From assembly GCA_045660045.1 (NCBI GenBank), contig JAZRDB010000013.1, forward strand, positions 612-64,611: 64,000 nucleotides of DNA, read 5' to 3'. This stretch comes from Alphaproteobacteria bacterium. Its GTDB lineage: Bacteria; Pseudomonadota; Alphaproteobacteria; CAAHEQ01; UBA3637. The notes under the pieces were generated by a model. The model did not search any database and was not told the origin of the DNA. It was given only the letters and a program-made list of their open reading frames with translations. Shown here one piece after another: positions 1-64,000 of the stretch (position 1 is its first letter; the number at the start of each line of letters is the position of its first letter). The translations under genes and the position numbers were made by a program.

Positions 1-644
1 CACGACATACTCACACACTCTTCACTCGCATCACATTACCCATCATACAAAATCAAGAAGTCATTGGTCTGCTTTCAGACATACTACTCCTTAAATGGAT
101 TTCAAATCAGTTGTTGTCAGTTGATGTGGTGCTAAAATGCTGTCGCATTTCATCACACAGACAACACTGGCGTGCTGTCTGTTGTTCTTTTGTTTTACTT
201 TGTTCTTATTTGTTATGATTTAACTTGTTTTGGATACAAGTTGCCTTTTTACCTATAACAGGTAAAAAGTTTAAGTTGCTTCTTATTTGAATATAACCGA
301 TTGCTCGGTGTGTTCGTGCCGTGCCGATTACGAACTTCATTCCACTTATTCACGGGGCATTTGATACAAACTATAAGAATGATTTTGTATCAAACCGATG
401 TTGTCAAGGCGAGACATTGCATCTTCTTTCTATTCTGGCAGCACCAGAACGTGTCCTATATTTACTCCGCCGACTGGACTTCCAACGGGGACATCCTATT
501 CTTTGCGATACCCGCTCCAACGGACAGGAGTTTCAGCAGAGCAACCATCCACATGATTGGGCACTGGTTCTTTGACAAGGCATCGCCTTGGTTGGTAATG
601 TTTTCAAATGTATTTATGTGAGATTGAGTAAAAAATGTAATCTT

Positions 645-1076
645 TTAATTTTTTGTGCCAGATTTTTTTGTCATCATATCGAACCAATACCATCCCTGCT
701 GTTCTCGTTCTTCCTTATCTTCGGTTGGAAATAATGGCGCAAACCTATCTAATAACTTCTTCAACTTTGGGCGAAGTTCTACCATAATGTTGTCATCAAC
801 ATATCGGTAAGCATCAGCAGCGTTGGCATCTAAATAGTTGGGATTGGCATTTAATGAGAGCAGATACTCCACAATCTTTGTATCACTCGCAAATTGGCAC
901 GCAAGTTGTAAGATGCTGGCAAGGTTCATTGTGATTGGTTGGTTGATATCGTCTATCAAAGCAAGGATGTCATCCACCTGCGCTTTGTCATTCATTGCTA
1001 CACCAATTGTATTGTAGCGAAAGTTAAAGCATAAGTTGTTGGTTTTATCATTGCCTAATATCTTTATCAAATACAT
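645..1076 (-). CDS. Ankyrin-repeat-like protein (143 aa)
   Basis: Translation contains ankyrin-like motifs (…LQLACQFASDTKIVEYLLSLNANPNYLDANAAD…). It sits directly downstream of the serine recombinase. The call rests on motif resemblance only. Confidence 0.4.
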   Translation of the reverse strand: MYLIKILGNDKTNNLCFNFRYNTIGVAMNDKAQVDDILALIDDINQPITMNLASILQLACQFASDTKIVEYLLSLNANPNYLDANAADAYRYVDDNIMVELRPKLKKLLDRFAPLFPTEDKEEREQQGWYWFDMMTKKSGTKN

Positions 1077-1133
1077 TGTTTTTGCCTCTATTGGTATTTA
1101 TCAACAATGATTTACGAGTGGAATGATAACAAG

Positions 1134-1694
1134 TTACACAGCAACTTTTAGGTAGCGGTAGAGTGTTGGTTTACTGATGTGATACTTATTCATCAACTCA
1201 CGCTCGGTCAAGTTTGCTTTCCTATCTGCTTGGATATCGGCAATGATTAGGTCATTCAATTTCTTTGGATGTGCTTTTTTGTATTTTCCTTTACGCTTTG
1301 CTATTTCAATACCTTCACGCTGACGAGACAAAATTAAACTGCGCTCAAATTCGGCAAATGAACCAAAAAGGTTCGTCATCAAGCGTTGGGTCGGGTCATT
1401 GGTAGATGGTTTAAAAGTCATATTTTCTTTTTTGAAATGTATTGTTGCGCCAACGCTTTGTATCGTTTCCACAATTTCCAACAAATCTTTTAAGTTTCTT
1501 CCCAATCTATCCATTGAGTGCACTTCAACGATATCATCCTTGCGCAACGCTTTTAACAGGTTGTTCAATTCTGGGCGGTCTTTGTTTTTACCAGAGATTT
1601 GTTCCATATATACTCGGTCATAGTTAGCGGCATCCACAAGTTGCCTATCGAGTTGTTGGGTTGTTGAAGATGTCCTTGCATATAAAAACTTCAT
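1134..1694 (-). mobile_element. Serine recombinase, resolvase/invertase family (186 aa)
   Basis: N-terminal catalytic domain of the serine-recombinase type (MKFLYARTSSTTQQLDRQL…) and a C-terminal HTH (…KPTLYRYLK). The size is typical of Hin/Gin/Tn3-resolvase proteins. Confidence 0.8.
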
Positions 1695-2030
1695 TATTTT
1701 TCCTTTCAGTTAGTATCAAATCGTCTATATTATATGATACTTTGAAAGCATTGTCAACAAAAAAGTTTCAAAATGCTTGATTTTTCGGGCATTCTGTTTC
1801 TTTTGCTTTTAGTATCATAGAAGCACACTTCTTGATACTTGTAATAAAAGTGTTGCAAAATGCTTGACTTTGCTTAAAGAAATTGACATAGTAAAAAAAG
1901 AGCAACAATGGTATGTCAGTGTTATATTAAAAAAATAGGTAAAAAATAATGCTTACAAATCAGTTTGTTATATCATTATTGGAATTGAGGTAAAACCCCT
2001 TCCGCCATAAATACCTATTCTAAAATCCAT

Positions 2031-2059
2031 TTGATTTTTAACATAAAATCGTGTATAAT
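2031..2059 (+). promoter_or_regulatory. Sigma70-type promoter for uvrA (TTGATT-17-TATAAT)
   Basis: -35 TTGATT at 2031-2036, a 17-nt spacer and -10 TATAAT at 2054-2059. An AAGGAGGG RBS lies at 2071-2078 ahead of the ATG at 2082. Confidence 0.6.
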
Positions 2060-2081
2060 TTTTGCCCAATAAGGAGGGCAA

Positions 2082-4865
2082 ATGGACTATATCAAAATTC
2101 GTGGCGCACGTCAGCACAACCTGAAAAACATCAATGTAGATATTCCCAAGAATCAGTTGGTGGTGATTACAGGCGTATCTGGTTCGGGCAAGTCTAGTTT
2201 GGCCTTTGATACGATTTATGCGGAAGGGCAACGGCGTTATGTTGAAAGTTTGTCCGCCTATGCACGTCAGTTTTTAGATGTGATGGGTAAGCCTGATGTA
2301 GACCTTATCGAGGGGCTTTCGCCTGCCATCTCTATTGAACAAAAAACAACGAGTCATAATCCGCGTTCCACCGTTGGCACTGTGACGGAAATTTATGACT
2401 ATATGCGCCTTTTATGGGCCAGAGCGGGAACACCTTATTCGCCCGTCACGGGATTGCCGATTAAAGCCTTGACGGTCAGCCAAATGACGGATGGTATTTT
2501 AACCGAACCAGAGGGGACAAAATTGATTTTGATGGCGCCGGTGGTGCGTGATCGTAAAGGTGAATACAAAAAGGAAATTACCGCTTGGCAAAAGGCAGGA
2601 TTTACACGATTAAAGGTGGATGGCGAATTTTATGAAATTGAAGAAGCGCCTGAATTAGATAAAAATCAAAAACACACCATTTCCGTTGTAGTGGATCGTG
2701 TGATTGTGAAAAAAGAAGCCGAAGGGCGAATTGCAGGATCCGTTGAAAAATGTCTTTCATTGGCGGATGGTTTGTTGGAAGTGGAAAACATTGCCACCCA
2801 CGAATCGAAAGTTTATTCCAGCAAGTTTGCTTGCCCCGTATCTGGTTTTACGATTGCTGAATTGGAACCCAGATTATTTTCGTTTAACAACCCCGAGGGT
2901 GCTTGCCCCGTTTGTGCGGGCTTGGGTACTAAACAAGGTGTAGATGAAAGTTTGGTGATTCAACATCCAGAACTATCTATCAAACAGGGAGCTATTGCGC
3001 CTTGGACCAGTTCGTCGGGTGACATGTATCAATGGTATGAATATGCATTGCGTCCGCTCATCCGGTCTCTGGATTTGGATATTGAAAAACCATGGTGTAA
3101 ATTGCCCAAAGAAACGCAAGAAGCCGTGTTGCATGGATACCATACAAAAGGGTGTCATTTTGAAGGTGTGATTCCAAATATGGAGCGACGTTATTTGGAA
3201 ACAGAATCCGATTGGGCGCGTGAAGAAATGAGCAAATATATGCTCAAAACCCCTTGCGAAGCATGTGGCGGTACACGCTTAAAACCAGAAGCGTTGGCTG
3301 TTAAAATTGCAGGCAAAAACATTGCCGAAGTGACAGAACTGTCCATTGCAGATTCTTTCGAATGGTTCCAAAAAGTGCCATCCAAATTAGACCATGAAAA
3401 ACAAGAAATTGCTGAACGTATTTTGAAAGAAATTATTGAACGGTTGCGCTTTTTGAATAACGTTGGTTTGGGCTATTTGCCCTTAAATCGTATTAGCGGG
3501 ACATTGTCAGGTGGCGAAGCACAACGCATTCGGTTGGCCAGCCAAATTGGCTCTGGACTCACGGGCGTTTTATATGTATTAGATGAACCATCCATTGGAC
3601 TGCATCAACGCGATAATCATAAGTTATTGGAAACATTGTTCCATTTGCGTGATTTAGGCAACTCGGTGATAGTGGTAGAGCATGATCAAGAAACGATGGA
3701 AGCCGCCGATTATATTTTTGATATTGGGCCAAAGGCGGGTCGGTTGGGCGGTCATTTGGTGGCCGAAGGAACACCAAAAGAGGTTGCGGCCAATCCCAAA
3801 TCTGTCACGGGACAATATCTATCCGGTGCAAAAGAAATTAAAGTGCCATCCAAGCGTCGTGCAGGAAATGGCAAATTTTTAACTATTGAAGGTGCGAAGT
3901 GTCACAACCTGAAAAATGTGACGGTGGATATTCCTCTTGGGACATTTACTTGTGTGACGGGTGTATCTGGTGGTGGTAAATCCAGTTTGATTATTGAAAC
4001 TTTATACAAAGGTTTAAGCAATATCATTGGCAAAACGAAACAACTGGCGGGACCTTATAAAACAATGCGGGGGACAGCGGCGATTGACAAGATTATTGAT
4101 ATTGACCAAAGCCCGATCGGACGAACACCACGTTCCAACCCTGCCACGTATACAGGCATGTTTTCGCCTATTCGCGATTGGTATGCGGCTTTGCCAGAAG
4201 CCAAGGCGCGAGGCTACAAAGCTGGTCGTTTTTCATTCAATGTGGCAGGTGGTCGTTGTGAAGCATGTGAAGGTGATGGCGTGAAGCAAATTTCCATGAA
4301 CTTTTTGCCAGATGTGTATGTTACCTGCGATGTATGCCACGGAACGCGATATAATCGTGAGACATTGGAGATTAAGTATAAAGATAAATCAATAGCAGAC
4401 GTTTTGAATATGACGGTGGATGAAGCATTTGAGTTCTTTGGGCACGTACCATCCATCCGTGATAAATGTGAACTGTTGCGCAAGGTGGGACTCGGCTATA
4501 TCACTTTAGGTCAATCGGCTGTGACATTGTCTGGTGGTGAGGCACAACGCATTAAATTGGCTAAAGAACTTTCGCGCAAATCCACGGGAAAGACCCTATA
4601 TATTTTGGATGAGCCGACAACTGGTTTGCATTTTGCTGACATTCAAAAACTATTGGAAGTGTTGCAAGCCCTTGTGGACGCAGGCAACACCGTTGTCGTT
4701 ATTGAACATAACTTGGACATCATTAAATCGGCGGATTATATCATCGATATGGGACCAGAGGGGGGGCATGCTGGTGGTCGTGTTGTTGCCACAGGTACGC
4801 CCGAACAAGTTGCCAAAATCAAGGAAAGTTATACTGGCCAATACTTAAAAAAGATCTTGAAATAA
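2082..4865 (+). CDS. uvrA: Excinuclease ABC subunit A
   Basis: 927 aa with two ABC ATPase modules ([12 protein letters not shown]… and [11 protein letters not shown]…), zinc-finger Cys clusters and LSGGEAQRI signature motifs. Confidence 0.95.
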
Positions 4866-5657
4866 TTATTCGTTATAGGGCGGAAAATTCCATCCCTTTG
4901 GGGACAAAGTAAATATTTCAAAACCATCTTCCGTCACGCCCAACATATGTTCAAACTGGGCTGACAGTTGTTTGTCTTTTGTGACAACCGTCCAATCATC
5001 ATTTAAAGTCACGGTCTCAAAAGTCCCTACATTGACCATGGGTTCGACGGTAAACACCATGCCAGGAACAATTTTGACTCCGCTGCCTTTGTGGCCAAAA
5101 TTCAAGATGTTTGGTGCACCGTGGAACACTTTGCCGCATCCATGGCCGCAATAATCACGCACAACAGAAAAACCCTCTTTCTCGGCTGTTTTTTCCATGG
5201 CATAACCCAAATCACCTGTGGTCGCTCCTGGTTTCACTGCATTGATACCCGCCATCATCGTATCATAAGCATTCATAACAAGGCGTTTTGCCTTCACCGA
5301 CGGATGCCCCACAAAATACATACGCGAAGTATCACCATAGTATCCATCCAAAATCACCGTCACGTCTATGTTGATAATGTCGCCATTTTGCAGGTGTTTG
5401 TCGGGACTTGGAATCCCATGACAAATTACATGATTCGGGGAAATGCAAGTTGCTTTCGGATAGCCATGATAACCCAAACAAGCGGACACGCCACCTTTAC
5501 TTTTAATGAATTCGTTCATCAAATCGTCCAGATATTCCGTGCTGACGCCGACTTTGACAAAAGGCACGATATAATCCAACGTTTCTGCCGCCAAGCGACC
5601 CGCCGCACGTAGTCCTTTAAAATCCTCAGGAGTATGTATAATAATCTCTTCTCTCAT
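4866..5657 (-). CDS. map: Methionine aminopeptidase type I
   Basis: 263 aa with the MetAP-I fold and metal-binding motifs (…DVTVILDGYYGD…, …HGIGK-like HGCGKVFHGAP…). Confidence 0.9.
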   Translation of the reverse strand: MREEIIIHTPEDFKGLRAAGRLAAETLDYIVPFVKVGVSTEYLDDLMNEFIKSKGGVSACLGYHGYPKATCISPNHVICHGIPSPDKHLQNGDIINIDVTVILDGYYGDTSRMYFVGHPSVKAKRLVMNAYDTMMAGINAVKPGATTGDLGYAMEKTAEKEGFSVVRDYCGHGCGKVFHGAPNILNFGHKGSGVKIVPGMVFTVEPMVNVGTFETVTLNDDWTVVTKDKQLSAQFEHMLGVTEDGFEIFTLSPKGWNFPPYNE

Positions 5658-5699
5658 AGACCTTATTATAACACCTTTTTGAATAAAATGAAAGTGTTT

Positions 5700-6575
5700 T
5701 TACAGGGCGTATTTTGCGGCGCCGTCATGAATCGCCTTAGAAACTTTTTGATACGCTTTTGTTTCAATTTGACGCACGCGCTCACGACTGATATGGAACT
5801 CAACCCCTAAATTCTCCAAAGTTTCTGGATTATCTGTCAAAAAACGTTTTTGCACAATCAAGCGTTCACGATCGGATAATGTCGTCAATGCTTCTTTTAA
5901 CAATTTCTTTTTTAAGGCCATTTCTTGTGATTCACCCAATGTATCTTCAATGGTTTCATCACTGTCGGTTAGCATATCTTGATAATTCGTGGTGGAATCA
6001 TGTGATAAGGTGGCATTTAAAGACGAATCGCCAGACAAACGTTGTTCCATTTCCACAACGTCGCGTTTAGAAACACCCAATTCTTCGGCAATTTGTTCTG
6101 CTTTTTCATCATCCAAAGATGCTTCGCCATAAAGCCCCAAGCGAGATTTAATCTTGTGAAGATTATAAAACAAGCGCTTTTGTGTCGCTACTGTGCCAAT
6201 TTTTACCAAGGACCAAGATTTTAAAATGAATTCGGACACGGCCGCTTTAATCCACCAAATGGCATAGGTTGCCAAACGAAACCCTTTATCTGGATCAAAC
6301 TTTTTGATCGCTTGCATCAAGCCGATATTGGCCTCGGAAATCAAATCGGACAAAGCCAAACCATAGTGCCGAAACGAAATCGCCACTTTGGCGGCCAAGC
6401 GCAAATGTGAAGTTGTCAATTCGTGCGCCGCTTCAATATCGCCTGTTTCACGATAACGTTTGGCCAACATATATTCTTTGTCAGCGTCCAACATCGGAAA
6501 CTTGTTAATTTCAGCTAAATATCTGGGAAGCGAGGCATTTGATGCCAATAAAGATAAAGCGTAAGTGTTCGTCAT
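5700..6575 (-). CDS. rpoH: RNA polymerase sigma-32 heat-shock factor
   Basis: Sigma-70 family regions 2-4 and an RpoH-box-like segment. The start is trimmed to the ATG at 6575 (MTNTYALS…), preceded by an AGGAAAGG RBS; the ORF track extends 19 aa further upstream. Confidence 0.9.
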   Translation of the reverse strand: MTNTYALSLLASNASLPRYLAEINKFPMLDADKEYMLAKRYRETGDIEAAHELTTSHLRLAAKVAISFRHYGLALSDLISEANIGLMQAIKKFDPDKGFRLATYAIWWIKAAVSEFILKSWSLVKIGTVATQKRLFYNLHKIKSRLGLYGEASLDDEKAEQIAEELGVSKRDVVEMEQRLSGDSSLNATLSHDSTTNYQDMLTDSDETIEDTLGESQEMALKKKLLKEALTTLSDRERLIVQKRFLTDNPETLENLGVEFHISRERVRQIETKAYQKVSKAIHDGAAKYAL

Positions 6576-6708
6576 TTTATATCCTTTCCTTGAAGCAATA
6601 TAAAGTTTTGTTCCTCCTCTTTGAGGCCGAAACAAGCCCGTCTTTCGAACTAAGCCCCTTTATTGTATCAAAAGGGATGGGCAAAGTCAAGCATATTTTC
6701 GTATTTTT

Positions 6709-7170
6709 TTAATCCCTATGGTACGGATGACCATCCAAGATGGTTTGGGCGCGGTAAATTTGTTCAGACAACACAACGCGCATTAAAAAATGTGGTAATG
6801 TCATACGACCAAATGAAAGGGTTAAATCTGCCGATTCTTTAACGGATTTGCCGTGTCCGTCGGCACCCCCAATTAAAAAAGCCACAGTATCAGATCCATT
6901 GTTTTGCCAAGTCCTTAATTTATTGGCAAACTCGCGGGAAGAAAGGGTATCACCACGTTCATCCAACACAACGACTTTTGCTTTTTCAGGGATTCCAGAT
7001 AATAATAAATCTGCTTCCGCGTTCTTCAATGCTTCGCCGGAAAGTGCTTTCTTTTCTTCATATTCTTTTATCTCAACGGACCATTTTGTGCGCTTTAAAT
7101 ACTTACTCATCAATTCATATTCGGGAGAGTTCTTTTTTAATTTTCCAATGGCGGCCAAAATGATATGCAT
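6709..7170 (-). CDS. rlmH: 23S rRNA (pseudouridine1915-N3)-methyltransferase RlmH
   Basis: 153 aa SPOUT methyltransferase with the C-terminal …HPYHRD ending typical of RlmH. Confidence 0.85.
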   Translation of the reverse strand: MHIILAAIGKLKKNSPEYELMSKYLKRTKWSVEIKEYEEKKALSGEALKNAEADLLLSGIPEKAKVVVLDERGDTLSSREFANKLRTWQNNGSDTVAFLIGGADGHGKSVKESADLTLSFGRMTLPHFLMRVVLSEQIYRAQTILDGHPYHRD

Positions 7171-7587
7171 CTATTTTTCCTTTTTCACATATTTACCAGG
7201 CAACAGGTCGGCAATTTTGACCAATTCCCATCCTTTTTTATTATCGGCAGGTATGATTACTTTAGCTTTAGGACCATAGTCGGAAATATATTCACGACAT
7301 TTGCCACATGGGCTGATGGGATAGGGTGGAACATCACGCAAGGCAACGATGGTATCGATTTCAAAATCTTTTTCGGCAGTATTTCCCATGCCAATAGCGA
7401 TAATTTCGGCACATGTTGCAATGGATGGTTGATATGTTCCTGCATTGATGGAAGTATAGACTTTGCCAGATTTGGATAAAACGCATGCTGCCACAACTGT
7501 GTGGTGCTCATGAAAATCAGGGTTATACCGTTTTTTGATTAAATCCCCCGCTTTTTTAATCAACTCTTCCGGTTTCATTTTTGTCAT
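7171..7587 (-). CDS. cdd: Cytidine deaminase
   Basis: 138 aa with the zinc-binding signatures CAEIIAI and SPCGKCRE and a C-terminal …LLPGKY, which aligns convincingly with homotetrameric Cdd. Confidence 0.75.
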   Translation of the reverse strand: MTKMKPEELIKKAGDLIKKRYNPDFHEHHTVVAACVLSKSGKVYTSINAGTYQPSIATCAEIIAIGMGNTAEKDFEIDTIVALRDVPPYPISPCGKCREYISDYGPKAKVIIPADNKKGWELVKIADLLPGKYVKKEK

Positions 7588-8225
7588 TCTTCAATGTCTC
7601 CTATTTCAACAATATTTTCAATCATATTGTCCAATGATTCACGGTCTTTTTTGTTGTATTCTACGACTGCTTCCACGGCCTTTTTCTGAACGTGTTTTTT
7701 GATTTTTTCTTTTTTTGTTGTTTGATAAGCAGACAAGTCGGCCTTTATGTTGTCTGGGAATACGCTTTGGACGTATCCTGCAATTTGTTGAACATATTCA
7801 ATACTGCGATTTTTTTCTTTCATTTCGGCAATATATTTGGGTGACAACATCATTGTAGCAGCGAAGATATAAATTAATGCGACAATTAAAAGGGCGCGGG
7901 CTACACCAAAGGCAAGGCCAAAAATGCGGTCCAATCCACTCAATGAACTTTTTCGTAAACGTTTTGTGATGGCGGCGTTGATAATAGTCATAACAACTAA
8001 AACCAATAAAGCCAATAAAACTGATCCAACGATGGCAGCCAATTTCACGTTTTCAAATGTACCTTCACATGCTTTCAAAAGAGGATCATAACTGTAAAGT
8101 GCTGCAAAGCCAGCTAACAACCACGATGAAATACCCAATAATTCACGCACCAAGCCACGATACAAAGCAAATAAAACGGATACAACAATTATACCTAAGA
8201 TAATTAAATCAATTATACCTAACAT
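7584..8225 (-). CDS. cvpA: CvpA family membrane protein
   Basis: 213 aa; the N-terminus MLGIIDLIILGIIVVSVLFALYRG… and the multi-TM layout are typical of CvpA. Confidence 0.8.
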   Translation of the reverse strand: MLGIIDLIILGIIVVSVLFALYRGLVRELLGISSWLLAGFAALYSYDPLLKACEGTFENVKLAAIVGSVLLALLVLVVMTIINAAITKRLRKSSLSGLDRIFGLAFGVARALLIVALIYIFAATMMLSPKYIAEMKEKNRSIEYVQQIAGYVQSVFPDNIKADLSAYQTTKKEKIKKHVQKKAVEAVVEYNKKDRESLDNMIENIVEIGDIEE

Positions 8226-9607
8226 GTTTTCTTTCCTTTCTCAAAAAAGTCTAACACAGTTTTTAAATTGCCAATTTCCGTGGCTTTAAAATCAGATTTT
8301 CTGTTTTTATTTGGAGGAACAAGAGCCTTGGTAAAGCCCAATTTTTTTGCCTCTTTTAAACGCAAATCGCTGGCTGGTACGTTTCGAATTTCACCCGACA
8401 AACCAATCTCACCAAAGAACACCATATCTGATGGCAGCGGATGATCAAACGCATTGGACAAAACGGCCATAATAGCAGCTAAATCCACTGCAGGTTCCGT
8501 CAATTTTAAGCCGCCGGCAACGTTTAAAAAGATATCTTTGGTGGCCAATGAAATGCCGCACCTTGTTTCCAAAACAGCCAACAACATATTCAAGCGATTT
8601 GTGTCCCATCCTACAACCGCGCGACGCGGATTTGTTCCTGTCATCGGGGCGACTAAGGCTTGAATCTCAACCAACAGCGGTCGTGACCCTTCAATGCCGG
8701 CGAACACGCAACTGCCCGACACATGGCCTTGACGATCCGCTAAAAATAGGGCGGAAGGATTTGCAACTTCTTCCAATCCTTTGTCGGTCATTTCAAAAAC
8801 CCCAATTTCATCTGTTGCGCCAAAACGGTTTTTAACAGAGCGCAAAATACGGAAATGATGACCACGATCACCTTCAAAATAAAGAACTGTATCGACCATG
8901 TGTTCCAAAACGCGAGGCCCAGCTAAAGTCCCCTCTTTTGTTACATGGCCAACAAGAAACAAAACAAATCCACGTTTTTTTGCCAAACGAATCAATTCGT
9001 GTCCGCAAGAACGCACTTGTGCCACCGTTCCTGGTGCAGATTCCACCGTGTCAGCATACATGGTTTGAATGGAATCGATGATGACAATATCGGGTGCTTC
9101 AGGCGTATCTAATGTTGCCACTATATCACGAATGTGGGTTTCGCTGGCCAACTCAACGGGATTATCGGAAAGCCCCAATCGCATGGCACGTAATCTGACT
9201 TGATCTACTGACTCTTCACCAGAAATATAACTACATCTCGTTGGCGAACCTTGTTTGTTCACGCCTTTCGTTAAACTTGCAACAGCTTGCAACAGCAATG
9301 TCGATTTACCAATACCGGGATCGCCACCGACTAAAATAACAGATCCAGGAACCAAACCACCGCCGCAAACACGATCCAATTCGCCGATACCCGTTTTTAA
9401 GCGAAATACAATTTCTGGTGCGCCGCGTAAATCGGCAAAATCAATCTTGCGCCCGTTTTGGCCGCCTGTGGCCGTTGGGCTGTCGGACGTTGGGATAGCT
9501 TCTTCTTGAATGGTGTTCCATTCGCCACAAGCATCACATTTGCCTGCCCATCTGGCATAGACAGCACCACAATTTTGGCAAACAAAATGTGTTGTTTTTT
9601 TAGGCAT
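8219..9607 (-). CDS. radA: DNA repair protein RadA
   Basis: 462 aa with an N-terminal C4 zinc finger (CQNCGAVYARWAGKCDACGEW), Walker A GDPGIGKST, a KNRFG motif and a Lon-like C-terminal domain. Confidence 0.95.
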   Translation of the reverse strand: MPKKTTHFVCQNCGAVYARWAGKCDACGEWNTIQEEAIPTSDSPTATGGQNGRKIDFADLRGAPEIVFRLKTGIGELDRVCGGGLVPGSVILVGGDPGIGKSTLLLQAVASLTKGVNKQGSPTRCSYISGEESVDQVRLRAMRLGLSDNPVELASETHIRDIVATLDTPEAPDIVIIDSIQTMYADTVESAPGTVAQVRSCGHELIRLAKKRGFVLFLVGHVTKEGTLAGPRVLEHMVDTVLYFEGDRGHHFRILRSVKNRFGATDEIGVFEMTDKGLEEVANPSALFLADRQGHVSGSCVFAGIEGSRPLLVEIQALVAPMTGTNPRRAVVGWDTNRLNMLLAVLETRCGISLATKDIFLNVAGGLKLTEPAVDLAAIMAVLSNAFDHPLPSDMVFFGEIGLSGEIRNVPASDLRLKEAKKLGFTKALVPPNKNRKSDFKATEIGNLKTVLDFFEKGKKTC

Positions 9608-10341
9608 TATTCCGCCTTAACCTCCATTTGAATAGGACCTTTGGCCGAACCAGCCACAAATTGACGCACATAAGGATTGGTTGTTTTATCCAATTCTGCC
9701 ACTGTACCAACCCAAATAATTTCCCCATCATAAAGCATGGCAATTCTGTCAGCGATTTTACGAGCAGAATTCATATCGTGTGTAATGGTTAAAGCGGTGG
9801 CGCCCAGTTTTTTTACACAATCGACAATTAAATCGTTAATGACATCCGACATAATCGGATCTAGGCCGGTTGTTGGTTCATCAAAGAAAATAATCTCTGG
9901 ATTTGTGGCAATCGCGCGTGCCAACCCCACACGTTTTTTCATGCCGCCGGACAGGTCGGCAGGGTAAGCATCGGCGACCTCTGGTTTTAAACCAACTTGA
10001 GCCAGCTTTTGAATAGCTAATTTTTTGGCAGCTGCGCGATCTGGATGTTTTTTTTGCAGCATAACAAAGGCAACATTTTCCCACACGGTTAAGCTATCAA
10101 ACAAAGCGGCCCCTTGAAATAACATACCAATGTTTTCTGTGGTCATTTTGATTTTGCCTTTATCGGGTGTTGTTAAGCCTAACAAACACTTTAATGTCAC
10201 AGATTTGCCAGTACCAGAGCCACCAATAATGACAATGGATTCGCCTTCATAAATATCTAAATTGACATCTTTCAAAACCTGTTTTTTGCCAAAGGCTTTG
10301 GCGACATGAGATAAGCTGATTTTTACTTGTTTTTCTTTCAT
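9607..10341 (-). CDS. mlaF: ABC transporter ATP-binding protein, MlaF-like
   Basis: 244 aa; Walker A GGSGTGKS, signature LSGGMKKRV and Walker B IIFFDEPT. It is paired with the MlaE-like permease. Confidence 0.8.
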   Translation of the reverse strand: MKEKQVKISLSHVAKAFGKKQVLKDVNLDIYEGESIVIIGGSGTGKSVTLKCLLGLTTPDKGKIKMTTENIGMLFQGAALFDSLTVWENVAFVMLQKKHPDRAAAKKLAIQKLAQVGLKPEVADAYPADLSGGMKKRVGLARAIATNPEIIFFDEPTTGLDPIMSDVINDLIVDCVKKLGATALTITHDMNSARKIADRIAMLYDGEIIWVGTVAELDKTTNPYVRQFVAGSAKGPIQMEVKAE

Positions 10342-10350
10342 GGGCGCCTC

Positions 10351-11139
10351 TTACATTTTAAAGAACAATTCTGTGAGCAAATAGTTGAAGATCAAAATCA
10401 AAATGCTGGAAGATACAACGGCATTTGTTGTGGCTTGCCCCACACCTTGTGCGCCACCTTTTGATTTAAATCCTTGATAACAACCCAATACGGTGATAAT
10501 AAAACCAAACACAGCAGCTTTTGTCATACCAGAAACAATATCCATCGCTTTTAATGTGTTCCACGTATTGACAAGATATGTTGTGGCGTTAAAATCCATT
10601 TTGGTTACACCGACTAAATAACCACCGCACACGCCAATAATATCGCCAATTAAAACCAATAGGGGCATCATTAAGGTGCCCGCCACAACCCTTGGAACGA
10701 TTAAGTATTGAACGGGATTTGTGTGTAAAGTAGCAAGGGCGTCAATTTGTTCTGTCACACGCATAGTTCCGATTTCCGCCGCCATAGCCGCGCCAATACG
10801 CCCGGCCACCATCAAGGCGGCCATTACGGGTGCCAATTCGCGAGTCACAGCAACCAAGACCACCATGGAGACAGCCCCTTCTGCTGAAAATTTGGAAACG
10901 GCTTCATATGTTTGAATGGCGATAACCATACCCGAAAACACTGTTGTTAAGGCAACTACGGGCAGGGAATAAAAGCCGATTTCTATACTCATGCGAATTG
11001 TTTCGCTAATATAGAATGGGGTTTTAAAAATATACATTAATATCTGAGCCGTGAATAAAATTAAATCTCCGCTTGCACGAAAAAAGCTGAGGACGAAACG
11101 ACCAAGCGTATTAACAAATGAAAAAAATTGATTTAACAC
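10351..11139 (-). CDS. mlaE: ABC transporter permease, MlaE-like
   Basis: 262 aa polytopic membrane protein of the MlaE/YrbE family, adjacent to the ATPase. Confidence 0.8.
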   Translation of the reverse strand: MLNQFFSFVNTLGRFVLSFFRASGDLILFTAQILMYIFKTPFYISETIRMSIEIGFYSLPVVALTTVFSGMVIAIQTYEAVSKFSAEGAVSMVVLVAVTRELAPVMAALMVAGRIGAAMAAEIGTMRVTEQIDALATLHTNPVQYLIVPRVVAGTLMMPLLVLIGDIIGVCGGYLVGVTKMDFNATTYLVNTWNTLKAMDIVSGMTKAAVFGFIITVLGCYQGFKSKGGAQGVGQATTNAVVSSSILILIFNYLLTELFFKM

Positions 11140-11208
11140 AAAACACTCCTTAATTCTAAAGTTATTTTAAACACAAAAAAGAATGAAATGCAAGGATAAA
11201 ATCAGTTT

Positions 11209-12831
11209 TTACACAATTGTCGTTGGAACGTCAATTTTTAGGTATTTAGGAATTTGTAAAATGGAAGTTGTTGCCAAAATAACGGGGGCCAAAACCTCGT
11301 CTGGTTTTTCACCATGATTCTTTTCCAAACGTGAGAAATAAAGGCGTAAAGTGGCACCAACAGTTCCTGTTCCGGACAGACGAACAACAACCCGGGCATC
11401 GTTGGATAGATCGATAACAACACCTTGATTGCCTGTGCGTTCTTTTGTGACGGGATCTTCATAGCTGAAAATTTCTGCAGATTTAACGGTTAAACATCCG
11501 AACTGCTGACCGACCAAAGTGGGCACCTGTGCACTTAAAGAATCCATTAAATGGCGTGCTGCTTCGGCATCCACATTTTCATAATCGTGTCGTATGTAAT
11601 AAACGCGTCCGTCTTTTTTCCAAAGGTCTGTTAATAATTCCTGGGGTGTTTTGCTGGTTTGTGCAATAATATTTAGCCATGCTAAAACGGCCCAAATGCC
11701 ATCTTTCTCCATTACATGGTTGGATCCTGCGCCAAAACTTTCTTCCCCACACAAAATGATTTTTTTGCTTTGTAATAAATTGCCAAAGTATTTCCAGCCT
11801 GTGGGGGTAATATAGACAGGCACCTTTTTGCGTTTGGCAACTTTGTCAAGTGCATTGGATGTTGGAGCGGAACGTGCGACTCCAAAAAATTGATTGGCGT
11901 AATGGGGTAAATCAGATAAATGCTCTGCCAAAACAGCTAAACTGTCGGACGGAGAGATAAATAAATGCTTGCCCAAAACCATATAACGATCTCCATCGCC
12001 ATCAGATGCGGCGGCGAAATCGGGTGCATCATCTGCGTTCATCCTGTCAATCAAATGTTTTGCATTGATCGGATTTGGATCGGGATGTAAATGGCCAAAA
12101 TCAGGCAATGGATCAGCATGAACGACAGTGCCCTTCGGTAATCCAAGCAATTCTTCAAAAATATATTTTGCGTAAGGACCAGTAATCGCATTCATTGAAT
12201 CAAATGTAAATGTAAAACCAGAGGCAAAAAGTTTTTTGATGGCTTTAAAATCAAAGATTTCTTGCACCATATTGGCATAATCTGTCACTGGATCAATGAC
12301 CTCAATAATGGTATTGCCAATTTGTTTTTTACCCGTGTTGCCCAATTCAACATCTGGTGCATCAATCCACCAAAAACGATCAATAACTTTTGTTCGTTTT
12401 GTAATTTTGTCTGTTAGTGTAGGTAAAGAGGGGGCTCCGTTGGATGTGTTAAATTTGATGCCAAAGTCACCTTCTTTACCGCCGGGGTTGTGACTGGCAG
12501 TTAAAATAATGCCACCAAACGCTTCGTTTAATGTAATTAAATGCGATAAGGCAGGTGTTGAGAGCCATCCGTTTTTACCCACGATAATGCGGCCAAAACC
12601 ATTGGCAGCAGCAATTTTTAATACGATTTGAATGGCCTTATCATTGAAATAACGCCCATCCCCACCAACGATTAACGTTTTACCTTCAAATCCTTCCACG
12701 GAATCAAAGATGGCTTGCACCACATTGTGCACATAATTTTTTTGCATAAAAACAGAAACCCGCCGTCTTAATCCCGAGGTGCCAAATTTTTGGTCTTGAT
12801 AAGGTTCGGTTTTGACGGCGGTAATATCCAT
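11209..12831 (-). CDS. pgm: Phosphoglucomutase (alpha-D-glucose phosphate-specific)
   Basis: 540 aa with the phosphoserine loop TASHNPGGKEGDFGIKF and metal-binding DGDGDR. Confidence 0.9.
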   Translation of the reverse strand: MDITAVKTEPYQDQKFGTSGLRRRVSVFMQKNYVHNVVQAIFDSVEGFEGKTLIVGGDGRYFNDKAIQIVLKIAAANGFGRIIVGKNGWLSTPALSHLITLNEAFGGIILTASHNPGGKEGDFGIKFNTSNGAPSLPTLTDKITKRTKVIDRFWWIDAPDVELGNTGKKQIGNTIIEVIDPVTDYANMVQEIFDFKAIKKLFASGFTFTFDSMNAITGPYAKYIFEELLGLPKGTVVHADPLPDFGHLHPDPNPINAKHLIDRMNADDAPDFAAASDGDGDRYMVLGKHLFISPSDSLAVLAEHLSDLPHYANQFFGVARSAPTSNALDKVAKRKKVPVYITPTGWKYFGNLLQSKKIILCGEESFGAGSNHVMEKDGIWAVLAWLNIIAQTSKTPQELLTDLWKKDGRVYYIRHDYENVDAEAARHLMDSLSAQVPTLVGQQFGCLTVKSAEIFSYEDPVTKERTGNQGVVIDLSNDARVVVRLSGTGTVGATLRLYFSRLEKNHGEKPDEVLAPVILATTSILQIPKYLKIDVPTTIV

Positions 12832-12848
12832 TTGAAATCCCCTTTGTT

Positions 12849-13661
12849 TTATTCTCCTTTATTTGTAGCAGAAACGGGATCTAAAAGCAAGGGGGTTCCC
12901 CAAATTTTATCCACAAGGATGGCCAATTCTTGACGAGCGGATTTGGAAGAAACTGTATTTGGAATACGAATACTTTCTTCCTTAAAGTCCAACATGGTTA
13001 ATCCTTTTAAGAATAATTCTCGGAAGACAACACGTTCGGAAACAACGCCCACCAAATCAAAGTGAATGCGGCGAGAAAGCGCATTTAATAAAATGGACAT
13101 TGTTTGTGAGTTGCGAGATTTGTTAAATAACATGCGGTTGCGCACCACAAACCAGTTGATGGACGGTTTGCGTTCCAACATACGTTGTTGACGTGTGCTC
13201 CAAACTGTTTGGGCAAAATGGCTGGGGCCTGTGATTTTTAATGTATCACCGTCCACCAAAGCCAAAATATCCAAGTCCACCAAGCTGTCGTTCATCGGTG
13301 TTACCAACACATCAGCCAAAGTCATGGCCTCGATACCTAAGTCAGTATGAGATCCCGGAGTATCAATGACAATTGCATCCACTTCGTTGGCTAATTTGTC
13401 TAAACGACTGCGCAAAGTATAAATTTTTGCCACATCTGGTGTCCAGCACGTATGGTCTGGTAATGGCAAAGAAACGCCTTTTTCCATCACAAAATTTTTA
13501 CGATTTTCAATGTAACGGGTTAAGCTTTGTTGGTTGGGATCCAAGTCAAATGAAGCCACCTTTTTTCCCGCACGGAGCAATGCCACAATTGTATGCATGG
13601 CCAAAGTAGATTTGCCTGTGCCACCTTTTTCATTTGCAAAAACAATAATTTTAGCTGTCAT
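12849..13661 (-). CDS. mipZ: ParA-family ATPase, MipZ-like division-plane positioning protein
   Basis: 270 aa with a deviant Walker A NEKGGTGKST. Its length and N-terminal pattern match alphaproteobacterial MipZ. Confidence 0.65.
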   Translation of the reverse strand: MTAKIIVFANEKGGTGKSTLAMHTIVALLRAGKKVASFDLDPNQQSLTRYIENRKNFVMEKGVSLPLPDHTCWTPDVAKIYTLRSRLDKLANEVDAIVIDTPGSHTDLGIEAMTLADVLVTPMNDSLVDLDILALVDGDTLKITGPSHFAQTVWSTRQQRMLERKPSINWFVVRNRMLFNKSRNSQTMSILLNALSRRIHFDLVGVVSERVVFRELFLKGLTMLDFKEESIRIPNTVSSKSARQELAILVDKIWGTPLLLDPVSATNKGE

Positions 13662-13673
13662 TTTAATTTTCCT

Positions 13674-14216
13674 TTATCTTGTGAAAACATCATGTAAAAT
13701 TGGGCGAGGAAAGGCATTTACAGCCTGCAGGCCAATATCTTTTGGACAATAAGCTGGTGCAGGAGCAATCGCTTGCTTCCAAGTATGCTTTTGTTCCAAG
13801 GGTACAGACAACCTTGTGCATGCCAAGTCCACCATCGGACGGATAGCACGTAAATATCCACCAATATCTCTGCCTTTTTTTAAACTCAATAACCAATCCA
13901 CTACTTCGGCAGCTTGTTGAGAATGGTTTGACCAATCCGGGTGTTTTCTTAAGGCCTGGTTAAAAGTACGGGCCAATTCGTTGCGGTGTCTTAAAACAGC
14001 ACCGGAAGAAATGGATTTTCTGATGCTGGAAAAAGCATTCAACGTGCTGTCAATTGTTAAAATCATCATTTCGGATGAAAAAGATAAATCAGCGCTGTGT
14101 TGCGTTATGTCCTGTTCAAAATGCGCATCTAATTGGCGTTGTTGATAGGGGGATGTAGTTGTCATTTTTAAACTCCTTAAATTTAAACTCAAAAAGTGAG
14201 AAATATTATAGCACAA
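13674..14216 (-). CDS. Hypothetical protein (likely start MTTTSPYQQ… near 14166)
   Basis: ORF with no recognisable motifs. It sits between mipZ and the htpG promoter region. Confidence 0.4.
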   Translation of the reverse strand: MCYNISHFLSLNLRSLKMTTTSPYQQRQLDAHFEQDITQHSADLSFSSEMMILTIDSTLNAFSSIRKSISSGAVLRHRNELARTFNQALRKHPDWSNHSQQAAEVVDWLLSLKKGRDIGGYLRAIRPMVDLACTRLSVPLEQKHTWKQAIAPAPAYCPKDIGLQAVNAFPRPILHDVFTR

Positions 14217-14305
14217 AAAAGGTCTTTTTGCAAGAGAAATTATTCATCCCCTCTTGCGTTTTTTGGGTGGGATGATTATATACATATGCAACAAAGGAGT
14301 TTGAT

Positions 14306-16129
14306 ATGACAAAATCTCAAAAAATTCAATTTAAGGCCGAAGTGGCAAAGGTATTGGACATTGTGATCCACAGCCTTTATTCCAATAAAGAAATCTTTTT
14401 GCGCGAATTGATTTCCAATGCATCGGATGCCTGTGATAAGTTGCGTTATGAACAAATGTTGCATCCAGAATTGGCTCAAAAAGACGGTTTCAAAATTATT
14501 GTTGAGCCAAACAAAAATACAAAAACTTTGACCGTGACGGACAATGGTATCGGTATGAATCATGACGATCTTGTCAATCATTTAGGCACGATTGCGCGGT
14601 CTGGTTCGGGCGAATTTATGAAAGCTCTTTCTGGCGACAAGCAAAAAGACATGGCTTTGATTGGTCAATTTGGTGTAGGTTTTTATGCCAGTTTTATGGT
14701 GGCTGATAAGGTGCAGGTGCGCACGCACAAAGCTGGCGAAGATGTGGGGTATTTATGGGAAAGCGATGGCGCGGGATCTTTCACGATTTCTGAAGATAAA
14801 GACGCCCCGCGTGGCACAAGTGTCATTTTGTATTTGAAAAAGGATGATGAGGAATTTTTGGATCCGTTCCGTTTGCGTCATTTGATTAAACAATACAGCG
14901 ATTTTGTCAGTTTGCCGATTGTTCTTAAAAACGAAAAAAGTGAAGATACGGTAAATGCAGGATCTGCTCTGTGGACTCGCCCAAAATCTGAGATCACCGA
15001 AACACAATACAAAGATTTTTATCAAACAGTGTCACATGCTTTTGACTCTCCTTGGGAAACTTTGCACTTTCATGCGGAAGGTGTGATTGATTACACAGGA
15101 CTCTTATTTATTCCAACCGAAGCGCCTATTAACTTGTTCCAACCAGACAGAAAATCGGGTTTAAATTTATATGTGAACAAGGTCTTTATTTCGGATGATG
15201 TGCCTGACTTGATGCCCTATTGGTTGCGCTTTGTGACGGGTGTGATTGACACCAAGGATTTGCCTTTGAATGTCAGCCGCGAGATGTTGCAACAAACACC
15301 GGTTATGACAAAAATTAAGCAAGGTTTAACCGCAAAAGTGTTGGCCGCTTTAAAGAAACGCGCAGAAAAAGCGGACGATTATAAAACGTTTTGGAAGGCA
15401 TTTGGCATTGTGTTAAAGGAAGGTTTGTATGAACCATCTGCCAACCGTGATGATGTGGCTGGACTTTGCCGTTTTTATTCTACAAACGGCGAAGAATTGA
15501 CTACCTTTGCGGACTATGTATCGCGGATGAAAAAGGGACAAGAAAACATCTATTATCTGACGGGTGCAGATTTGGCAACTTTGCGTCAAAATCCGCAATT
15601 GGAAGGTTTTGTGGCGCGAGGTATTGAAGTGTTGTTGTTGACCGACCCGATTGACGAATTTTGGACCAACACTTTCCCAGATTACAAAGGCAAAAAGTTT
15701 GTGGCTGTGCAACAAGCCGGCACCGAATTAGAAAAGATTGAAAAAGTGAAAAATGATGCAGAAGCGTTACCAAAAGGTAAATTGGACAAACTCATCGAAA
15801 AAATGAAAAAGATTTTGGGCGATGAAGTGAAAGATGTGCAATCCACTGATCGTCTGACAAAAAGTCCAATGTCATTGATTACAGGTGCGGGACAAATGAC
15901 CTTGAATATGGAACGCTTGATGCGCGCCCATGGACAACAAACGGCCTATGCATCCGATCGGATTTTGCAGGTTAATCCTTACCATCCATTGATTCATAAA
16001 ATGGCGGGAATGGACGACCCAACGGATTATGTGTTGGTGTTGTTTGACCAGACATTAGTCATCGAGGGCGAGCCCATTAAAGATCCTGCCCGCTGGACCG
16101 AAAAATTGATCACACTTTTGTTAAAATAA
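14306..16129 (+). CDS. htpG: Molecular chaperone Hsp90
   Basis: 607 aa with the GHKL ATPase N-terminal motifs (…LISNASDACDKLRY…, GIGM…) and the HtpG middle and C-terminal domains. Confidence 0.95.
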   Translation: MTKSQKIQFKAEVAKVLDIVIHSLYSNKEIFLRELISNASDACDKLRYEQMLHPELAQKDGFKIIVEPNKNTKTLTVTDNGIGMNHDDLVNHLGTIARSGSGEFMKALSGDKQKDMALIGQFGVGFYASFMVADKVQVRTHKAGEDVGYLWESDGAGSFTISEDKDAPRGTSVILYLKKDDEEFLDPFRLRHLIKQYSDFVSLPIVLKNEKSEDTVNAGSALWTRPKSEITETQYKDFYQTVSHAFDSPWETLHFHAEGVIDYTGLLFIPTEAPINLFQPDRKSGLNLYVNKVFISDDVPDLMPYWLRFVTGVIDTKDLPLNVSREMLQQTPVMTKIKQGLTAKVLAALKKRAEKADDYKTFWKAFGIVLKEGLYEPSANRDDVAGLCRFYSTNGEELTTFADYVSRMKKGQENIYYLTGADLATLRQNPQLEGFVARGIEVLLLTDPIDEFWTNTFPDYKGKKFVAVQQAGTELEKIEKVKNDAEALPKGKLDKLIEKMKKILGDEVKDVQSTDRLTKSPMSLITGAGQMTLNMERLMRAHGQQTAYASDRILQVNPYHPLIHKMAGMDDPTDYVLVLFDQTLVIEGEPIKDPARWTEKLITLLLK

Positions 16130-16187
16130 TTGTTGCGCTTCGGATCCTAATTTGGTATGCTGAATTTATCAAACAAGGAGGTGTTGC

Positions 16188-17528
16188 GTGCGTGTTCAAT
16201 TGTTGGCAAAATCAGATAAAAAACCACTTGATCTGGCTTCTCATGCAGCGCGCGTTTGTTACACCTTAAATCAAGAATTAATTGAAAAACCCATTGATGT
16301 GAAGGCACGATTGTTTGATTCGGGGCACCACACGACTTTGCAACACACAAATTTCACTTTTTATATTCAAGATGTGCCCGTGACGACCGTTTTGTTTGGA
16401 TTGCATTTAACAAGCCCTTATTATAATTCAGATCAACGGTCGGGGCGCTTTTCCAAAATGTATACGGAACCTGATTTTGAAATGATTCGGGGAATGTTGT
16501 CGCCTTTTTATAAAGCAGAAGACATTGATAAAGCCTTGCCATTTATTGAAACTGGGGCGGAAATTTATCGTGAGTGGTTGCCGAAAATTATCCCGTTGGC
16601 TGAAAAAGCCATTAAGGCCGAGCGACCTTTTGCAAGTGAAAAATATATTGAATTAAATGCTCCGAAACTAGCACAGGAGCAGTTGCGGATGTTTGTTTCT
16701 CAGGTAGTGTCGACGGCGTTGGATACGACATTGAATTTGTCTGCTTTGACGGCTTTGTGGCGCAGTGCTTGGACGCCAGAATTGCGTGCTTTGACGGATG
16801 CTATGCGGGATGCTGTGTTGGCGGAATATCCTGAATTAGAAGGATTTTTCAATCCTGAGGCTCGTCGTGATACGGACTGGTTTTTGCCGATTCAAGAAGG
16901 GACGGCCATTGTAGAGGACAAACCAGACCTGTTTCTAATCCATGCGGATTTAAGCGAAAATGTTTATACCAATGCAGGTAAGGACAGCGTAGATACCTTG
17001 TATTTCACACCGGAGGCCTTGGAAAATGATGTGCATTACGTGCATACGCGGGTGCAAGTTTCCTGTGCGACCTATGGTCAGGATCAACGTCATCGTTCTG
17101 TGCGGCGTTCCATGCCCCGTTTGACGACAAGTTTTTATTTGCCGCCCTTGTTGAAAGAGGCCGGAATGATGCCTGTTGCCATGAAATTTATGCAAGAATG
17201 GTTGGATTTAAAAGATCAAGTGCCGGCCGGTTTGATGCAGGCAATTACGCCTTATGGTGCAATGGTAAGCTATGATAAATTAGCCGATTTGAATGCCCTT
17301 GTTCATGAACAAGGCAAGCGGTCTTGTTGGTGTGCGCAAGAAGAAATTTATCACTTGTCTGTGGCTTTGCGCGAGGTATTGGAACAAATGCCTGAGGCCA
17401 AGACGTTGACTTCTGTATTAGCGCCACCATGTTTTGTTTGTGGAAAATGCCAAGAGGGAGCGCGTTATTGCGGCCGCGATATTAAGGGAACACCAAAGGA
17501 AAATTATTTTCCAAAGAGAAAGGTATAA
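16188..17528 (+). CDS. thyX: Flavin-dependent thymidylate synthase ThyX, long form with Cys-rich C-terminus
   Basis: 446 aa. ThyX-like segments HHTTLQHTNFTF and RHRSVRRS fit the RHRX7S motif. GTG start behind an AAGGAGG RBS. The C-terminal ~150 aa extension ends CFVCGKCQEGARYCGRD. Confidence 0.6.
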   Translation: MRVQLLAKSDKKPLDLASHAARVCYTLNQELIEKPIDVKARLFDSGHHTTLQHTNFTFYIQDVPVTTVLFGLHLTSPYYNSDQRSGRFSKMYTEPDFEMIRGMLSPFYKAEDIDKALPFIETGAEIYREWLPKIIPLAEKAIKAERPFASEKYIELNAPKLAQEQLRMFVSQVVSTALDTTLNLSALTALWRSAWTPELRALTDAMRDAVLAEYPELEGFFNPEARRDTDWFLPIQEGTAIVEDKPDLFLIHADLSENVYTNAGKDSVDTLYFTPEALENDVHYVHTRVQVSCATYGQDQRHRSVRRSMPRLTTSFYLPPLLKEAGMMPVAMKFMQEWLDLKDQVPAGLMQAITPYGAMVSYDKLADLNALVHEQGKRSCWCAQEEIYHLSVALREVLEQMPEAKTLTSVLAPPCFVCGKCQEGARYCGRDIKGTPKENYFPKRKV

Positions 17529-17530
17529 CC

Positions 17531-17559
17531 CTTGACTTTTGGGTAAAAATCAGGTATAA
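17531..17559 (+). promoter_or_regulatory. Consensus sigma70 promoter for tRNA-Ser (TTGACT-17-TATAAT)
   Basis: TTGACT at 17531-17536, a 17-nt spacer and TATAAT at 17554-17559, about 20 nt upstream of the tRNA 5' end. Confidence 0.7.
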
Positions 17560-17580
17560 TAACTCCGCTTTTCCAGATGT

Positions 17581-17671
17581 GGATGGGTGGCCGAGTGGTT
17601 GAAGGCGCGCGCCTGGAAAGTGCGTTTAGGTCTAAAGCCTAACGGAGGTTCGAATCCTCTCCCATCCGCCA
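17581..17671 (+). tRNA. tRNA-Ser (anticodon GGA)
   Basis: Acceptor stem GGATGGG/CCCATCC, a D-arm with the GCCGAGTGGTTGAAGGC typical of type II tRNAs, anticodon loop CTGGAAA, a long variable arm, T-arm GGTTCGAATCC and an encoded CCA. Confidence 0.9.
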
Positions 17672-17760
17672 TTTTTATTAGGGGTTGCACCTCTTTTGCA
17701 AGTTTTGGAACTGTAAGACTGCCCCAATTGGTTTATACCTTAATTTAGAGATAAGAAAAC

Positions 17761-18801
17761 ATGTTAAATACCGCATACAGATACATTGAAAATGAAAATA
17801 TTTTTCAGCTGCGCGGGTCTGTGTTGGCGAAAGCAACTTTTCAAAAAATGCTCCGGATGATTATTAAGACAAAACCTGGACGTGAATTAATTTGTCGCGT
17901 TGGAGAGGAATGTGAAAAGCGGGGGGTACCTGTTATTTTAGCGATGATGCATCGTGAAAAAAACAACTTAGGATATTGTGATCCAAGATTGATTATCAAA
18001 ATTGCGAATCCAAATCAAAAAGATTTGTCAAAAGCAAAAATCGAGCAAGCGACCTTTCAACAAACAATGACTTTGGCCCATGAATTAGGTCATGTGTTGC
18101 AGTTTTTAAAGAAAGAAGATCGTATCAATGCTTCATTGCCATTAAAAGAACGTTTTTATGCACAAGTTTGGATGGAAGCGGAAGCTGATTTATGGTTGCG
18201 AGATGTGGAAACAGAATTATCCAAAATTTATACTGGACTTTCAAAAAACATGAACTTATTGAAAACACGTTTCAAAAGCCGGAGCGATTTTGTGCGTTCT
18301 TTTTTTGTGAAGGGACGTAATTACGATTGGATGGGAAGTGGTGTAGAAGTTATCATATCCGAATTGATGAATGCACAACAGGTTATATTGCCGAATATGG
18401 CCAGTCATTTATACTTTCCAAAGTTAATGAATCAAAGATTTGAACGGATGCGTTTGCCGCTAAAATACAACGAAATGCCATTTGATAAATGTTTTTGGGT
18501 TGAAAAATTGCCAGAAGGCGTGAGTATGATTCGAACTGAAACAAAATATGCATTGGTGGCACCCAATGGATCATTGTTGTCCATTTGTGATCAAGAAACA
18601 AGTCCGGTAACGATAAAAAGTTTTGGAGAGCCACATCTTAAGCATTTATTTCGGGCGGGAAAAATAATGCCCATTTCCTCACGACGAACAACTAATCTTG
18701 AAGAATGTGATTATTTAACCGAAGAACCATTTAAATTGACGACACGTCAACTTAGTGCACTTGCGCGGCCGTTAGATCGTTTTGGCGGACGAGCGCCATA
18801 G
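17761..18801 (+). CDS. HExxH zinc-metallopeptidase-like protein (ImmA/IrrE-like motif)
   Basis: 346 aa containing MTLAHELGHVLQFL, an HEXXH motif in an ImmA/IrrE-like context. It lies immediately after the tRNA-Ser. Confidence 0.4.
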   Translation: MLNTAYRYIENENIFQLRGSVLAKATFQKMLRMIIKTKPGRELICRVGEECEKRGVPVILAMMHREKNNLGYCDPRLIIKIANPNQKDLSKAKIEQATFQQTMTLAHELGHVLQFLKKEDRINASLPLKERFYAQVWMEAEADLWLRDVETELSKIYTGLSKNMNLLKTRFKSRSDFVRSFFVKGRNYDWMGSGVEVIISELMNAQQVILPNMASHLYFPKLMNQRFERMRLPLKYNEMPFDKCFWVEKLPEGVSMIRTETKYALVAPNGSLLSICDQETSPVTIKSFGEPHLKHLFRAGKIMPISSRRTTNLEECDYLTEEPFKLTTRQLSALARPLDRFGGRAP

Positions 18802-18967
18802 CCATTTCACGAGATCCAGTTTGAGCCATACGTTCACCTTCCGGGCTGTAAATTGCCCAAACGAGCTCATTGTTTTGTGCTTCTTTTTTTATGTAGACGC
18901 GATCATCTTCGCCAACTTCCTCGGCGCAGAAAGTATCTTGAGTGGCAACAACAATCCGATCACTCAT
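18752..18967 (-). CDS. Small conserved protein, DUF1150-like (Hsp20-associated)
   Basis: 71 aa. It occupies the position of the small ORF usually found next to hsp20 in alphaproteobacteria. Assigned by context only. Confidence 0.35.
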   Translation of the reverse strand: MSDRIVVATQDTFCAEEVGEDDRVYIKKEAQNNELVWAIYSPEGERMAQTGSREMAMALVRQNDLTAAQVH

Positions 18968-18971
18968 TTGA

Positions 18972-19409
18972 TTATCCTTTCTTGTTTAAATGAACCGCTT
19001 TTGATTTCTTTTGAATCTCAATCCTTTTTATATTAGGACTTTTTTGTGGTTTTTGCAAGGTAATAATTAAAAGACCATTTTCCAAGACGGCACCTTTGAT
19101 TTGCATGCCATCGGCCAATACGAAAGATTTAATAAAAGATCTGGCTGCAATGCCTTGATGCAAATAATGGCGATTCGGATCATGTTCTTGACGACCACGA
19201 ACAATCAATTGATTATCTTCTTGTACAATATCTAAATCATCATCAGTATATCCAGCGACAGCCATTGTGATTTCAAAAGTAGTCGTATCCAATTGCTCGA
19301 CGTTGTAAGGCGGAAATGAATCGGCCCCCTTGGCGACTCGGAGTAACATTTGTTCCAATTCGTCAAACCCAACCAAAAAAGGATTGTTAAAGGGTGTTAA
19401 ATTAGGCAT
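18972..19409 (-). CDS. Small heat-shock protein, Hsp20/IbpA family
   Basis: 145 aa alpha-crystallin domain (…FEITMAVAGYTDDDLDIVQEDNQLIVRG…GLLIITL…). Confidence 0.85.
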   Translation of the reverse strand: MPNLTPFNNPFLVGFDELEQMLLRVAKGADSFPPYNVEQLDTTTFEITMAVAGYTDDDLDIVQEDNQLIVRGRQEHDPNRHYLHQGIAARSFIKSFVLADGMQIKGAVLENGLLIITLQKPQKSPNIKRIEIQKKSKAVHLNKKG

Positions 19410-20790
19410 TTTCTCCCGCTTTCAATTTTGTTGTGACTTCAGCAATTTGAGTGGCCAATTTTTTGTCTTGTTGGATTAAGCCTTCAATTGTGCGAACAGC
19501 ATGAATGACCGTTGTATGATCACGCTTGAAACACAAAGCAATATCTGGCAAAGAAAGAGGTGTCAATGTTTTTGTTAAGTACATAGCAATTTGACGAGGC
19601 CTGGCAAAAGCACGATCTCTGCGGGTGGATTGTAAATCATCCAATGAAATATTGTAATAATTTGCTACCATGCGTTGAATCTCGGGTGCTTTGACTGGGC
19701 GTTCATAGGTATGCAAAATGTCTTTCAGCACTTCTTGTGTGGTATTCATATTGATGGGATTACCAATCAATTCAGCATGTGCGATAACGCGCTTTAAGGC
19801 GCCTTCTAGTTCGCGTACGTTTGTGGTAATGCTTTTTGCCAAAAAGGCCAATACATCATCAGGGACAACAGCACCCATCTCTTTGTTCTTATCCTGCAAA
19901 ATGCCGAGGCGCAAATTTTCATCGGCAGGGGTAATATCTACAACTAAACCTTGTGAAATGCGCGTGCGCAACATATCATCGATGCTATGTAATTGAGCTG
20001 GCATAGCGTTGGCAGATAAAATAATCATTTTCTTTTCTGCAACCAATGCGTTAAAGGTATAGAAAAATTCTTTTTGTGTTTGGGTTTTGCCCAGAATGAA
20101 TTGAATGTCGTCTATCAATAAAACATCGGCAGAGCGAACCAAAGAACGGAAATTATCCATATTGTTTGTGTTGACATCATGTATAAAGCGTTGAAAAAAT
20201 TGTTCAGAGGATAAATATAGAACATTCTTTTCGGGGTGACGTTCTTTTATACGCCAAGCGATGGCATGCAACAGGTGCGTTTTGCCCAATCCAGAACCTG
20301 CATGAATATATAAAGGATTGAAGGAAATCGAATCGTCTTCGGCAATTTTTTTGGCGGCCGCATAGGCAAATTGATTTGATTTGCCCACGATAAAAGTATC
20401 AAAAGTATGGGCAGGATCCAAATAACAGGACATTTCTTCAACCGATTCGTTTTTCTCGGATGCTGTGTAGGACGCTTGTTGTGTTGGTTGAATAAGTTCA
20501 GTTTTAGGTAAAGAGGATTCCTGTACTTTTAAATCAGATTTCAATTTTAAATTGACAGTATTAATATTCGTATTTTTTGATTTCCACAAAGATTGAATTT
20601 TGTCTAAATAATTTTGTTCAATTAATTCATGGATGCAAGGGCTGGTAACTGTCAAATTCACTTGATCATTTTCAATACTGCTTGGAATTACTTTGCTGAG
20701 CCAACGCATAACAAACCGATCACGGAGGGTCTGTTCTAACTGTGTACAGATCTCGGCCCATTGTAGCTGCAATGTATTTGAGTTATCCAT
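19402..20790 (-). CDS. dnaA: Chromosomal replication initiator DnaA
   Basis: 462 aa with an AAA+ domain (Walker A GSGLGKTHLL, box VII) and a C-terminal DNA-binding domain (…TLPDIALCFKRDHTTVIHA…). Confidence 0.95.
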   Translation of the reverse strand: MDNSNTLQLQWAEICTQLEQTLRDRFVMRWLSKVIPSSIENDQVNLTVTSPCIHELIEQNYLDKIQSLWKSKNTNINTVNLKLKSDLKVQESSLPKTELIQPTQQASYTASEKNESVEEMSCYLDPAHTFDTFIVGKSNQFAYAAAKKIAEDDSISFNPLYIHAGSGLGKTHLLHAIAWRIKERHPEKNVLYLSSEQFFQRFIHDVNTNNMDNFRSLVRSADVLLIDDIQFILGKTQTQKEFFYTFNALVAEKKMIILSANAMPAQLHSIDDMLRTRISQGLVVDITPADENLRLGILQDKNKEMGAVVPDDVLAFLAKSITTNVRELEGALKRVIAHAELIGNPINMNTTQEVLKDILHTYERPVKAPEIQRMVANYYNISLDDLQSTRRDRAFARPRQIAMYLTKTLTPLSLPDIALCFKRDHTTVIHAVRTIEGLIQQDKKLATQIAEVTTKLKAGENA

Positions 20791-20825
20791 CTTTTTTCAC
20801 CCCTTCATAAGATTTTGTGATTTTC

Positions 20826-20834
20826 TTATCCACA
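20826..20834. promoter_or_regulatory. Consensus DnaA box TTATCCACA in the dnaA upstream region
   Basis: An exact 9-mer lies 36 bp upstream of the dnaA start codon and is followed by an AT-rich tract (20850-20900). Confidence 0.6.
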
Positions 20835-20914
20835 AGCATACGGGTATTTTTTTAAAAAACAACAGAAAATTTTAATAATTTGTTAAATATTTTGCTTGAC
20901 ACTAAATATAGGTT

Positions 20915-21415
20915 TTAGCACCCCAAGATGTTGTGGCTAGATAGACCTAAGAAGCCATGGGTAAGGGCTATCGCAAGGGCGTCAGCAGCATCGGGTGGCA
21001 TTCCTTCGGGGACTGTCTTTAATAAAGTACGTACCATCATATCTACTTGATTCTTTTCGGCGTGTCCTACACCCGTGATTGTTTTTTTGATTTGATTTGG
21101 CGTGTATTCGCCAACTTCTAGTCCAAACAAGGCAGGTGTCATTAAAACGACGCCACGTGCTTGTCCTAACTTTAAAGTTGAAGAAGGATTTTTATTAACA
21201 AAGGTTTCTTCCACCGCGGCGGTGTCTGGTTTCCATTGTTCTATCAAGGCTTTTAACGATTCGTGTAGTTCAGTTAACCGATTCGCAAGCGGCAATTTTT
21301 CATCGGGATTGATGACGCCAGCTGCCACAAAAACAAAATGGGCGCCCTGTTTATCAACAAGACCCCATCCCGTGTGTCGTAATCCCGGATCCAACCCCAA
21401 AATCCGCATGGACAT
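20915..21415 (-). CDS. ruvC: Holliday junction resolvase RuvC
   Basis: 166 aa RNase H-like fold (MSMRILGLDPGLRHTGWGLV…). Confidence 0.9.
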   Translation of the reverse strand: MSMRILGLDPGLRHTGWGLVDKQGAHFVFVAAGVINPDEKLPLANRLTELHESLKALIEQWKPDTAAVEETFVNKNPSSTLKLGQARGVVLMTPALFGLEVGEYTPNQIKKTITGVGHAEKNQVDMMVRTLLKTVPEGMPPDAADALAIALTHGFLGLSSHNILGC

Positions 21416-21427
21416 TCTCCCCTTTTA

Positions 21428-22168
21428 TTAAAGCTGAGCCAAAATATCCTCGGCAATATCAGCGTTCGTGATCACGCGTTGCACGTCATCATCTTCATTC
21501 AAATCTTCCACAAAGCTCATCAATTTTTGAGCGGTTTCCAAATCGGTAATTGGTGTTTCCACTGTTGGTTTCCAATCGATTCGAGCCACATTTGGTGTGC
21601 CCAATTTGCTTTCAAGAGCATCCCGCACAGCACCCAAATCTTCTGGTTTACAGGTGATTTCGTGAGCTGTTTCTGTTGTTTGAACGTCGTCTGCACCCGC
21701 ATTCAAAGCTTCTTCAAACATGGCATCTGCAGTAGCAACAGCCAAAGGAAATTCCAAATAACCAATTTTTTCAAAGTTAAATAAAACTGTATCGCCAAAG
21801 GATCCGCCGCGTTTTGTGAATAAAGCCCGTAAGTTTGGTGCTGTTCTGGCGCGGTTGTCGGTTAACGCTTCCACAATAATAGCCACATGTCCGGGGCCGT
21901 ATCCTTCATAGCGTACCTCTTCATAGTTGCTTGTGTCGGCGCTTTGGCTACCTTTTGCAATAGCGCGTTCAATGTTGTCTTTTGGCATATTTTCACTGCG
22001 TGCATTTTGGATGGCCAAACGCAAACGAGGGTTGCTGTTTGGATCGGCACCACCCGTTTTAACGGCAACTGTAATTTCACGAGCGCATTTGGAAAAAACG
22101 CGCGCACGGGCTTTATCTTGAGCGCCTTTGCGGTTCATAATGTTTTTGAATTGTGAATGTCCTGACAT
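21428..22168 (-). CDS. yebC: YebC/PmpR family DNA-binding transcriptional regulator
   Basis: 246 aa beginning MSGHSQFKNIMNRKGAQDKARARVFSK…, the canonical YebC N-terminus. Confidence 0.9.
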   Translation of the reverse strand: MSGHSQFKNIMNRKGAQDKARARVFSKCAREITVAVKTGGADPNSNPRLRLAIQNARSENMPKDNIERAIAKGSQSADTSNYEEVRYEGYGPGHVAIIVEALTDNRARTAPNLRALFTKRGGSFGDTVLFNFEKIGYLEFPLAVATADAMFEEALNAGADDVQTTETAHEITCKPEDLGAVRDALESKLGTPNVARIDWKPTVETPITDLETAQKLMSFVEDLNEDDDVQRVITNADIAEDILAQL

Positions 22169-22200
22169 GTTTTTCCTTTCGTTTGAATAAGGTCATTATA

Positions 22201-23013
22201 TCATATTTTTATTGTATTTTCAAGGGTATCACCCAAAATGATGGGACGAATCGATTTTGCCTTAAAAGTTTTATTATCAATTTCTACGATAATGGCAGAC
22301 AATGTAGATGTTTCTTTGGCCGGTTCGAATCGCATCCGTTCTGTACCCAGACCAAAATGTGAAAAGGCGGTTTCTTTCGTCATACCAAGAACGGAAGTAT
22401 AATCTCCACACATCCCAACATCGGTCATATAAGCCGTTCCATTTGGCAAAAGATGCGCATCCATTGTGGGAATATGTGTGTGTGTTCCAACAACCAAAGC
22501 AGCTTTGCCATCCAAAAAATAACCCATGGCCACTTTTTCGGCAGTTGTTTCCGCATGATAATCCAAAATCAAAACATCATATTCTTTTTGATGTTCGTCA
22601 ATAAAAGATTGAATTGTTTGAAATGGATCGGCCAATTCCAGTTTGCAGTTCATGAATGCTTTGCCCAAAATTTGAACCACGCAAACGCGAATATTGTTAA
22701 TGGTAAAAATGTGGAAACCTTTGCCGGCGGTATCTTGGGGATAGTTTAAAGGGCGCACCAAAATATTGTCATTTTGCCAAATTTGTGTGATATCCATTTT
22801 GTCAAAAGTATGATTGCCCATTGTCATAACATCAACGCCAACACGTAATAATTCTTGATATGTTTTGGGCGTTAATCCCAAACCGTGAGCTGCGTTTTCA
22901 GCATTTAATATGACGGCATCTAAATGATATTTTTCTTTTAATTTTGGCACATATGTTTTGACGGCTTTTCGGCCTGACTCCCCCGAAATATCGCCACAAA
23001 ACAAAATTTTCAT
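22201..23013 (-). CDS. YmdB-like metallophosphoesterase (TIGR00282 family)
   Basis: 270 aa with calcineurin-like phosphoesterase motifs (…DAVILNAENAAHG…, …MGNH…). Confidence 0.75.
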   Translation of the reverse strand: MKILFCGDISGESGRKAVKTYVPKLKEKYHLDAVILNAENAAHGLGLTPKTYQELLRVGVDVMTMGNHTFDKMDITQIWQNDNILVRPLNYPQDTAGKGFHIFTINNIRVCVVQILGKAFMNCKLELADPFQTIQSFIDEHQKEYDVLILDYHAETTAEKVAMGYFLDGKAALVVGTHTHIPTMDAHLLPNGTAYMTDVGMCGDYTSVLGMTKETAFSHFGLGTERMRFEPAKETSTLSAIIVEIDNKTFKAKSIRPIILGDTLENTIKI

Positions 23014-23318
23014 TGTTCCAAACTTTCTGCTAATACGCCAACTTTAAGTGCTAAATTTTGAATGCTTTGTGCAATTTGATCTGTTGTTTGTTCTAACATT
23101 TGAGCGTTCGTTGCACGTTCTAAATTATGCTTTTCCTCGGCCAACAGAAGGCAAATCATGGCCAATAACTGTCCTTCCTTCATATAGCCAATGGATTTAG
23201 TTAAAGCTTCTGCTTTTTTATCCAATTGTTCGGCCAATTCACGCATATGCGCTTCTTGTCCATCGTTGCAAGAGAACTTATAAAAATTTCCGCCAATTTT
23301 CAACGATACAACGGCCAT
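23010..23318 (-). CDS. zapA: Cell division protein ZapA
   Basis: 102 aa starting MAVVSLKIGGNFYKFSCNDGQE…, the ZapA pattern, with a coiled-coil C-terminus. Confidence 0.7.
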   Translation of the reverse strand: MAVVSLKIGGNFYKFSCNDGQEAHMRELAEQLDKKAEALTKSIGYMKEGQLLAMICLLLAEEKHNLERATNAQMLEQTTDQIAQSIQNLALKVGVLAESLEQ

Positions 23319-23320
23319 TT

Positions 23321-23512
23321 TTACGCCTCCTCTTTTTGTTGATAGCGGGTCAGAGCTTTATCAATACGATCGTGTGTTTGTCGAATCACGTTTTTTAAAG
23401 TGGCGATTTCTTCGGCTGTGCGGCTGTTGTTCTTTTTGGTCGCATGCACTACCGATTCCAAACGCAAAACGGATTGTTCCAAGTTGGTAATGGCTTGTTT
23501 AATCTGTTCCAT
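23321..23512 (-). CDS. Small coiled-coil protein (ZapB/DUF4164-like)
   Basis: 63 aa helical protein immediately upstream of zapA, a conserved pairing in alphaproteobacteria. Confidence 0.45.
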   Translation of the reverse strand: MEQIKQAITNLEQSVLRLESVVHATKKNNSRTAEEIATLKNVIRQTHDRIDKALTRYQQKEEA

Positions 23513-23594
23513 TAATAGCTCTCCTTTATTCTTTGATTAGCATACCAGATTTTAATGTGTACGTCCAGAAAAAAACTGTGTTTTTAAAAAAATC

Positions 23595-23623
23595 TTGTTT
23601 ATTTTTTGAAAAATCTTTACAAT
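23595..23623 (+). promoter_or_regulatory. Candidate sigma70 promoter for ybaB-recR (TTGTTT-17-TACAAT)
   Basis: -35 at 23595-23600 and -10 at 23618-23623, about 27 nt upstream of the ybaB ATG. Confidence 0.4.
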
Positions 23624-23649
23624 ATGAACATAAACAGAAAGGAATAAAA

Positions 23650-23973
23650 ATGAAAAATATTGGTGAATTGATGGCAAAAGCTCAAAAAGTGCAATCTCAG
23701 ATGACGATTTTGCAATCAAAAATGGAACAACAAGAATTTTCTGGCGAAGCGGCTAATGGCGCTGTGAAAATTGTCATGACAGGAAAGGGTGTTCCAGTTT
23801 CTGTTAAATTGGATAAGTCCGTTGTGACGCCTGATGATGTAGAAACATTGGAAGATTTGATGGTGGTCGCGTTGCAAAATGTGCGCGATAATATCGATGG
23901 CTATATGATGTCTGAGATGGAAAAAATGCAAGCTTCTTTGGGTTTGCCACCAGGATTTAAATTGCCGTTCTAA
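23650..23973 (+). CDS. ybaB: Nucleoid-associated protein YbaB/EbfC
   Basis: 107 aa from the internal ATG at 23650 (MKNIGELMAKAQKVQSQM…GLPPGFKLPF), the canonical YbaB sequence. The ORF track starts earlier at 23533. Confidence 0.9.
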   Translation: MKNIGELMAKAQKVQSQMTILQSKMEQQEFSGEAANGAVKIVMTGKGVPVSVKLDKSVVTPDDVETLEDLMVVALQNVRDNIDGYMMSEMEKMQASLGLPPGFKLPF

Positions 23974-24566
23974 TGTCTGCACCACAAATTGAACACTTAA
24001 TTCAATTGTTATCGCGGTTGCCGGGGTTCGGCCCTCGGTCAGCTAGACGGGGTGTCTTGTTTTTGATGGATAAAAAAGAGAGTCATCTTTTGCCGCTGAT
24101 TCAGGCCATGCAAGAGGTGGCAGATCATGTGAAAGTATGTCCGATTTGCGGCAATATGGATACCGAAACCCCCTGCAGTATTTGCACCAATTCCAAGCGA
24201 GATGGAGGTCAAATTTGCGTGGTGGAAGATGTCGCCGATTTGTGGGCGCTGGAAAGAGCTGGCTTATTCAAGGGGCATTACCATGTGTTGGGAGGTGTGT
24301 TATCCGCATTGGATGGTGTTGGGCCAGACGAGTTAAAGATTGAAGGCTTGATGTCGCGGGTGCAATCGGGAAATGTTCAGGAAGTGATTTTGGCTTTGCC
24401 TACGACAGTGGATGGGCAAACAACGGTTCATTATTTGGCCGAACGATTGGCAAAGTATCCTGTTAAAGTGACAACGCTTTCCCGTGGGGTACCGTTGGGC
24501 GGCGAGTTGGATTACCTAGACGACGGGACAATTCAAATGGCCTTTAAATCGCGCCGAGATGTGTAA
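23973..24566 (+). CDS. recR: Recombination protein RecR
   Basis: 197 aa with a C4 zinc finger (CPICGNMDTETPCSIC) and a Toprim domain. The start overlaps the ybaB stop. Confidence 0.95.
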   Translation: MSAPQIEHLIQLLSRLPGFGPRSARRGVLFLMDKKESHLLPLIQAMQEVADHVKVCPICGNMDTETPCSICTNSKRDGGQICVVEDVADLWALERAGLFKGHYHVLGGVLSALDGVGPDELKIEGLMSRVQSGNVQEVILALPTTVDGQTTVHYLAERLAKYPVKVTTLSRGVPLGGELDYLDDGTIQMAFKSRRDV

Positions 24567-24608
24567 AGTTATCTTGCTTTTTGGCATAAAATCCGCTATA
24601 ATCAGCCT

Positions 24609-26396
24609 ATGACAGATTTATCGCATATTCGTAATTTTTCTATTGTGGCACATATTGATCATGGTAAATCCACTTTGGCGGATCGTCTGATTCAAAAATG
24701 TGGAGCTGTCTCTGATCGTGAAATGAAAGCTCAGATTTTGGACAATATGGATATTGAACGTGAGCGAGGGATTACCATCAAAGCACAAACCGTGCGCTTG
24801 AAATACGGCGATTATATTTTGAATTTAATTGACACACCAGGGCATGTGGATTTTGGTTATGAGGTCAGTCGTTCTTTGCATGCTTGTGAAGGGTCATTAT
24901 TAGTGGTGGATGCCACTCAAGGTGTGGAGGCACAAACTCTGGCCAATGTGTATAAAGCATTGGACGCGAATCATGAAATTGTGCCTGTGATTAACAAAAT
25001 TGATTTACCAGCTGCCGATCCAGACAGAGTCAAAAAACAAATTGAGGATGTGATTGGATTGGATACAACGGGGGCGCCCCTTATTTCTGCCAAAACGGGC
25101 ATTGGCATCGATGAAGTTTTGGACGCAATTGTGAAGCGGTTGCCGGCACCGATAGGGGATGTAAATGCACCATTAAAAGCCATGTTGGTGGATTCGTGGT
25201 TTGATCCATATTTAGGCATTGTGGTGATGGTGCGTGTGGTGGATGGCGCCTTAAGGAAAAATGATCAGATTCAATTTATGTCTACGGGCGCTTGTTATAA
25301 GGTGGAACGACTTGGTTATTTCACGCCTAAAATGCAAGATTCGGACAGTATCACTGCTGGTGAATTGGGCTTTGTGATTTGCGGTGTGAAAACAATTGGC
25401 GAAACAAAAGTTGGTGATACGATTACACACGAAAAAAATCCGTGCAAGGAAGCTTTACCAGGATTTAAGCCAAGCCAAAGTGTGGTGTTCTGTTCTATGT
25501 TCCCTGTGGATATGAGCGATTACGAGGCGTTAAAAGAGGCGATTGGTAAATTGCAATTAAATGATGCTAGTTTCCAATTTACGCCTGATAAATCTATGGC
25601 ATTGGGCCAAGGTTTCCGTTGTGGTTTCTTGGGGCTATTACACATGGAAATTATTCAAGAGCGTTTATCCCGTGAGTTTAATTTGGATTTAATTACAACC
25701 GCGCCATCTGTGGCGTATAAGGTCTATAAGACAAATGGGGAAATGTTGGTGATGCATAATCCCGCCGATATGCCAGATGTGACGACCATTTCCAAGATTG
25801 AAGAGCCATGGGTAAAAGCGACGATTTTAACGCCAGATGAATATTTGGGCAGTATTTTACAGCTTTGCACAGAACGTCGTGGCGAGCAATTGGATTTGAC
25901 CTATGTTGGCAATCGTGCGATGGCGGTATATCGCCTGCCTTTAAATGAAATTGTGTTTGATTTTTATGATCGCCTAAAATCCATTTCGCGTGGGTATGCC
26001 AGCTTTGATTACGAGGTGGATGATTATCGTGCCTCTGATTTGGTGCGTGTGAATATTTTGGTGCATGGAGAGCAAGTGGATGCGTTGGCTTTCCTTGTTC
26101 ACAGATCACAGGCGGAACGCCGTGGGCGGCAAATCTGCGCGCGACTGAAAGACCTGATTCCTCGTCATCAATTCAAGATTCCAATTCAGGCCAGTATTGG
26201 TGGTAAAATTATTGCCCGTGAAGATATTTCCGCTTACCGAAAAGATGTGACGGCCAAATGTTATGGTGGTGATATTACGCGTAAGCGCAAACTGCTTGAA
26301 AAACAAAAAGAGGGCAAAAAGCGCATGCGTCAATTTGGAGAAGTAGAGATTCCACAAAATGCCTTTATTGAAGCCCTTAAAATTGGGGAAGAATAA
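24609..26396 (+). CDS. lepA: Elongation factor 4 (LepA)
   Basis: 595 aa translational GTPase ([27 protein letters not shown]) with the LepA-specific C-terminal domain. Confidence 0.95.
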
Positions 26397-26869
26397 TGCA
26401 TTTATTTTATAACTATGCGCCAAAGGAAGCAGACGTGTTAAATACAGGCCTTTTGTCGCCGGTTAGGGCGCCGCGTTTGGCTCTGGCACATTATTTTGGG
26501 CGTGCACAAACGAACACAAAAAAAGGGGTCTTGGCATATTTAGAAACAGTTTTTCCTGGACGTAGCTGTGCAATTTCTTTCTTGACCAGCCCCATGACCG
26601 AAAAATGCTGCTTTTATAATGACTTTAAAAAGGATCGTGTTCTATACAGCATTGATTTTGATAAGTTGCAAAAAGCCGGTTTAATTAAAGCCATTTATCG
26701 TGTTGTGGGAAAACCCTGTACAAAGATTACAGCTGATCAAATTTTGTGGGATGAAAAATTACCGTGGGAAAAAGTTGGCAAAGGATTGATCTTTAGTAAA
26801 ATTCCCCATTATATGGTGGTGTTAAAAGATGGTTTCGTGCCACCCGAATTTGTTATACAATGCCGTTAA
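26396..26869 (+). CDS. Hypothetical protein
   Basis: 157 aa ORF whose start overlaps the lepA stop. No recognisable motifs. Confidence 0.35.
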   Translation: MHLFYNYAPKEADVLNTGLLSPVRAPRLALAHYFGRAQTNTKKGVLAYLETVFPGRSCAISFLTSPMTEKCCFYNDFKKDRVLYSIDFDKLQKAGLIKAIYRVVGKPCTKITADQILWDEKLPWEKVGKGLIFSKIPHYMVVLKDGFVPPEFVIQCR

Positions 26870-26872
26870 TAT

Positions 26873-27712
26873 TTAAAATTGATGTTTAACGATATTGACC
26901 ATATTAGACATGATCATGGCGACGGTCATAGGACCAACGCCCCCTGGAACTGGGGTTAACCACCCCGCACGCCCCATCACAGAGGCGGCATCCACGTCGC
27001 CCGCAATTCGATTGTCAGCCGTTCGAGAAATGCCAACGTCGACAACAATGGCGCCTTCCTTAACAAAGTCGCGTTTGATTAATCCTGGGACGCCTGTTGC
27101 AGAAACCAAAATATCTGCATGGGCACATAACTCCATCAAATTTTGTGTTTTACTGTGTGCTTGAGATACGGTGCAGTTTTCGTTTAAGAGGAGTTGTGCC
27201 ATGGGACGACCCACAAGTCGAGAGCGCCCCACCACCACTGCGTTAAGCCCAGTTAAGTCGGTACGTGCTTGCTGGATTAAACGTAAACACCCTAATGGTG
27301 TGCAGGGTAAAATTGTGGGGTGACCGGTCATTAATCCGCCCTGATTTTTACTGGTCAATCCGTCGACATCTTTGGAGGGGCTAATTGCCTCAATGACAGC
27401 ATTTGTGTCAATGTGTTTTGGGAGAGGCAGTTGCACAAGAATTCCATCAACAGACGGCGTATCATTTAATTGTTGGATAAAATGTATGAGTTCATCTGTG
27501 GTGGCGTGTTCCGATATTTTGTGAACTACGGTTTGAATGCCAATTGCCTCGGCAACTTTTGTTTTCATGTTGACATAAATTGTACTGGCAGGATTTTCCC
27601 CTACATATATAACATTTAAGCATGGAATGTGCGACAAATGACGCACTTCTTCTTTTAAGTTTTGGTGTATTTGGTTTGCTAATAAACGTCCATCTAATCT
27701 TATTGTATCCAT
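26873..27712 (-). CDS. folD: Bifunctional methylenetetrahydrofolate dehydrogenase/cyclohydrolase
   Basis: 279 aa with FolD motifs (…VGENPASTIYV…, GRSRLVGRPMA…, PVPGGVGPMTVAM). Confidence 0.9.
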   Translation of the reverse strand: MDTIRLDGRLLANQIHQNLKEEVRHLSHIPCLNVIYVGENPASTIYVNMKTKVAEAIGIQTVVHKISEHATTDELIHFIQQLNDTPSVDGILVQLPLPKHIDTNAVIEAISPSKDVDGLTSKNQGGLMTGHPTILPCTPLGCLRLIQQARTDLTGLNAVVVGRSRLVGRPMAQLLLNENCTVSQAHSKTQNLMELCAHADILVSATGVPGLIKRDFVKEGAIVVDVGISRTADNRIAGDVDAASVMGRAGWLTPVPGGVGPMTVAMIMSNMVNIVKHQF

Positions 27713-27714
27713 AG

Positions 27715-28605
27715 TTATTCCTTCTTTTCAATAATGGAGCGGCGCATAGCTTCGGCCAATAAACGGCGAGAAAGTACGTCTAATTGCTCCATTTCCATTT
27801 GTGTTTTTAACTGTTCTTTAGATGGCATAACCTGTTGAGATCGCACGTTACACTTCATCATTACAAGAACGCCATTTGGGGAACGTAATGGTCCCACTGT
27901 TTCTCCTACTGCAATATCTTTTAAAAGTTCGCGCAATTCAGGTGGCATTTGGCCTGGATCTGTCCAACCGCGCTGAGCGGATTCTGGATAGGGGCCAATT
28001 TTGATATGTTCCAAAAAAGCATCGCAATCTTTTGATTCCAGGGTGGTAGACACGTCTACATCTTCGGAGAACACACCTTGAGCCATTTCCCAGAGGGTAA
28101 GGTTGTCGCCTTCTATTCCTTGTTTCTTGAGTTCATTTTTCATTGCTTGATAGCGTTTGTTGACAGCCAAATTTGAGATGTTGATGTTTTGGCCCTTACT
28201 GTGCAAATATTGCAACCACAAAAGATCGGATTCTAGCTGTGCGTGTAAAGCTTTTTCTGAAACATTATTTTTCTTTAATACATTAGATAATGAGCCTGCG
28301 GGTAAATCATTTTGTTGTTCCAAATGCGCCTTTGCACGATTGATTTCTTGTTCGGATATTTTTAAGCCGGCAGCGGTGGCTGTTTGTTTCTTAACTGCAG
28401 ATTCAATAATAGCTTCCAATGCCTCTTTGTTTAGCTTGGCATTGGACATAGTCCCATATTTGGTGGGTTGTTGAAATTTAAGCAACTGTGCCCAATGATG
28501 CACATCTAAATCAGAAATAGGATTATCATTCACTGTTGCTTTTAATTCCATGCATAAAGCAGGCAGTGTATGCAACATCAATATAATCAAAAACAGGTAT
28601 CTCAC
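27715..28605 (-). CDS. surA: SurA-like periplasmic chaperone / peptidyl-prolyl isomerase
   Basis: 296 aa with a signal peptide and a SurA N-terminal-like domain. It sits directly downstream of lptD, the conserved lptD-surA order. Confidence 0.55.
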   Translation of the reverse strand: MRYLFLIILMLHTLPALCMELKATVNDNPISDLDVHHWAQLLKFQQPTKYGTMSNAKLNKEALEAIIESAVKKQTATAAGLKISEQEINRAKAHLEQQNDLPAGSLSNVLKKNNVSEKALHAQLESDLLWLQYLHSKGQNINISNLAVNKRYQAMKNELKKQGIEGDNLTLWEMAQGVFSEDVDVSTTLESKDCDAFLEHIKIGPYPESAQRGWTDPGQMPPELRELLKDIAVGETVGPLRSPNGVLVMMKCNVRSQQVMPSKEQLKTQMEMEQLDVLSRRLLAEAMRRSIIEKKE

Positions 28606-31600
28606 TGGCCAATCCCTCCTAATGTTTTCAAAAAGATTTTAAACATAAATGACGTACTACCTTTATAGTTTCTATCTCTGGCGTATGATTTATCCAGGTC
28701 AAAAATCAATGCAGTGCATTCATTATCATAGCGCAATTGAATTCCATATTCAATAGGTCCGCCTTCCTTTTTCAAATTATATCGATAATTTCCCGAAATT
28801 TGCCAGTTTTTTGAAAGCTTAGAATTGGCCCAAAAACGAATTTCATTTTCTTCACGATAATGTTTATTGTCCAATTCATAGGATCCTTGGTACAAATAAT
28901 TGAGGCCGACTCTGAATGGATTTGCGCCAACAGATACGCCAATATCATTGCGACGCTTGGCAAGATTTTCGCGATTTAAACGGAAACGATAAGTAAAAGA
29001 CAAATATTGATAATTCATATGAATGCGACCGATATAATCGGATAAGTGATTGCTATATCCCATGACGTCACTCATTTCTTCTGTATCATGGAAACGATAT
29101 GTTTGTCCCAACAACAAGGACAAAGAACGATTTTGTGCAGAGTTATGATAAGCCGTCCATTGAAAACCATAGTTCAGGCGAGAGCCCGTTTCTACACGAT
29201 CATAGCCCGCAAATCGGTTTTCTGAAAAAAGATTGGTATCATCAAAGTCAAAAATCGTACTGTCAATATTGGGAATATCTGTTGAGTTTTTTGTATTTGG
29301 TGACAATACCAGCATGATAATGGGTTCTAAAATTTGTGTGGTCGACTCTGTTTGCATGGCTAATGGATAACTTACTTTTGTGCTGGCCACAGAATAAAAA
29401 CGTCCCTTATTATAGGTGTCTTCATTGTGTTTGGAGATAAGGGTGCGCTTGCCCGTATTTAACGCATATCCATCCAAACGGACGCTGGCATTTGTATCGG
29501 TGACAAGACCAAACGGTGTAATATAGGGTAACGAAAGCCCCTGGGTTAAAGAAATACGATCGGACTTAAAATTTTCACGGGTATTATATATGGCGCCATT
29601 TACCTTTGTGAAGGCAAAAAGAGGTGTATCGGCAATAGGAGCCGTATTATATGCCATGTCTAAAGTAGGAATGACGACAGGGATCGATTTGGAACTGATA
29701 CCATTGACCAAACTTTGAAAATGCCATGCTTTGGCACGTGTGTAAAAACGTGTGCCAAAATATTCACCTGTTAAATGAGACTGCAAAAAGGACTCTGAAT
29801 CGTTGATGCCTTCGATACCATAACGGCGGAAATAGGTGTCACTGAGTGTTCGAAAATATTGTCCCGTTAAACGGATTTTATTTGTGATATCGTATTCGAA
29901 ATTTGTTTTGATGTGCCCCTCATTTTTGCTTTTATCATCTTGTGTGCCGCTGAGTTGTAACTTGACGGCGCCGCGAGTAAAACGAGCATTATAATCAATC
30001 ATGCCTAAAGGAACATGCCTAGATGACCAAATAGGTGCCAGTAAAAGATTTTGATTGTCCGCTAAATTGATAAAGAAAGGAGTTTCAATCGAAAAACCCA
30101 TTTCGCGGCTATGTTGAAAGCTTGGATATAATAATCCAGTTTTGCGTTTGATGGTTAAATCTGGTATTTGAAAATAGGGAAAATAAAGAATGGGAACATC
30201 TTGAATATCAAAAAACATGTGAGTAAAAGATATTGTATGATCTGAAAAATCTTGCGTTACCTTTTTTGCGTCTATTTTCCATAAAGGTGCCTCATCTTCG
30301 CACATGTTGCACGGGGTGTAAGAAGCATTTTGAAGGACGATTAAATGGCCGTTTTTTGTGGTAACCATGTGATTTGCGCCCAAATAGGTGCCGTCCGTGA
30401 ACTGTCCCGTTAATGTATTGGCTTTAGCTTCGGATCTACGAGGATATAAAACCATGTTTTGAACTGTTGATCTGGTGCCATCTGGCAATTTTAGTTTAAC
30501 GGTTTGGGGAATTGTGACTTCATCTTTTCCCTTGTTGTATAAAATGCGGTCGGTCTTCATCTGAATATTGTTTTGTGTTAATGTCACATCACCGGATGCT
30601 GTTAAAATCCCCGTTTTGATGTTATAATTCATATTATCAGCTTCAAACTGAATGGGTTGGTTTTTTGTTGCATCCACTTCTTTAAGATCGAGCTTGGGCA
30701 TGGCGTGTGTTGGCATGGTAAAACTTAATGAAATTAATATCGCCAGATGAATCCATCCTATCCGTTTTTCTTTGAATAAAACAAGGTAAAGCACAACCAA
30801 GGGAATAAACAAATTGGCAGCCATAAGACCTAGTCCCCACAAATTGCGCACGGCGATGTTTTCAAATGCAAGAGAAAAGGATTGAATTAATAGCGCCGCT
30901 ATGATGACGGCATTAATTTGTTTTGATTGTCCACGTCGGTTATAAAATCCACGTAAGGTACCAAAGGCAGCCAACCACAAGAAAACTAAATTATACAGGG
31001 GCTGAGTTAGACGTTTAAAGGCTTCTACTTTATATTTTCTGTAGATTAAACCATTGACTTCTTTGGGAGTGGTAGATAATAATTGTTTGAGTGATATTTC
31101 GTCTGGGTTAGGTTTTCGAGGTGATGTTCCTTGTTTGTCGATAAAAGGTATGGTATATTTATCAAATTTAAGCACAGAAAATTGGTGTGAGTTGGGTTGA
31201 AATTCTTGTCGTGTTCCTTTGTTGAAGGTTAAACTAATACCGTCTGGAGTTTGAAGCATTGTGCCTTCTTCTGCAATTAGGACAGATCGTTTGTCTTGTT
31301 TGAGTTCATAAACCAAAATATCTTTTACTTTACCTAATTCTTCTCGTTCTTTAATATACAGGGTTACACCATTTTTTAAAGAATTAAACTGTCCCTCTTG
31401 TACTAATAAATGCGACAAATTATTTCGAATTTTCCATCTCATTTCTCTGAGATGTGAATAAGATGTGGGGATAATCCATAGTGTTAAGAGGTAACCAAAG
31501 AAAACTAAAAATATTCCTAACATCAATAAAGGACGGGCCAATTGTTTGCTGCTCATCCCGACAGCCTTCAAGACAATCAATTCTTTATCTGATTGCATAC

Positions 31601-31835
31601 GAATAAAAACAAATAGTGAGACGCCAAACAAGGCAAGTGGGGATAAAATTTGTAAAAAATTAGGTAAAACCAACAGGGTCATTTCAAGGAAGATACCAAC
31701 CGATGCGCCCTTTGTAATGATCCAGTCAATCATTCGAAGGGATTGTGTAAGCCAAATCAAGATAATGAGGCTGATAAGAATTGCCATAAACCCAAGCAAT
31801 GTTTGGCGAAAAATATATTTCTCAATTATTTTCAT
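28602..31835 (-). CDS. lptD: In-frame fusion ORF: LptG-like permease (N-terminal ~370 aa) + LptD/OstA outer-membrane LPS assembly protein (C-terminal ~707 aa)
   Basis: 1077 aa continuous ORF. The N-terminus matches the YjgP/YjgQ (LptF/G) permease family. From about nt 30725 downwards the protein carries an LptD-like signal-peptide segment (…LAILISLSFTMPTHA|MPKLDLKEV…) followed by OstA N-terminal and β-barrel regions. No stop codon separates the two parts. Confidence 0.75.
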   Translation of the reverse strand: MKIIEKYIFRQTLLGFMAILISLIILIWLTQSLRMIDWIITKGASVGIFLEMTLLVLPNFLQILSPLALFGVSLFVFIRMQSDKELIVLKAVGMSSKQLARPLLMLGIFLVFFGYLLTLWIIPTSYSHLREMRWKIRNNLSHLLVQEGQFNSLKNGVTLYIKEREELGKVKDILVYELKQDKRSVLIAEEGTMLQTPDGISLTFNKGTRQEFQPNSHQFSVLKFDKYTIPFIDKQGTSPRKPNPDEISLKQLLSTTPKEVNGLIYRKYKVEAFKRLTQPLYNLVFLWLAAFGTLRGFYNRRGQSKQINAVIIAALLIQSFSLAFENIAVRNLWGLGLMAANLFIPLVVLYLVLFKEKRIGWIHLAILISLSFTMPTHAMPKLDLKEVDATKNQPIQFEADNMNYNIKTGILTASGDVTLTQNNIQMKTDRILYNKGKDEVTIPQTVKLKLPDGTRSTVQNMVLYPRRSEAKANTLTGQFTDGTYLGANHMVTTKNGHLIVLQNASYTPCNMCEDEAPLWKIDAKKVTQDFSDHTISFTHMFFDIQDVPILYFPYFQIPDLTIKRKTGLLYPSFQHSREMGFSIETPFFINLADNQNLLLAPIWSSRHVPLGMIDYNARFTRGAVKLQLSGTQDDKSKNEGHIKTNFEYDITNKIRLTGQYFRTLSDTYFRRYGIEGINDSESFLQSHLTGEYFGTRFYTRAKAWHFQSLVNGISSKSIPVVIPTLDMAYNTAPIADTPLFAFTKVNGAIYNTRENFKSDRISLTQGLSLPYITPFGLVTDTNASVRLDGYALNTGKRTLISKHNEDTYNKGRFYSVASTKVSYPLAMQTESTTQILEPIIMLVLSPNTKNSTDIPNIDSTIFDFDDTNLFSENRFAGYDRVETGSRLNYGFQWTAYHNSAQNRSLSLLLGQTYRFHDTEEMSDVMGYSNHLSDYIGRIHMNYQYLSFTYRFRLNRENLAKRRNDIGVSVGANPFRVGLNYLYQGSYELDNKHYREENEIRFWANSKLSKNWQISGNYRYNLKKEGGPIEYGIQLRYDNECTALIFDLDKSYARDRNYKGSTSFMFKIFLKTLGGIGQ

Positions 31836-32732
31836 TTATTTTTCCTTTCGAGTATTATACGCCAAAGGATGAGATTTTTCAATGACCTTTTTTAATCTGT
31901 TGGGCAAAATGTGTGTATAAATTTCTGTGGTGGCGATGTCGGCATGTCCAAGAAGCTTTTGAACAGAGCGCAAATCTGCATCATGAGCAATCATGTGAGA
32001 GGCAAAAGAATGACGGAAAACGTGCGGTGAAACTTTTGCTGGATCTAATCCGATATTTAGTGCTAATTTTTTTAACTCCTTGAAAAATGTGCCACGCGTT
32101 AAATGTCCAGATTTTGATTTTGCGGGAAATAACCATTTGTTTTTGTCGGCACGCGGGCAAGTTTTTTCACGTTCTTGCAACCATTTTTCGATGGATTCAC
32201 AAGCCATGTCATTTAAAGGAACAATGCGTTCTTTGTTTCCTTTGCCCGTGACAAAAATATGTTTTTTTTCGCGCACAACTGCATCCATGGGAAGACCGAC
32301 CAATTCGCTGACCCGCATGCCAGAGGCGTATAAAACCTCCAACAAAGTGTGCAAGCGTATAGTATCTGCATTTTGAATTAGAGAAAAAATGTCATCTTCG
32401 CTTAGATACTTGGGGAGAGATTTTTGTGCTTTTGGGGCGTCCAAATAATCGGTTGGATTTTGTTTAATGATGTTTTCTGAATAAAGAAAACGATAAAATT
32501 CACGCATGCTAGACAAGCGGCGACTTTGTGTTTTGAGCGAATAACTATGGTTTGTTAAAAATGCTAAATAATTGCGCAGGTCTTGATTCGTTACGTGGAT
32601 TAAGTCGGTGTTCAGCGTTTTTAGAAAGTTTTCCAGCGCCTGTAAATCACGTTGATAAGCGGCCACCGTGTTGGATGATGCCCCACGTTCTGCAATTTGC
32701 ATTTCTAAAAAAGCATCAATGGCCGAAGACAT
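31836..32732 (-). CDS. xerD: Tyrosine site-specific recombinase XerD/XerC family
   Basis: 298 aa with the C-terminal catalytic motifs HVFRHSFASHM and LLGHADIATTEIYTH. The XerD versus XerC assignment is tentative. Confidence 0.6.
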   Translation of the reverse strand: MSSAIDAFLEMQIAERGASSNTVAAYQRDLQALENFLKTLNTDLIHVTNQDLRNYLAFLTNHSYSLKTQSRRLSSMREFYRFLYSENIIKQNPTDYLDAPKAQKSLPKYLSEDDIFSLIQNADTIRLHTLLEVLYASGMRVSELVGLPMDAVVREKKHIFVTGKGNKERIVPLNDMACESIEKWLQEREKTCPRADKNKWLFPAKSKSGHLTRGTFFKELKKLALNIGLDPAKVSPHVFRHSFASHMIAHDADLRSVQKLLGHADIATTEIYTHILPNRLKKVIEKSHPLAYNTRKEK

Positions 32733-32935
32733 GAAAGTTTCTTATTCCTTTGTGTAAGTAATGGTCACTTGTTGCGATGTGGTTTTGGGCGCGCAATCGC
32801 ACAGAGCAAAAAATAAGACAACCCCGATAATCGCAATCACAACAATTTTTGTAATTAAATGTCTGCGTTTTTCATAATACTTCATTTTCTTTCCTTTCCC
32901 TAGACAAATGATGAAATTTATGGTATAAGTGTAGC

Positions 32936-33502
32936 ATGAGTCAAAAATTATTACAACCAAAAATCTTATTGCTTGTGGGAATGATGGGCGTTGGAAAAAC
33001 AAGTTTAGGACGTTTGCTGGCTCGCAAGCTGCATTTGCCGTTTGTGGATTCCGATAAAGAAATTGAACGGATGACAGGTTTTTCTATCTCCGATTTGTTT
33101 GCGCGTTATGGTGAAGCAGAATTTCGGGCTGGCGAGGAAAAGGTAATGGAGCGATTGTTGAATGGGGCCCCTTGTGTACTGTCGTCGGGGGGTGGTGCTT
33201 TTTTGTCAGCCAAAACGCGTCAAATTTCTAAAGAAAAAGCAGTTTCTATTTGGATTAAAGCTGGTGCAGATGTGATTTCTGGTCGCACGGAAGGCAGAAC
33301 GCATCGGCCATTGGTGCCGTCTATGGATAATCAGCAAGTGATTGAACGTTTGGTAAAAGAATGTTATCCGCTTTATGCAGAGGCCGATTTAACAATTGAA
33401 TCATTTAATGAGCATCCATCAAAAACAGTTGTGCGCTTGTTGAAAGAATTGGAAGCGCATCAAATTATTTCGCCCTATATTCCTTTTAAGGAGAGAAAAT
33501 AA
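32936..33502 (+). CDS. aroK: Shikimate kinase
   Basis: 188 aa with Walker A GMMGVGKTSLGRLLA and a shikimate-binding region. Confidence 0.9.
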   Translation: MSQKLLQPKILLLVGMMGVGKTSLGRLLARKLHLPFVDSDKEIERMTGFSISDLFARYGEAEFRAGEEKVMERLLNGAPCVLSSGGGAFLSAKTRQISKEKAVSIWIKAGADVISGRTEGRTHRPLVPSMDNQQVIERLVKECYPLYAEADLTIESFNEHPSKTVVRLLKELEAHQIISPYIPFKERK

Positions 33503-34758
33503 TGGCGTGGTTTATTTTGATTTTTTTATTGCTTGGTTCTTTTTTCTTTTCTGGAACAGAAACAGCTGTGACAGCCGTATCTCGACCGTTGCTGCATGAA
33601 CAGGCAAAGCGCGGTAATAAATGGGCGGCAAAATTATTGGAATTGAAAAAAGATCCGGCACAAGTTTTAAGTACGCTTTTGTTTGGAAATAATGTTGTTA
33701 ATATCGCTTTTACAGCCATTTCAACGGGGCTTTTGGTAGAAATATTTGGCCCAAATTATGGGGTTCTTATTTCTACTTTTGTGGTCAGTGTAATTGTGTT
33801 AATTTTTGCTGAAATTTTACCCAAGACCTATGCGGTCAATAATACATTGCCGATGGCATTGCAATCGACGCCCGTTTTGGCTGGCTTGGTATGGTTATTG
33901 CGTCCTGTTGTCAATGGACTTAACTGGTTAAGTGAAAAGACAATGCGTTTGTTACCAAAAGCGAATCCACTAGATGATCCGGATGAACAATTAAAAGCAG
34001 AGATCCGTGGTGCCCTGGCAATGCAAGGTAACAATGTGTTATCACAAGAAAAAGGTATGCTAAAAAGTGTGTTGGATTTGGATGAAGTGAGCGTGGGTGA
34101 TATTAAAATGCACCGATCCAAAGTGGTGTCATTGAATTTGAATACGCCGATTGAAGAAGTGATTCGTTTTGTGACGCAAACGCCATACAGCCGCATTCCG
34201 GTGTATCAAGGGCGACGCGATAATATCGTGGGTATTTTACATACAAAATCAGTGATGAAAATGATGCCTGTTTTTTATGGACACAAACACAAATTGAATT
34301 TGATGGATTATTGCACGAAGCCGTGGTATGTGTTAAACACCACTTCATTGTTGGATCAGTTGGTTGCATTCAAGAAAAAGCGCGAACATTTTGCTATTAT
34401 TGTGGATGAATATGGCGATTGGGAAGGAATCTTAACGTTGGAAGATTTGCTAGAAGAAATTGTGGGTGATATTTCCGACGAAACCGATAAATTGGAAGAA
34501 TCTATTTTTCAATGGGATCGTACACAATCTGGGGGATATTTGTTGGATGGCACAACAACAATTCGGGATATCAATCGGCACTTTCATTGGGAATTGTCGG
34601 ATGAAAATGCGGCCACATTGGCGGGCTATGTGATGTATTATTTGGAACGGATTCCAAGCAAAGGACAAGTTTTTGAAATCAATGATTGGACCTTTGTGAT
34701 CCACGAAAAGAAACGGAATCAATTGACGAAAATTGAAGTGATTCCGCCACCCCTATAA
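33502..34758 (+). CDS. tlyC: HlyC/CorC family transporter (TlyC-like; DUF21 + CBS pair + CorC C-terminal domain)
   Basis: 418 aa with the N-terminal DUF21 membrane domain, tandem CBS domains and a CorC_HlyC C-terminal domain. Confidence 0.8.
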   Translation: MAWFILIFLLLGSFFFSGTETAVTAVSRPLLHEQAKRGNKWAAKLLELKKDPAQVLSTLLFGNNVVNIAFTAISTGLLVEIFGPNYGVLISTFVVSVIVLIFAEILPKTYAVNNTLPMALQSTPVLAGLVWLLRPVVNGLNWLSEKTMRLLPKANPLDDPDEQLKAEIRGALAMQGNNVLSQEKGMLKSVLDLDEVSVGDIKMHRSKVVSLNLNTPIEEVIRFVTQTPYSRIPVYQGRRDNIVGILHTKSVMKMMPVFYGHKHKLNLMDYCTKPWYVLNTTSLLDQLVAFKKKREHFAIIVDEYGDWEGILTLEDLLEEIVGDISDETDKLEESIFQWDRTQSGGYLLDGTTTIRDINRHFHWELSDENAATLAGYVMYYLERIPSKGQVFEINDWTFVIHEKKRNQLTKIEVIPPPL

Positions 34759-35115
34759 TCGCCAAGCGTCTTTGATGTGATGGGGTAAAAAGCTGTTTTG
34801 AAATAAGATAGCGTCAAACCGAATTTGATAATTTTGATATCTCGGATTTTTACGAACGAATGCTTCGGCGGCGCGGGCGATTCGCGTTTTGCTTTTGGTC
34901 GTAATTGCTTCGGCCGAAGTGATAAGATTTTGTCGTTTTTTGACTTCTACAAAAATCAGTATTTTCTTTTTTGAAACAATAAGGTCTATTTCGCTTGCTC
35001 CTGTACCGCGCCCAGTCACATAGTTCATTTTAATGGGGCGATATCCTTTTAACAGCAACATTAAAAGGGCAACTTTTTCGGCAAAATGACCAGATCTGTA
35101 ATTACTTTTTTTCAT
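34753..35115 (-). CDS. yraN: YraN family endonuclease (UPF0102)
   Basis: Start trimmed to the ATG at 35115 (MKKSNYRSGHFAEKVALLMLLLKGYR…), about 120 aa with the PD-(D/E)xK core EIDLIVS…VEVK. The ORF track extends it into rsmI. Confidence 0.75.
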   Translation of the reverse strand: MKKSNYRSGHFAEKVALLMLLLKGYRPIKMNYVTGRGTGASEIDLIVSKKKILIFVEVKKRQNLITSAEAITTKSKTRIARAAEAFVRKNPRYQNYQIRFDAILFQNSFLPHHIKDAWRL

Positions 35116-35929
35116 AATCGATAATAATTTGATAAATTTCTTTTTTGTTGATCCCCGTTTTTGTTGCCAACATCTCTGCGGCTTGTTTAACGGGATATTT
35201 GGGGCGTACGGTTTTAATGAGTTTTGGCAAATCCAAAGTATCAGATTGCTGAGGCGTGTCTGGTGCACCGTCAATGACTAAAACCAACTCACCCTTTGGT
35301 TCGCCATTTAAAGTATAGTAAGCGATTAAGTTTGCAACAGTATCTTTTTTGGTTTCTTCAAATTTTTTGGTGATTTCACGCACAACTGCCATCTCACGGT
35401 TGCCATAAACATCTAAAATATCATTTAAGGCTTTTGATAACCGATTCGGTGATTCGTAAAAAATTAAAGTAGATTTCAAATTTTGAACAGCTCTTAAATG
35501 CTCTTTACGTGCGCCAGATTTTGTGGGCAAAAAGCCGCCAAAATAAAAGCTGGCACTGGAAAGCCCTGACAGTTGTAAAGCCGATAAAACAGCGTTGGCT
35601 CCGGGCACGGTAGAAACTTTGATGTTTTCTTTTAAACAATCTCGCACTAATTTATATCCAGGATCCGAAACAAGAGGTGTGCCAGCATCAGACACCAATG
35701 CGATCGTCAGGCCTTGACGCAGTTTTTGCAGTAATTTAGGGCGGGCTTCGTCGGCGTTATGATCATGATAGGCGGTGGTAGATTTGACATGAATTCCAAG
35801 CAGATTAAATAAATTTCTGCTTGTGCGTGTATCCTCACATGCAACAAGATCGGCACTCTGCAAAACTTCTTTTGCTCGCGGACTGATATCACCTAAATTG
35901 CCAATGGGGGTGGACACTAAATAAAGCAT
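35102..35929 (-). CDS. rsmI: 16S rRNA (cytidine1402-2'-O)-methyltransferase RsmI
   Basis: 275 aa with the tetrapyrrole-methylase fold and the MLYLVSTPIGNLGDIS N-terminus typical of RsmI. Confidence 0.9.
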   Translation of the reverse strand: MLYLVSTPIGNLGDISPRAKEVLQSADLVACEDTRTSRNLFNLLGIHVKSTTAYHDHNADEARPKLLQKLRQGLTIALVSDAGTPLVSDPGYKLVRDCLKENIKVSTVPGANAVLSALQLSGLSSASFYFGGFLPTKSGARKEHLRAVQNLKSTLIFYESPNRLSKALNDILDVYGNREMAVVREITKKFEETKKDTVANLIAYYTLNGEPKGELVLVIDGAPDTPQQSDTLDLPKLIKTVRPKYPVKQAAEMLATKTGINKKEIYQIIIDYEKK

Positions 35930-35993
35930 AAAAAATCTCCTTGAAAATTCTATAGATTCAGTATATCATAAAACAGAGGGAAAAGGAAAGAGT

Positions 35994-37232
35994 ATGTTCA
36001 AAAAAGTTTTTATACTGTTAAGTTTGTGTTTGTTAGCGGGTTGTGCTACAGAGCGTCGGCCTATTTTTTGGAAAGGTGAAACTTCTCCTTCGGAAACGAT
36101 GACATCTAAAGCCCCGACGGTGGCTGTGTTGTTGCCATTGTCTGGTGAGTCTGCAAATGTGGGGGAACATCTTAAAAATGCAGCCATGATGGCCTCTTTT
36201 GAACACCAACGGACCCCATTAAAGGTTTTATTCTTTGATACCGAGAGTACTGGAAATGGTGCAGTTCAAGCGTATCATTGGGCGTTGGCGCAAAAACCGG
36301 ATATTGTGTTGGGGCCTGTTTTTTCAAAGGAAGTGAGTGCAATTAAGAAAGATGGTATTTCCAAACCATTATTATCATTTTCTTCAGACACAAGCATCAT
36401 TGACTCCAAGGCGGCTACAATGGCTGTGACGATTCCGGAACAGGTGCGTCAAATTGTGCGCCATGCTTGCTCGGCTGGACAACGGCGTTTGGCTGTTTTA
36501 AGCCCAGAAAGCAAGACAGGAGAAATTGCAATGAATACATTGGCCGAGGCTGTGACAACATGTCCGGGGATGACGTTGAAAAAAGTGTCTGTATATCCTG
36601 GTGATACGATGAATTTTACGGATGCTGTACAAAGAATTGCTCCCCGTATGATCAGTGGCAAAAAGAAAAACTTAAGCGAAGAGGATAAAGCTGAATTAGC
36701 AAAACCAGCTTCTGTGCGTGCAGGTGTTGATGCCGTGATTTTGTTTGAAGAAGGAATTAAATTGCGGCAATTGTTAAGCTTGCTCGCCTTTTATGATATT
36801 GGGCCAAAGGACATTCCTGTATATGGTTTGACCGTTGTCAAACAAGTGAACGATAATAATGCAAACTTTGTGTATTTTGCCGATTTGGATGAAACAAATT
36901 ATTATAATTTCTCGCGTCAGTATAAAGAAAACTTTGGCAAAGGACCTATTCGTATTGCTTCACAAATGTATGATGCAATGGGCTTTGTGTTGACGGAAAC
37001 CGAGGCGGGTCGCCCCATCACATTGGATGATTTAAGAACACGGGACAGCTATTGGGGTGTTGATGGATTGGTGCGTTTAAACGAGGATGGAACGAATCGT
37101 CGTGCTTTACAATTAAAACAAAAACGAGGCAGCCGCTTTACGTTGATTGAGCCGGCCGAATCGTTTTTTGACCGTCCGGTGTCCAATGGTTGGAATGTCT
37201 TTAATCAGCCAACAACAGAATCAATTGATTAA
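35994..37232 (+). CDS. Lipoprotein, LpoA/LppC-like (periplasmic-binding-protein type I fold)
   Basis: 412 aa with a lipobox LLAGC. It is divergent from rsmI, the conserved yraL/yraM (rsmI/lpoA) arrangement. Confidence 0.5.
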   Translation: MFKKVFILLSLCLLAGCATERRPIFWKGETSPSETMTSKAPTVAVLLPLSGESANVGEHLKNAAMMASFEHQRTPLKVLFFDTESTGNGAVQAYHWALAQKPDIVLGPVFSKEVSAIKKDGISKPLLSFSSDTSIIDSKAATMAVTIPEQVRQIVRHACSAGQRRLAVLSPESKTGEIAMNTLAEAVTTCPGMTLKKVSVYPGDTMNFTDAVQRIAPRMISGKKKNLSEEDKAELAKPASVRAGVDAVILFEEGIKLRQLLSLLAFYDIGPKDIPVYGLTVVKQVNDNNANFVYFADLDETNYYNFSRQYKENFGKGPIRIASQMYDAMGFVLTETEAGRPITLDDLRTRDSYWGVDGLVRLNEDGTNRRALQLKQKRGSRFTLIEPAESFFDRPVSNGWNVFNQPTTESID

Positions 37233-38286
37233 GCATTAAGGTGCCGTCTTGTGTCGGAGCGATTTTATCGTTTTTGATTTGAATCCATCCTTTTTGTGCG
37301 GCTTTTTGTATTTTTTGAGGATTCAGATTTTGACGGGGAAAACCATGTTGTCGCAGACGTAACCCCATTAATAATTTTTCTAGGTTGCGCTCTTTGACGG
37401 ACAATGTTTCTGTGCGAGGATTTGTCTTGATCCATAAGGGTACAGAACGTGGATTTTCCGTTGCGACAAGACCTAGCCGTCCATGGGCCGCGGGCCCAAT
37501 GCCGATATAATCGCTGCCCAACCAATAAGTCATGTTATGGCGACATTCGAAGCCTTTTTTTGCATAGTTAGAAACTTCATAGGCGGGGCGTTTATATTGA
37601 TTCATTATTTCATCTGTCAATTTGTATAACCTACGCGCTTGAATATCGGAAGCTGCTTTTTGACCCTTGCGCTTAAAAACAGTATTTTCTTCAATGGTTA
37701 GTTGATACAAAGAATAATGAGGCAAATCAAATCGTAGGGCCTGTATGAGTTCTTTTTCCCAAACTTTTAAAGATTGGTGCGGTCGCGCATAAATCAGATC
37801 TATATTAATATTATTGAAAATACTTTTTGCCTCTTCAATGCAATCAATGGCACGTTTGACAGAATGTGTGCGGCCCAAAAATTTTAAATCTTTTTCATTT
37901 AAACTTTGAACGCCGATGGACAGACGATTAATGCCTAAATCTTTAAATCCTTTTAATTTGTTTTTATCAACGGTATCTGGATTTACCTCTATAGAAACTT
38001 CTATATCAGGTGCAAGGGAATAATGTTGCCGAATAGCATTCATCAATTTTTCAAAAAATGATAGACTCATTAAACTGGGAGTGCCACCGCCGAAAAACAA
38101 ACTTGTTAAGGGACGATTGTCTGGGAAAAAGTCTATGTCGCGCATGTATGTTTTTAGTAATAATTCTTCATCTGGATGGGGGCATACAGAGCTAGCAAAG
38201 TCACAATAAGGACACTTGTGAATGCAGTAGGGCCAATGGACATATAGGCCGAATAAGTTTGATTCTGTTGTTTTTGTGCTGGCCAC
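37201..38286 (-). CDS. hemW: Radical SAM heme chaperone HemW (HemN-like, oxygen-independent coproporphyrinogen-III oxidase family)
   Basis: CxxxCxxC motif (CIHKCPYCDF). The start is proposed at the GTG at 38286, behind an AAGGA RBS. The longer ORF in the track (to 38436) would overlap the hpf promoter and start. Confidence 0.75.
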   Translation of the reverse strand: MASTKTTESNLFGLYVHWPYCIHKCPYCDFASSVCPHPDEELLLKTYMRDIDFFPDNRPLTSLFFGGGTPSLMSLSFFEKLMNAIRQHYSLAPDIEVSIEVNPDTVDKNKLKGFKDLGINRLSIGVQSLNEKDLKFLGRTHSVKRAIDCIEEAKSIFNNINIDLIYARPHQSLKVWEKELIQALRFDLPHYSLYQLTIEENTVFKRKGQKAASDIQARRLYKLTDEIMNQYKRPAYEVSNYAKKGFECRHNMTYWLGSDYIGIGPAAHGRLGLVATENPRSVPLWIKTNPRTETLSVKERNLEKLLMGLRLRQHGFPRQNLNPQKIQKAAQKGWIQIKNDKIAPTQDGTLMLNQLILLLAD

Positions 38287-38315
38287 TTGACATTCCTTCA
38301 AAAAAAAAGTATGGT
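38287..38315 (+). promoter_or_regulatory. Candidate sigma70 promoter for hpf-ptsN (TTGACA-17-TATGGT)
   Basis: Perfect -35 TTGACA at 38287-38292, a 17-nt spacer and -10 TATGGT at 38310-38315, about 35 nt upstream of the hpf ATG. Confidence 0.5.
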
Positions 38316-38349
38316 ATCTGCATAAGGATTTTAACTGAAAGGAAATGAA

Positions 38350-38898
38350 ATGCAAGTAATTATTAATGGACATCAGATTGATTTGGGTGACAGCTGGCGG
38401 ACATATACAACAGAAAAGTTGACCGACATCGCTCAAAAGTATTTTCCAAACGCCCTGGACGCTACAGTTAAGGTATCCCGCAGCGGTGATTTGTTAAAGT
38501 CCGAAGTGACGGTTCATCCTGTGCAAGGTGCTGTCATTTCTGCAGAAGGTAAAGCTGGGGATGCTTATGCTTCCATTGATGAGGCTTTGGGCAAGATGAA
38601 TCGCCAATTGAATAAATACAAAAATAAATTGGTGGGACATAAATACAGCTCCGTTGAAATGGTGGATATGTCAGTTATTGATGCGGAAGAAGATAAAGAA
38701 GAAGCCGGTGAGGCTCCTGTGATTATTGCTGAAATGCAAACAGAATTGCCAATTTGTACAGTGGCAACAGCCGTGATGCGCATGGATTTATCGGGTCAAA
38801 ATGCATTGTTGTTCCGCAACACTGCTCATGGTGGTTTAAATATGGTGTATCGTCGTGCGGATGGAAACATTGGTTGGGTTGATCCTAAAAACAAATAA
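38350..38898 (+). CDS. hpf: Ribosome hibernation promoting factor (long form)
   Basis: 182 aa; the N-terminal S30AE/YfiA domain begins MQVIINGHQIDLGDSWRTY…, followed by a C-terminal dimerisation domain. Confidence 0.85.
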   Translation: MQVIINGHQIDLGDSWRTYTTEKLTDIAQKYFPNALDATVKVSRSGDLLKSEVTVHPVQGAVISAEGKAGDAYASIDEALGKMNRQLNKYKNKLVGHKYSSVEMVDMSVIDAEEDKEEAGEAPVIIAEMQTELPICTVATAVMRMDLSGQNALLFRNTAHGGLNMVYRRADGNIGWVDPKNK

Positions 38899-38908
38899 GG
38901 AGCCGTAA

Positions 38909-39364
38909 ATGAAAATTACTGATATTTTGGCGCCAGACGCCGTTTTGCATGACGTTAAAGCCAAAAGCAAAAAACAATTGTTGGATGCCTTGGCCACATT
39001 GGCGGCAAAAAAAACAGGGTTGGATGAAGTGGCCGTTTTGGACGCATTGATTGAACGTGAACGTTTAGGTACAACGGGCATCGGATTTGGTGTCGCGTTG
39101 CCACACACACGATTGCCAAAACTGAAAAAAATCTTTTGTGGTTTTGCCACATCTGAACCAGTTGATTTTGATGCTGTTGATAATAAGCCAGTAGATTTGG
39201 CTTTTGTTTTGTTGGTTCCCGAAGAAGCGGGGGCTGACCATTTGAAAGCGTTAGCCCGTATTTCACGTCTGCTCAGAAATGAAGATACGGTGAATGCTTT
39301 AAGAAAAGCGGGATCTGCCAAAGAACTTTATCAATTGGTTATTGAAAACGACACGGATGAATAA
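38909..39364 (+). CDS. ptsN: PTS IIA-like nitrogen regulatory protein PtsN
   Basis: 151 aa EIIA(Fru/Ntr) fold with the conserved GVALPHTRL histidine region, directly after hpf. Confidence 0.8.
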
Positions 39365-39794
39365 AAAAATTACCTTATATACAGATGGCGCATGCTCTGG
39401 AAACCCCGGACCTGGGGGCTGGGCGTGCGTTTTAGTTTATAAGGAAACAGAAAAAGAATTATGTGGTGGCGATCCAGAAACCACAAACAATCGTATGGAA
39501 ATGACGGCCGTTATTGAAGGCTTAAAGGCTTTAAAAGAACCTTGTGCAGTGGATCTTTATACCGATAGCAAATATGTGCTTGAAGGGGCGACAAAATGGT
39601 TGGCTGGATGGCAAGAAAAAGGTTGGAAAAAAGCCGATAAAAAGCCGGTTTTAAATGTGGATCTGTGGCAAATTCTTTCAGCTTTGTTGCCGCAACACGA
39701 AATTACATGGCATTGGGTTAAAGGTCACGCGGGAGATCCATATAATGAGCGCGTAGATGCATTGGCTGTTGAACAAAGAGATTCCTATAAATAA
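39342..39794 (+). CDS. rnhA: Ribonuclease HI
   Basis: 150 aa beginning [22 protein letters not shown]… with …TNNRMEM…, the RNase H catalytic motifs. Confidence 0.9.
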
Positions 39795-41083
39795 CAAAGT
39801 GTATATATTATTAAGGCCAACCATGGCAAACGTGTGACCCACCAAATCTTAGGGGCTTTTGGGCTGTCCAATAATTTAAATATTTTTTCTTGAAAAAGCA
39901 ATTGAATTGCAAAAGCAAGCAAGGTTAAAATTACAAAACTAAAACAGGGGGCGAGTTTAAGTAAAATATTGCTGCTTGTACTCAGAAAAGTAAGATAGGG
40001 TCGTGGTGTGATTGCAAGGAATAAGAATGTCAATAACGGAGAAGCTGGGATAAAAAGAACGCCCAAAATCATCAAAATGATTGTCCATGTTCTGCTCATT
40101 GGTTGAATTAAAAATGGCCACAATTTGTTGATTTGAGATAAGTCGTTTTGATATACATAAAATAAAGCACCACACAATACAATTATGCCTAAAACAGTTG
40201 TAAGAATAAGCATTTGTTTTGTTTGTGCGCGAAATTTTTGGCGAGAGGACAGGGGAACCCTGGCCCAGTAAATGGGTGCGCCTGAAAGCAGGAAAAACAA
40301 AAGGCAGGCTTGCAGAATTTGTAGCGTAGAAAGTGGCACGTCGGGAATAGGCATGTCTTGCGGGATCACCTTTGGTTCAATTACATAATAATGATAATAG
40401 GTTCGAACAATAAAACGATTTGCATTTTGTGTTTGAGGCAAAACGAATGTAGCTCGTTTATTTTCAATTTGTATATCCAAATCCAAGGGTTCTTTATTTG
40501 GACCATATACAATCAATGTGCGCGGAGGCCGTTCAAAATCCAAGACGACTTTGGTGTTGTCGCGGTCGTCCAGTTGTGCATAAGCGGCGACATTGTTGGA
40601 ATACATCGGAACTGGCGTGTTAGAGAGGGCTAACGTGATGGGAGAACACTCGGGTGTTAAAAGTGCCAAGGCCGTGCCCAAGGTGGTGGACAGATGAATC
40701 GGAGCTGTGACGCATTGGTCATCCTTGCATGCGTGCCAAGATCCTTCAACATCAAAGGTGATGGGTTTTATGGGCCTGTAAGTTAAAACCGCGCTGATTG
40801 GGTAAAGTGGAGCCTGAGGATAAGGTTGTTTGAAAGGTGTGAATAAAGCGGTTGGAAGTGGTTCGGATGTTGTGATTTTCAGGTCGGGCACGCCCAGTTG
40901 CCATTCCTCCTTGGGTAAAGCGCGAATGCCCAGATATAAAGGCCCATTGACACGCAAATCAGTCGTGCATGAGATCAATTCTACATCGCCAAAAGGTGTT
41001 TGTTGAACGGATGGTATGGTTTCTTGAGCTGTTGCGCTGACACCGAATAAAAGTAAAACAAAAATAAAAAGTTTTTTGATCAT
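39785..41083 (-). CDS. Hypothetical exported/integral membrane protein
   Basis: 432 aa with a signal peptide, a ~230-aa periplasmic region and then multiple TM helices. No assignable family. Confidence 0.4.
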
Positions 41084-41107
41084 ATGGACATGATAGCAAA
41101 AAAAAAC

Positions 41108-41136
41108 TTGCTTGTCTTTAAAAAAATTTATATAAT
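41108..41136 (+). promoter_or_regulatory. Sigma70-type promoter for infC (TTGCTT-17-TATAAT)
   Basis: -35 at 41108-41113, a 17-nt spacer and a consensus -10 at 41131-41136. Confidence 0.5.
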
Positions 41137-41170
41137 AGACCTGTGATTAACCACTTTGGAGGATTATACC

Positions 41171-41722
41171 ATTACTCAAACTTTTGAACGAGGTGACGCG
41201 CGGACGCCCAATACAAACAAAGATGAACCGCGTATAAACGAACGTATTAATGCAGCACAAATCAGATTAATCGATGAAAATGGCATGAATGTAGGCATCG
41301 TGACAAATCGCGAGGCAATGCGTCGTGCCGACGAAGCAGGCTTGGACTTGGTGGAAATTTCATCCACACCGGCCGGATCTGTGTGCAAAATTATGGATGC
41401 GGGCAAATATAAATACGAATTGCAAAAGCGTCGGGCGGAAGCCAAGAAAAAGCAAAAGGTGCAAGAAACCAAGGAAATCAAATTCACGCCAAACATTGGT
41501 GATAATGATTACCAAGTGAAAATGCGTAACGCCAAGAAATTTTTGAGTGAGGGCAACAAAGTGAAATTCACATTGCGTTTTAGAGGGCGTGAAATGTCCT
41601 ATCAAGATTTGGGTGAAGCCGTTTTGAAACGGGCGGCCGAAGATGTGGCCGATATTGCCAAAATTGAGCAAAGTCCAAAATTGGAAGGACGTAATATGGG
41701 CATGTTGGTTGCCCCGAAATAA
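41171..41722 (+). CDS. infC: Translation initiation factor IF-3 (probable AUU start codon)
   Basis: Strong similarity to IF-3 across the N- and C-domains. An in-frame ATT at 41171 lies 8 nt downstream of a GGAGGA SD, matching the conserved autoregulatory AUU start. The ORF track begins at a TTG at 41156. Confidence 0.9.
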
Positions 41723-41738
41723 AAGATTTAAATCGTCA

Positions 41739-41773
41739 AAACGCCGTCGGAAATTTCCTGCGGCGTTTTTTTA
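41739..41773 (+). terminator. Rho-independent terminator after infC
   Basis: Hairpin AACGCCGTCGG…CCTGCGGCGTT followed by TTTTTTT. Confidence 0.6.
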
Positions 41774-41867
41774 TTTGAAAAAATGATATTTTTTTAAAAA
41801 AAGTAGTTGCTTTCATTAAAAAAAGTATGTAGAGTGAAGAAAAGGGATTTTTAAAAGGGAGGATTGT

Positions 41868-44800
41868 ATGCGAAAATTTGTGCGGGTTCTAGTTTTGGTA
41901 GCCACATTAATTGGGATAGCTTGTTTCTCTTCTTTTTCGCAGGCTGCTGATACACCAAAATATGCCTGGGGTGATGTAACGATTAATGGACGAACGATGT
42001 ATATTGTGGATGGAAAGCCTTATTGGGCAGCTAAAGATGGTGGTTTTTATTATGATACACCCAATGATTTTTGGCCATCAGGTTTTGTTTCTGGCATGAC
42101 AAAGGATACGTCATGGAGTTCGGCAAATTTAGGCTCTGGAGCATTGAAAACAACAGGTAAGTTAGGACGAGAGTATCCTGCCACGGCTAAAAAAGGGGTT
42201 ATTTATGATGCGGATGGAAGAACGCCAATAGGAACCTTGGTTGGAGGAAAGGTCAAATTTTGGACATATGGAACGGAAATGGTTCCAAATTCATTCCAAC
42301 CCACTTCAAATCCAACACCGATTCTGGCTCCAGCCCCAACTATTGCTTCTGGTGGTTCGGCGGCAAAAATAGCGGGCGGTTCTAGTGCTAGTACAGCTGG
42401 GCAAGGAAAGCCCATAAGCATTGCAACGGGTTCGAGCACCACAAATGGTGGTAGCAGCGCCCCGAAAACAAGCGCTGGATCAGCTTCATCTGGATCGGCA
42501 AAAGGAAGTACGCCAGCGAGTGGTGCGGCGGCTCCTGCAACACAAGGGGCATCAACCCCTGTTACTCAAGGGGCGACGGTGCCTGCAGCACAGAGAACGA
42601 GTGGTCCAACTCAAGGAGGATCTAGTCAAGTTGCTCAAGGACAAACCGGTTCAGATGCGCCTCAAGGACTTATTAAGGGCCATGATGGACTATATTATTC
42701 GGAAATTTCTTCTGTAAATGATACGAAAGGACGCGCGGCCGCTTCGTTGGAAAATCGGATGATTTTAGGGACAGGTATGACAAAAAGCGAAGCTATTCGA
42801 CACGCGGGAGCAGATGCTGTTGGTTCTGCAGATAATGTTTTTAATAAAGCTGTTAATTCCTTAAAGAGTGATTTTGAGTTTTATGATGCAACCTCGGGCG
42901 ACGTTTTTACTTATGTCCCATCTGAACAAACATGGATGGTTTCACAAACAGAATATGGTGGCGGTATCGATCAGTATGTGCGTAATTCTGGATTGAGTGA
43001 TGATCAACAGAAACTGCTTGTAAGTTTTCCTGCAACAAAATCAACAGCAGAGATTGGTAAGGAGTATAGTAATGCAACAGCGCAACGCGCTCAAGCGATA
43101 GAAGCAATGTGGCAGGAGCGTTTGGGGAGAGTCGACAAAAAGGCAGCAGTGATGCCCGAGGCGGCAACTGATGCCCCAAAAGCTGAGACAACGACGGATG
43201 CTTTCGTTGCTGCGAGAAGTCAAGATACAGCTCCAACCAATACAGCGGCTGCAGCACCAAGTAGCACGGATACATCTGTTTCTACTGAAAAAACACAAGT
43301 TAAGGAGGCGACAGGTGATACTAGACCTACAGGAGACAGAGATGTGATGAGTAGTGGGGTTATTCCCACAAATAAAACTCAATCTGAACCTGTGGGAGGC
43401 ACTGGAAATAGAACGCCATTGGAAACAGAAAAGCCTGTTCCTGGTGCAGAAGAAACGACACCAGCTGGGTCAGCAAATCAAGATACAGATTCGTTGGGGG
43501 CCCCAGCAGGTGGTGATACTGGTGGTAAGCGAGCCCGGAAAACAGAGAGTTCTGAAAAAAAGCAACCTAAAGAGAAAGGGAACGAGTCTTCTGCTGAAGG
43601 CGATAAACGTGGGGGCGGAAGTGCTGAACAAGGAAAAGGAGAGGGGGGACCTAATCAAGAAGGGTCTGAATCTGAAAAAACTGATGGAGGATCTGGTTCT
43701 GGCGATAGTGAGGCACAGCAACCCGACAAACAAAACAGTCCATCTAAAGAGAAAGGGAACGAGTCTTCTGCTGAAGGCGATAAACGTGGGGCCGGAAGTG
43801 CTGAACAAGGAAAAGGAGAGGGGGGACCTAATCAAGAAGGGTCTGAATCTAGAGAAGCTGGAGAAGAAGCAACAGGTGGTGGACGAGGTGCTGCGGCTCA
43901 GGCGACAGGTGCCAAAGTTCCTACGCAATATCTGAGCGAACAAATCAATTCTGATAACATACGGATGTTGGGTTTTGACAATGTGTTTGGTGAAAAGTCG
44001 ATATGGAAGATGGATGGGGATAAGCAACCCAAATTTGATTCAAAGACTGGCACGATTGAATTTACGAATAATACGCAAAGGCAAAGATTGTCGGATGTTC
44101 ATGGGGTAACCGTCAATGAAGATGGTAAGGTTGTGTCAAATGGGGATGCATGGGGTGATGCAACGGTTAACGCGATGAAGAGTTTGAGTAGATGGAGTAG
44201 TGATTTGACGAATTTAAAAAATACTAGTCAAGAAGTACGGACTGCTCAAAGTAAAGTGAATAAGTTGGAACAGGCAGTTGATAAAGCTAAAAGTAAGATC
44301 AAGTATCCTGGCGAAGATGGAGGTGACTCCCGGAGCAAGCTTATTGAAGCCCAAAAAAAGCTAGATGCTGCTGAGGAAGAGTTGAATAAAGCGCAAGAGA
44401 AGCAAGGGGAAGCTAAGGCAAAAACGGAACAGACGATTAATGCTGTAAGAGATGTTGAAAAGGCGGCCAAAGATCGAGCGAACCAAGCTGTTAGCAAAGC
44501 AGCCGAAGGGGATACCTCGCCTGATACCTCTGCTGATGGATCCACCTCTCAAACAGGCGCGTCTACCCCGATGCCTGAGCAGAAGAAAGATTTTGAAACG
44601 TTTCAGGCAAACTTTACTAAAGCGATAGAAGACGGCGATTATGATGCTGCGGATCAATATATCAACGAAGCACAAAAAAATGGCCTTATAAATGACTCCG
44701 AAGCAAACGAAATGAAAAATGCCACAACTCAGGCCAAAAATGCGCAAGGTTTAGCGGGCAAGATGGCTGATGAGGCAGCAGCGAATGAGGCTGATCCAGC

Positions 44801-45599
44801 GAGCAAAGTTGGATCGGTGGATTTGACGGACCCGATACGTTTGGTGCTGGCGATTTTAATACCAACGCTAGCGGAGGATCATTTGACGTTGCGTGGTGAT
44901 ATTAACATTAAAGCTGGCGAAATTGGCGAGGCTGTTGGTGCTGTTGACAGTACGGCATTAGGCACGGACCAAGGTGAAGATGCTAGCCGTGCGACGACGG
45001 TTGTTGCCGGGGCTCAAATGGTGGCACAATTGTTGCAAGCAGTGACGGTGGACTTGAGTCTGCTGAGCGAGGAAGTGAAGTTCGACGAAGAAAAAGATGA
45101 AGAGAAAGAAGAAACGCCGACCTACACAAACGTTGGGACGACAGATTTAACAACGAAGAAGACACAACAAGAAAGTTATCGGGATGAAATAAATGATGAT
45201 TCTTCGGATGAAGATGATGAGGATGCAGAAGCGAAGAAGAAAGCGGAGGAAGAAGAAGCAAAGCGCAAGGCCGAAGAGGAAGAGAAGAAGCAAATCGATG
45301 AAGCGACGAAGAAAACAATTGAAACTCGTCGGGCCGAGTTGATGAAGCAATATGTGAATGGAGCCATTCAAATTGCAGAAGGAATGAATGCGATTTCCAG
45401 CGACTTTGCCTCTCGTGCGGAGGTGCTTTCGGATTTTAGTGAGGGAATCCAAACAGAATCAGCAGGTTTTGGTTTGGCACAAGATGTGGGTAGATATGTG
45501 TTATTTGAGACGTTAAGAGGGTTGGCATTGTCATCCGTTCAAATGGGTGTTCAGGCTTCTCGTCTCTTATTTGAACAGGAGGTTAGCGATGCTGAATAA
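41868..45599 (+). CDS. Large secreted repeat protein (1243 aa); first gene of the T4SS-associated block
   Basis: Signal peptide (MRKFVRVLVLVATLIGIACFSSFSQA) and long Ser/Thr/Gly/Ala low-complexity tracts. It has near-identical 59-aa tandem repeats, coiled-coil segments and a poly-acidic/lysine block (DDSSDEDDEDAEAKKKAEEEEAKRKAEEEEKK). GGGAGG RBS. Confidence 0.6.
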   Translation: MRKFVRVLVLVATLIGIACFSSFSQAADTPKYAWGDVTINGRTMYIVDGKPYWAAKDGGFYYDTPNDFWPSGFVSGMTKDTSWSSANLGSGALKTTGKLGREYPATAKKGVIYDADGRTPIGTLVGGKVKFWTYGTEMVPNSFQPTSNPTPILAPAPTIASGGSAAKIAGGSSASTAGQGKPISIATGSSTTNGGSSAPKTSAGSASSGSAKGSTPASGAAAPATQGASTPVTQGATVPAAQRTSGPTQGGSSQVAQGQTGSDAPQGLIKGHDGLYYSEISSVNDTKGRAAASLENRMILGTGMTKSEAIRHAGADAVGSADNVFNKAVNSLKSDFEFYDATSGDVFTYVPSEQTWMVSQTEYGGGIDQYVRNSGLSDDQQKLLVSFPATKSTAEIGKEYSNATAQRAQAIEAMWQERLGRVDKKAAVMPEAATDAPKAETTTDAFVAARSQDTAPTNTAAAAPSSTDTSVSTEKTQVKEATGDTRPTGDRDVMSSGVIPTNKTQSEPVGGTGNRTPLETEKPVPGAEETTPAGSANQDTDSLGAPAGGDTGGKRARKTESSEKKQPKEKGNESSAEGDKRGGGSAEQGKGEGGPNQEGSESEKTDGGSGSGDSEAQQPDKQNSPSKEKGNESSAEGDKRGAGSAEQGKGEGGPNQEGSESREAGEEATGGGRGAAAQATGAKVPTQYLSEQINSDNIRMLGFDNVFGEKSIWKMDGDKQPKFDSKTGTIEFTNNTQRQRLSDVHGVTVNEDGKVVSNGDAWGDATVNAMKSLSRWSSDLTNLKNTSQEVRTAQSKVNKLEQAVDKAKSKIKYPGEDGGDSRSKLIEAQKKLDAAEEELNKAQEKQGEAKAKTEQTINAVRDVEKAAKDRANQAVSKAAEGDTSPDTSADGSTSQTGASTPMPEQKKDFETFQANFTKAIEDGDYDAADQYINEAQKNGLINDSEANEMKNATTQAKNAQGLAGKMADEAAANEADPASKVGSVDLTDPIRLVLAILIPTLAEDHLTLRGDINIKAGEIGEAVGAVDSTALGTDQGEDASRATTVVAGAQMVAQLLQAVTVDLSLLSEEVKFDEEKDEEKEETPTYTNVGTTDLTTKKTQQESYRDEINDDSSDEDDEDAEAKKKAEEEEAKRKAEEEEKKQIDEATKKTIETRRAELMKQYVNGAIQIAEGMNAISSDFASRAEVLSDFSEGIQTESAGFGLAQDVGRYVLFETLRGLALSSVQMGVQASRLLFEQEVSDAE
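43567..43850 (+). repeat. Tandem direct repeat inside the 1243-aa ORF (two ~107-bp copies, 177-bp period, 1 mismatch)
   Basis: Copy 1 at 43567-43673 and copy 2 at 43744-43850 are identical except gggggcgg/ggggccgg. The 177-bp period is in frame and encodes KEKGNESSAEGDKRG(G/A)GSAEQGKGEGGPNQEGSES. Confidence 0.9.
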
Positions 45600-46668
45600 A
45601 ACACTAACAGTGCTATGTGCAGGAGCTTTATTGAGCACCACGATGTTGATGCCGGTGTCATCCGCTTGGGCGGAAGGAACGTGGCAAAAGGGCGGTTTGG
45701 CAACCAACCAGGTATCCGGAGGAACAGCAAAGGCACAGAAAACTATTACGGATGTCTTGGCATATTGGGGATTACTCTCAAACAGCATCTTATTTGCGAC
45801 ATCTTGGATACCAATACACTTTTTACCTGGTATTGTGTGTACTTGGGCTACTATTATTCCCGCATGTAGAGCATACCTTGCGGGTGGTTCTACTCAGCAT
45901 GGCTTGAATATTGATGTTGCAGGTGCGGCATTGGATGGGGTGTTGTTGTATGATGCAATGCATAAAAAGGCTGTATGGAGTGAAGATATTCCTAATTTGG
46001 AGGCCCAGATTCGTCAGATTGGAAGCGCCGCTGATTTAGAGCAAGAATGTGAAGATGATGAAGAGGGGAGCTGTAATGCAACAAATGCAACATTAGATAA
46101 GACAGAAGTGTACATTAAAACTCTAAAGAACGTAGGATTGGAAGCAATTGAAGATGTGGCCGGGTCGATATTGAAGACGCCGACAGAGTTGATTAGTGCT
46201 GGCCCTTACATTCAAGAAGGTTTTGGTTCTGAGGTTGAAGGTATTGATGTGAGTAAAAGTGTCGGTAAAAAGACATCAAGTGGTACCATCTTGTGGAGCG
46301 ATTATTTGCCCGATGAAAACGACAATACAACGAATAATGGTACACGCACTACGACTGCGGTTAAAAAGGAACGAACAGAAACAGAATTAAACGATATTAA
46401 GGATCGCAAGTTGGCGCATTTACAATTGACAGGCACGGCTGGAGTAGCGCGTGCGGATATGGGTGCGACAGTGGCAAGATCCGAGAAAGCAGCGTTTGAT
46501 CGATTAAGTTCATATGTGGGGTCGGGTGATGGATTGATTGCCAATATTAAGGTTTTAACTGGTTTAGATTTAACCTTGAGTCAACGATTGAATACGCTGA
46601 ATATGTTACAAGGTCAACAAGTGGCAAACGATGCGGCAAGCGCGCTACAGTTTGTGGAAACCAAATAG
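45589..46668 (+). CDS. Secreted protein 1 of 5 (359 aa), T4SS-associated candidate
   Basis: Start at the ATG at 45589 behind a perfect AGGAGG RBS. Signal peptide MLNKTLTVLCAGALLSTTMLMPVSSAWA. Contains a hydrophobic segment and an acidic/Cys segment. The start overlaps the upstream stop. Confidence 0.5.
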   Translation: MLNKTLTVLCAGALLSTTMLMPVSSAWAEGTWQKGGLATNQVSGGTAKAQKTITDVLAYWGLLSNSILFATSWIPIHFLPGIVCTWATIIPACRAYLAGGSTQHGLNIDVAGAALDGVLLYDAMHKKAVWSEDIPNLEAQIRQIGSAADLEQECEDDEEGSCNATNATLDKTEVYIKTLKNVGLEAIEDVAGSILKTPTELISAGPYIQEGFGSEVEGIDVSKSVGKKTSSGTILWSDYLPDENDNTTNNGTRTTTAVKKERTETELNDIKDRKLAHLQLTGTAGVARADMGATVARSEKAAFDRLSSYVGSGDGLIANIKVLTGLDLTLSQRLNTLNMLQGQQVANDAASALQFVETK

Positions 46669-46677
46669 GGGGCAGGG

Positions 46678-47589
46678 ATGAGATTGAAAAAAGTTTTAAT
46701 TATATGTTTTGTTTTTTGTTTAATCTGGCAACCTTCTGTTGGATTTTCAGCGTTTATGTGGAAACCAAATTTTTATCAAAGTCTTATGGAAACGATTGTT
46801 GGATTTTTGGCACGTGAATGGAATCGGCACACAGAAACCATTCACTATGATGTGACTAATGGTTTGGAAAAAATTAAGTCCAATATTGGGATGTATCGTG
46901 ATAAAGGTGATTGTGGTATTTCTGCAACGGGGAATTCGGGATGTGACTTGACAACGCCCGAACAAGGGGCTGAAGAGGATGCAGCTATGGATGCTGAAGC
47001 GGCAGTGATTCCAGATAGTACGATTGCGATTATTACTGAAAGTGAGGATGACGGGACAATTACGCTGGATGGCAAAAGCGATAAGGAGGAAAGCAAAAAC
47101 GAAAAAGATGATACAATTGGCAGCTATGTGGTTGGTAAAAAGGGAGATAAATTTGATCAGGTGCGTGCAAACGTGACCGAGTATATCTTTATTTCTACTA
47201 AAGAAAATGCTGAGGATGTGGATGCCGATTGTCGATGCAACAAGGGAACGGGAACGGTTTGTGAAGCGTCCGAATGTGCTCAACAACGTCAAAATGATGC
47301 TTTGTATCAGGCTTCTTTGGGCGCGTCCAGTACGGCGGATTTCAATTTACAACAAATGGATAAGCGTTACCAAAACGTCACAAAGGCCGTTTCCGAAATC
47401 AATGAAGTGAGTACAATTGCGGATTTTGTGGGTAAGATGGGGCGGTTGTCTGTTTACGCATCGGATGCGGTGGCAAATATGATGACTTTGCAAACACATG
47501 ATTTACGGGCGCAATCTTACCGTAATTTGGTGTTTGGTGGAATTAATCCGGTTGATTTGTCCAAATTAGGCAAAGGAGATAAAAAATGA
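46678..47589 (+). CDS. Secreted protein 2 of 5 (303 aa)
   Basis: Signal peptide MRLKKVLIICFVFCLIWQPSVGFSAF and an acidic middle region, with a helical C-terminal region reminiscent of VirB5/TrbJ-type proteins. Confidence 0.5.
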   Translation: MRLKKVLIICFVFCLIWQPSVGFSAFMWKPNFYQSLMETIVGFLAREWNRHTETIHYDVTNGLEKIKSNIGMYRDKGDCGISATGNSGCDLTTPEQGAEEDAAMDAEAAVIPDSTIAIITESEDDGTITLDGKSDKEESKNEKDDTIGSYVVGKKGDKFDQVRANVTEYIFISTKENAEDVDADCRCNKGTGTVCEASECAQQRQNDALYQASLGASSTADFNLQQMDKRYQNVTKAVSEINEVSTIADFVGKMGRLSVYASDAVANMMTLQTHDLRAQSYRNLVFGGINPVDLSKLGKGDKK

Positions 47590-48365
47590 GAAGATTTTTT
47601 GGGGTGATGGCTGTAATTGTTTGTTTGCTGTGTGGTAGGAGCGTGAGAGCCGTTGAAGAGATGGCGAATATGTGGACGCCCATCCCTATAGTGGATCCAG
47701 TTATGATTGGTGATTCAATCCGAGGACTTACTGCTAGTATTTTGGCATTAACAAAAGCAGGACCTGAGCCAGAATTGGGGGCTGTTTTGAATGTTCAACA
47801 ACAAGAAGTTGGTGCTTTGGAAGATGGAGATGAGTCTTACCGTGTGGATGAGGGAACAGGATCTTCGGATGGATCTGGTGATTTGGCAATTTCTGCTTAT
47901 GAGTATATGAAAGAGAAGGTATTTACAGATTCCAAAAAGACGCCTTATGCACCATTAAACCGAAAATTGTCGAATGGAGCCGATATGAAGAAGGTGGTCA
48001 AGGAAATGTTCTTTATAGAAAATGAAGCAGATAATACGGAAGCAAAACAGGCCGAAATTGTGAAAAACAGGACGGAATATTTAACGACCGTTGGTAAAGA
48101 ATATACAAGATTGGCTTATGAAATGCACAAAAAAATTGCTGATGATATGTCAGCGGTTAGTGCAGATATCAACGGAAATGGTTCTATTGGTGCAGTTGCA
48201 GGTATGGATCAAACATGGAAGGCTGTCAATAAGGCGTTGATTGCAGATATCGGAATGCAAATTCAATTGATGGAGTTGGATGCGGCGAAATTTTTATCTG
48301 TTCAACCGATCATGATTATGTCGGAGAATCGTCCAGAAACGAGTAATCAAGGATCCAATGATTAG
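47586..48365 (+). CDS. Secreted protein 3 of 5 (259 aa)
   Basis: Signal peptide MRRFFGVMAVIVCLLCGRSVRA. The start overlaps the upstream stop (ATGA). Confidence 0.5.
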   Translation: MRRFFGVMAVIVCLLCGRSVRAVEEMANMWTPIPIVDPVMIGDSIRGLTASILALTKAGPEPELGAVLNVQQQEVGALEDGDESYRVDEGTGSSDGSGDLAISAYEYMKEKVFTDSKKTPYAPLNRKLSNGADMKKVVKEMFFIENEADNTEAKQAEIVKNRTEYLTTVGKEYTRLAYEMHKKIADDMSAVSADINGNGSIGAVAGMDQTWKAVNKALIADIGMQIQLMELDAAKFLSVQPIMIMSENRPETSNQGSND

Positions 48366-48375
48366 GAGGTATGTG

Positions 48376-49512
48376 ATGAAAAAGTTATTATTAGGTTCGT
48401 GTATCCTTTCTTGCTTGTTGTTAGTGGAAATAGGTGGATATGCAACAGCTGCAGACAGTGTTGCGTCGGACAGCAAAACAACGGGCGCATCGACAAGCCG
48501 TGCAACACAATACACCGATGCAAACAGTGGTTATGTGAAAAATTCTTCAGAGGGGATGAATAAAACAAAAAATAATCCGAAAAGCGAAGAAGGTGCGGAT
48601 CCTGTGTCAAAAACGGCAAAAGATGCTGATTATTCGCCAGATGCAGGGAATAAAGCCGCTCAAGTTGATATGGGAATTTCAATTGCTTCTGCGGCGTTAG
48701 GTGTTGTAGAAGCTATTATAGGTGCAAGCTTAGACCAGATGATAAGAGAATGGGTTACGACTGAAGTGTTAAGCATTGCAGTGAGCCCTGAAGTTCCTCT
48801 TCATAACGAATCAATAGCTTTTGGTTGGGGACTTCAATTTAACCCAATTGCAACCGCCGTTACCCTTGGGCATGCGGCTGTAAATAAATTTATGCGAGAT
48901 GCGACAAATATTACAGCTTCGTTCACTGGGGCTGAAGGTTTTGTGACAGATAAATGGGTGGGGCCTCATCCAAGGAATACAACAACGGCCATTATGGGGG
49001 ATATTAGTGTTACATCCGAGAAATTTGATGCGTTGACATTTGATCCAAAAGAATACGAAGGTTTGAAAGATGCTGATAAAGCTTCTGCGCGCCAGTTGAT
49101 GGATTATCGGTCTGAGCAGTTAATTCAGGATCAACGTTCATTGTCAAATGTGGCTACTGCGCAATGGGGTATTTTGTATCGTGCACAACAACGTTCTATC
49201 AAAGGATTGGCCGGTGCATTGGAATTGAAGTCTCAATTGACAGCACTGGGTGAGATCGAAAAAAAGATTTCGGCTGATTATAAAAATAAACCAAGCGCTT
49301 TGAATACGGTGGCTTCACGTCGTGCTTTATATGATGCCTTATTGTTATTAAAAATGAATGTAATGGCTGCGCGTACAAAATTGCGTTCGGAAACTTTGGA
49401 ATTGGATTTCAAGCCGATGACAAGGGAGCCTGAAATTATGGAGGACGATGAAGATCCAACCCCTCAGAATGTACCGGCTGGTCCACCTTTGTCACCAAAG
49501 GAAACTCAGTAG
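48376..49512 (+). CDS. Secreted protein 4 of 5 (378 aa)
   Basis: ATG at 48376 behind an AGGAGG RBS. Signal peptide MKKLLLGSCILSCLLLVEIGGYATA. Confidence 0.5.
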   Translation: MKKLLLGSCILSCLLLVEIGGYATAADSVASDSKTTGASTSRATQYTDANSGYVKNSSEGMNKTKNNPKSEEGADPVSKTAKDADYSPDAGNKAAQVDMGISIASAALGVVEAIIGASLDQMIREWVTTEVLSIAVSPEVPLHNESIAFGWGLQFNPIATAVTLGHAAVNKFMRDATNITASFTGAEGFVTDKWVGPHPRNTTTAIMGDISVTSEKFDALTFDPKEYEGLKDADKASARQLMDYRSEQLIQDQRSLSNVATAQWGILYRAQQRSIKGLAGALELKSQLTALGEIEKKISADYKNKPSALNTVASRRALYDALLLLKMNVMAARTKLRSETLELDFKPMTREPEIMEDDEDPTPQNVPAGPPLSPKETQ

Positions 49513-49527
49513 TAAGGGAGAAAGCTC

Positions 49528-50691
49528 ATGAAAAGAATATTGTTTTTTGGCGTGTGTTTTGTTGCTTTGTTTAGTACAACAGCTGAAGCGTTGCGCTTTG
49601 GTACGACGCCAGTTGTGCCGATTGAAATGAATACCTTAACGAAGTTTTTGCCGTCACATAATGAGGCTTTGGATAAAGCCTTAGAAGTACATAATTTGAT
49701 GACGGAATTGCCGTCTATACAAACTATGGCCGAGCAGCAAGAAAAGATGAAAAAAGAATCTCGTAAGATGAAGAAATATTTCGAGAACTTATTGAAATGC
49801 AATGAAAAGCGTTTTGGTCGTTTTAAAAATTCAAAAGAGATTTTGAAAAAGGTACGGGCCGCATATCAAGAACGCACGAAAGATTTAAAAGATGACGAGG
49901 GATATTATGCAGAAGACAGTATTGTACCTCGTTCTTTGGCTGAACGTGGCTATCTATGGGATAAAAAAAGGGACATTGAACAAGAAATCATGACGGATGC
50001 TTTGACCAATGGCCGTAAGTGGGGCGGTGAGTTGGTTAACAGAAAAAAACAAGATGTGCCAGAAGATATGAGAATGAAGATGACTGGTACTGGCTTAGAA
50101 GAGCTGATGCTAGCAGAAGATAGTACAAAAAATGCAGATGTTGCAGAAATGGATATGGATAAGACCTTGAAGCAAATGCAAGAATCCTTTATGAAGCGGT
50201 TGGCTGGTGTTGGATTGACTTTTCCGGAATTTAATCCGGCCCAAACGACGGATATCAGCAAAGTTCGCAAAGAATTGAAAGAGTTAAAAGATCAATATAT
50301 TGTTGAGGCAAAAGAATATATTGTTAAGTTGGATGAACAAGATGCAGCGCACCCACGAGCGGTAGCAAAACGCGCGGCAAGAACACGTAATAAGGCGCGA
50401 GTTTTAACGAATGTGAAGGAACAATTCCCAGAGGCATTTGCCGAGATGGAACAATTTGATCAACAAACACCGCAGCAACAGCAACTGGCTGTTATTAATG
50501 CGTTGGAGAAAGATGCAAATGGAACAGTTTATTTGACCGAAACAAATGCATTAGAGGTTGATCAACGTATCAGCGAGGCAAAAGCAAATAAAGCGATGTT
50601 GAAAACTTTTACCGATATGGCGGATGATATGTTGGAAGAAATGCGTTCAAAAAGGCCAGAGCAAGAATTTGATTTCAGTGTTTGCTCATAA
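49528..50691 (+). CDS. Secreted protein 5 of 5 (387 aa, Lys/Glu-rich coiled coil)
   Basis: Signal peptide MKRILFFGVCFVALFSTTAEA. Highly charged helical protein. Confidence 0.5.
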   Translation: MKRILFFGVCFVALFSTTAEALRFGTTPVVPIEMNTLTKFLPSHNEALDKALEVHNLMTELPSIQTMAEQQEKMKKESRKMKKYFENLLKCNEKRFGRFKNSKEILKKVRAAYQERTKDLKDDEGYYAEDSIVPRSLAERGYLWDKKRDIEQEIMTDALTNGRKWGGELVNRKKQDVPEDMRMKMTGTGLEELMLAEDSTKNADVAEMDMDKTLKQMQESFMKRLAGVGLTFPEFNPAQTTDISKVRKELKELKDQYIVEAKEYIVKLDEQDAAHPRAVAKRAARTRNKARVLTNVKEQFPEAFAEMEQFDQQTPQQQQLAVINALEKDANGTVYLTETNALEVDQRISEAKANKAMLKTFTDMADDMLEEMRSKRPEQEFDFSVCS

Positions 50692-50702
50692 GGAGAATTT
50701 GA

Positions 50703-51332
50703 ATGGCCAATTCAGGAAGAACACCTTGGCAATTGACACGCCTGCTGATGATTCTTTGTTGGCTATTGTGGATTATAACATTTTTTATAACGGTCACTTT
50801 GTTTCAGGCTGTTCTGCAGATTCACGTTGTATCGCAAGTTCTTCAAAACGTGGAAAAAAGCTTTATGTGGTTTAGCCAAGATTTAGTTCGAGCCACGCCG
50901 TTGAATGTTGTTGATCGGGGGCGTTTGGATGAAATGTTGGTACGGTATTATTTGGAAATGAGGTATTCTGTGATTCCTGATCGAGCCGAAATGGAACATC
51001 GTTGGGGTGAGAATGGTATTGTGGCATATTTGTCCAGCCCTGCTGAATATAAGAATTTTAAACCAAATTCAAGTTTTTTTGACAAGGTTGATAATATGCA
51101 ACCGAGTGTGGTGGATATTTTGAAAGTGGATCGCAAAGGTACCTATTTTACTGTTGACTTCGACGTCTATACTTTCGATGGATCCACAAATTGGAGAAAA
51201 GAACCACGGCGCGTTGTGGTACAATATACCTATGCATCGGGGCGTAAGTTGTTGGGGAAATCAATATCAAATCCATTTGGTTTTATTGTAACGCGGGTGG
51301 ATGAATCTGACAGAAAATCGGTGACGCAGTAA
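50703..51332 (+). CDS. virB8: Type IV secretion system protein VirB8 (copy a)
   Basis: 209 aa with a short cytoplasmic N-terminus, one TM helix (LLMILCWLLWIITFFITVTLF) and a periplasmic NTF2-like domain with VRYYLEMRYS and …VVVQYTY… motifs. Confidence 0.7.
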   Translation: MANSGRTPWQLTRLLMILCWLLWIITFFITVTLFQAVLQIHVVSQVLQNVEKSFMWFSQDLVRATPLNVVDRGRLDEMLVRYYLEMRYSVIPDRAEMEHRWGENGIVAYLSSPAEYKNFKPNSSFFDKVDNMQPSVVDILKVDRKGTYFTVDFDVYTFDGSTNWRKEPRRVVVQYTYASGRKLLGKSISNPFGFIVTRVDESDRKSVTQ

Positions 51333-51401
51333 TTTTTTAATTGATAAAATTATTTAAAGTGTTAAAATGAAAATTATGAAGGGATAACAGAAAGGGTGAA
51401 A

Positions 51402-51578
51402 ATGCAAAAAATAGTTTATACATGTTTGGCTGTAGCAGCCATTGTTTTGGGGGCTTGTGGAACGATTTATGAAAAAGCACCGGTTGGAATTGGCACGGAA
51501 TATTCCGAGTTGAAAAAATCCCCTTGTGCATGTTTGGAGTTAAAGAAAGCACCAGAAGTGCCAGAATGGTTCTCGTAA
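51402..51578 (+). CDS. virB7: VirB7-like small lipoprotein
   Basis: 58 aa with lipobox IVLGAC. Its size and its position between two virB8 genes and upstream of virB9 match rvh-type loci. Confidence 0.5.
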   Translation: MQKIVYTCLAVAAIVLGACGTIYEKAPVGIGTEYSELKKSPCACLELKKAPEVPEWFS

Positions 51579-51594
51579 ATTAAAGTGAGGATGT

Positions 51595-52302
51595 ATGGCG
51601 GATCAAGAACAAACGTCTTCTCATCCACGCAATGCGCGTGAGGTTTTGCAAGAAGAGCGCTATCTTTGGATGGCGCGTGCGTTTGTTGTGATGATGGTTT
51701 TGGCCATTATTTGTGATGTGATTTTGTTGATCGCTTTGGCAAATGTGACGCCTGTGTTACGTATTCAGCCATTTTATTTGGAAATTCAAAACAAAGACCA
51801 ACAAATTGTTTCGGTAAAACGTCCCTCGCTTGAAACATTGAATTCGGATACCTTAAAAGAATCTTTGGTTCGTCAGTATATCTTGTCGCGTTTTGGTGTG
51901 GGGTCTGATCTGACGGAACTGGAGGAAAGATGGGGACCCAAAGGGCCTGTGTTTTGGATGAGTGATCAATCTGTGTATGATGAATTTGTTCAAAAACAAT
52001 CTGTTCCTGCTCAAAATAAAGCTCGTAAAGATAATTTTATTCGTGATGTGCGTGTGTTAAGTGTGAACAAAACGCATGATGGTGGGCCGATGGGATCGGA
52101 TATGTGGCAGGCTGAATTGGAATTTCAAGATACCGACAGAACAACCACCAAACCGATTATTTCTAATTGTGTGGCAAATATGGCCACTGCTTTTCGTCCA
52201 ACAAAACCCGGTTTGACATGGTCAGATCGTCTTAAAAATCCACTTGGTTTTGTTATGTTGGATTTTGGTATTAAGTGTACCCAACAAAAAACGAAAAAAT
52301 AA
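51595..52302 (+). CDS. virB8: Type IV secretion system protein VirB8 (copy b)
   Basis: 235 aa with a TM helix (FVVMMVLAIICDVILLIALANV) and an NTF2-like domain (…LVRQYILSRFGVG…WQAELEFQD…). Confidence 0.7.
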   Translation: MADQEQTSSHPRNAREVLQEERYLWMARAFVVMMVLAIICDVILLIALANVTPVLRIQPFYLEIQNKDQQIVSVKRPSLETLNSDTLKESLVRQYILSRFGVGSDLTELEERWGPKGPVFWMSDQSVYDEFVQKQSVPAQNKARKDNFIRDVRVLSVNKTHDGGPMGSDMWQAELEFQDTDRTTTKPIISNCVANMATAFRPTKPGLTWSDRLKNPLGFVMLDFGIKCTQQKTKK

Positions 52303-52377
52303 TATTTTTTTACTGGACTTTCTTTTTGTTTTTAGATAAGCTGAAATAAAGCGGTGTCTAGACATAAGGAGGAACCG

Positions 52378-54054
52378 GTGAAAAAAAAGATATTTTTTAG
52401 GGGAGTTTTGCTTGTTTTAACAGGGGTTTTAGGGGCCTTTGCTTTGCCAGCTGTTGCTCAAATGAATTTACCAACAGATCCTCAAGCTCAACAAGTAGCA
52501 GATGCTATTGCTGGCGCTTCGGGGGAATATGATGAGGTGAATTTGGATTACATCCACCCACTTGGTATGCAACAAAAAGCATGGAATAATCCTTTGGCAC
52601 ATATGGGATCTGGACAAAGTAAACCAGGTTATTCGAAATATAATTGGACACCAGACACTGTGTTGCCTGTGCGTTTGCGTGAAGGAATGATGACTTTGAT
52701 CAATTTGCCAACATGGGAGTTGATTGAAAAAGTTCATATTGGCGCGCCGGAATCATTTAATGGGGAAGTTGTTTCTCCAAACTCAATGCTTTTATATGCT
52801 GATCCTTCGTATTTGGGCGTGGATGGAAATATGATTATTTTTGGTCGATCCGGCAATCGTTATGTGTTCTATTTGCGTAGTGAGACATTTAACACAGATA
52901 AGATTACACAATCTGTTGTGGATGTGTTGGTTGGACCACGTTGGACACCCGTTGCGGATGGGGGACAAATGGTTAATGGCAGTGGCGCTTCTTCTATGGC
53001 TTCAATGCCTTTAATGGCAGCTGGTTCACCGATTTCGCGCGGTGTCAGTGGAGGAAGTTCTGCAATGGCAGTTAATTTGGCAGACGAATGGAAAAATAGC
53101 GTGCCAATGGATCCAGAAGCATTGAAGTTTGATTTGGATATGTTTTTACCAAATCCAGATGATGTAGATATTGCCCCAGACAATGTGTGGCGTGATAATA
53201 TCTTCACATACATTGATTTGGGACCAAAGGCATTAACAATGGTACAACGACCAGTTGTGAGTTTGATTGTTCAAGATACAGAGGTGCCCGTCGGATTTAG
53301 AACACGTGGTCCGAACAGCCGTTTGATTGTTGTAGAAGCTATTGGTGATTTGGTCTTGCGAAATGGCCAAAAAGTGATTTGTATTAAATTGCGTCGTGAT
53401 CCCGCGGCTGGTTTGGAATATACCGATTATTCCGGCTTTAATGAAAAACCATATGCTTATAACCAGCAATTACCTGTTCGGGGTCAAGATTTGCCGAACC
53501 CAGAAGTAACGTTGTATGGTGGTACTGTGTTACATGGTCAAAATCCATATGCTCCAGCGCAAAATGGTGGCACAATGAACTTGGCTTATGCCACAGAAAC
53601 AGGTGGTATGAATCCGTATGCGGGTGCAATTAACCCATATTGTGATGATACAACGGGGGCTAATCGTTGTGGTGGTACAGCCGCATGGCAACCAATTCAC
53701 GCCATTCCAAGTAATGTGCGTAATTCGTCTGCAGCCCATGCAAATATTGATGCAATTCAAGCAAATCGAAATGTGATTATGCCAATTGCCGCAAAAGAAA
53801 ATATTGCATTGGAGTTTGGTACAGCTGCCGAAATCGCGGATTTGGAGAAATTGTGGGAACAGATTTATTCCAACAATGCTGATTTATTGGCTGGATATGA
53901 TCCATATTATTCCGCAGATACATCAGCAACGGGTGATATGGTTGATTTGTTCCGTTTGCGTGTTGGGACTGTCAAAGATGCCGAAACGGGTGATGCGTTA
54001 TGTCGGAAATTGGGGCGTCGCGGTTATTCATGTTCGGTGGTCAGAATTAAATAG
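52378..54054 (+). CDS. virB9: Type IV secretion system protein VirB9 with a Gly/Ser-rich insertion and a C-terminal SPOR-like peptidoglycan-binding domain
   Basis: GTG start at 52378 behind an AAGGAGG RBS gives the signal peptide (V)KKKIFFRGVLLVLTGVLGAFALPAVAQ; the ORF track starts at 52354. It has a VirB9/CagX N-terminal domain (…TLINLPTWELIEKVHIG…RYVFYLRS…) and C-terminal domain (…FTYIDLGPKALTMVQRPVVSLIVQD…ICIKLRR). A ~200-aa extension follows, ending in a SPOR-like motif (DLFRLRVGTVKDAETGDALCRKLGRRGYSCSVVRI). Confidence 0.75.
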   Translation: MKKKIFFRGVLLVLTGVLGAFALPAVAQMNLPTDPQAQQVADAIAGASGEYDEVNLDYIHPLGMQQKAWNNPLAHMGSGQSKPGYSKYNWTPDTVLPVRLREGMMTLINLPTWELIEKVHIGAPESFNGEVVSPNSMLLYADPSYLGVDGNMIIFGRSGNRYVFYLRSETFNTDKITQSVVDVLVGPRWTPVADGGQMVNGSGASSMASMPLMAAGSPISRGVSGGSSAMAVNLADEWKNSVPMDPEALKFDLDMFLPNPDDVDIAPDNVWRDNIFTYIDLGPKALTMVQRPVVSLIVQDTEVPVGFRTRGPNSRLIVVEAIGDLVLRNGQKVICIKLRRDPAAGLEYTDYSGFNEKPYAYNQQLPVRGQDLPNPEVTLYGGTVLHGQNPYAPAQNGGTMNLAYATETGGMNPYAGAINPYCDDTTGANRCGGTAAWQPIHAIPSNVRNSSAAHANIDAIQANRNVIMPIAAKENIALEFGTAAEIADLEKLWEQIYSNNADLLAGYDPYYSADTSATGDMVDLFRLRVGTVKDAETGDALCRKLGRRGYSCSVVRIK

Positions 54055-54062
54055 GGTGTAGT

Positions 54063-57000
54063 ATGGCTGGTAGTCACGAGAGTTTATCAGAGCAATCAAG
54101 ACGTAGAACCTCATGGATTTTATCTGTGTTGGGGTTGATTGTGTTAATTCTCTTTGTGGCGGTTTTGTGCTCGATGCGCAAAAAAAGCACTCAGGTTGTG
54201 CAACGCGAGGATCGTCCAAGTTTTGTTGTTCAATCAACATTCGGAGATGACTCAGATTTCAGTGGAACATTACCTGAATTTGGTGTGCGTAATGCCCAAT
54301 TAGTGGTTACGCCTGATAATGTTGATTTGTCACAGGTTGTTTTGGGATCTCAAGCAGAAGCTGCCTTGGTATTGCGCGCTGAAAATGGTCCTTTAGTCTT
54401 TTTGCAAAAATATCTTGCAGAAGCGCCAGAAGGTGGCTTTATGTTGACTGGTCCTTGTATGGAAAAAACACAATTAGAAGAGGGCGAGGAATGTTTATTG
54501 AAAGTAACTTGGGCACCTATTACAGTTCAAACTATTCAAAACACATTGACAATTGTATGGCGAGAAGATAATGCTCGTGTGTTTCAAGATGAAAGAACGC
54601 AGATTCAATTGAAAGCCAGCTCGACAGATTCCAAGGAATGTGTGTGCTGCGAAATTGAAAAAGACAAAGATCCAAAGGTGCCACGTAAGGTAGTTGGCAT
54701 TGATGGTCAAGAGCGTGAATTAAAAGATGGCGAAAAAGTTGTTGGCGAAGTTATTTTGGATGAAGAGGGAAATGTTGTCGCGATTGTTGAGCCAGAACGT
54801 GTTGCTTTGGGCTTGAACAACGAATATTTGGGCCGTGTGACGGATCGTCGGACGGTTGAAGATAAAAATGGCGAAGTGCTAGGACGGTTATTGGGAGATG
54901 ACACGCTGGTTGATTCTGAATTTAACGTCCTGGGTGCCGCTGTCCCATTGGTTTCTGTGTTGGATGCTCAAGGCGTTGTTATTGGGAAGATGGTGGCCGA
55001 TGATGATGGAGCTCGTGTTGTGGATGCGGAAGGAAATGTTATTGGTACACCTCGTGTAGATAAATCGGTGGTGGATAAAGCTGGTTTCCAAATTGGTATG
55101 TTACGTGATTGGGGCGCAGCGTTGGATTTATCGGGTAATTACATGGGTGTGATTTTACCAACAGCCGCGGTTATTGGTACAGATAAAAAGATTATGGGCT
55201 ACATCCAACAAAACGGTTTTGTCACAAATGATGCAGGCGCTTTGGTGGGCGGAGTGGTCCCCAAAGGTGCGGGTGTTGGAACTGGATGTCGTTCATATGG
55301 AACAGTTGCATTAACGGGCCAAGTCAAAGATACATATGGTCAAGTGATTGGTCGTGTGTTATTGGATGGGGCTGTTGTTGATACGAATTTCAACGAAATC
55401 GGTTCTGTTGTGAATCAAGGTTTGATTGTCAACATGAAGGGAGATGTTGTTGGTTTTGTCAATTCTGAAGGGAAAGGGGTTGATGGTAAAGGTAATTTGA
55501 TGGGCTGTGTTTCGCCAAATGGCATGGTGGCTGCTGGGAAAAAGGTTGTTGGTGGTGTGATGCAAAAAGGATATGTAACAGGTGAAACTTGTGGTGTTCT
55601 TGGTTCTGTTTATCCAAATGCTCAGGTGATGTCTGCCGAGCTACGTGAGATTGGTAAGGTGCGTGCTGATGGGTATGTCATTAATGGTAATAACAAAAGA
55701 ATAGGAGTTGTTGTGCCGCATGGAACAGTTTTGGCTGAAGGATGTCGTTTGGTTGGCGTGATTTCTGTCACTGGACAAGTATTGAATCAACAAAATATGT
55801 CTGTTGGGTGTATTAATATGGAGAAGAAAGCGATTGATACCGAGGGACGAGAAGTCGGCAAAATTACGCCAACAGGCCCTGTTTTGGCAGCAGATGGTTC
55901 TTTGGTTGGTCGTGCACGGTATGATGGTCGCATTGTTGATAAAACAGGCAAGATTATTGATTGCGTGAGTCCAGAAGGTACAGGAGTTGGAACCAAACGG
56001 GGCGTTGTTTTGGATGAAAATGGTTTGCCAACAGGATGGACTGCTTTGGCTGGGAAGTGTTATAATGATCGCAACGAAGAAGTAGGGACAATCGCTTTTA
56101 ACGGATGGGTTTCGGATAAAGAAGGTAAAATGATCGGTTTTATGCCTGCAGATGGTGTTGTATTTGGATTGGATGGTGTGGTCTTAGGAAGCTATAATCA
56201 ATTGATGGGAACTGCAACCGATACAAAAGGTGATCCGCTGGGACGTGTGATGCCGGATGGAACTGTGTTAGATTCAGATGGGCATAAGATTTTGGGATCT
56301 TTAATTCCTGAAAGTGCAACGTTTCTTAGTTTGGATGGCTCTGTTTTAGGAACGTTAAATTATGAAGGTCGATTATTAAATGAAACAGGACAATCTGCAG
56401 GGCGTGTTTTATCTGATGGTGCCGTGTATAATGCCGAAAACGTTTTAATTGGTGGCGTGATTAGATCTGGGATTGTTTTGGCGGCTAATGGATCAGAGGT
56501 TGGATTTGCCAATGTCAAAGGGGATGTTTTGTCAAAAGGAACACGTATTGCCAATTTATTGCCCAATGGATTGGCTGTGACGCCGGATAATCGAGTGTTA
56601 GGTCGTTTGTGGGATAATATGACTGTTGCCGTGTCGGCTGGTGGTGTGATTGGCCCAGTTGTGCTGCGCGCGACTTCTGGCGATAACTCGACATATCAGG
56701 CTGCCGTGTATGATAGAAATGGTAGTTATGTTGGAGCGATGTCTGGCTATGGTGTTTTGTTGAACAGTGATGGGCGCTTGGGCGGCATTGCTTTCCCTGT
56801 CACAATGGTTGTTAATATGGACCATGAATTAATTGGTTGGGTTGGCTTTAGAGGGATGGTGATAAATGCAGAAGGACAAGTCATTGGTCAATTAAGTCAA
56901 AATGGTTTAGTGATGAACTCGACAGGAGCGATTGTTGGAACAGTATTATCTAAAGGAACGGTTGTTGATGGGCGTGGTGGTTTTGTGGGGCGTGTAGCTG

Positions 57001-60000
57001 CTAATGGTGGTATCTATAATGGGTCTGGCGCAACAGGATTGTTTGTCGGTCCGCAAACCTATATCTTTAATGAAGATATGTCCATCAATGCTCGTGTGTT
57101 GAAAGATGGTTTGGCGATTGATTCCTCTGGTCAAGTGTTGGGTTGGACTGGTTTTACTGGGCAAATAATGAATTCAGAACGGGCATTAGGGGCGGTTGCC
57201 TTGGATAATCGTGTGACAAGTACCGAAGGTGAACTGGTGGCAAGCTATGTTCCATTGGGTGCGCCATCTATGCATGACGACGAAAAAATGTGCGCGGTTG
57301 TTGCAGAAAATGGGACGGCGGTTTCGGCAAGCGGACGTGCTATCGGAACAGTTATGGCTCCTGATTATGTGGTGCAAAACAATATTATTGTGGGACGCAT
57401 TCATCCAAGCTCGTTGTTTGTTCGTAATTTGACAAATTCAAGTTTAATGGGAATTGCAGATTTAGATGGTATGGTATATCGTGCCAATACGGCTCGACAA
57501 TCTGGTACGATGGAAATGAACGATTTGGTTGTTGATTCAACGAAAAAAGTTGTTGCAGGTTTGGTTGGTACAGGTTTTGCAACATCCAACAACTTAAAGT
57601 CTTTGGGACGTGAAAATTATACTGGTTCTGTATGGTTAGCTGGCAAAGTGATAGGATCAGCGTCGGCAATTAATGTGGTTGAACAAGGTGATTCAATAAC
57701 AGGTGGCATTTTTGAACCCGCGGTTATTGTGGATCGTAATGGACTTGAAATCGGTCGTTCGGATGCGTTGGCGGCTGTAACAGATAAGACGGGCAAAAAG
57801 ATTGCTTCTCGGATGGCATTTTATTCCGCTTTAACTCCAGAAACTTTGTGGGCTGGTGGTCCTATTCGAACGGGTGCCGTGATTGATGACTATGCGCGCA
57901 AAGTTGGGACGGTTGCAGGAGATGGTTTAATTATGGCCGGAAGCTCATTAAAAGGACGCATCTTGTCGGATGGTAGTGCTGCGGCAGTTGCCAATAAATC
58001 TGTGTATAATCCCATGCCTTATACGGGGCATTTAGTGACCCAAGGTTTGCCGATGGGATATAATAAGGCAGTTTTGGGTCGGACCACTATTCAAGGAGAT
58101 TTATTGGATGCCTCGGATAAGGTTATTTTCCAAGAACTGGACGATGCTTCCATCTTGGGCAAAGCAAGGCCGTTGGAAGGTATGGTATTGCCATTCAGAC
58201 CGGCCGTTTCTCAAAATAATACATTATTGGGTGTGTTGGACGGAAGTGGAAAAGTTGTTGATCACGCAGGCAATGAGATTGGGCCAGTTGTGAGCAATGG
58301 TGCGGTCAAGGGCGATCATGAGTTGAAAATTTTAGGATCCTTAATTCCAGAAACATTGGTGGTAAATGAATGTAAGGTGATTGGTCAAACGTCTTATAAT
58401 GGTGAAGTCATTAATGGTCAAGGTAATACAATTGGTCGTATGCAGGCGGATCAGTGGGCTGAAGATCCTCAGGGCAAACGTTTGGGCCGCTCTGTGCGCC
58501 ATGGCCCAGTGATGAGTCCAACTCATCCAGCGATTTATTTGGGTCGCACAATGCCAGATTCAACTGTTGTTGATACAGATGGTGCAATGTTGGGATGTGC
58601 ACAAAATGATAAGATTGTGAAAGATGCCAATGGTAATATGTTGGGCGCTGTGATTGACCGTGGTCCCGTGTTTAACAAAGCAGGCGATATGTATGGTCGT
58701 GTGGACGCCATGGGACGTGTGATTGGCGTGGATAATGAAGTGTTGGGATACATTATCGGAGATGGAACGGATCGTGCTTTTGATTTCAATGGAAATGAAA
58801 TCGGTCGGATGGTTTCTAAAACAGATGAAATTTTATTTGATGAAAATGGTAAATTTATCGGTACGTTTGATTTAGAGGGATATCGTAAAGATGCAGACGG
58901 TAACATTTTGTTCCGCGTGGGTAAAGATGGTACACTTTATGATAAGTGGGGTAATCCAATCGGCAAATTGGGCGATGGCATGGATTACATATACTTGTAT
59001 GATATGCAAGATAAAATTGTGGGTCGCTTGAATGGGTGTGATTTGCAAAAATTGCCAGGTAATGAAAAAATGGGTTCTATTTTGGCGAATGGTGATATTC
59101 GTGATCCAAATAATGAATTAATTTTAACAACCAGTGCGGATGGTAAGGTGTATAACCCAGATGGGACACAATACGGTCGCTTTGCCGGTGTTGGATTGGA
59201 TTTGCGCCGTTGTGGTTTGTCTTCTAGTAATGTTGGAGCTGGTCGCAAAATTACATGGGGAACAAAACAATACAACATTGATGATGGTGGTATGATTACA
59301 GACAATACGGGAAGAGTGGTTGGTAGTTGGGATGCCGTGAATAATCGTCCTTATATTTGGGATACCGCAGGGGAACAAAATGAACTACGAGAACCACCTC
59401 CTGCACCAAAAGTTCCAAAGATTCCATCTGAAGTTCGTGCTACATTTGACGATTTGCAAAAGAAGCGTCGTGCCCAGATGAAGGAAAAAATAGGTGGTCA
59501 ACCTGCAATCATTCCTGGCCCTGAAATTTTGGCTCGTGCCAAAGGCCACAAGGATAAAGATTGGTCCTCGGTTGGAACCAATAAGAGTAATATTTCTACA
59601 TGGCCAGTGGATATGTCCCGAGTGTTGTTAGCTGATAAAGCAGTACCGGCTGTTTTGGTGCGTTCAATAGATTCTCGTTATCCAACAGTGCCTGTGACAG
59701 CTATTGTAGAGCGTCATATTTATGCGGAAGCCGGTCGTAATATCTTGATCCCAGCTGGTAGCCGTTTGATTGGCCAAGCAACATCTAAAACTGGTATCTT
59801 TGGTTCTGATCAGGCCGCTAAGATTGACATATCTTGGAAACGATTGATTAGACCAGATGGTGCTGCGTTTAAGTTTGAAGCCGTGTCTGGTGATGCACAA
59901 GGGCGTGGTGGCGTGGCTGCCTATTTGGATTTGCAGTTGATGAAAAAGTTTATGTTGCCGTTCGTGTCTACAATTGGGCAATGGCCAATCTTGAAGGCAA

Positions 60001-60470
60001 CTGAATTGAATGAGAAAGACAGCGTAGCTTCTACAACACAAAACTCTTCTGGTGGAACAACGTCTCAAACGGCGGCATCGCAAACGCGGACCGCATTTAT
60101 TGACAATTTCAAAGAAATGTGGGAGAAGTTGATGGAAATGGCAGAGGAAGTGCCGAATATTGTATATGTGCCATCTGGCACGCGTTTGACGGCTTTTGCT
60201 AGCGAAGATTTATGGCTACGTTCTGTGGAAGACGATGAAGAGGCTATGAAAAAAGAGTTTGGTTTCTCGCCTAGCGCATTATTACCGAATAATGGTTCTT
60301 GGGTCAATGGACGTAAAGATAAAAATGATGGGGGGGGCTCTAAAAATAAAAAAGAAGATTCCGTTCCTTCGCCACCCCAAGAGGAGCCTATCTATGTCCC
60401 AGACGATATTGATGACAGGGTGAGAAAGCCGGTGAATCAGCAGCCCGAACAACCACCTGCATATTTCTAA
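54063..60470 (+). CDS. virB10: Giant type IV secretion system protein VirB10 (2135 aa) with a ~1700-aa internal repeat domain
   Basis: N-terminal TM helix (WILSVLGLIVLILFVAVLCS). About 95 degenerate 17-18-aa repeats of the form G-x-x-[IVL]-G-x-[VI]-x-x-[DN]-G-x-V-[VIL]-[DN]. A proline stretch (PPPAPKVPKIP) follows. The C-terminal VirB10/TrbI domain includes VPAVLVRSIDS…, ILIPAGSRLIGQ… and ISWKRLIRPDG…. The acidic tail ends …PPAYF. Confidence 0.8.
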   Translation: MAGSHESLSEQSRRRTSWILSVLGLIVLILFVAVLCSMRKKSTQVVQREDRPSFVVQSTFGDDSDFSGTLPEFGVRNAQLVVTPDNVDLSQVVLGSQAEAALVLRAENGPLVFLQKYLAEAPEGGFMLTGPCMEKTQLEEGEECLLKVTWAPITVQTIQNTLTIVWREDNARVFQDERTQIQLKASSTDSKECVCCEIEKDKDPKVPRKVVGIDGQERELKDGEKVVGEVILDEEGNVVAIVEPERVALGLNNEYLGRVTDRRTVEDKNGEVLGRLLGDDTLVDSEFNVLGAAVPLVSVLDAQGVVIGKMVADDDGARVVDAEGNVIGTPRVDKSVVDKAGFQIGMLRDWGAALDLSGNYMGVILPTAAVIGTDKKIMGYIQQNGFVTNDAGALVGGVVPKGAGVGTGCRSYGTVALTGQVKDTYGQVIGRVLLDGAVVDTNFNEIGSVVNQGLIVNMKGDVVGFVNSEGKGVDGKGNLMGCVSPNGMVAAGKKVVGGVMQKGYVTGETCGVLGSVYPNAQVMSAELREIGKVRADGYVINGNNKRIGVVVPHGTVLAEGCRLVGVISVTGQVLNQQNMSVGCINMEKKAIDTEGREVGKITPTGPVLAADGSLVGRARYDGRIVDKTGKIIDCVSPEGTGVGTKRGVVLDENGLPTGWTALAGKCYNDRNEEVGTIAFNGWVSDKEGKMIGFMPADGVVFGLDGVVLGSYNQLMGTATDTKGDPLGRVMPDGTVLDSDGHKILGSLIPESATFLSLDGSVLGTLNYEGRLLNETGQSAGRVLSDGAVYNAENVLIGGVIRSGIVLAANGSEVGFANVKGDVLSKGTRIANLLPNGLAVTPDNRVLGRLWDNMTVAVSAGGVIGPVVLRATSGDNSTYQAAVYDRNGSYVGAMSGYGVLLNSDGRLGGIAFPVTMVVNMDHELIGWVGFRGMVINAEGQVIGQLSQNGLVMNSTGAIVGTVLSKGTVVDGRGGFVGRVAANGGIYNGSGATGLFVGPQTYIFNEDMSINARVLKDGLAIDSSGQVLGWTGFTGQIMNSERALGAVALDNRVTSTEGELVASYVPLGAPSMHDDEKMCAVVAENGTAVSASGRAIGTVMAPDYVVQNNIIVGRIHPSSLFVRNLTNSSLMGIADLDGMVYRANTARQSGTMEMNDLVVDSTKKVVAGLVGTGFATSNNLKSLGRENYTGSVWLAGKVIGSASAINVVEQGDSITGGIFEPAVIVDRNGLEIGRSDALAAVTDKTGKKIASRMAFYSALTPETLWAGGPIRTGAVIDDYARKVGTVAGDGLIMAGSSLKGRILSDGSAAAVANKSVYNPMPYTGHLVTQGLPMGYNKAVLGRTTIQGDLLDASDKVIFQELDDASILGKARPLEGMVLPFRPAVSQNNTLLGVLDGSGKVVDHAGNEIGPVVSNGAVKGDHELKILGSLIPETLVVNECKVIGQTSYNGEVINGQGNTIGRMQADQWAEDPQGKRLGRSVRHGPVMSPTHPAIYLGRTMPDSTVVDTDGAMLGCAQNDKIVKDANGNMLGAVIDRGPVFNKAGDMYGRVDAMGRVIGVDNEVLGYIIGDGTDRAFDFNGNEIGRMVSKTDEILFDENGKFIGTFDLEGYRKDADGNILFRVGKDGTLYDKWGNPIGKLGDGMDYIYLYDMQDKIVGRLNGCDLQKLPGNEKMGSILANGDIRDPNNELILTTSADGKVYNPDGTQYGRFAGVGLDLRRCGLSSSNVGAGRKITWGTKQYNIDDGGMITDNTGRVVGSWDAVNNRPYIWDTAGEQNELREPPPAPKVPKIPSEVRATFDDLQKKRRAQMKEKIGGQPAIIPGPEILARAKGHKDKDWSSVGTNKSNISTWPVDMSRVLLADKAVPAVLVRSIDSRYPTVPVTAIVERHIYAEAGRNILIPAGSRLIGQATSKTGIFGSDQAAKIDISWKRLIRPDGAAFKFEAVSGDAQGRGGVAAYLDLQLMKKFMLPFVSTIGQWPILKATELNEKDSVASTTQNSSGGTTSQTAASQTRTAFIDNFKEMWEKLMEMAEEVPNIVYVPSGTRLTAFASEDLWLRSVEDDEEAMKKEFGFSPSALLPNNGSWVNGRKDKNDGGGSKNKKEDSVPSPPQEEPIYVPDDIDDRVRKPVNQQPEQPPAYF

Positions 60471-60479
60471 GGAGCTAGC

Positions 60480-64000: not shown

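Follow-up and report, generated by a model that had tools for sequence, protein, structure and literature searches.

The 64-kb stretch of DNA analysed here, referred to below as the window, belongs to the chromosome of an uncultured gut or rumen alphaproteobacterium and carries a cluster of T4SS genes on its forward strand. The first of these genes encodes a divergent VirB8 paralogue (VirB8a; 50703..51332), which gives a weak Pfam VirB8 match (E 0.008) and is kept in 77 of 80 related loci. It is followed by a gene for a VirB7-like small lipoprotein (51396..51578) whose lipobox reads LGAC and which contains the conserved motif KKSPCAC, recognised from its translation and found in 78/80 related loci, and by VirB8 itself (VirB8b; 51595..52302; Pfam VirB8 E 1.4e-13; 78/80 loci). 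The VirB9 gene that is the subject of this study, VirB9::SPOR, occupies positions 52378..54054, with its stop codon at 54052-54054, and was recognised from the list of open reading frames, its translation and Pfam matches to CagX and SPOR. Downstream lie the genes for a giant VirB10 of 2135 aa (54063..60470) and for the VirB11 ATPase (60480..61463; Pfam T2SSE; TIGR02788 VirB11, E 3.8e-43). The giant VirB10 has a C-terminal TrbI domain (Pfam E 6.8e-26) and at least nine beta-flower repeats (Bflower_2, E 3.3e-59); it is present in 79/80 loci and measures ~6.5-8 kb wherever the contig holds the whole gene. The order VirB8a, lipoprotein, VirB8b, VirB9, VirB10, VirB11 was seen in the window and in 77-79 of the 80 related loci, which were kept from 99 stretches with a relative in a collection of one genome per species. 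For the six ORFs upstream, neither NCBIfam nor Pfam gave anything useful, and VirB2-B6 and VirD4 are absent from the 64-kb window.

The longest ORF at VirB9::SPOR (52354..54054, +) opens at an upstream GTG and encodes 566 aa, the length reported in the earlier note. A start at the GTG at 52378 yields 558 aa. Because the Shine-Dalgarno sequence AAGGAGG (52366..52372, +) lies 5 nt upstream of this second GTG, and because the latter matches the MKKK starts of homologues in the alignment, the real product is probably the 558-aa protein; the figure of 566 aa holds for the ORF from the upstream GTG. Residue numbers throughout refer to the 566-aa ORF. The protein is laid out as a signal peptide, a VirB9/CagX core, a low-complexity tether of ~120 aa and a C-terminal domain of ~85 aa. 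The signal peptide, VKKKIFFRGVLLVLTGVLGAFALPAVA (52378..52458, +), is predicted from the pattern of the translation to be of the Sec type, with cleavage before Q and no lipobox, which would place the mature protein in the periplasm.

The VirB9/CagX core (52633..53388, +; residues 94-345) matched Pfam CagX/VirB9 PF03524 with an E-value of 1.2e-14 and 55 bits, above the curated cut-off of 34.2 bits. The match runs over profile positions 4-196 of 198 and covers both the N-terminal (I-layer) and the C-terminal (O-layer) VirB9 domain; the core itself ends in ...RRDPAAGLEYTDYSG at about residue 361. The adjoining VirB8 and VirB10 genes agree with this assignment. The model for the P-type VirB9 equivalog, TIGR02781, gave only a weak match, 36.7 bits where the cut-off is 217.7. 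Judged by these profile scores, the product is a divergent member of the VirB9 family and not the P-type equivalog. The CagX match takes up 252 residues against 193 profile positions, so that it includes an insertion of ~59 aa. This corresponds to a Gly/Ser/Ala-rich linker between the two domains (52939..53103, +; residues ~196-250), which forms a variable block in the alignment and measures 49-71 aa in the family. It had been described before as a Gly/Ser/Ala-rich insertion; the segment does exist, though as an enlarged form of the flexible linker that joins the N- and C-terminal domains in all VirB9 proteins (PMC13417560). In solved systems the core complex is 14-fold, and these two domains sit in its I-layer and its O-layer (PMC9371333).

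Beyond the core the protein continues for another 206 aa, in agreement with the NPY/Gly-rich extension of ~200 aa that had been noticed in the sequence. The extension consists of ~120 aa of low complexity, rich in NPY motifs, Gly, Ala, Ser, Asn and Gln, and of the last ~85 aa, which finish in ...LFRLRVGTVKDAETGDALCRKLGRRGYSCSVVRIK. The low-complexity part (53434..53796, +; residues ~361-481), delimited from the translation, where Pro is also frequent, and from the alignment, spans 82-169 aa in relatives (median ~130) and varies in sequence as well. Since it varies in both length and sequence while the domain at its end is conserved, it fits a flexible leash. AlphaFold gave it a pLDDT below 50, in a full-length model that is poor everywhere but in the SPOR domain.

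The C-terminal domain (53797..54051, +; residues 482-566) comprises the elements b1 (483-491), a1 (494-512), b2 (517-522), b3 (532-540), a2 (543-555) and b4 (561-565). When the full protein was searched, Pfam SPOR PF05036 scored 19.9 bits, just below the cut-off of 21, whereas the C-terminal 93 aa alone reached 24.9 bits (E 2.5e-5), a borderline pass in which the alignment covers only profile positions 29-76 of 76. Among 26 family members, 23 matched SPOR and no other family (best E 3.8e-8), and in more distant lineages SPOR was the sole family matched, at 20-28 bits. Fold searches independently returned SPOR structures, and the predicted domain has the b-a-b-b-a-b (RNP-like) fold of ~75-85 aa that can be superimposed on solved SPOR domains. 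As the relatives match SPOR alone and the fold searches lead to the same structures, the SPOR match is not due to chance. Sequence searches of the PDB with the domain profile returned CwlC alone (E 0.6) and did not reach the solved SPOR domains, and hhalign against a mini-profile of FtsN, CwlC and RlpA aligned only b2-b4, with a probability of 83%. In the full-length AlphaFold model (32-sequence alignment; mean pLDDT 42.6) the SPOR domain alone was confident and everything else was poor, and the model was discarded for the VirB9 core and for domain packing because of its low pLDDT. The SPOR-like tail proposed in the earlier note is thus borne out by the profile match to the isolated domain and by the fold, in one ORF with VirB9. 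Its further proposal, anchoring to septal peptidoglycan, is more doubtful, as discussed below.

The fusion was found in 78/80 of the related loci, which come from gut and rumen alphaproteobacterial MAGs, and more than 900 full-length homologues were detected. A sequencing or assembly frameshift joining a normal VirB9 gene to a small SPOR gene, which the earlier note had considered as a source of the C-terminal 200 aa, has virtually no probability and is ruled out by this conservation: the ORF 52354..54054 is unbroken, all 120 of the listed homologue clusters measure 509-617 aa across many independent assemblies, the domain lies in the same ORF in those 78 loci, each from a species-representative genome, and complete plasmid sequences of cultured bacteria show the same architecture. 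Nothing was found in favour of it; one related locus (L069) has an early stop in the ORF holding the VirB9 core, and another (L015) is truncated by the contig end.

Diverged versions of the tail occur on conjugative plasmids of cultured Erythrobacter (E. aureus YH-07, WP_115418090.1), Sphingosinicella (BN140058, WP_129392748.1) and Microvirga (VF16, WP_203447098.1). The cores of these VirB9 proteins are homologous to that of the gut protein (34-40% identity), their C-terminal domains share its Cys pair, and the plasmid systems have the same small PCAC-motif lipoprotein; the full KKSPCAC motif was seen in small ORFs 5′ of VirB8 on the Erythrobacter and Microvirga plasmids. The tails of Erythrobacter and Sphingosinicella contain a VRLRVGPF strand and a shorter tether of ~40 aa. 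Pfam SPOR scores of the plasmid tails are under the cut-off (Erythrobacter 17.3, Sphingosinicella 13.1, Microvirga none). In contrast to the gut locus, with its giant VirB10 and two VirB8 genes, the plasmids carry a VirB10 of normal size (529-590 aa) and a single VirB8, within complete conjugation clusters that include a relaxase, VirB2-B6 and VirD4. That the fusion is retained in 78/80 loci, as well as in the T4SSs of plasmids from cultured bacteria, argues for selection on it. The view that such a tail is not a standard feature of VirB9 therefore holds for the model systems, but the tail is widespread in one alphaproteobacterial T4SS family, plasmids included.

In SPOR domains of known structure the ligand is taken on the sheet face, and the sole highly conserved residue among them is a Gln that contacts denuded glycan (FtsN Q251, RlpA Q270), touching MurNAc and GlcNAc in both RlpA and FtsN; it is called preferred, not universal, for SPOR domains (PMC6895207). 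The VirB9 tail lacks this Gln in strand b1. Glu487 occupies the column in 79/79 sequences, an equivalence based on motif register, the MAFFT column and the predicted strand, as the profile methods align the domain only from b2 to b4, its second half. This sets the tail apart from the SPOR domains of FtsN, DamX, DedD, RlpA and CwlC. Across the tails read in the wider family, the position holds Glu or Asp in most and Gln in one; among the plasmid proteins it is Asp in Erythrobacter and Sphingosinicella and Ile in Microvirga. Nor is the Phe of RlpA F274 retained. In FtsN, the exchange Q251E lowered both septal localisation and denuded-glycan binding (bioRxiv 10.1101/2024.05.13.594014). The VirB9-tail domain is also acidic (median pI 5.3, net charge ~-2), whereas the SPOR domains of FtsN (pI 9.6) and CwlC (pI 9.1) are basic. 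The replacement of Gln by an invariant Glu, the weaker binding of FtsN Q251E and the acidic domain cast doubt on the binding of septal peptidoglycan.

Other features of the face are those of a SPOR domain. R534 aligns with FtsN R285 and RlpA R309 in both hhalign and MAFFT and is Arg in 73/79 sequences and His in 6/79, which preserves the basic residue of b3 that belongs to the basic patch for MurNAc. R536, the equivalent of RlpA R311, is invariant, as are E487, G538, C550 and C560 among others. When conservation was viewed on the predicted structure, the sheet face was conserved (E487, S520, D522, R534, R536, G538, V562) and the helix surfaces were variable. In the most distant relatives both R534 and the residue at the Gln position are unconserved. 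Binding of the cell wall by this domain is plausible from its sequence, and the presence of Glu or Asp beside invariant Arg residues suggests that the preferred wall feature may differ from denuded glycan.

With canonical VirB9/TrbG proteins (A. tumefaciens VirB9, pKM101 TraO, X. citri VirB9) the protein shares the Sec signal peptide, both VirB9 domains, the gene position between VirB8 and VirB10 and a small VirB7-like lipoprotein nearby. It differs in being about twice as long, with an interdomain linker ~55 aa longer and the 206-aa C-terminal extension, which the model VirB9s do not have. Core-complex subunits are known to bear lineage-specific additions (PMC9371333, PMC13417560). The Cag T4SS of H. 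pylori likewise combines an enlarged VirB9 (CagX) with a giant repeat-rich VirB10 (CagY). In CagX, however, the added segment is a helical insertion of 130 aa that lies within the N-terminal region, in contrast to the SPOR-type domain tethered at the C-terminus here, and the repeats of CagY are alpha-helical, whereas those of the VirB10 described here are of the beta-flower type. Classical SPOR domains are carried by divisome and wall-remodelling proteins, while the carrier here is a secretion-system subunit. A functional analogy only can be drawn with the secretin PilQ, also an outer-membrane ring subunit with an accessory module of the peptidoglycan-binding type. The AMIN domains of PilQ capture monomers at the septal or polar wall and thereby set the position of the machine (PMC5285504, PMC10653833). 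The two machines are unrelated, and the modules differ in fold (AMIN against SPOR) and in location, being N-terminal in P. aeruginosa PilQ (PMC5285504) and C-terminal in VirB9; moreover, the role has been shown experimentally for PilQ, whereas for the VirB9 tail we infer it.

The explanation that we favour, and in which we place moderate confidence, is that a genuine VirB9 carries a tethered SPOR-fold domain which anchors or positions the T4SS core complex in peptidoglycan. VirB9 would act as a periplasmic/outer-membrane subunit of the core complex. From its C-terminal domain, which in solved systems lies in the O-layer beneath the outer membrane, the presumably disordered tether of ~120 residues would lead to the SPOR-fold domain of ~85 residues, and every copy of VirB9, of which a ring has 14 in minimised systems, would lower such a domain to the peptidoglycan around the machine. 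There the domain would attach to a glycan strand through its beta-sheet face, and the core complex would be held or positioned in the wall, as with the peptidoglycan-binding modules of other trans-envelope machines. Given the atypical cleft, with Glu/Asp beside invariant Arg residues instead of Gln, the wall feature preferred by the domain may not be denuded glycan.

It is possible, though on the unlikely side, that the SPOR fold has been repurposed, no longer binds peptidoglycan and serves as a protein-docking module inside the T4SS; it might bend back to the giant VirB10, a VirB8 paralogue or another periplasmic ring component, or clasp neighbouring VirB9 copies to one another. The exchange of Gln for Glu/Asp, which weakens glycan binding in FtsN, would fit such a change, as would an acidity seen in neither of the two SPOR domains compared. 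The invariant Cys550/Cys560 pair is family-specific, placed at a2-b4 where the pair of FtsN is at b1-b4, and together with L497, E498 and W501 it does not belong to the SPOR hallmarks. Expanded T4SSs are also known to gain lineage-specific VirB9 domains, such as the PI domain of CagX, which is required for OMC integrity (PMC13417560). Yet the conserved surface is the very sheet face with which SPOR domains bind glycan, including the Arg residues equivalent to RlpA R309/R311. Furthermore, the domain is kept in the plasmid systems, where giant VirB10 repeats and a second VirB8 are missing, so that neither of these can be its partner, and a leash of 82-169 aa would be odd for a fixed intramolecular contact.

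Targeting to the division site, instead of static anchoring, we consider unlikely. Here the domain would read a wall mark enriched at the septum and the new poles, and with the same low probability VirB9 monomers would be caught at midcell and the nascent pole would receive its machine in advance, as happens with type IVa pili. A dedicated wall hydrolase of the VirB1 type would then be less necessary, and none of the genes scanned at the window locus or in the T4SS cluster of the Erythrobacter plasmid showed a VirB1-like/SLT hydrolase domain. However, VirB2-B6, VirD4 and any VirB1 may be located elsewhere in the genome, which makes this negative result weak evidence, and a cell-wall hydrolase gene adjoins the T4SS cluster of Microvirga. 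All characterised SPOR domains are reported to go to septal denuded glycan (PMC6895207; bioRxiv 10.1101/2022.07.01.498525), and the AMIN domains of PilQ offer a precedent from a pilus machine, but Glu in place of Gln is precisely the substitution that cuts septal localisation of FtsN. A bolder and rather improbable proposal would accommodate this substitution: the VirB9-attached domains may make up a distinct subclass of SPOR domains, with an acidic residue and Arg paired in place of the Gln, that reads a mark other than denuded glycan, such as strands de-N-acetylated or modified in some other way. VirB9 would thereby be captured at division septa and the T4SS assembled into the nascent pole with no VirB1-type hydrolase required. 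If true, this would mean wall-encoded positioning of the T4SS, common to plasmid conjugation and to a chromosomal system of gut Alphaproteobacteria.

A literature search, in which the terms were sought jointly and papers on T4SSs and SPOR domains were judged by title, found no paper describing a VirB9 with a SPOR domain; one paper, on Mucispirillum schaedleri, names TrbG and SPOR once each. How the machine is placed and held in the cell wall is poorly understood for most T4SSs. The wall-related T4SS parts known so far are a hydrolase of the VirB1 type and the OmpA-like DotK of Legionella. Anchoring through the VirB9 tail, the reading that we prefer, would put a module of the wall-binding type within VirB9 itself and would be a compact answer, open to testing, to the placement of a T4SS in the cell wall. 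The cultured hosts Erythrobacter, Sphingosinicella and Microvirga make experiments feasible, and the invariant Glu at the SPOR Gln position offers a natural experiment on the ligand specificity of SPOR domains. Should the domain not bind the wall, it would exemplify a SPOR fold taken over as a structural component of a secretion machine.

The gene for VirB9::SPOR, a VirB9 with a C-terminal SPOR-type domain (52378..54054, forward strand), lies in a single unbroken ORF of 566 aa in the ORF list (52354..54054). On reading the sequence we found AAGGAGG at 52366-52372 and a GTG start codon five bases downstream, at 52378. Because homologues have their MKKK... N-termini at the position aligned with this GTG, a product of 558 aa is probable; residue numbers refer throughout to the 566-aa ORF as returned by the tools. 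The translation begins with a Sec-type signal peptide, and Pfam recognised the CagX/VirB9 domain at residues 94-345 (E 1.2e-14, 55 bits against a cut-off of 34.2). This match spans 252 residues for 193 profile positions, the surplus being, according to Pfam and the alignment, a Gly/Ser/Ala-rich block at ~196-250, which separates the two VirB9 domains. Near residue 361 the VirB9 core gives way to 206 further residues: a tether of ~120 residues of low complexity, containing NPY, Gly, Asn and Gln motifs, and a conserved part of ~85 residues that terminates in LFRLRVGTVKDAETGDALCRKLGRRGYSCSVVRIK. Both the insertion and the long NPY/Gly-rich extension within one ORF had been described in the earlier note, and both are present. 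In the tether (53434..53796, forward strand), residues ~445-470 of an otherwise variable stretch hold a short semi-conserved motif (…M.P…IP..V..S..AS.GI.GV…), a candidate linear docking motif; in the alignment I451 and P452 hardly vary, and a PYC.D.TG..RC motif with two Cys is found in the tethers of close relatives.

The C-terminal domain is a SPOR domain at the level of profile and fold, as the earlier note had suspected. In the full protein, Pfam placed SPOR over residues 514-564 at 19.9 bits, below the cut-off of 21; scanned alone, the last 93 residues scored 24.9 bits (E 2.5e-5), above it. SPOR was the sole Pfam family matched in 23 of 26 family members (best E 3.8e-8). AlphaFold, given a 26-sequence alignment, returned a confident model of the domain (pLDDT 85.7, pTM 0.73) with a SPOR-like element order, strand-helix-strand-strand-helix-strand. 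Among solved structures, sequence alone gave a weak match to CwlC (E 0.6), and hhalign aligned only b2-b4 with solved SPOR domains, at a probability of 83%.

A search of 5.8 billion proteins yielded at least 920 relatives. All 120 relatives listed are 509-617 aa long, with PF03524 and PF05036 precomputed for many. When a collection with one genome per species was scanned, 99 stretches encoded a relative, and 80 loci were kept. Almost all come from uncultured Alphaproteobacteria of goats, yaks, sheep, deer, rabbits, chickens and humans (rumen, gut or faeces); 'Acetobacter sp. CAG:977' and 'Candidatus Scatocola faecigallinarum' are among the source genomes. This gut clade probably belongs to the GTDB order RF32. 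The extension is shared: the SPOR-type domain closes the VirB9 ORF in 78 of the 80 loci, the exceptions being L015, cut by the contig end, and L069, where the ORF with the VirB9 core ends early. An assembly artefact that fused two genes is excluded, since those loci all carry the same fusion and the ORF is unbroken. The order VirB8-like gene, small lipoprotein, VirB8, VirB9::SPOR, giant VirB10, VirB11 is kept in 77-79 of the 80 loci (one, L076, was examined in full); VirB11 was found in 67, a count limited by contig ends.

In the window, the type IV secretion system (T4SS) locus is flanked by dnaA, uvrA, lepA, htpG and infC and is chromosomal; any other T4SS genes of the source organism would lie outside the window. 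The dnaA gene (19402..20790, reverse strand) precedes the first ORF of the locus by ~21 kb. Between 42000 and 62000, across the whole locus, GC skew takes strongly positive values (0.18-0.35), and the GC content at its 5′ end (0.42-0.48) is slightly above that of the flanks.

A profile search of 1.84 billion representatives retrieved 730 relatives, 102 with E below 1e-30. Among them are many 'long' VirB9 proteins (400-630 aa) with the match confined to the core, and Microvirga species are among the named members. Of the 150 best relatives, 44 carry the C-terminal domain according to a local HMM, and inspection by eye shows the same helix-Cys...Cys-strand tail on about twenty further ones; in Holosporales MAGs the long tail is Pro-rich and lacks the domain. 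The best matches in a plasmid collection came from plasmids of cultured Erythrobacter aureus YH-07, Sphingosinicella sp. BN140058 and Microvirga sp. VF16, where they sit in complete conjugation clusters. The Erythrobacter cluster encodes, in this order, a MobA/MobL relaxase, a DnaB-like helicase, VirB2, a likely VirB3, VirB4, a VirB5-like protein, a likely VirB6, a small lipoprotein, VirB8, VirB9, VirB10 (529 aa), VirB11 and VirD4. The other two are arranged in the same way, with some genes annotated as hypothetical proteins only. The plasmid VirB9 proteins end in the same domain (e.g. YEVDLGSG...DVRLRVGPF...VCKAMTAAGKSCAVI), and SPOR was again the sole Pfam family matched on distant tails (27.7, 22.2, 21.0, 20.1 and 17.3 bits).

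Just upstream of VirB8 in the window is a small lipoprotein ORF (51396..51578, forward strand) with the lipobox LGAC and the motif LKK[ST]PCAC. The KK[ST]PCAC motif is common to this ORF and the plasmid small lipoproteins (12985-13191 in the Erythrobacter locus L081; 12693-12869 in the Microvirga locus L082). This lipoprotein, present in the gut-clade chromosomal locus and on both plasmids, is probably the VirB7 of this T4SS family. Together, the plasmid VirB9 with the same tail, the shared lipoprotein motif and the SPOR matches indicate that the gut-clade locus derives from an alphaproteobacterial T4SS family whose VirB9 long carried a SPOR-type tail.

Three features set the gut clade apart: a long tether (median ~130 aa), a duplicated VirB8 and a giant VirB10. 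The VirB10 homologue of the window (54063..60470, forward strand) has 2135 aa, with TrbI at its C-terminus and, before it, nine or more 'beta-flower' repeats (PF21785, E 3e-59), whereas the plasmid VirB10 proteins are of ordinary size (529-590 aa). Where the contig holds the whole gene, giant VirB10 ORFs of the clade span ~6.5-8 kb; the homologue in Acetobacter sp. CAG:977 has 2445 aa. CagY is likewise a giant VirB10, but with a different type of repeat. Two tandem VirB8 paralogues (50703..51332 and 51595..52302, forward strand), the first very divergent (Pfam E 0.008), are encoded in the window, and the duplication is kept in 77 of the 80 loci, in contrast to the single VirB8 gene in each of the Erythrobacter, Sphingosinicella and Microvirga clusters. 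Upstream of the VirB8 genes lie six consecutive ORFs (1243, 373, 303, 259, 384 and 387 aa; 41868..50691, forward strand), low-complexity or coiled-coil, without a match in Pfam or NCBIfam and patchily conserved (5-35 of 80 loci). The five that were read from the start have signal-peptide-like N-termini, and within the 1243-aa protein a stretch of ~40 aa is directly repeated (…KEKGNESSAEGDKRG.GSAEQGKGEGGPNQEGSES…). Possible products of these ORFs are surface components, pilus components or effectors that belong to this T4SS.

Elsewhere in the window, a single ORF of 1077 aa (28602..31835, reverse strand) joins an LptF/LptG-type LPS permease (residues 6-352), an inner-membrane part, to an OstA/LptD translocon (residues ~380-1011), an outer-membrane part, with a signal-peptide-like segment, KEKRIGWIHLAILISLSFTMPTHA followed by MPKLD, between them. 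Since both Pfam domains occur in all 120 homologue clusters listed (nearly all 1062-1096 aa, one 880 aa), the fusion is conserved in this clade. The product is either a covalent Lpt bridge from the inner to the outer membrane or a polyprotein that signal peptidase cuts.

VirB9::SPOR is a VirB9 with a SPOR-fold tail on a variable low-complexity leash, in a conserved gene arrangement. In a minimised T4SS, 14 copies of the VirB9 C-terminal domain lie in the O-layer beneath the outer membrane (PMC9371333). We infer that, on its leash, each SPOR-type domain would extend to the peptidoglycan surrounding the machine, where its sheet face would bind glycan and so anchor or position the core complex, a mechanism for which we see an even chance.

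In the structure of RlpA-SPOR, Q270 (FtsN Q251) is the only residue highly conserved among SPOR domains of known structure. This residue makes contacts to MurNAc(1) and GlcNAc(2); for FtsN Q251 the authors presume binding to the lactyl carboxylate of MurNAc, and a basic patch (RlpA R309, FtsN R285) completes the glycan site (PMC6895207). The FtsN, CwlC and RlpA sequences agreed with the PDB. In a MAFFT alignment with the new family the b1 Gly was the only invariant column, and the Gln column two residues before it has Glu487 in the window protein, an equivalence that profile methods did not support. Glu was found at position 487 in all of 79 sequences; in the wider family most tails read have Glu or Asp there, and one has Gln. 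In FtsN, the Q251E substitution lowers septal localisation and denuded-glycan binding (bioRxiv 10.1101/2024.05.13.594014). The SPOR-type domain is also acidic, with a median pI of 5.3 versus 9.6 for FtsN and 9.1 for CwlC. The Glu at the Gln position and this acidity would suit a SPOR fold recruited for a protein contact inside the T4SS machine. We consider this unlikely, as the Arg-bearing sheet face is preserved (R534, aligned with FtsN R285 and RlpA R309, is Arg in 73 of 79 sequences and His in the other 6; R536, the counterpart of RlpA R311, never varies) and plasmid systems whose VirB10 is ordinary and whose VirB8 is single keep the domain. Slightly less likely still, by analogy with the AMIN domains of PilQ, the domain could read a septal or polar mark and pre-install the machine at the new pole, which fits weakly with the clusters inspected (the window locus and that of Erythrobacter), where no VirB1-type hydrolase was recognisable.

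Returning to glycan binding by the sheet face, those residues of the sheet that are predicted to face outward (E487, S520, D522, R534, R536, G538 and V562) are invariant and the helix surfaces are variable; strong selection therefore acts on the SPOR ligand face. Glu487 is predicted to adjoin Arg536 on the neighbouring strand, where FtsN has Val. With this adjacency its negative charge may be paired and not free, and the FtsN mutant would then be a poor guide. Cys550 and Cys560, invariant in the family and placed differently from the Cys pair of FtsN, are probably joined by a disulfide in the periplasm.

That VirB7, VirB9 and VirB10 can bear additional domains is well recognised (PMC9371333). 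The best-studied addition to VirB9, the PI insertion of CagX, differs in being an internal helical segment, one that is important for the stability of the O-layer (PMC13417560). No paper mentioning both VirB9 and a SPOR domain was found in the literature searched, and SPOR appears in none of the database names seen for the relatives ('TrbG/VirB9 family', 'VirB9-like', 'ComB9 competence protein'). VirB9::SPOR thus joins a known machine subunit to a known wall-binding fold, in a combination new to that literature and with an atypical binding residue. Its importance would rise if wall-directed positioning of the T4SS or a new SPOR specificity were shown, and the cultured Erythrobacter or Microvirga permit such experiments.
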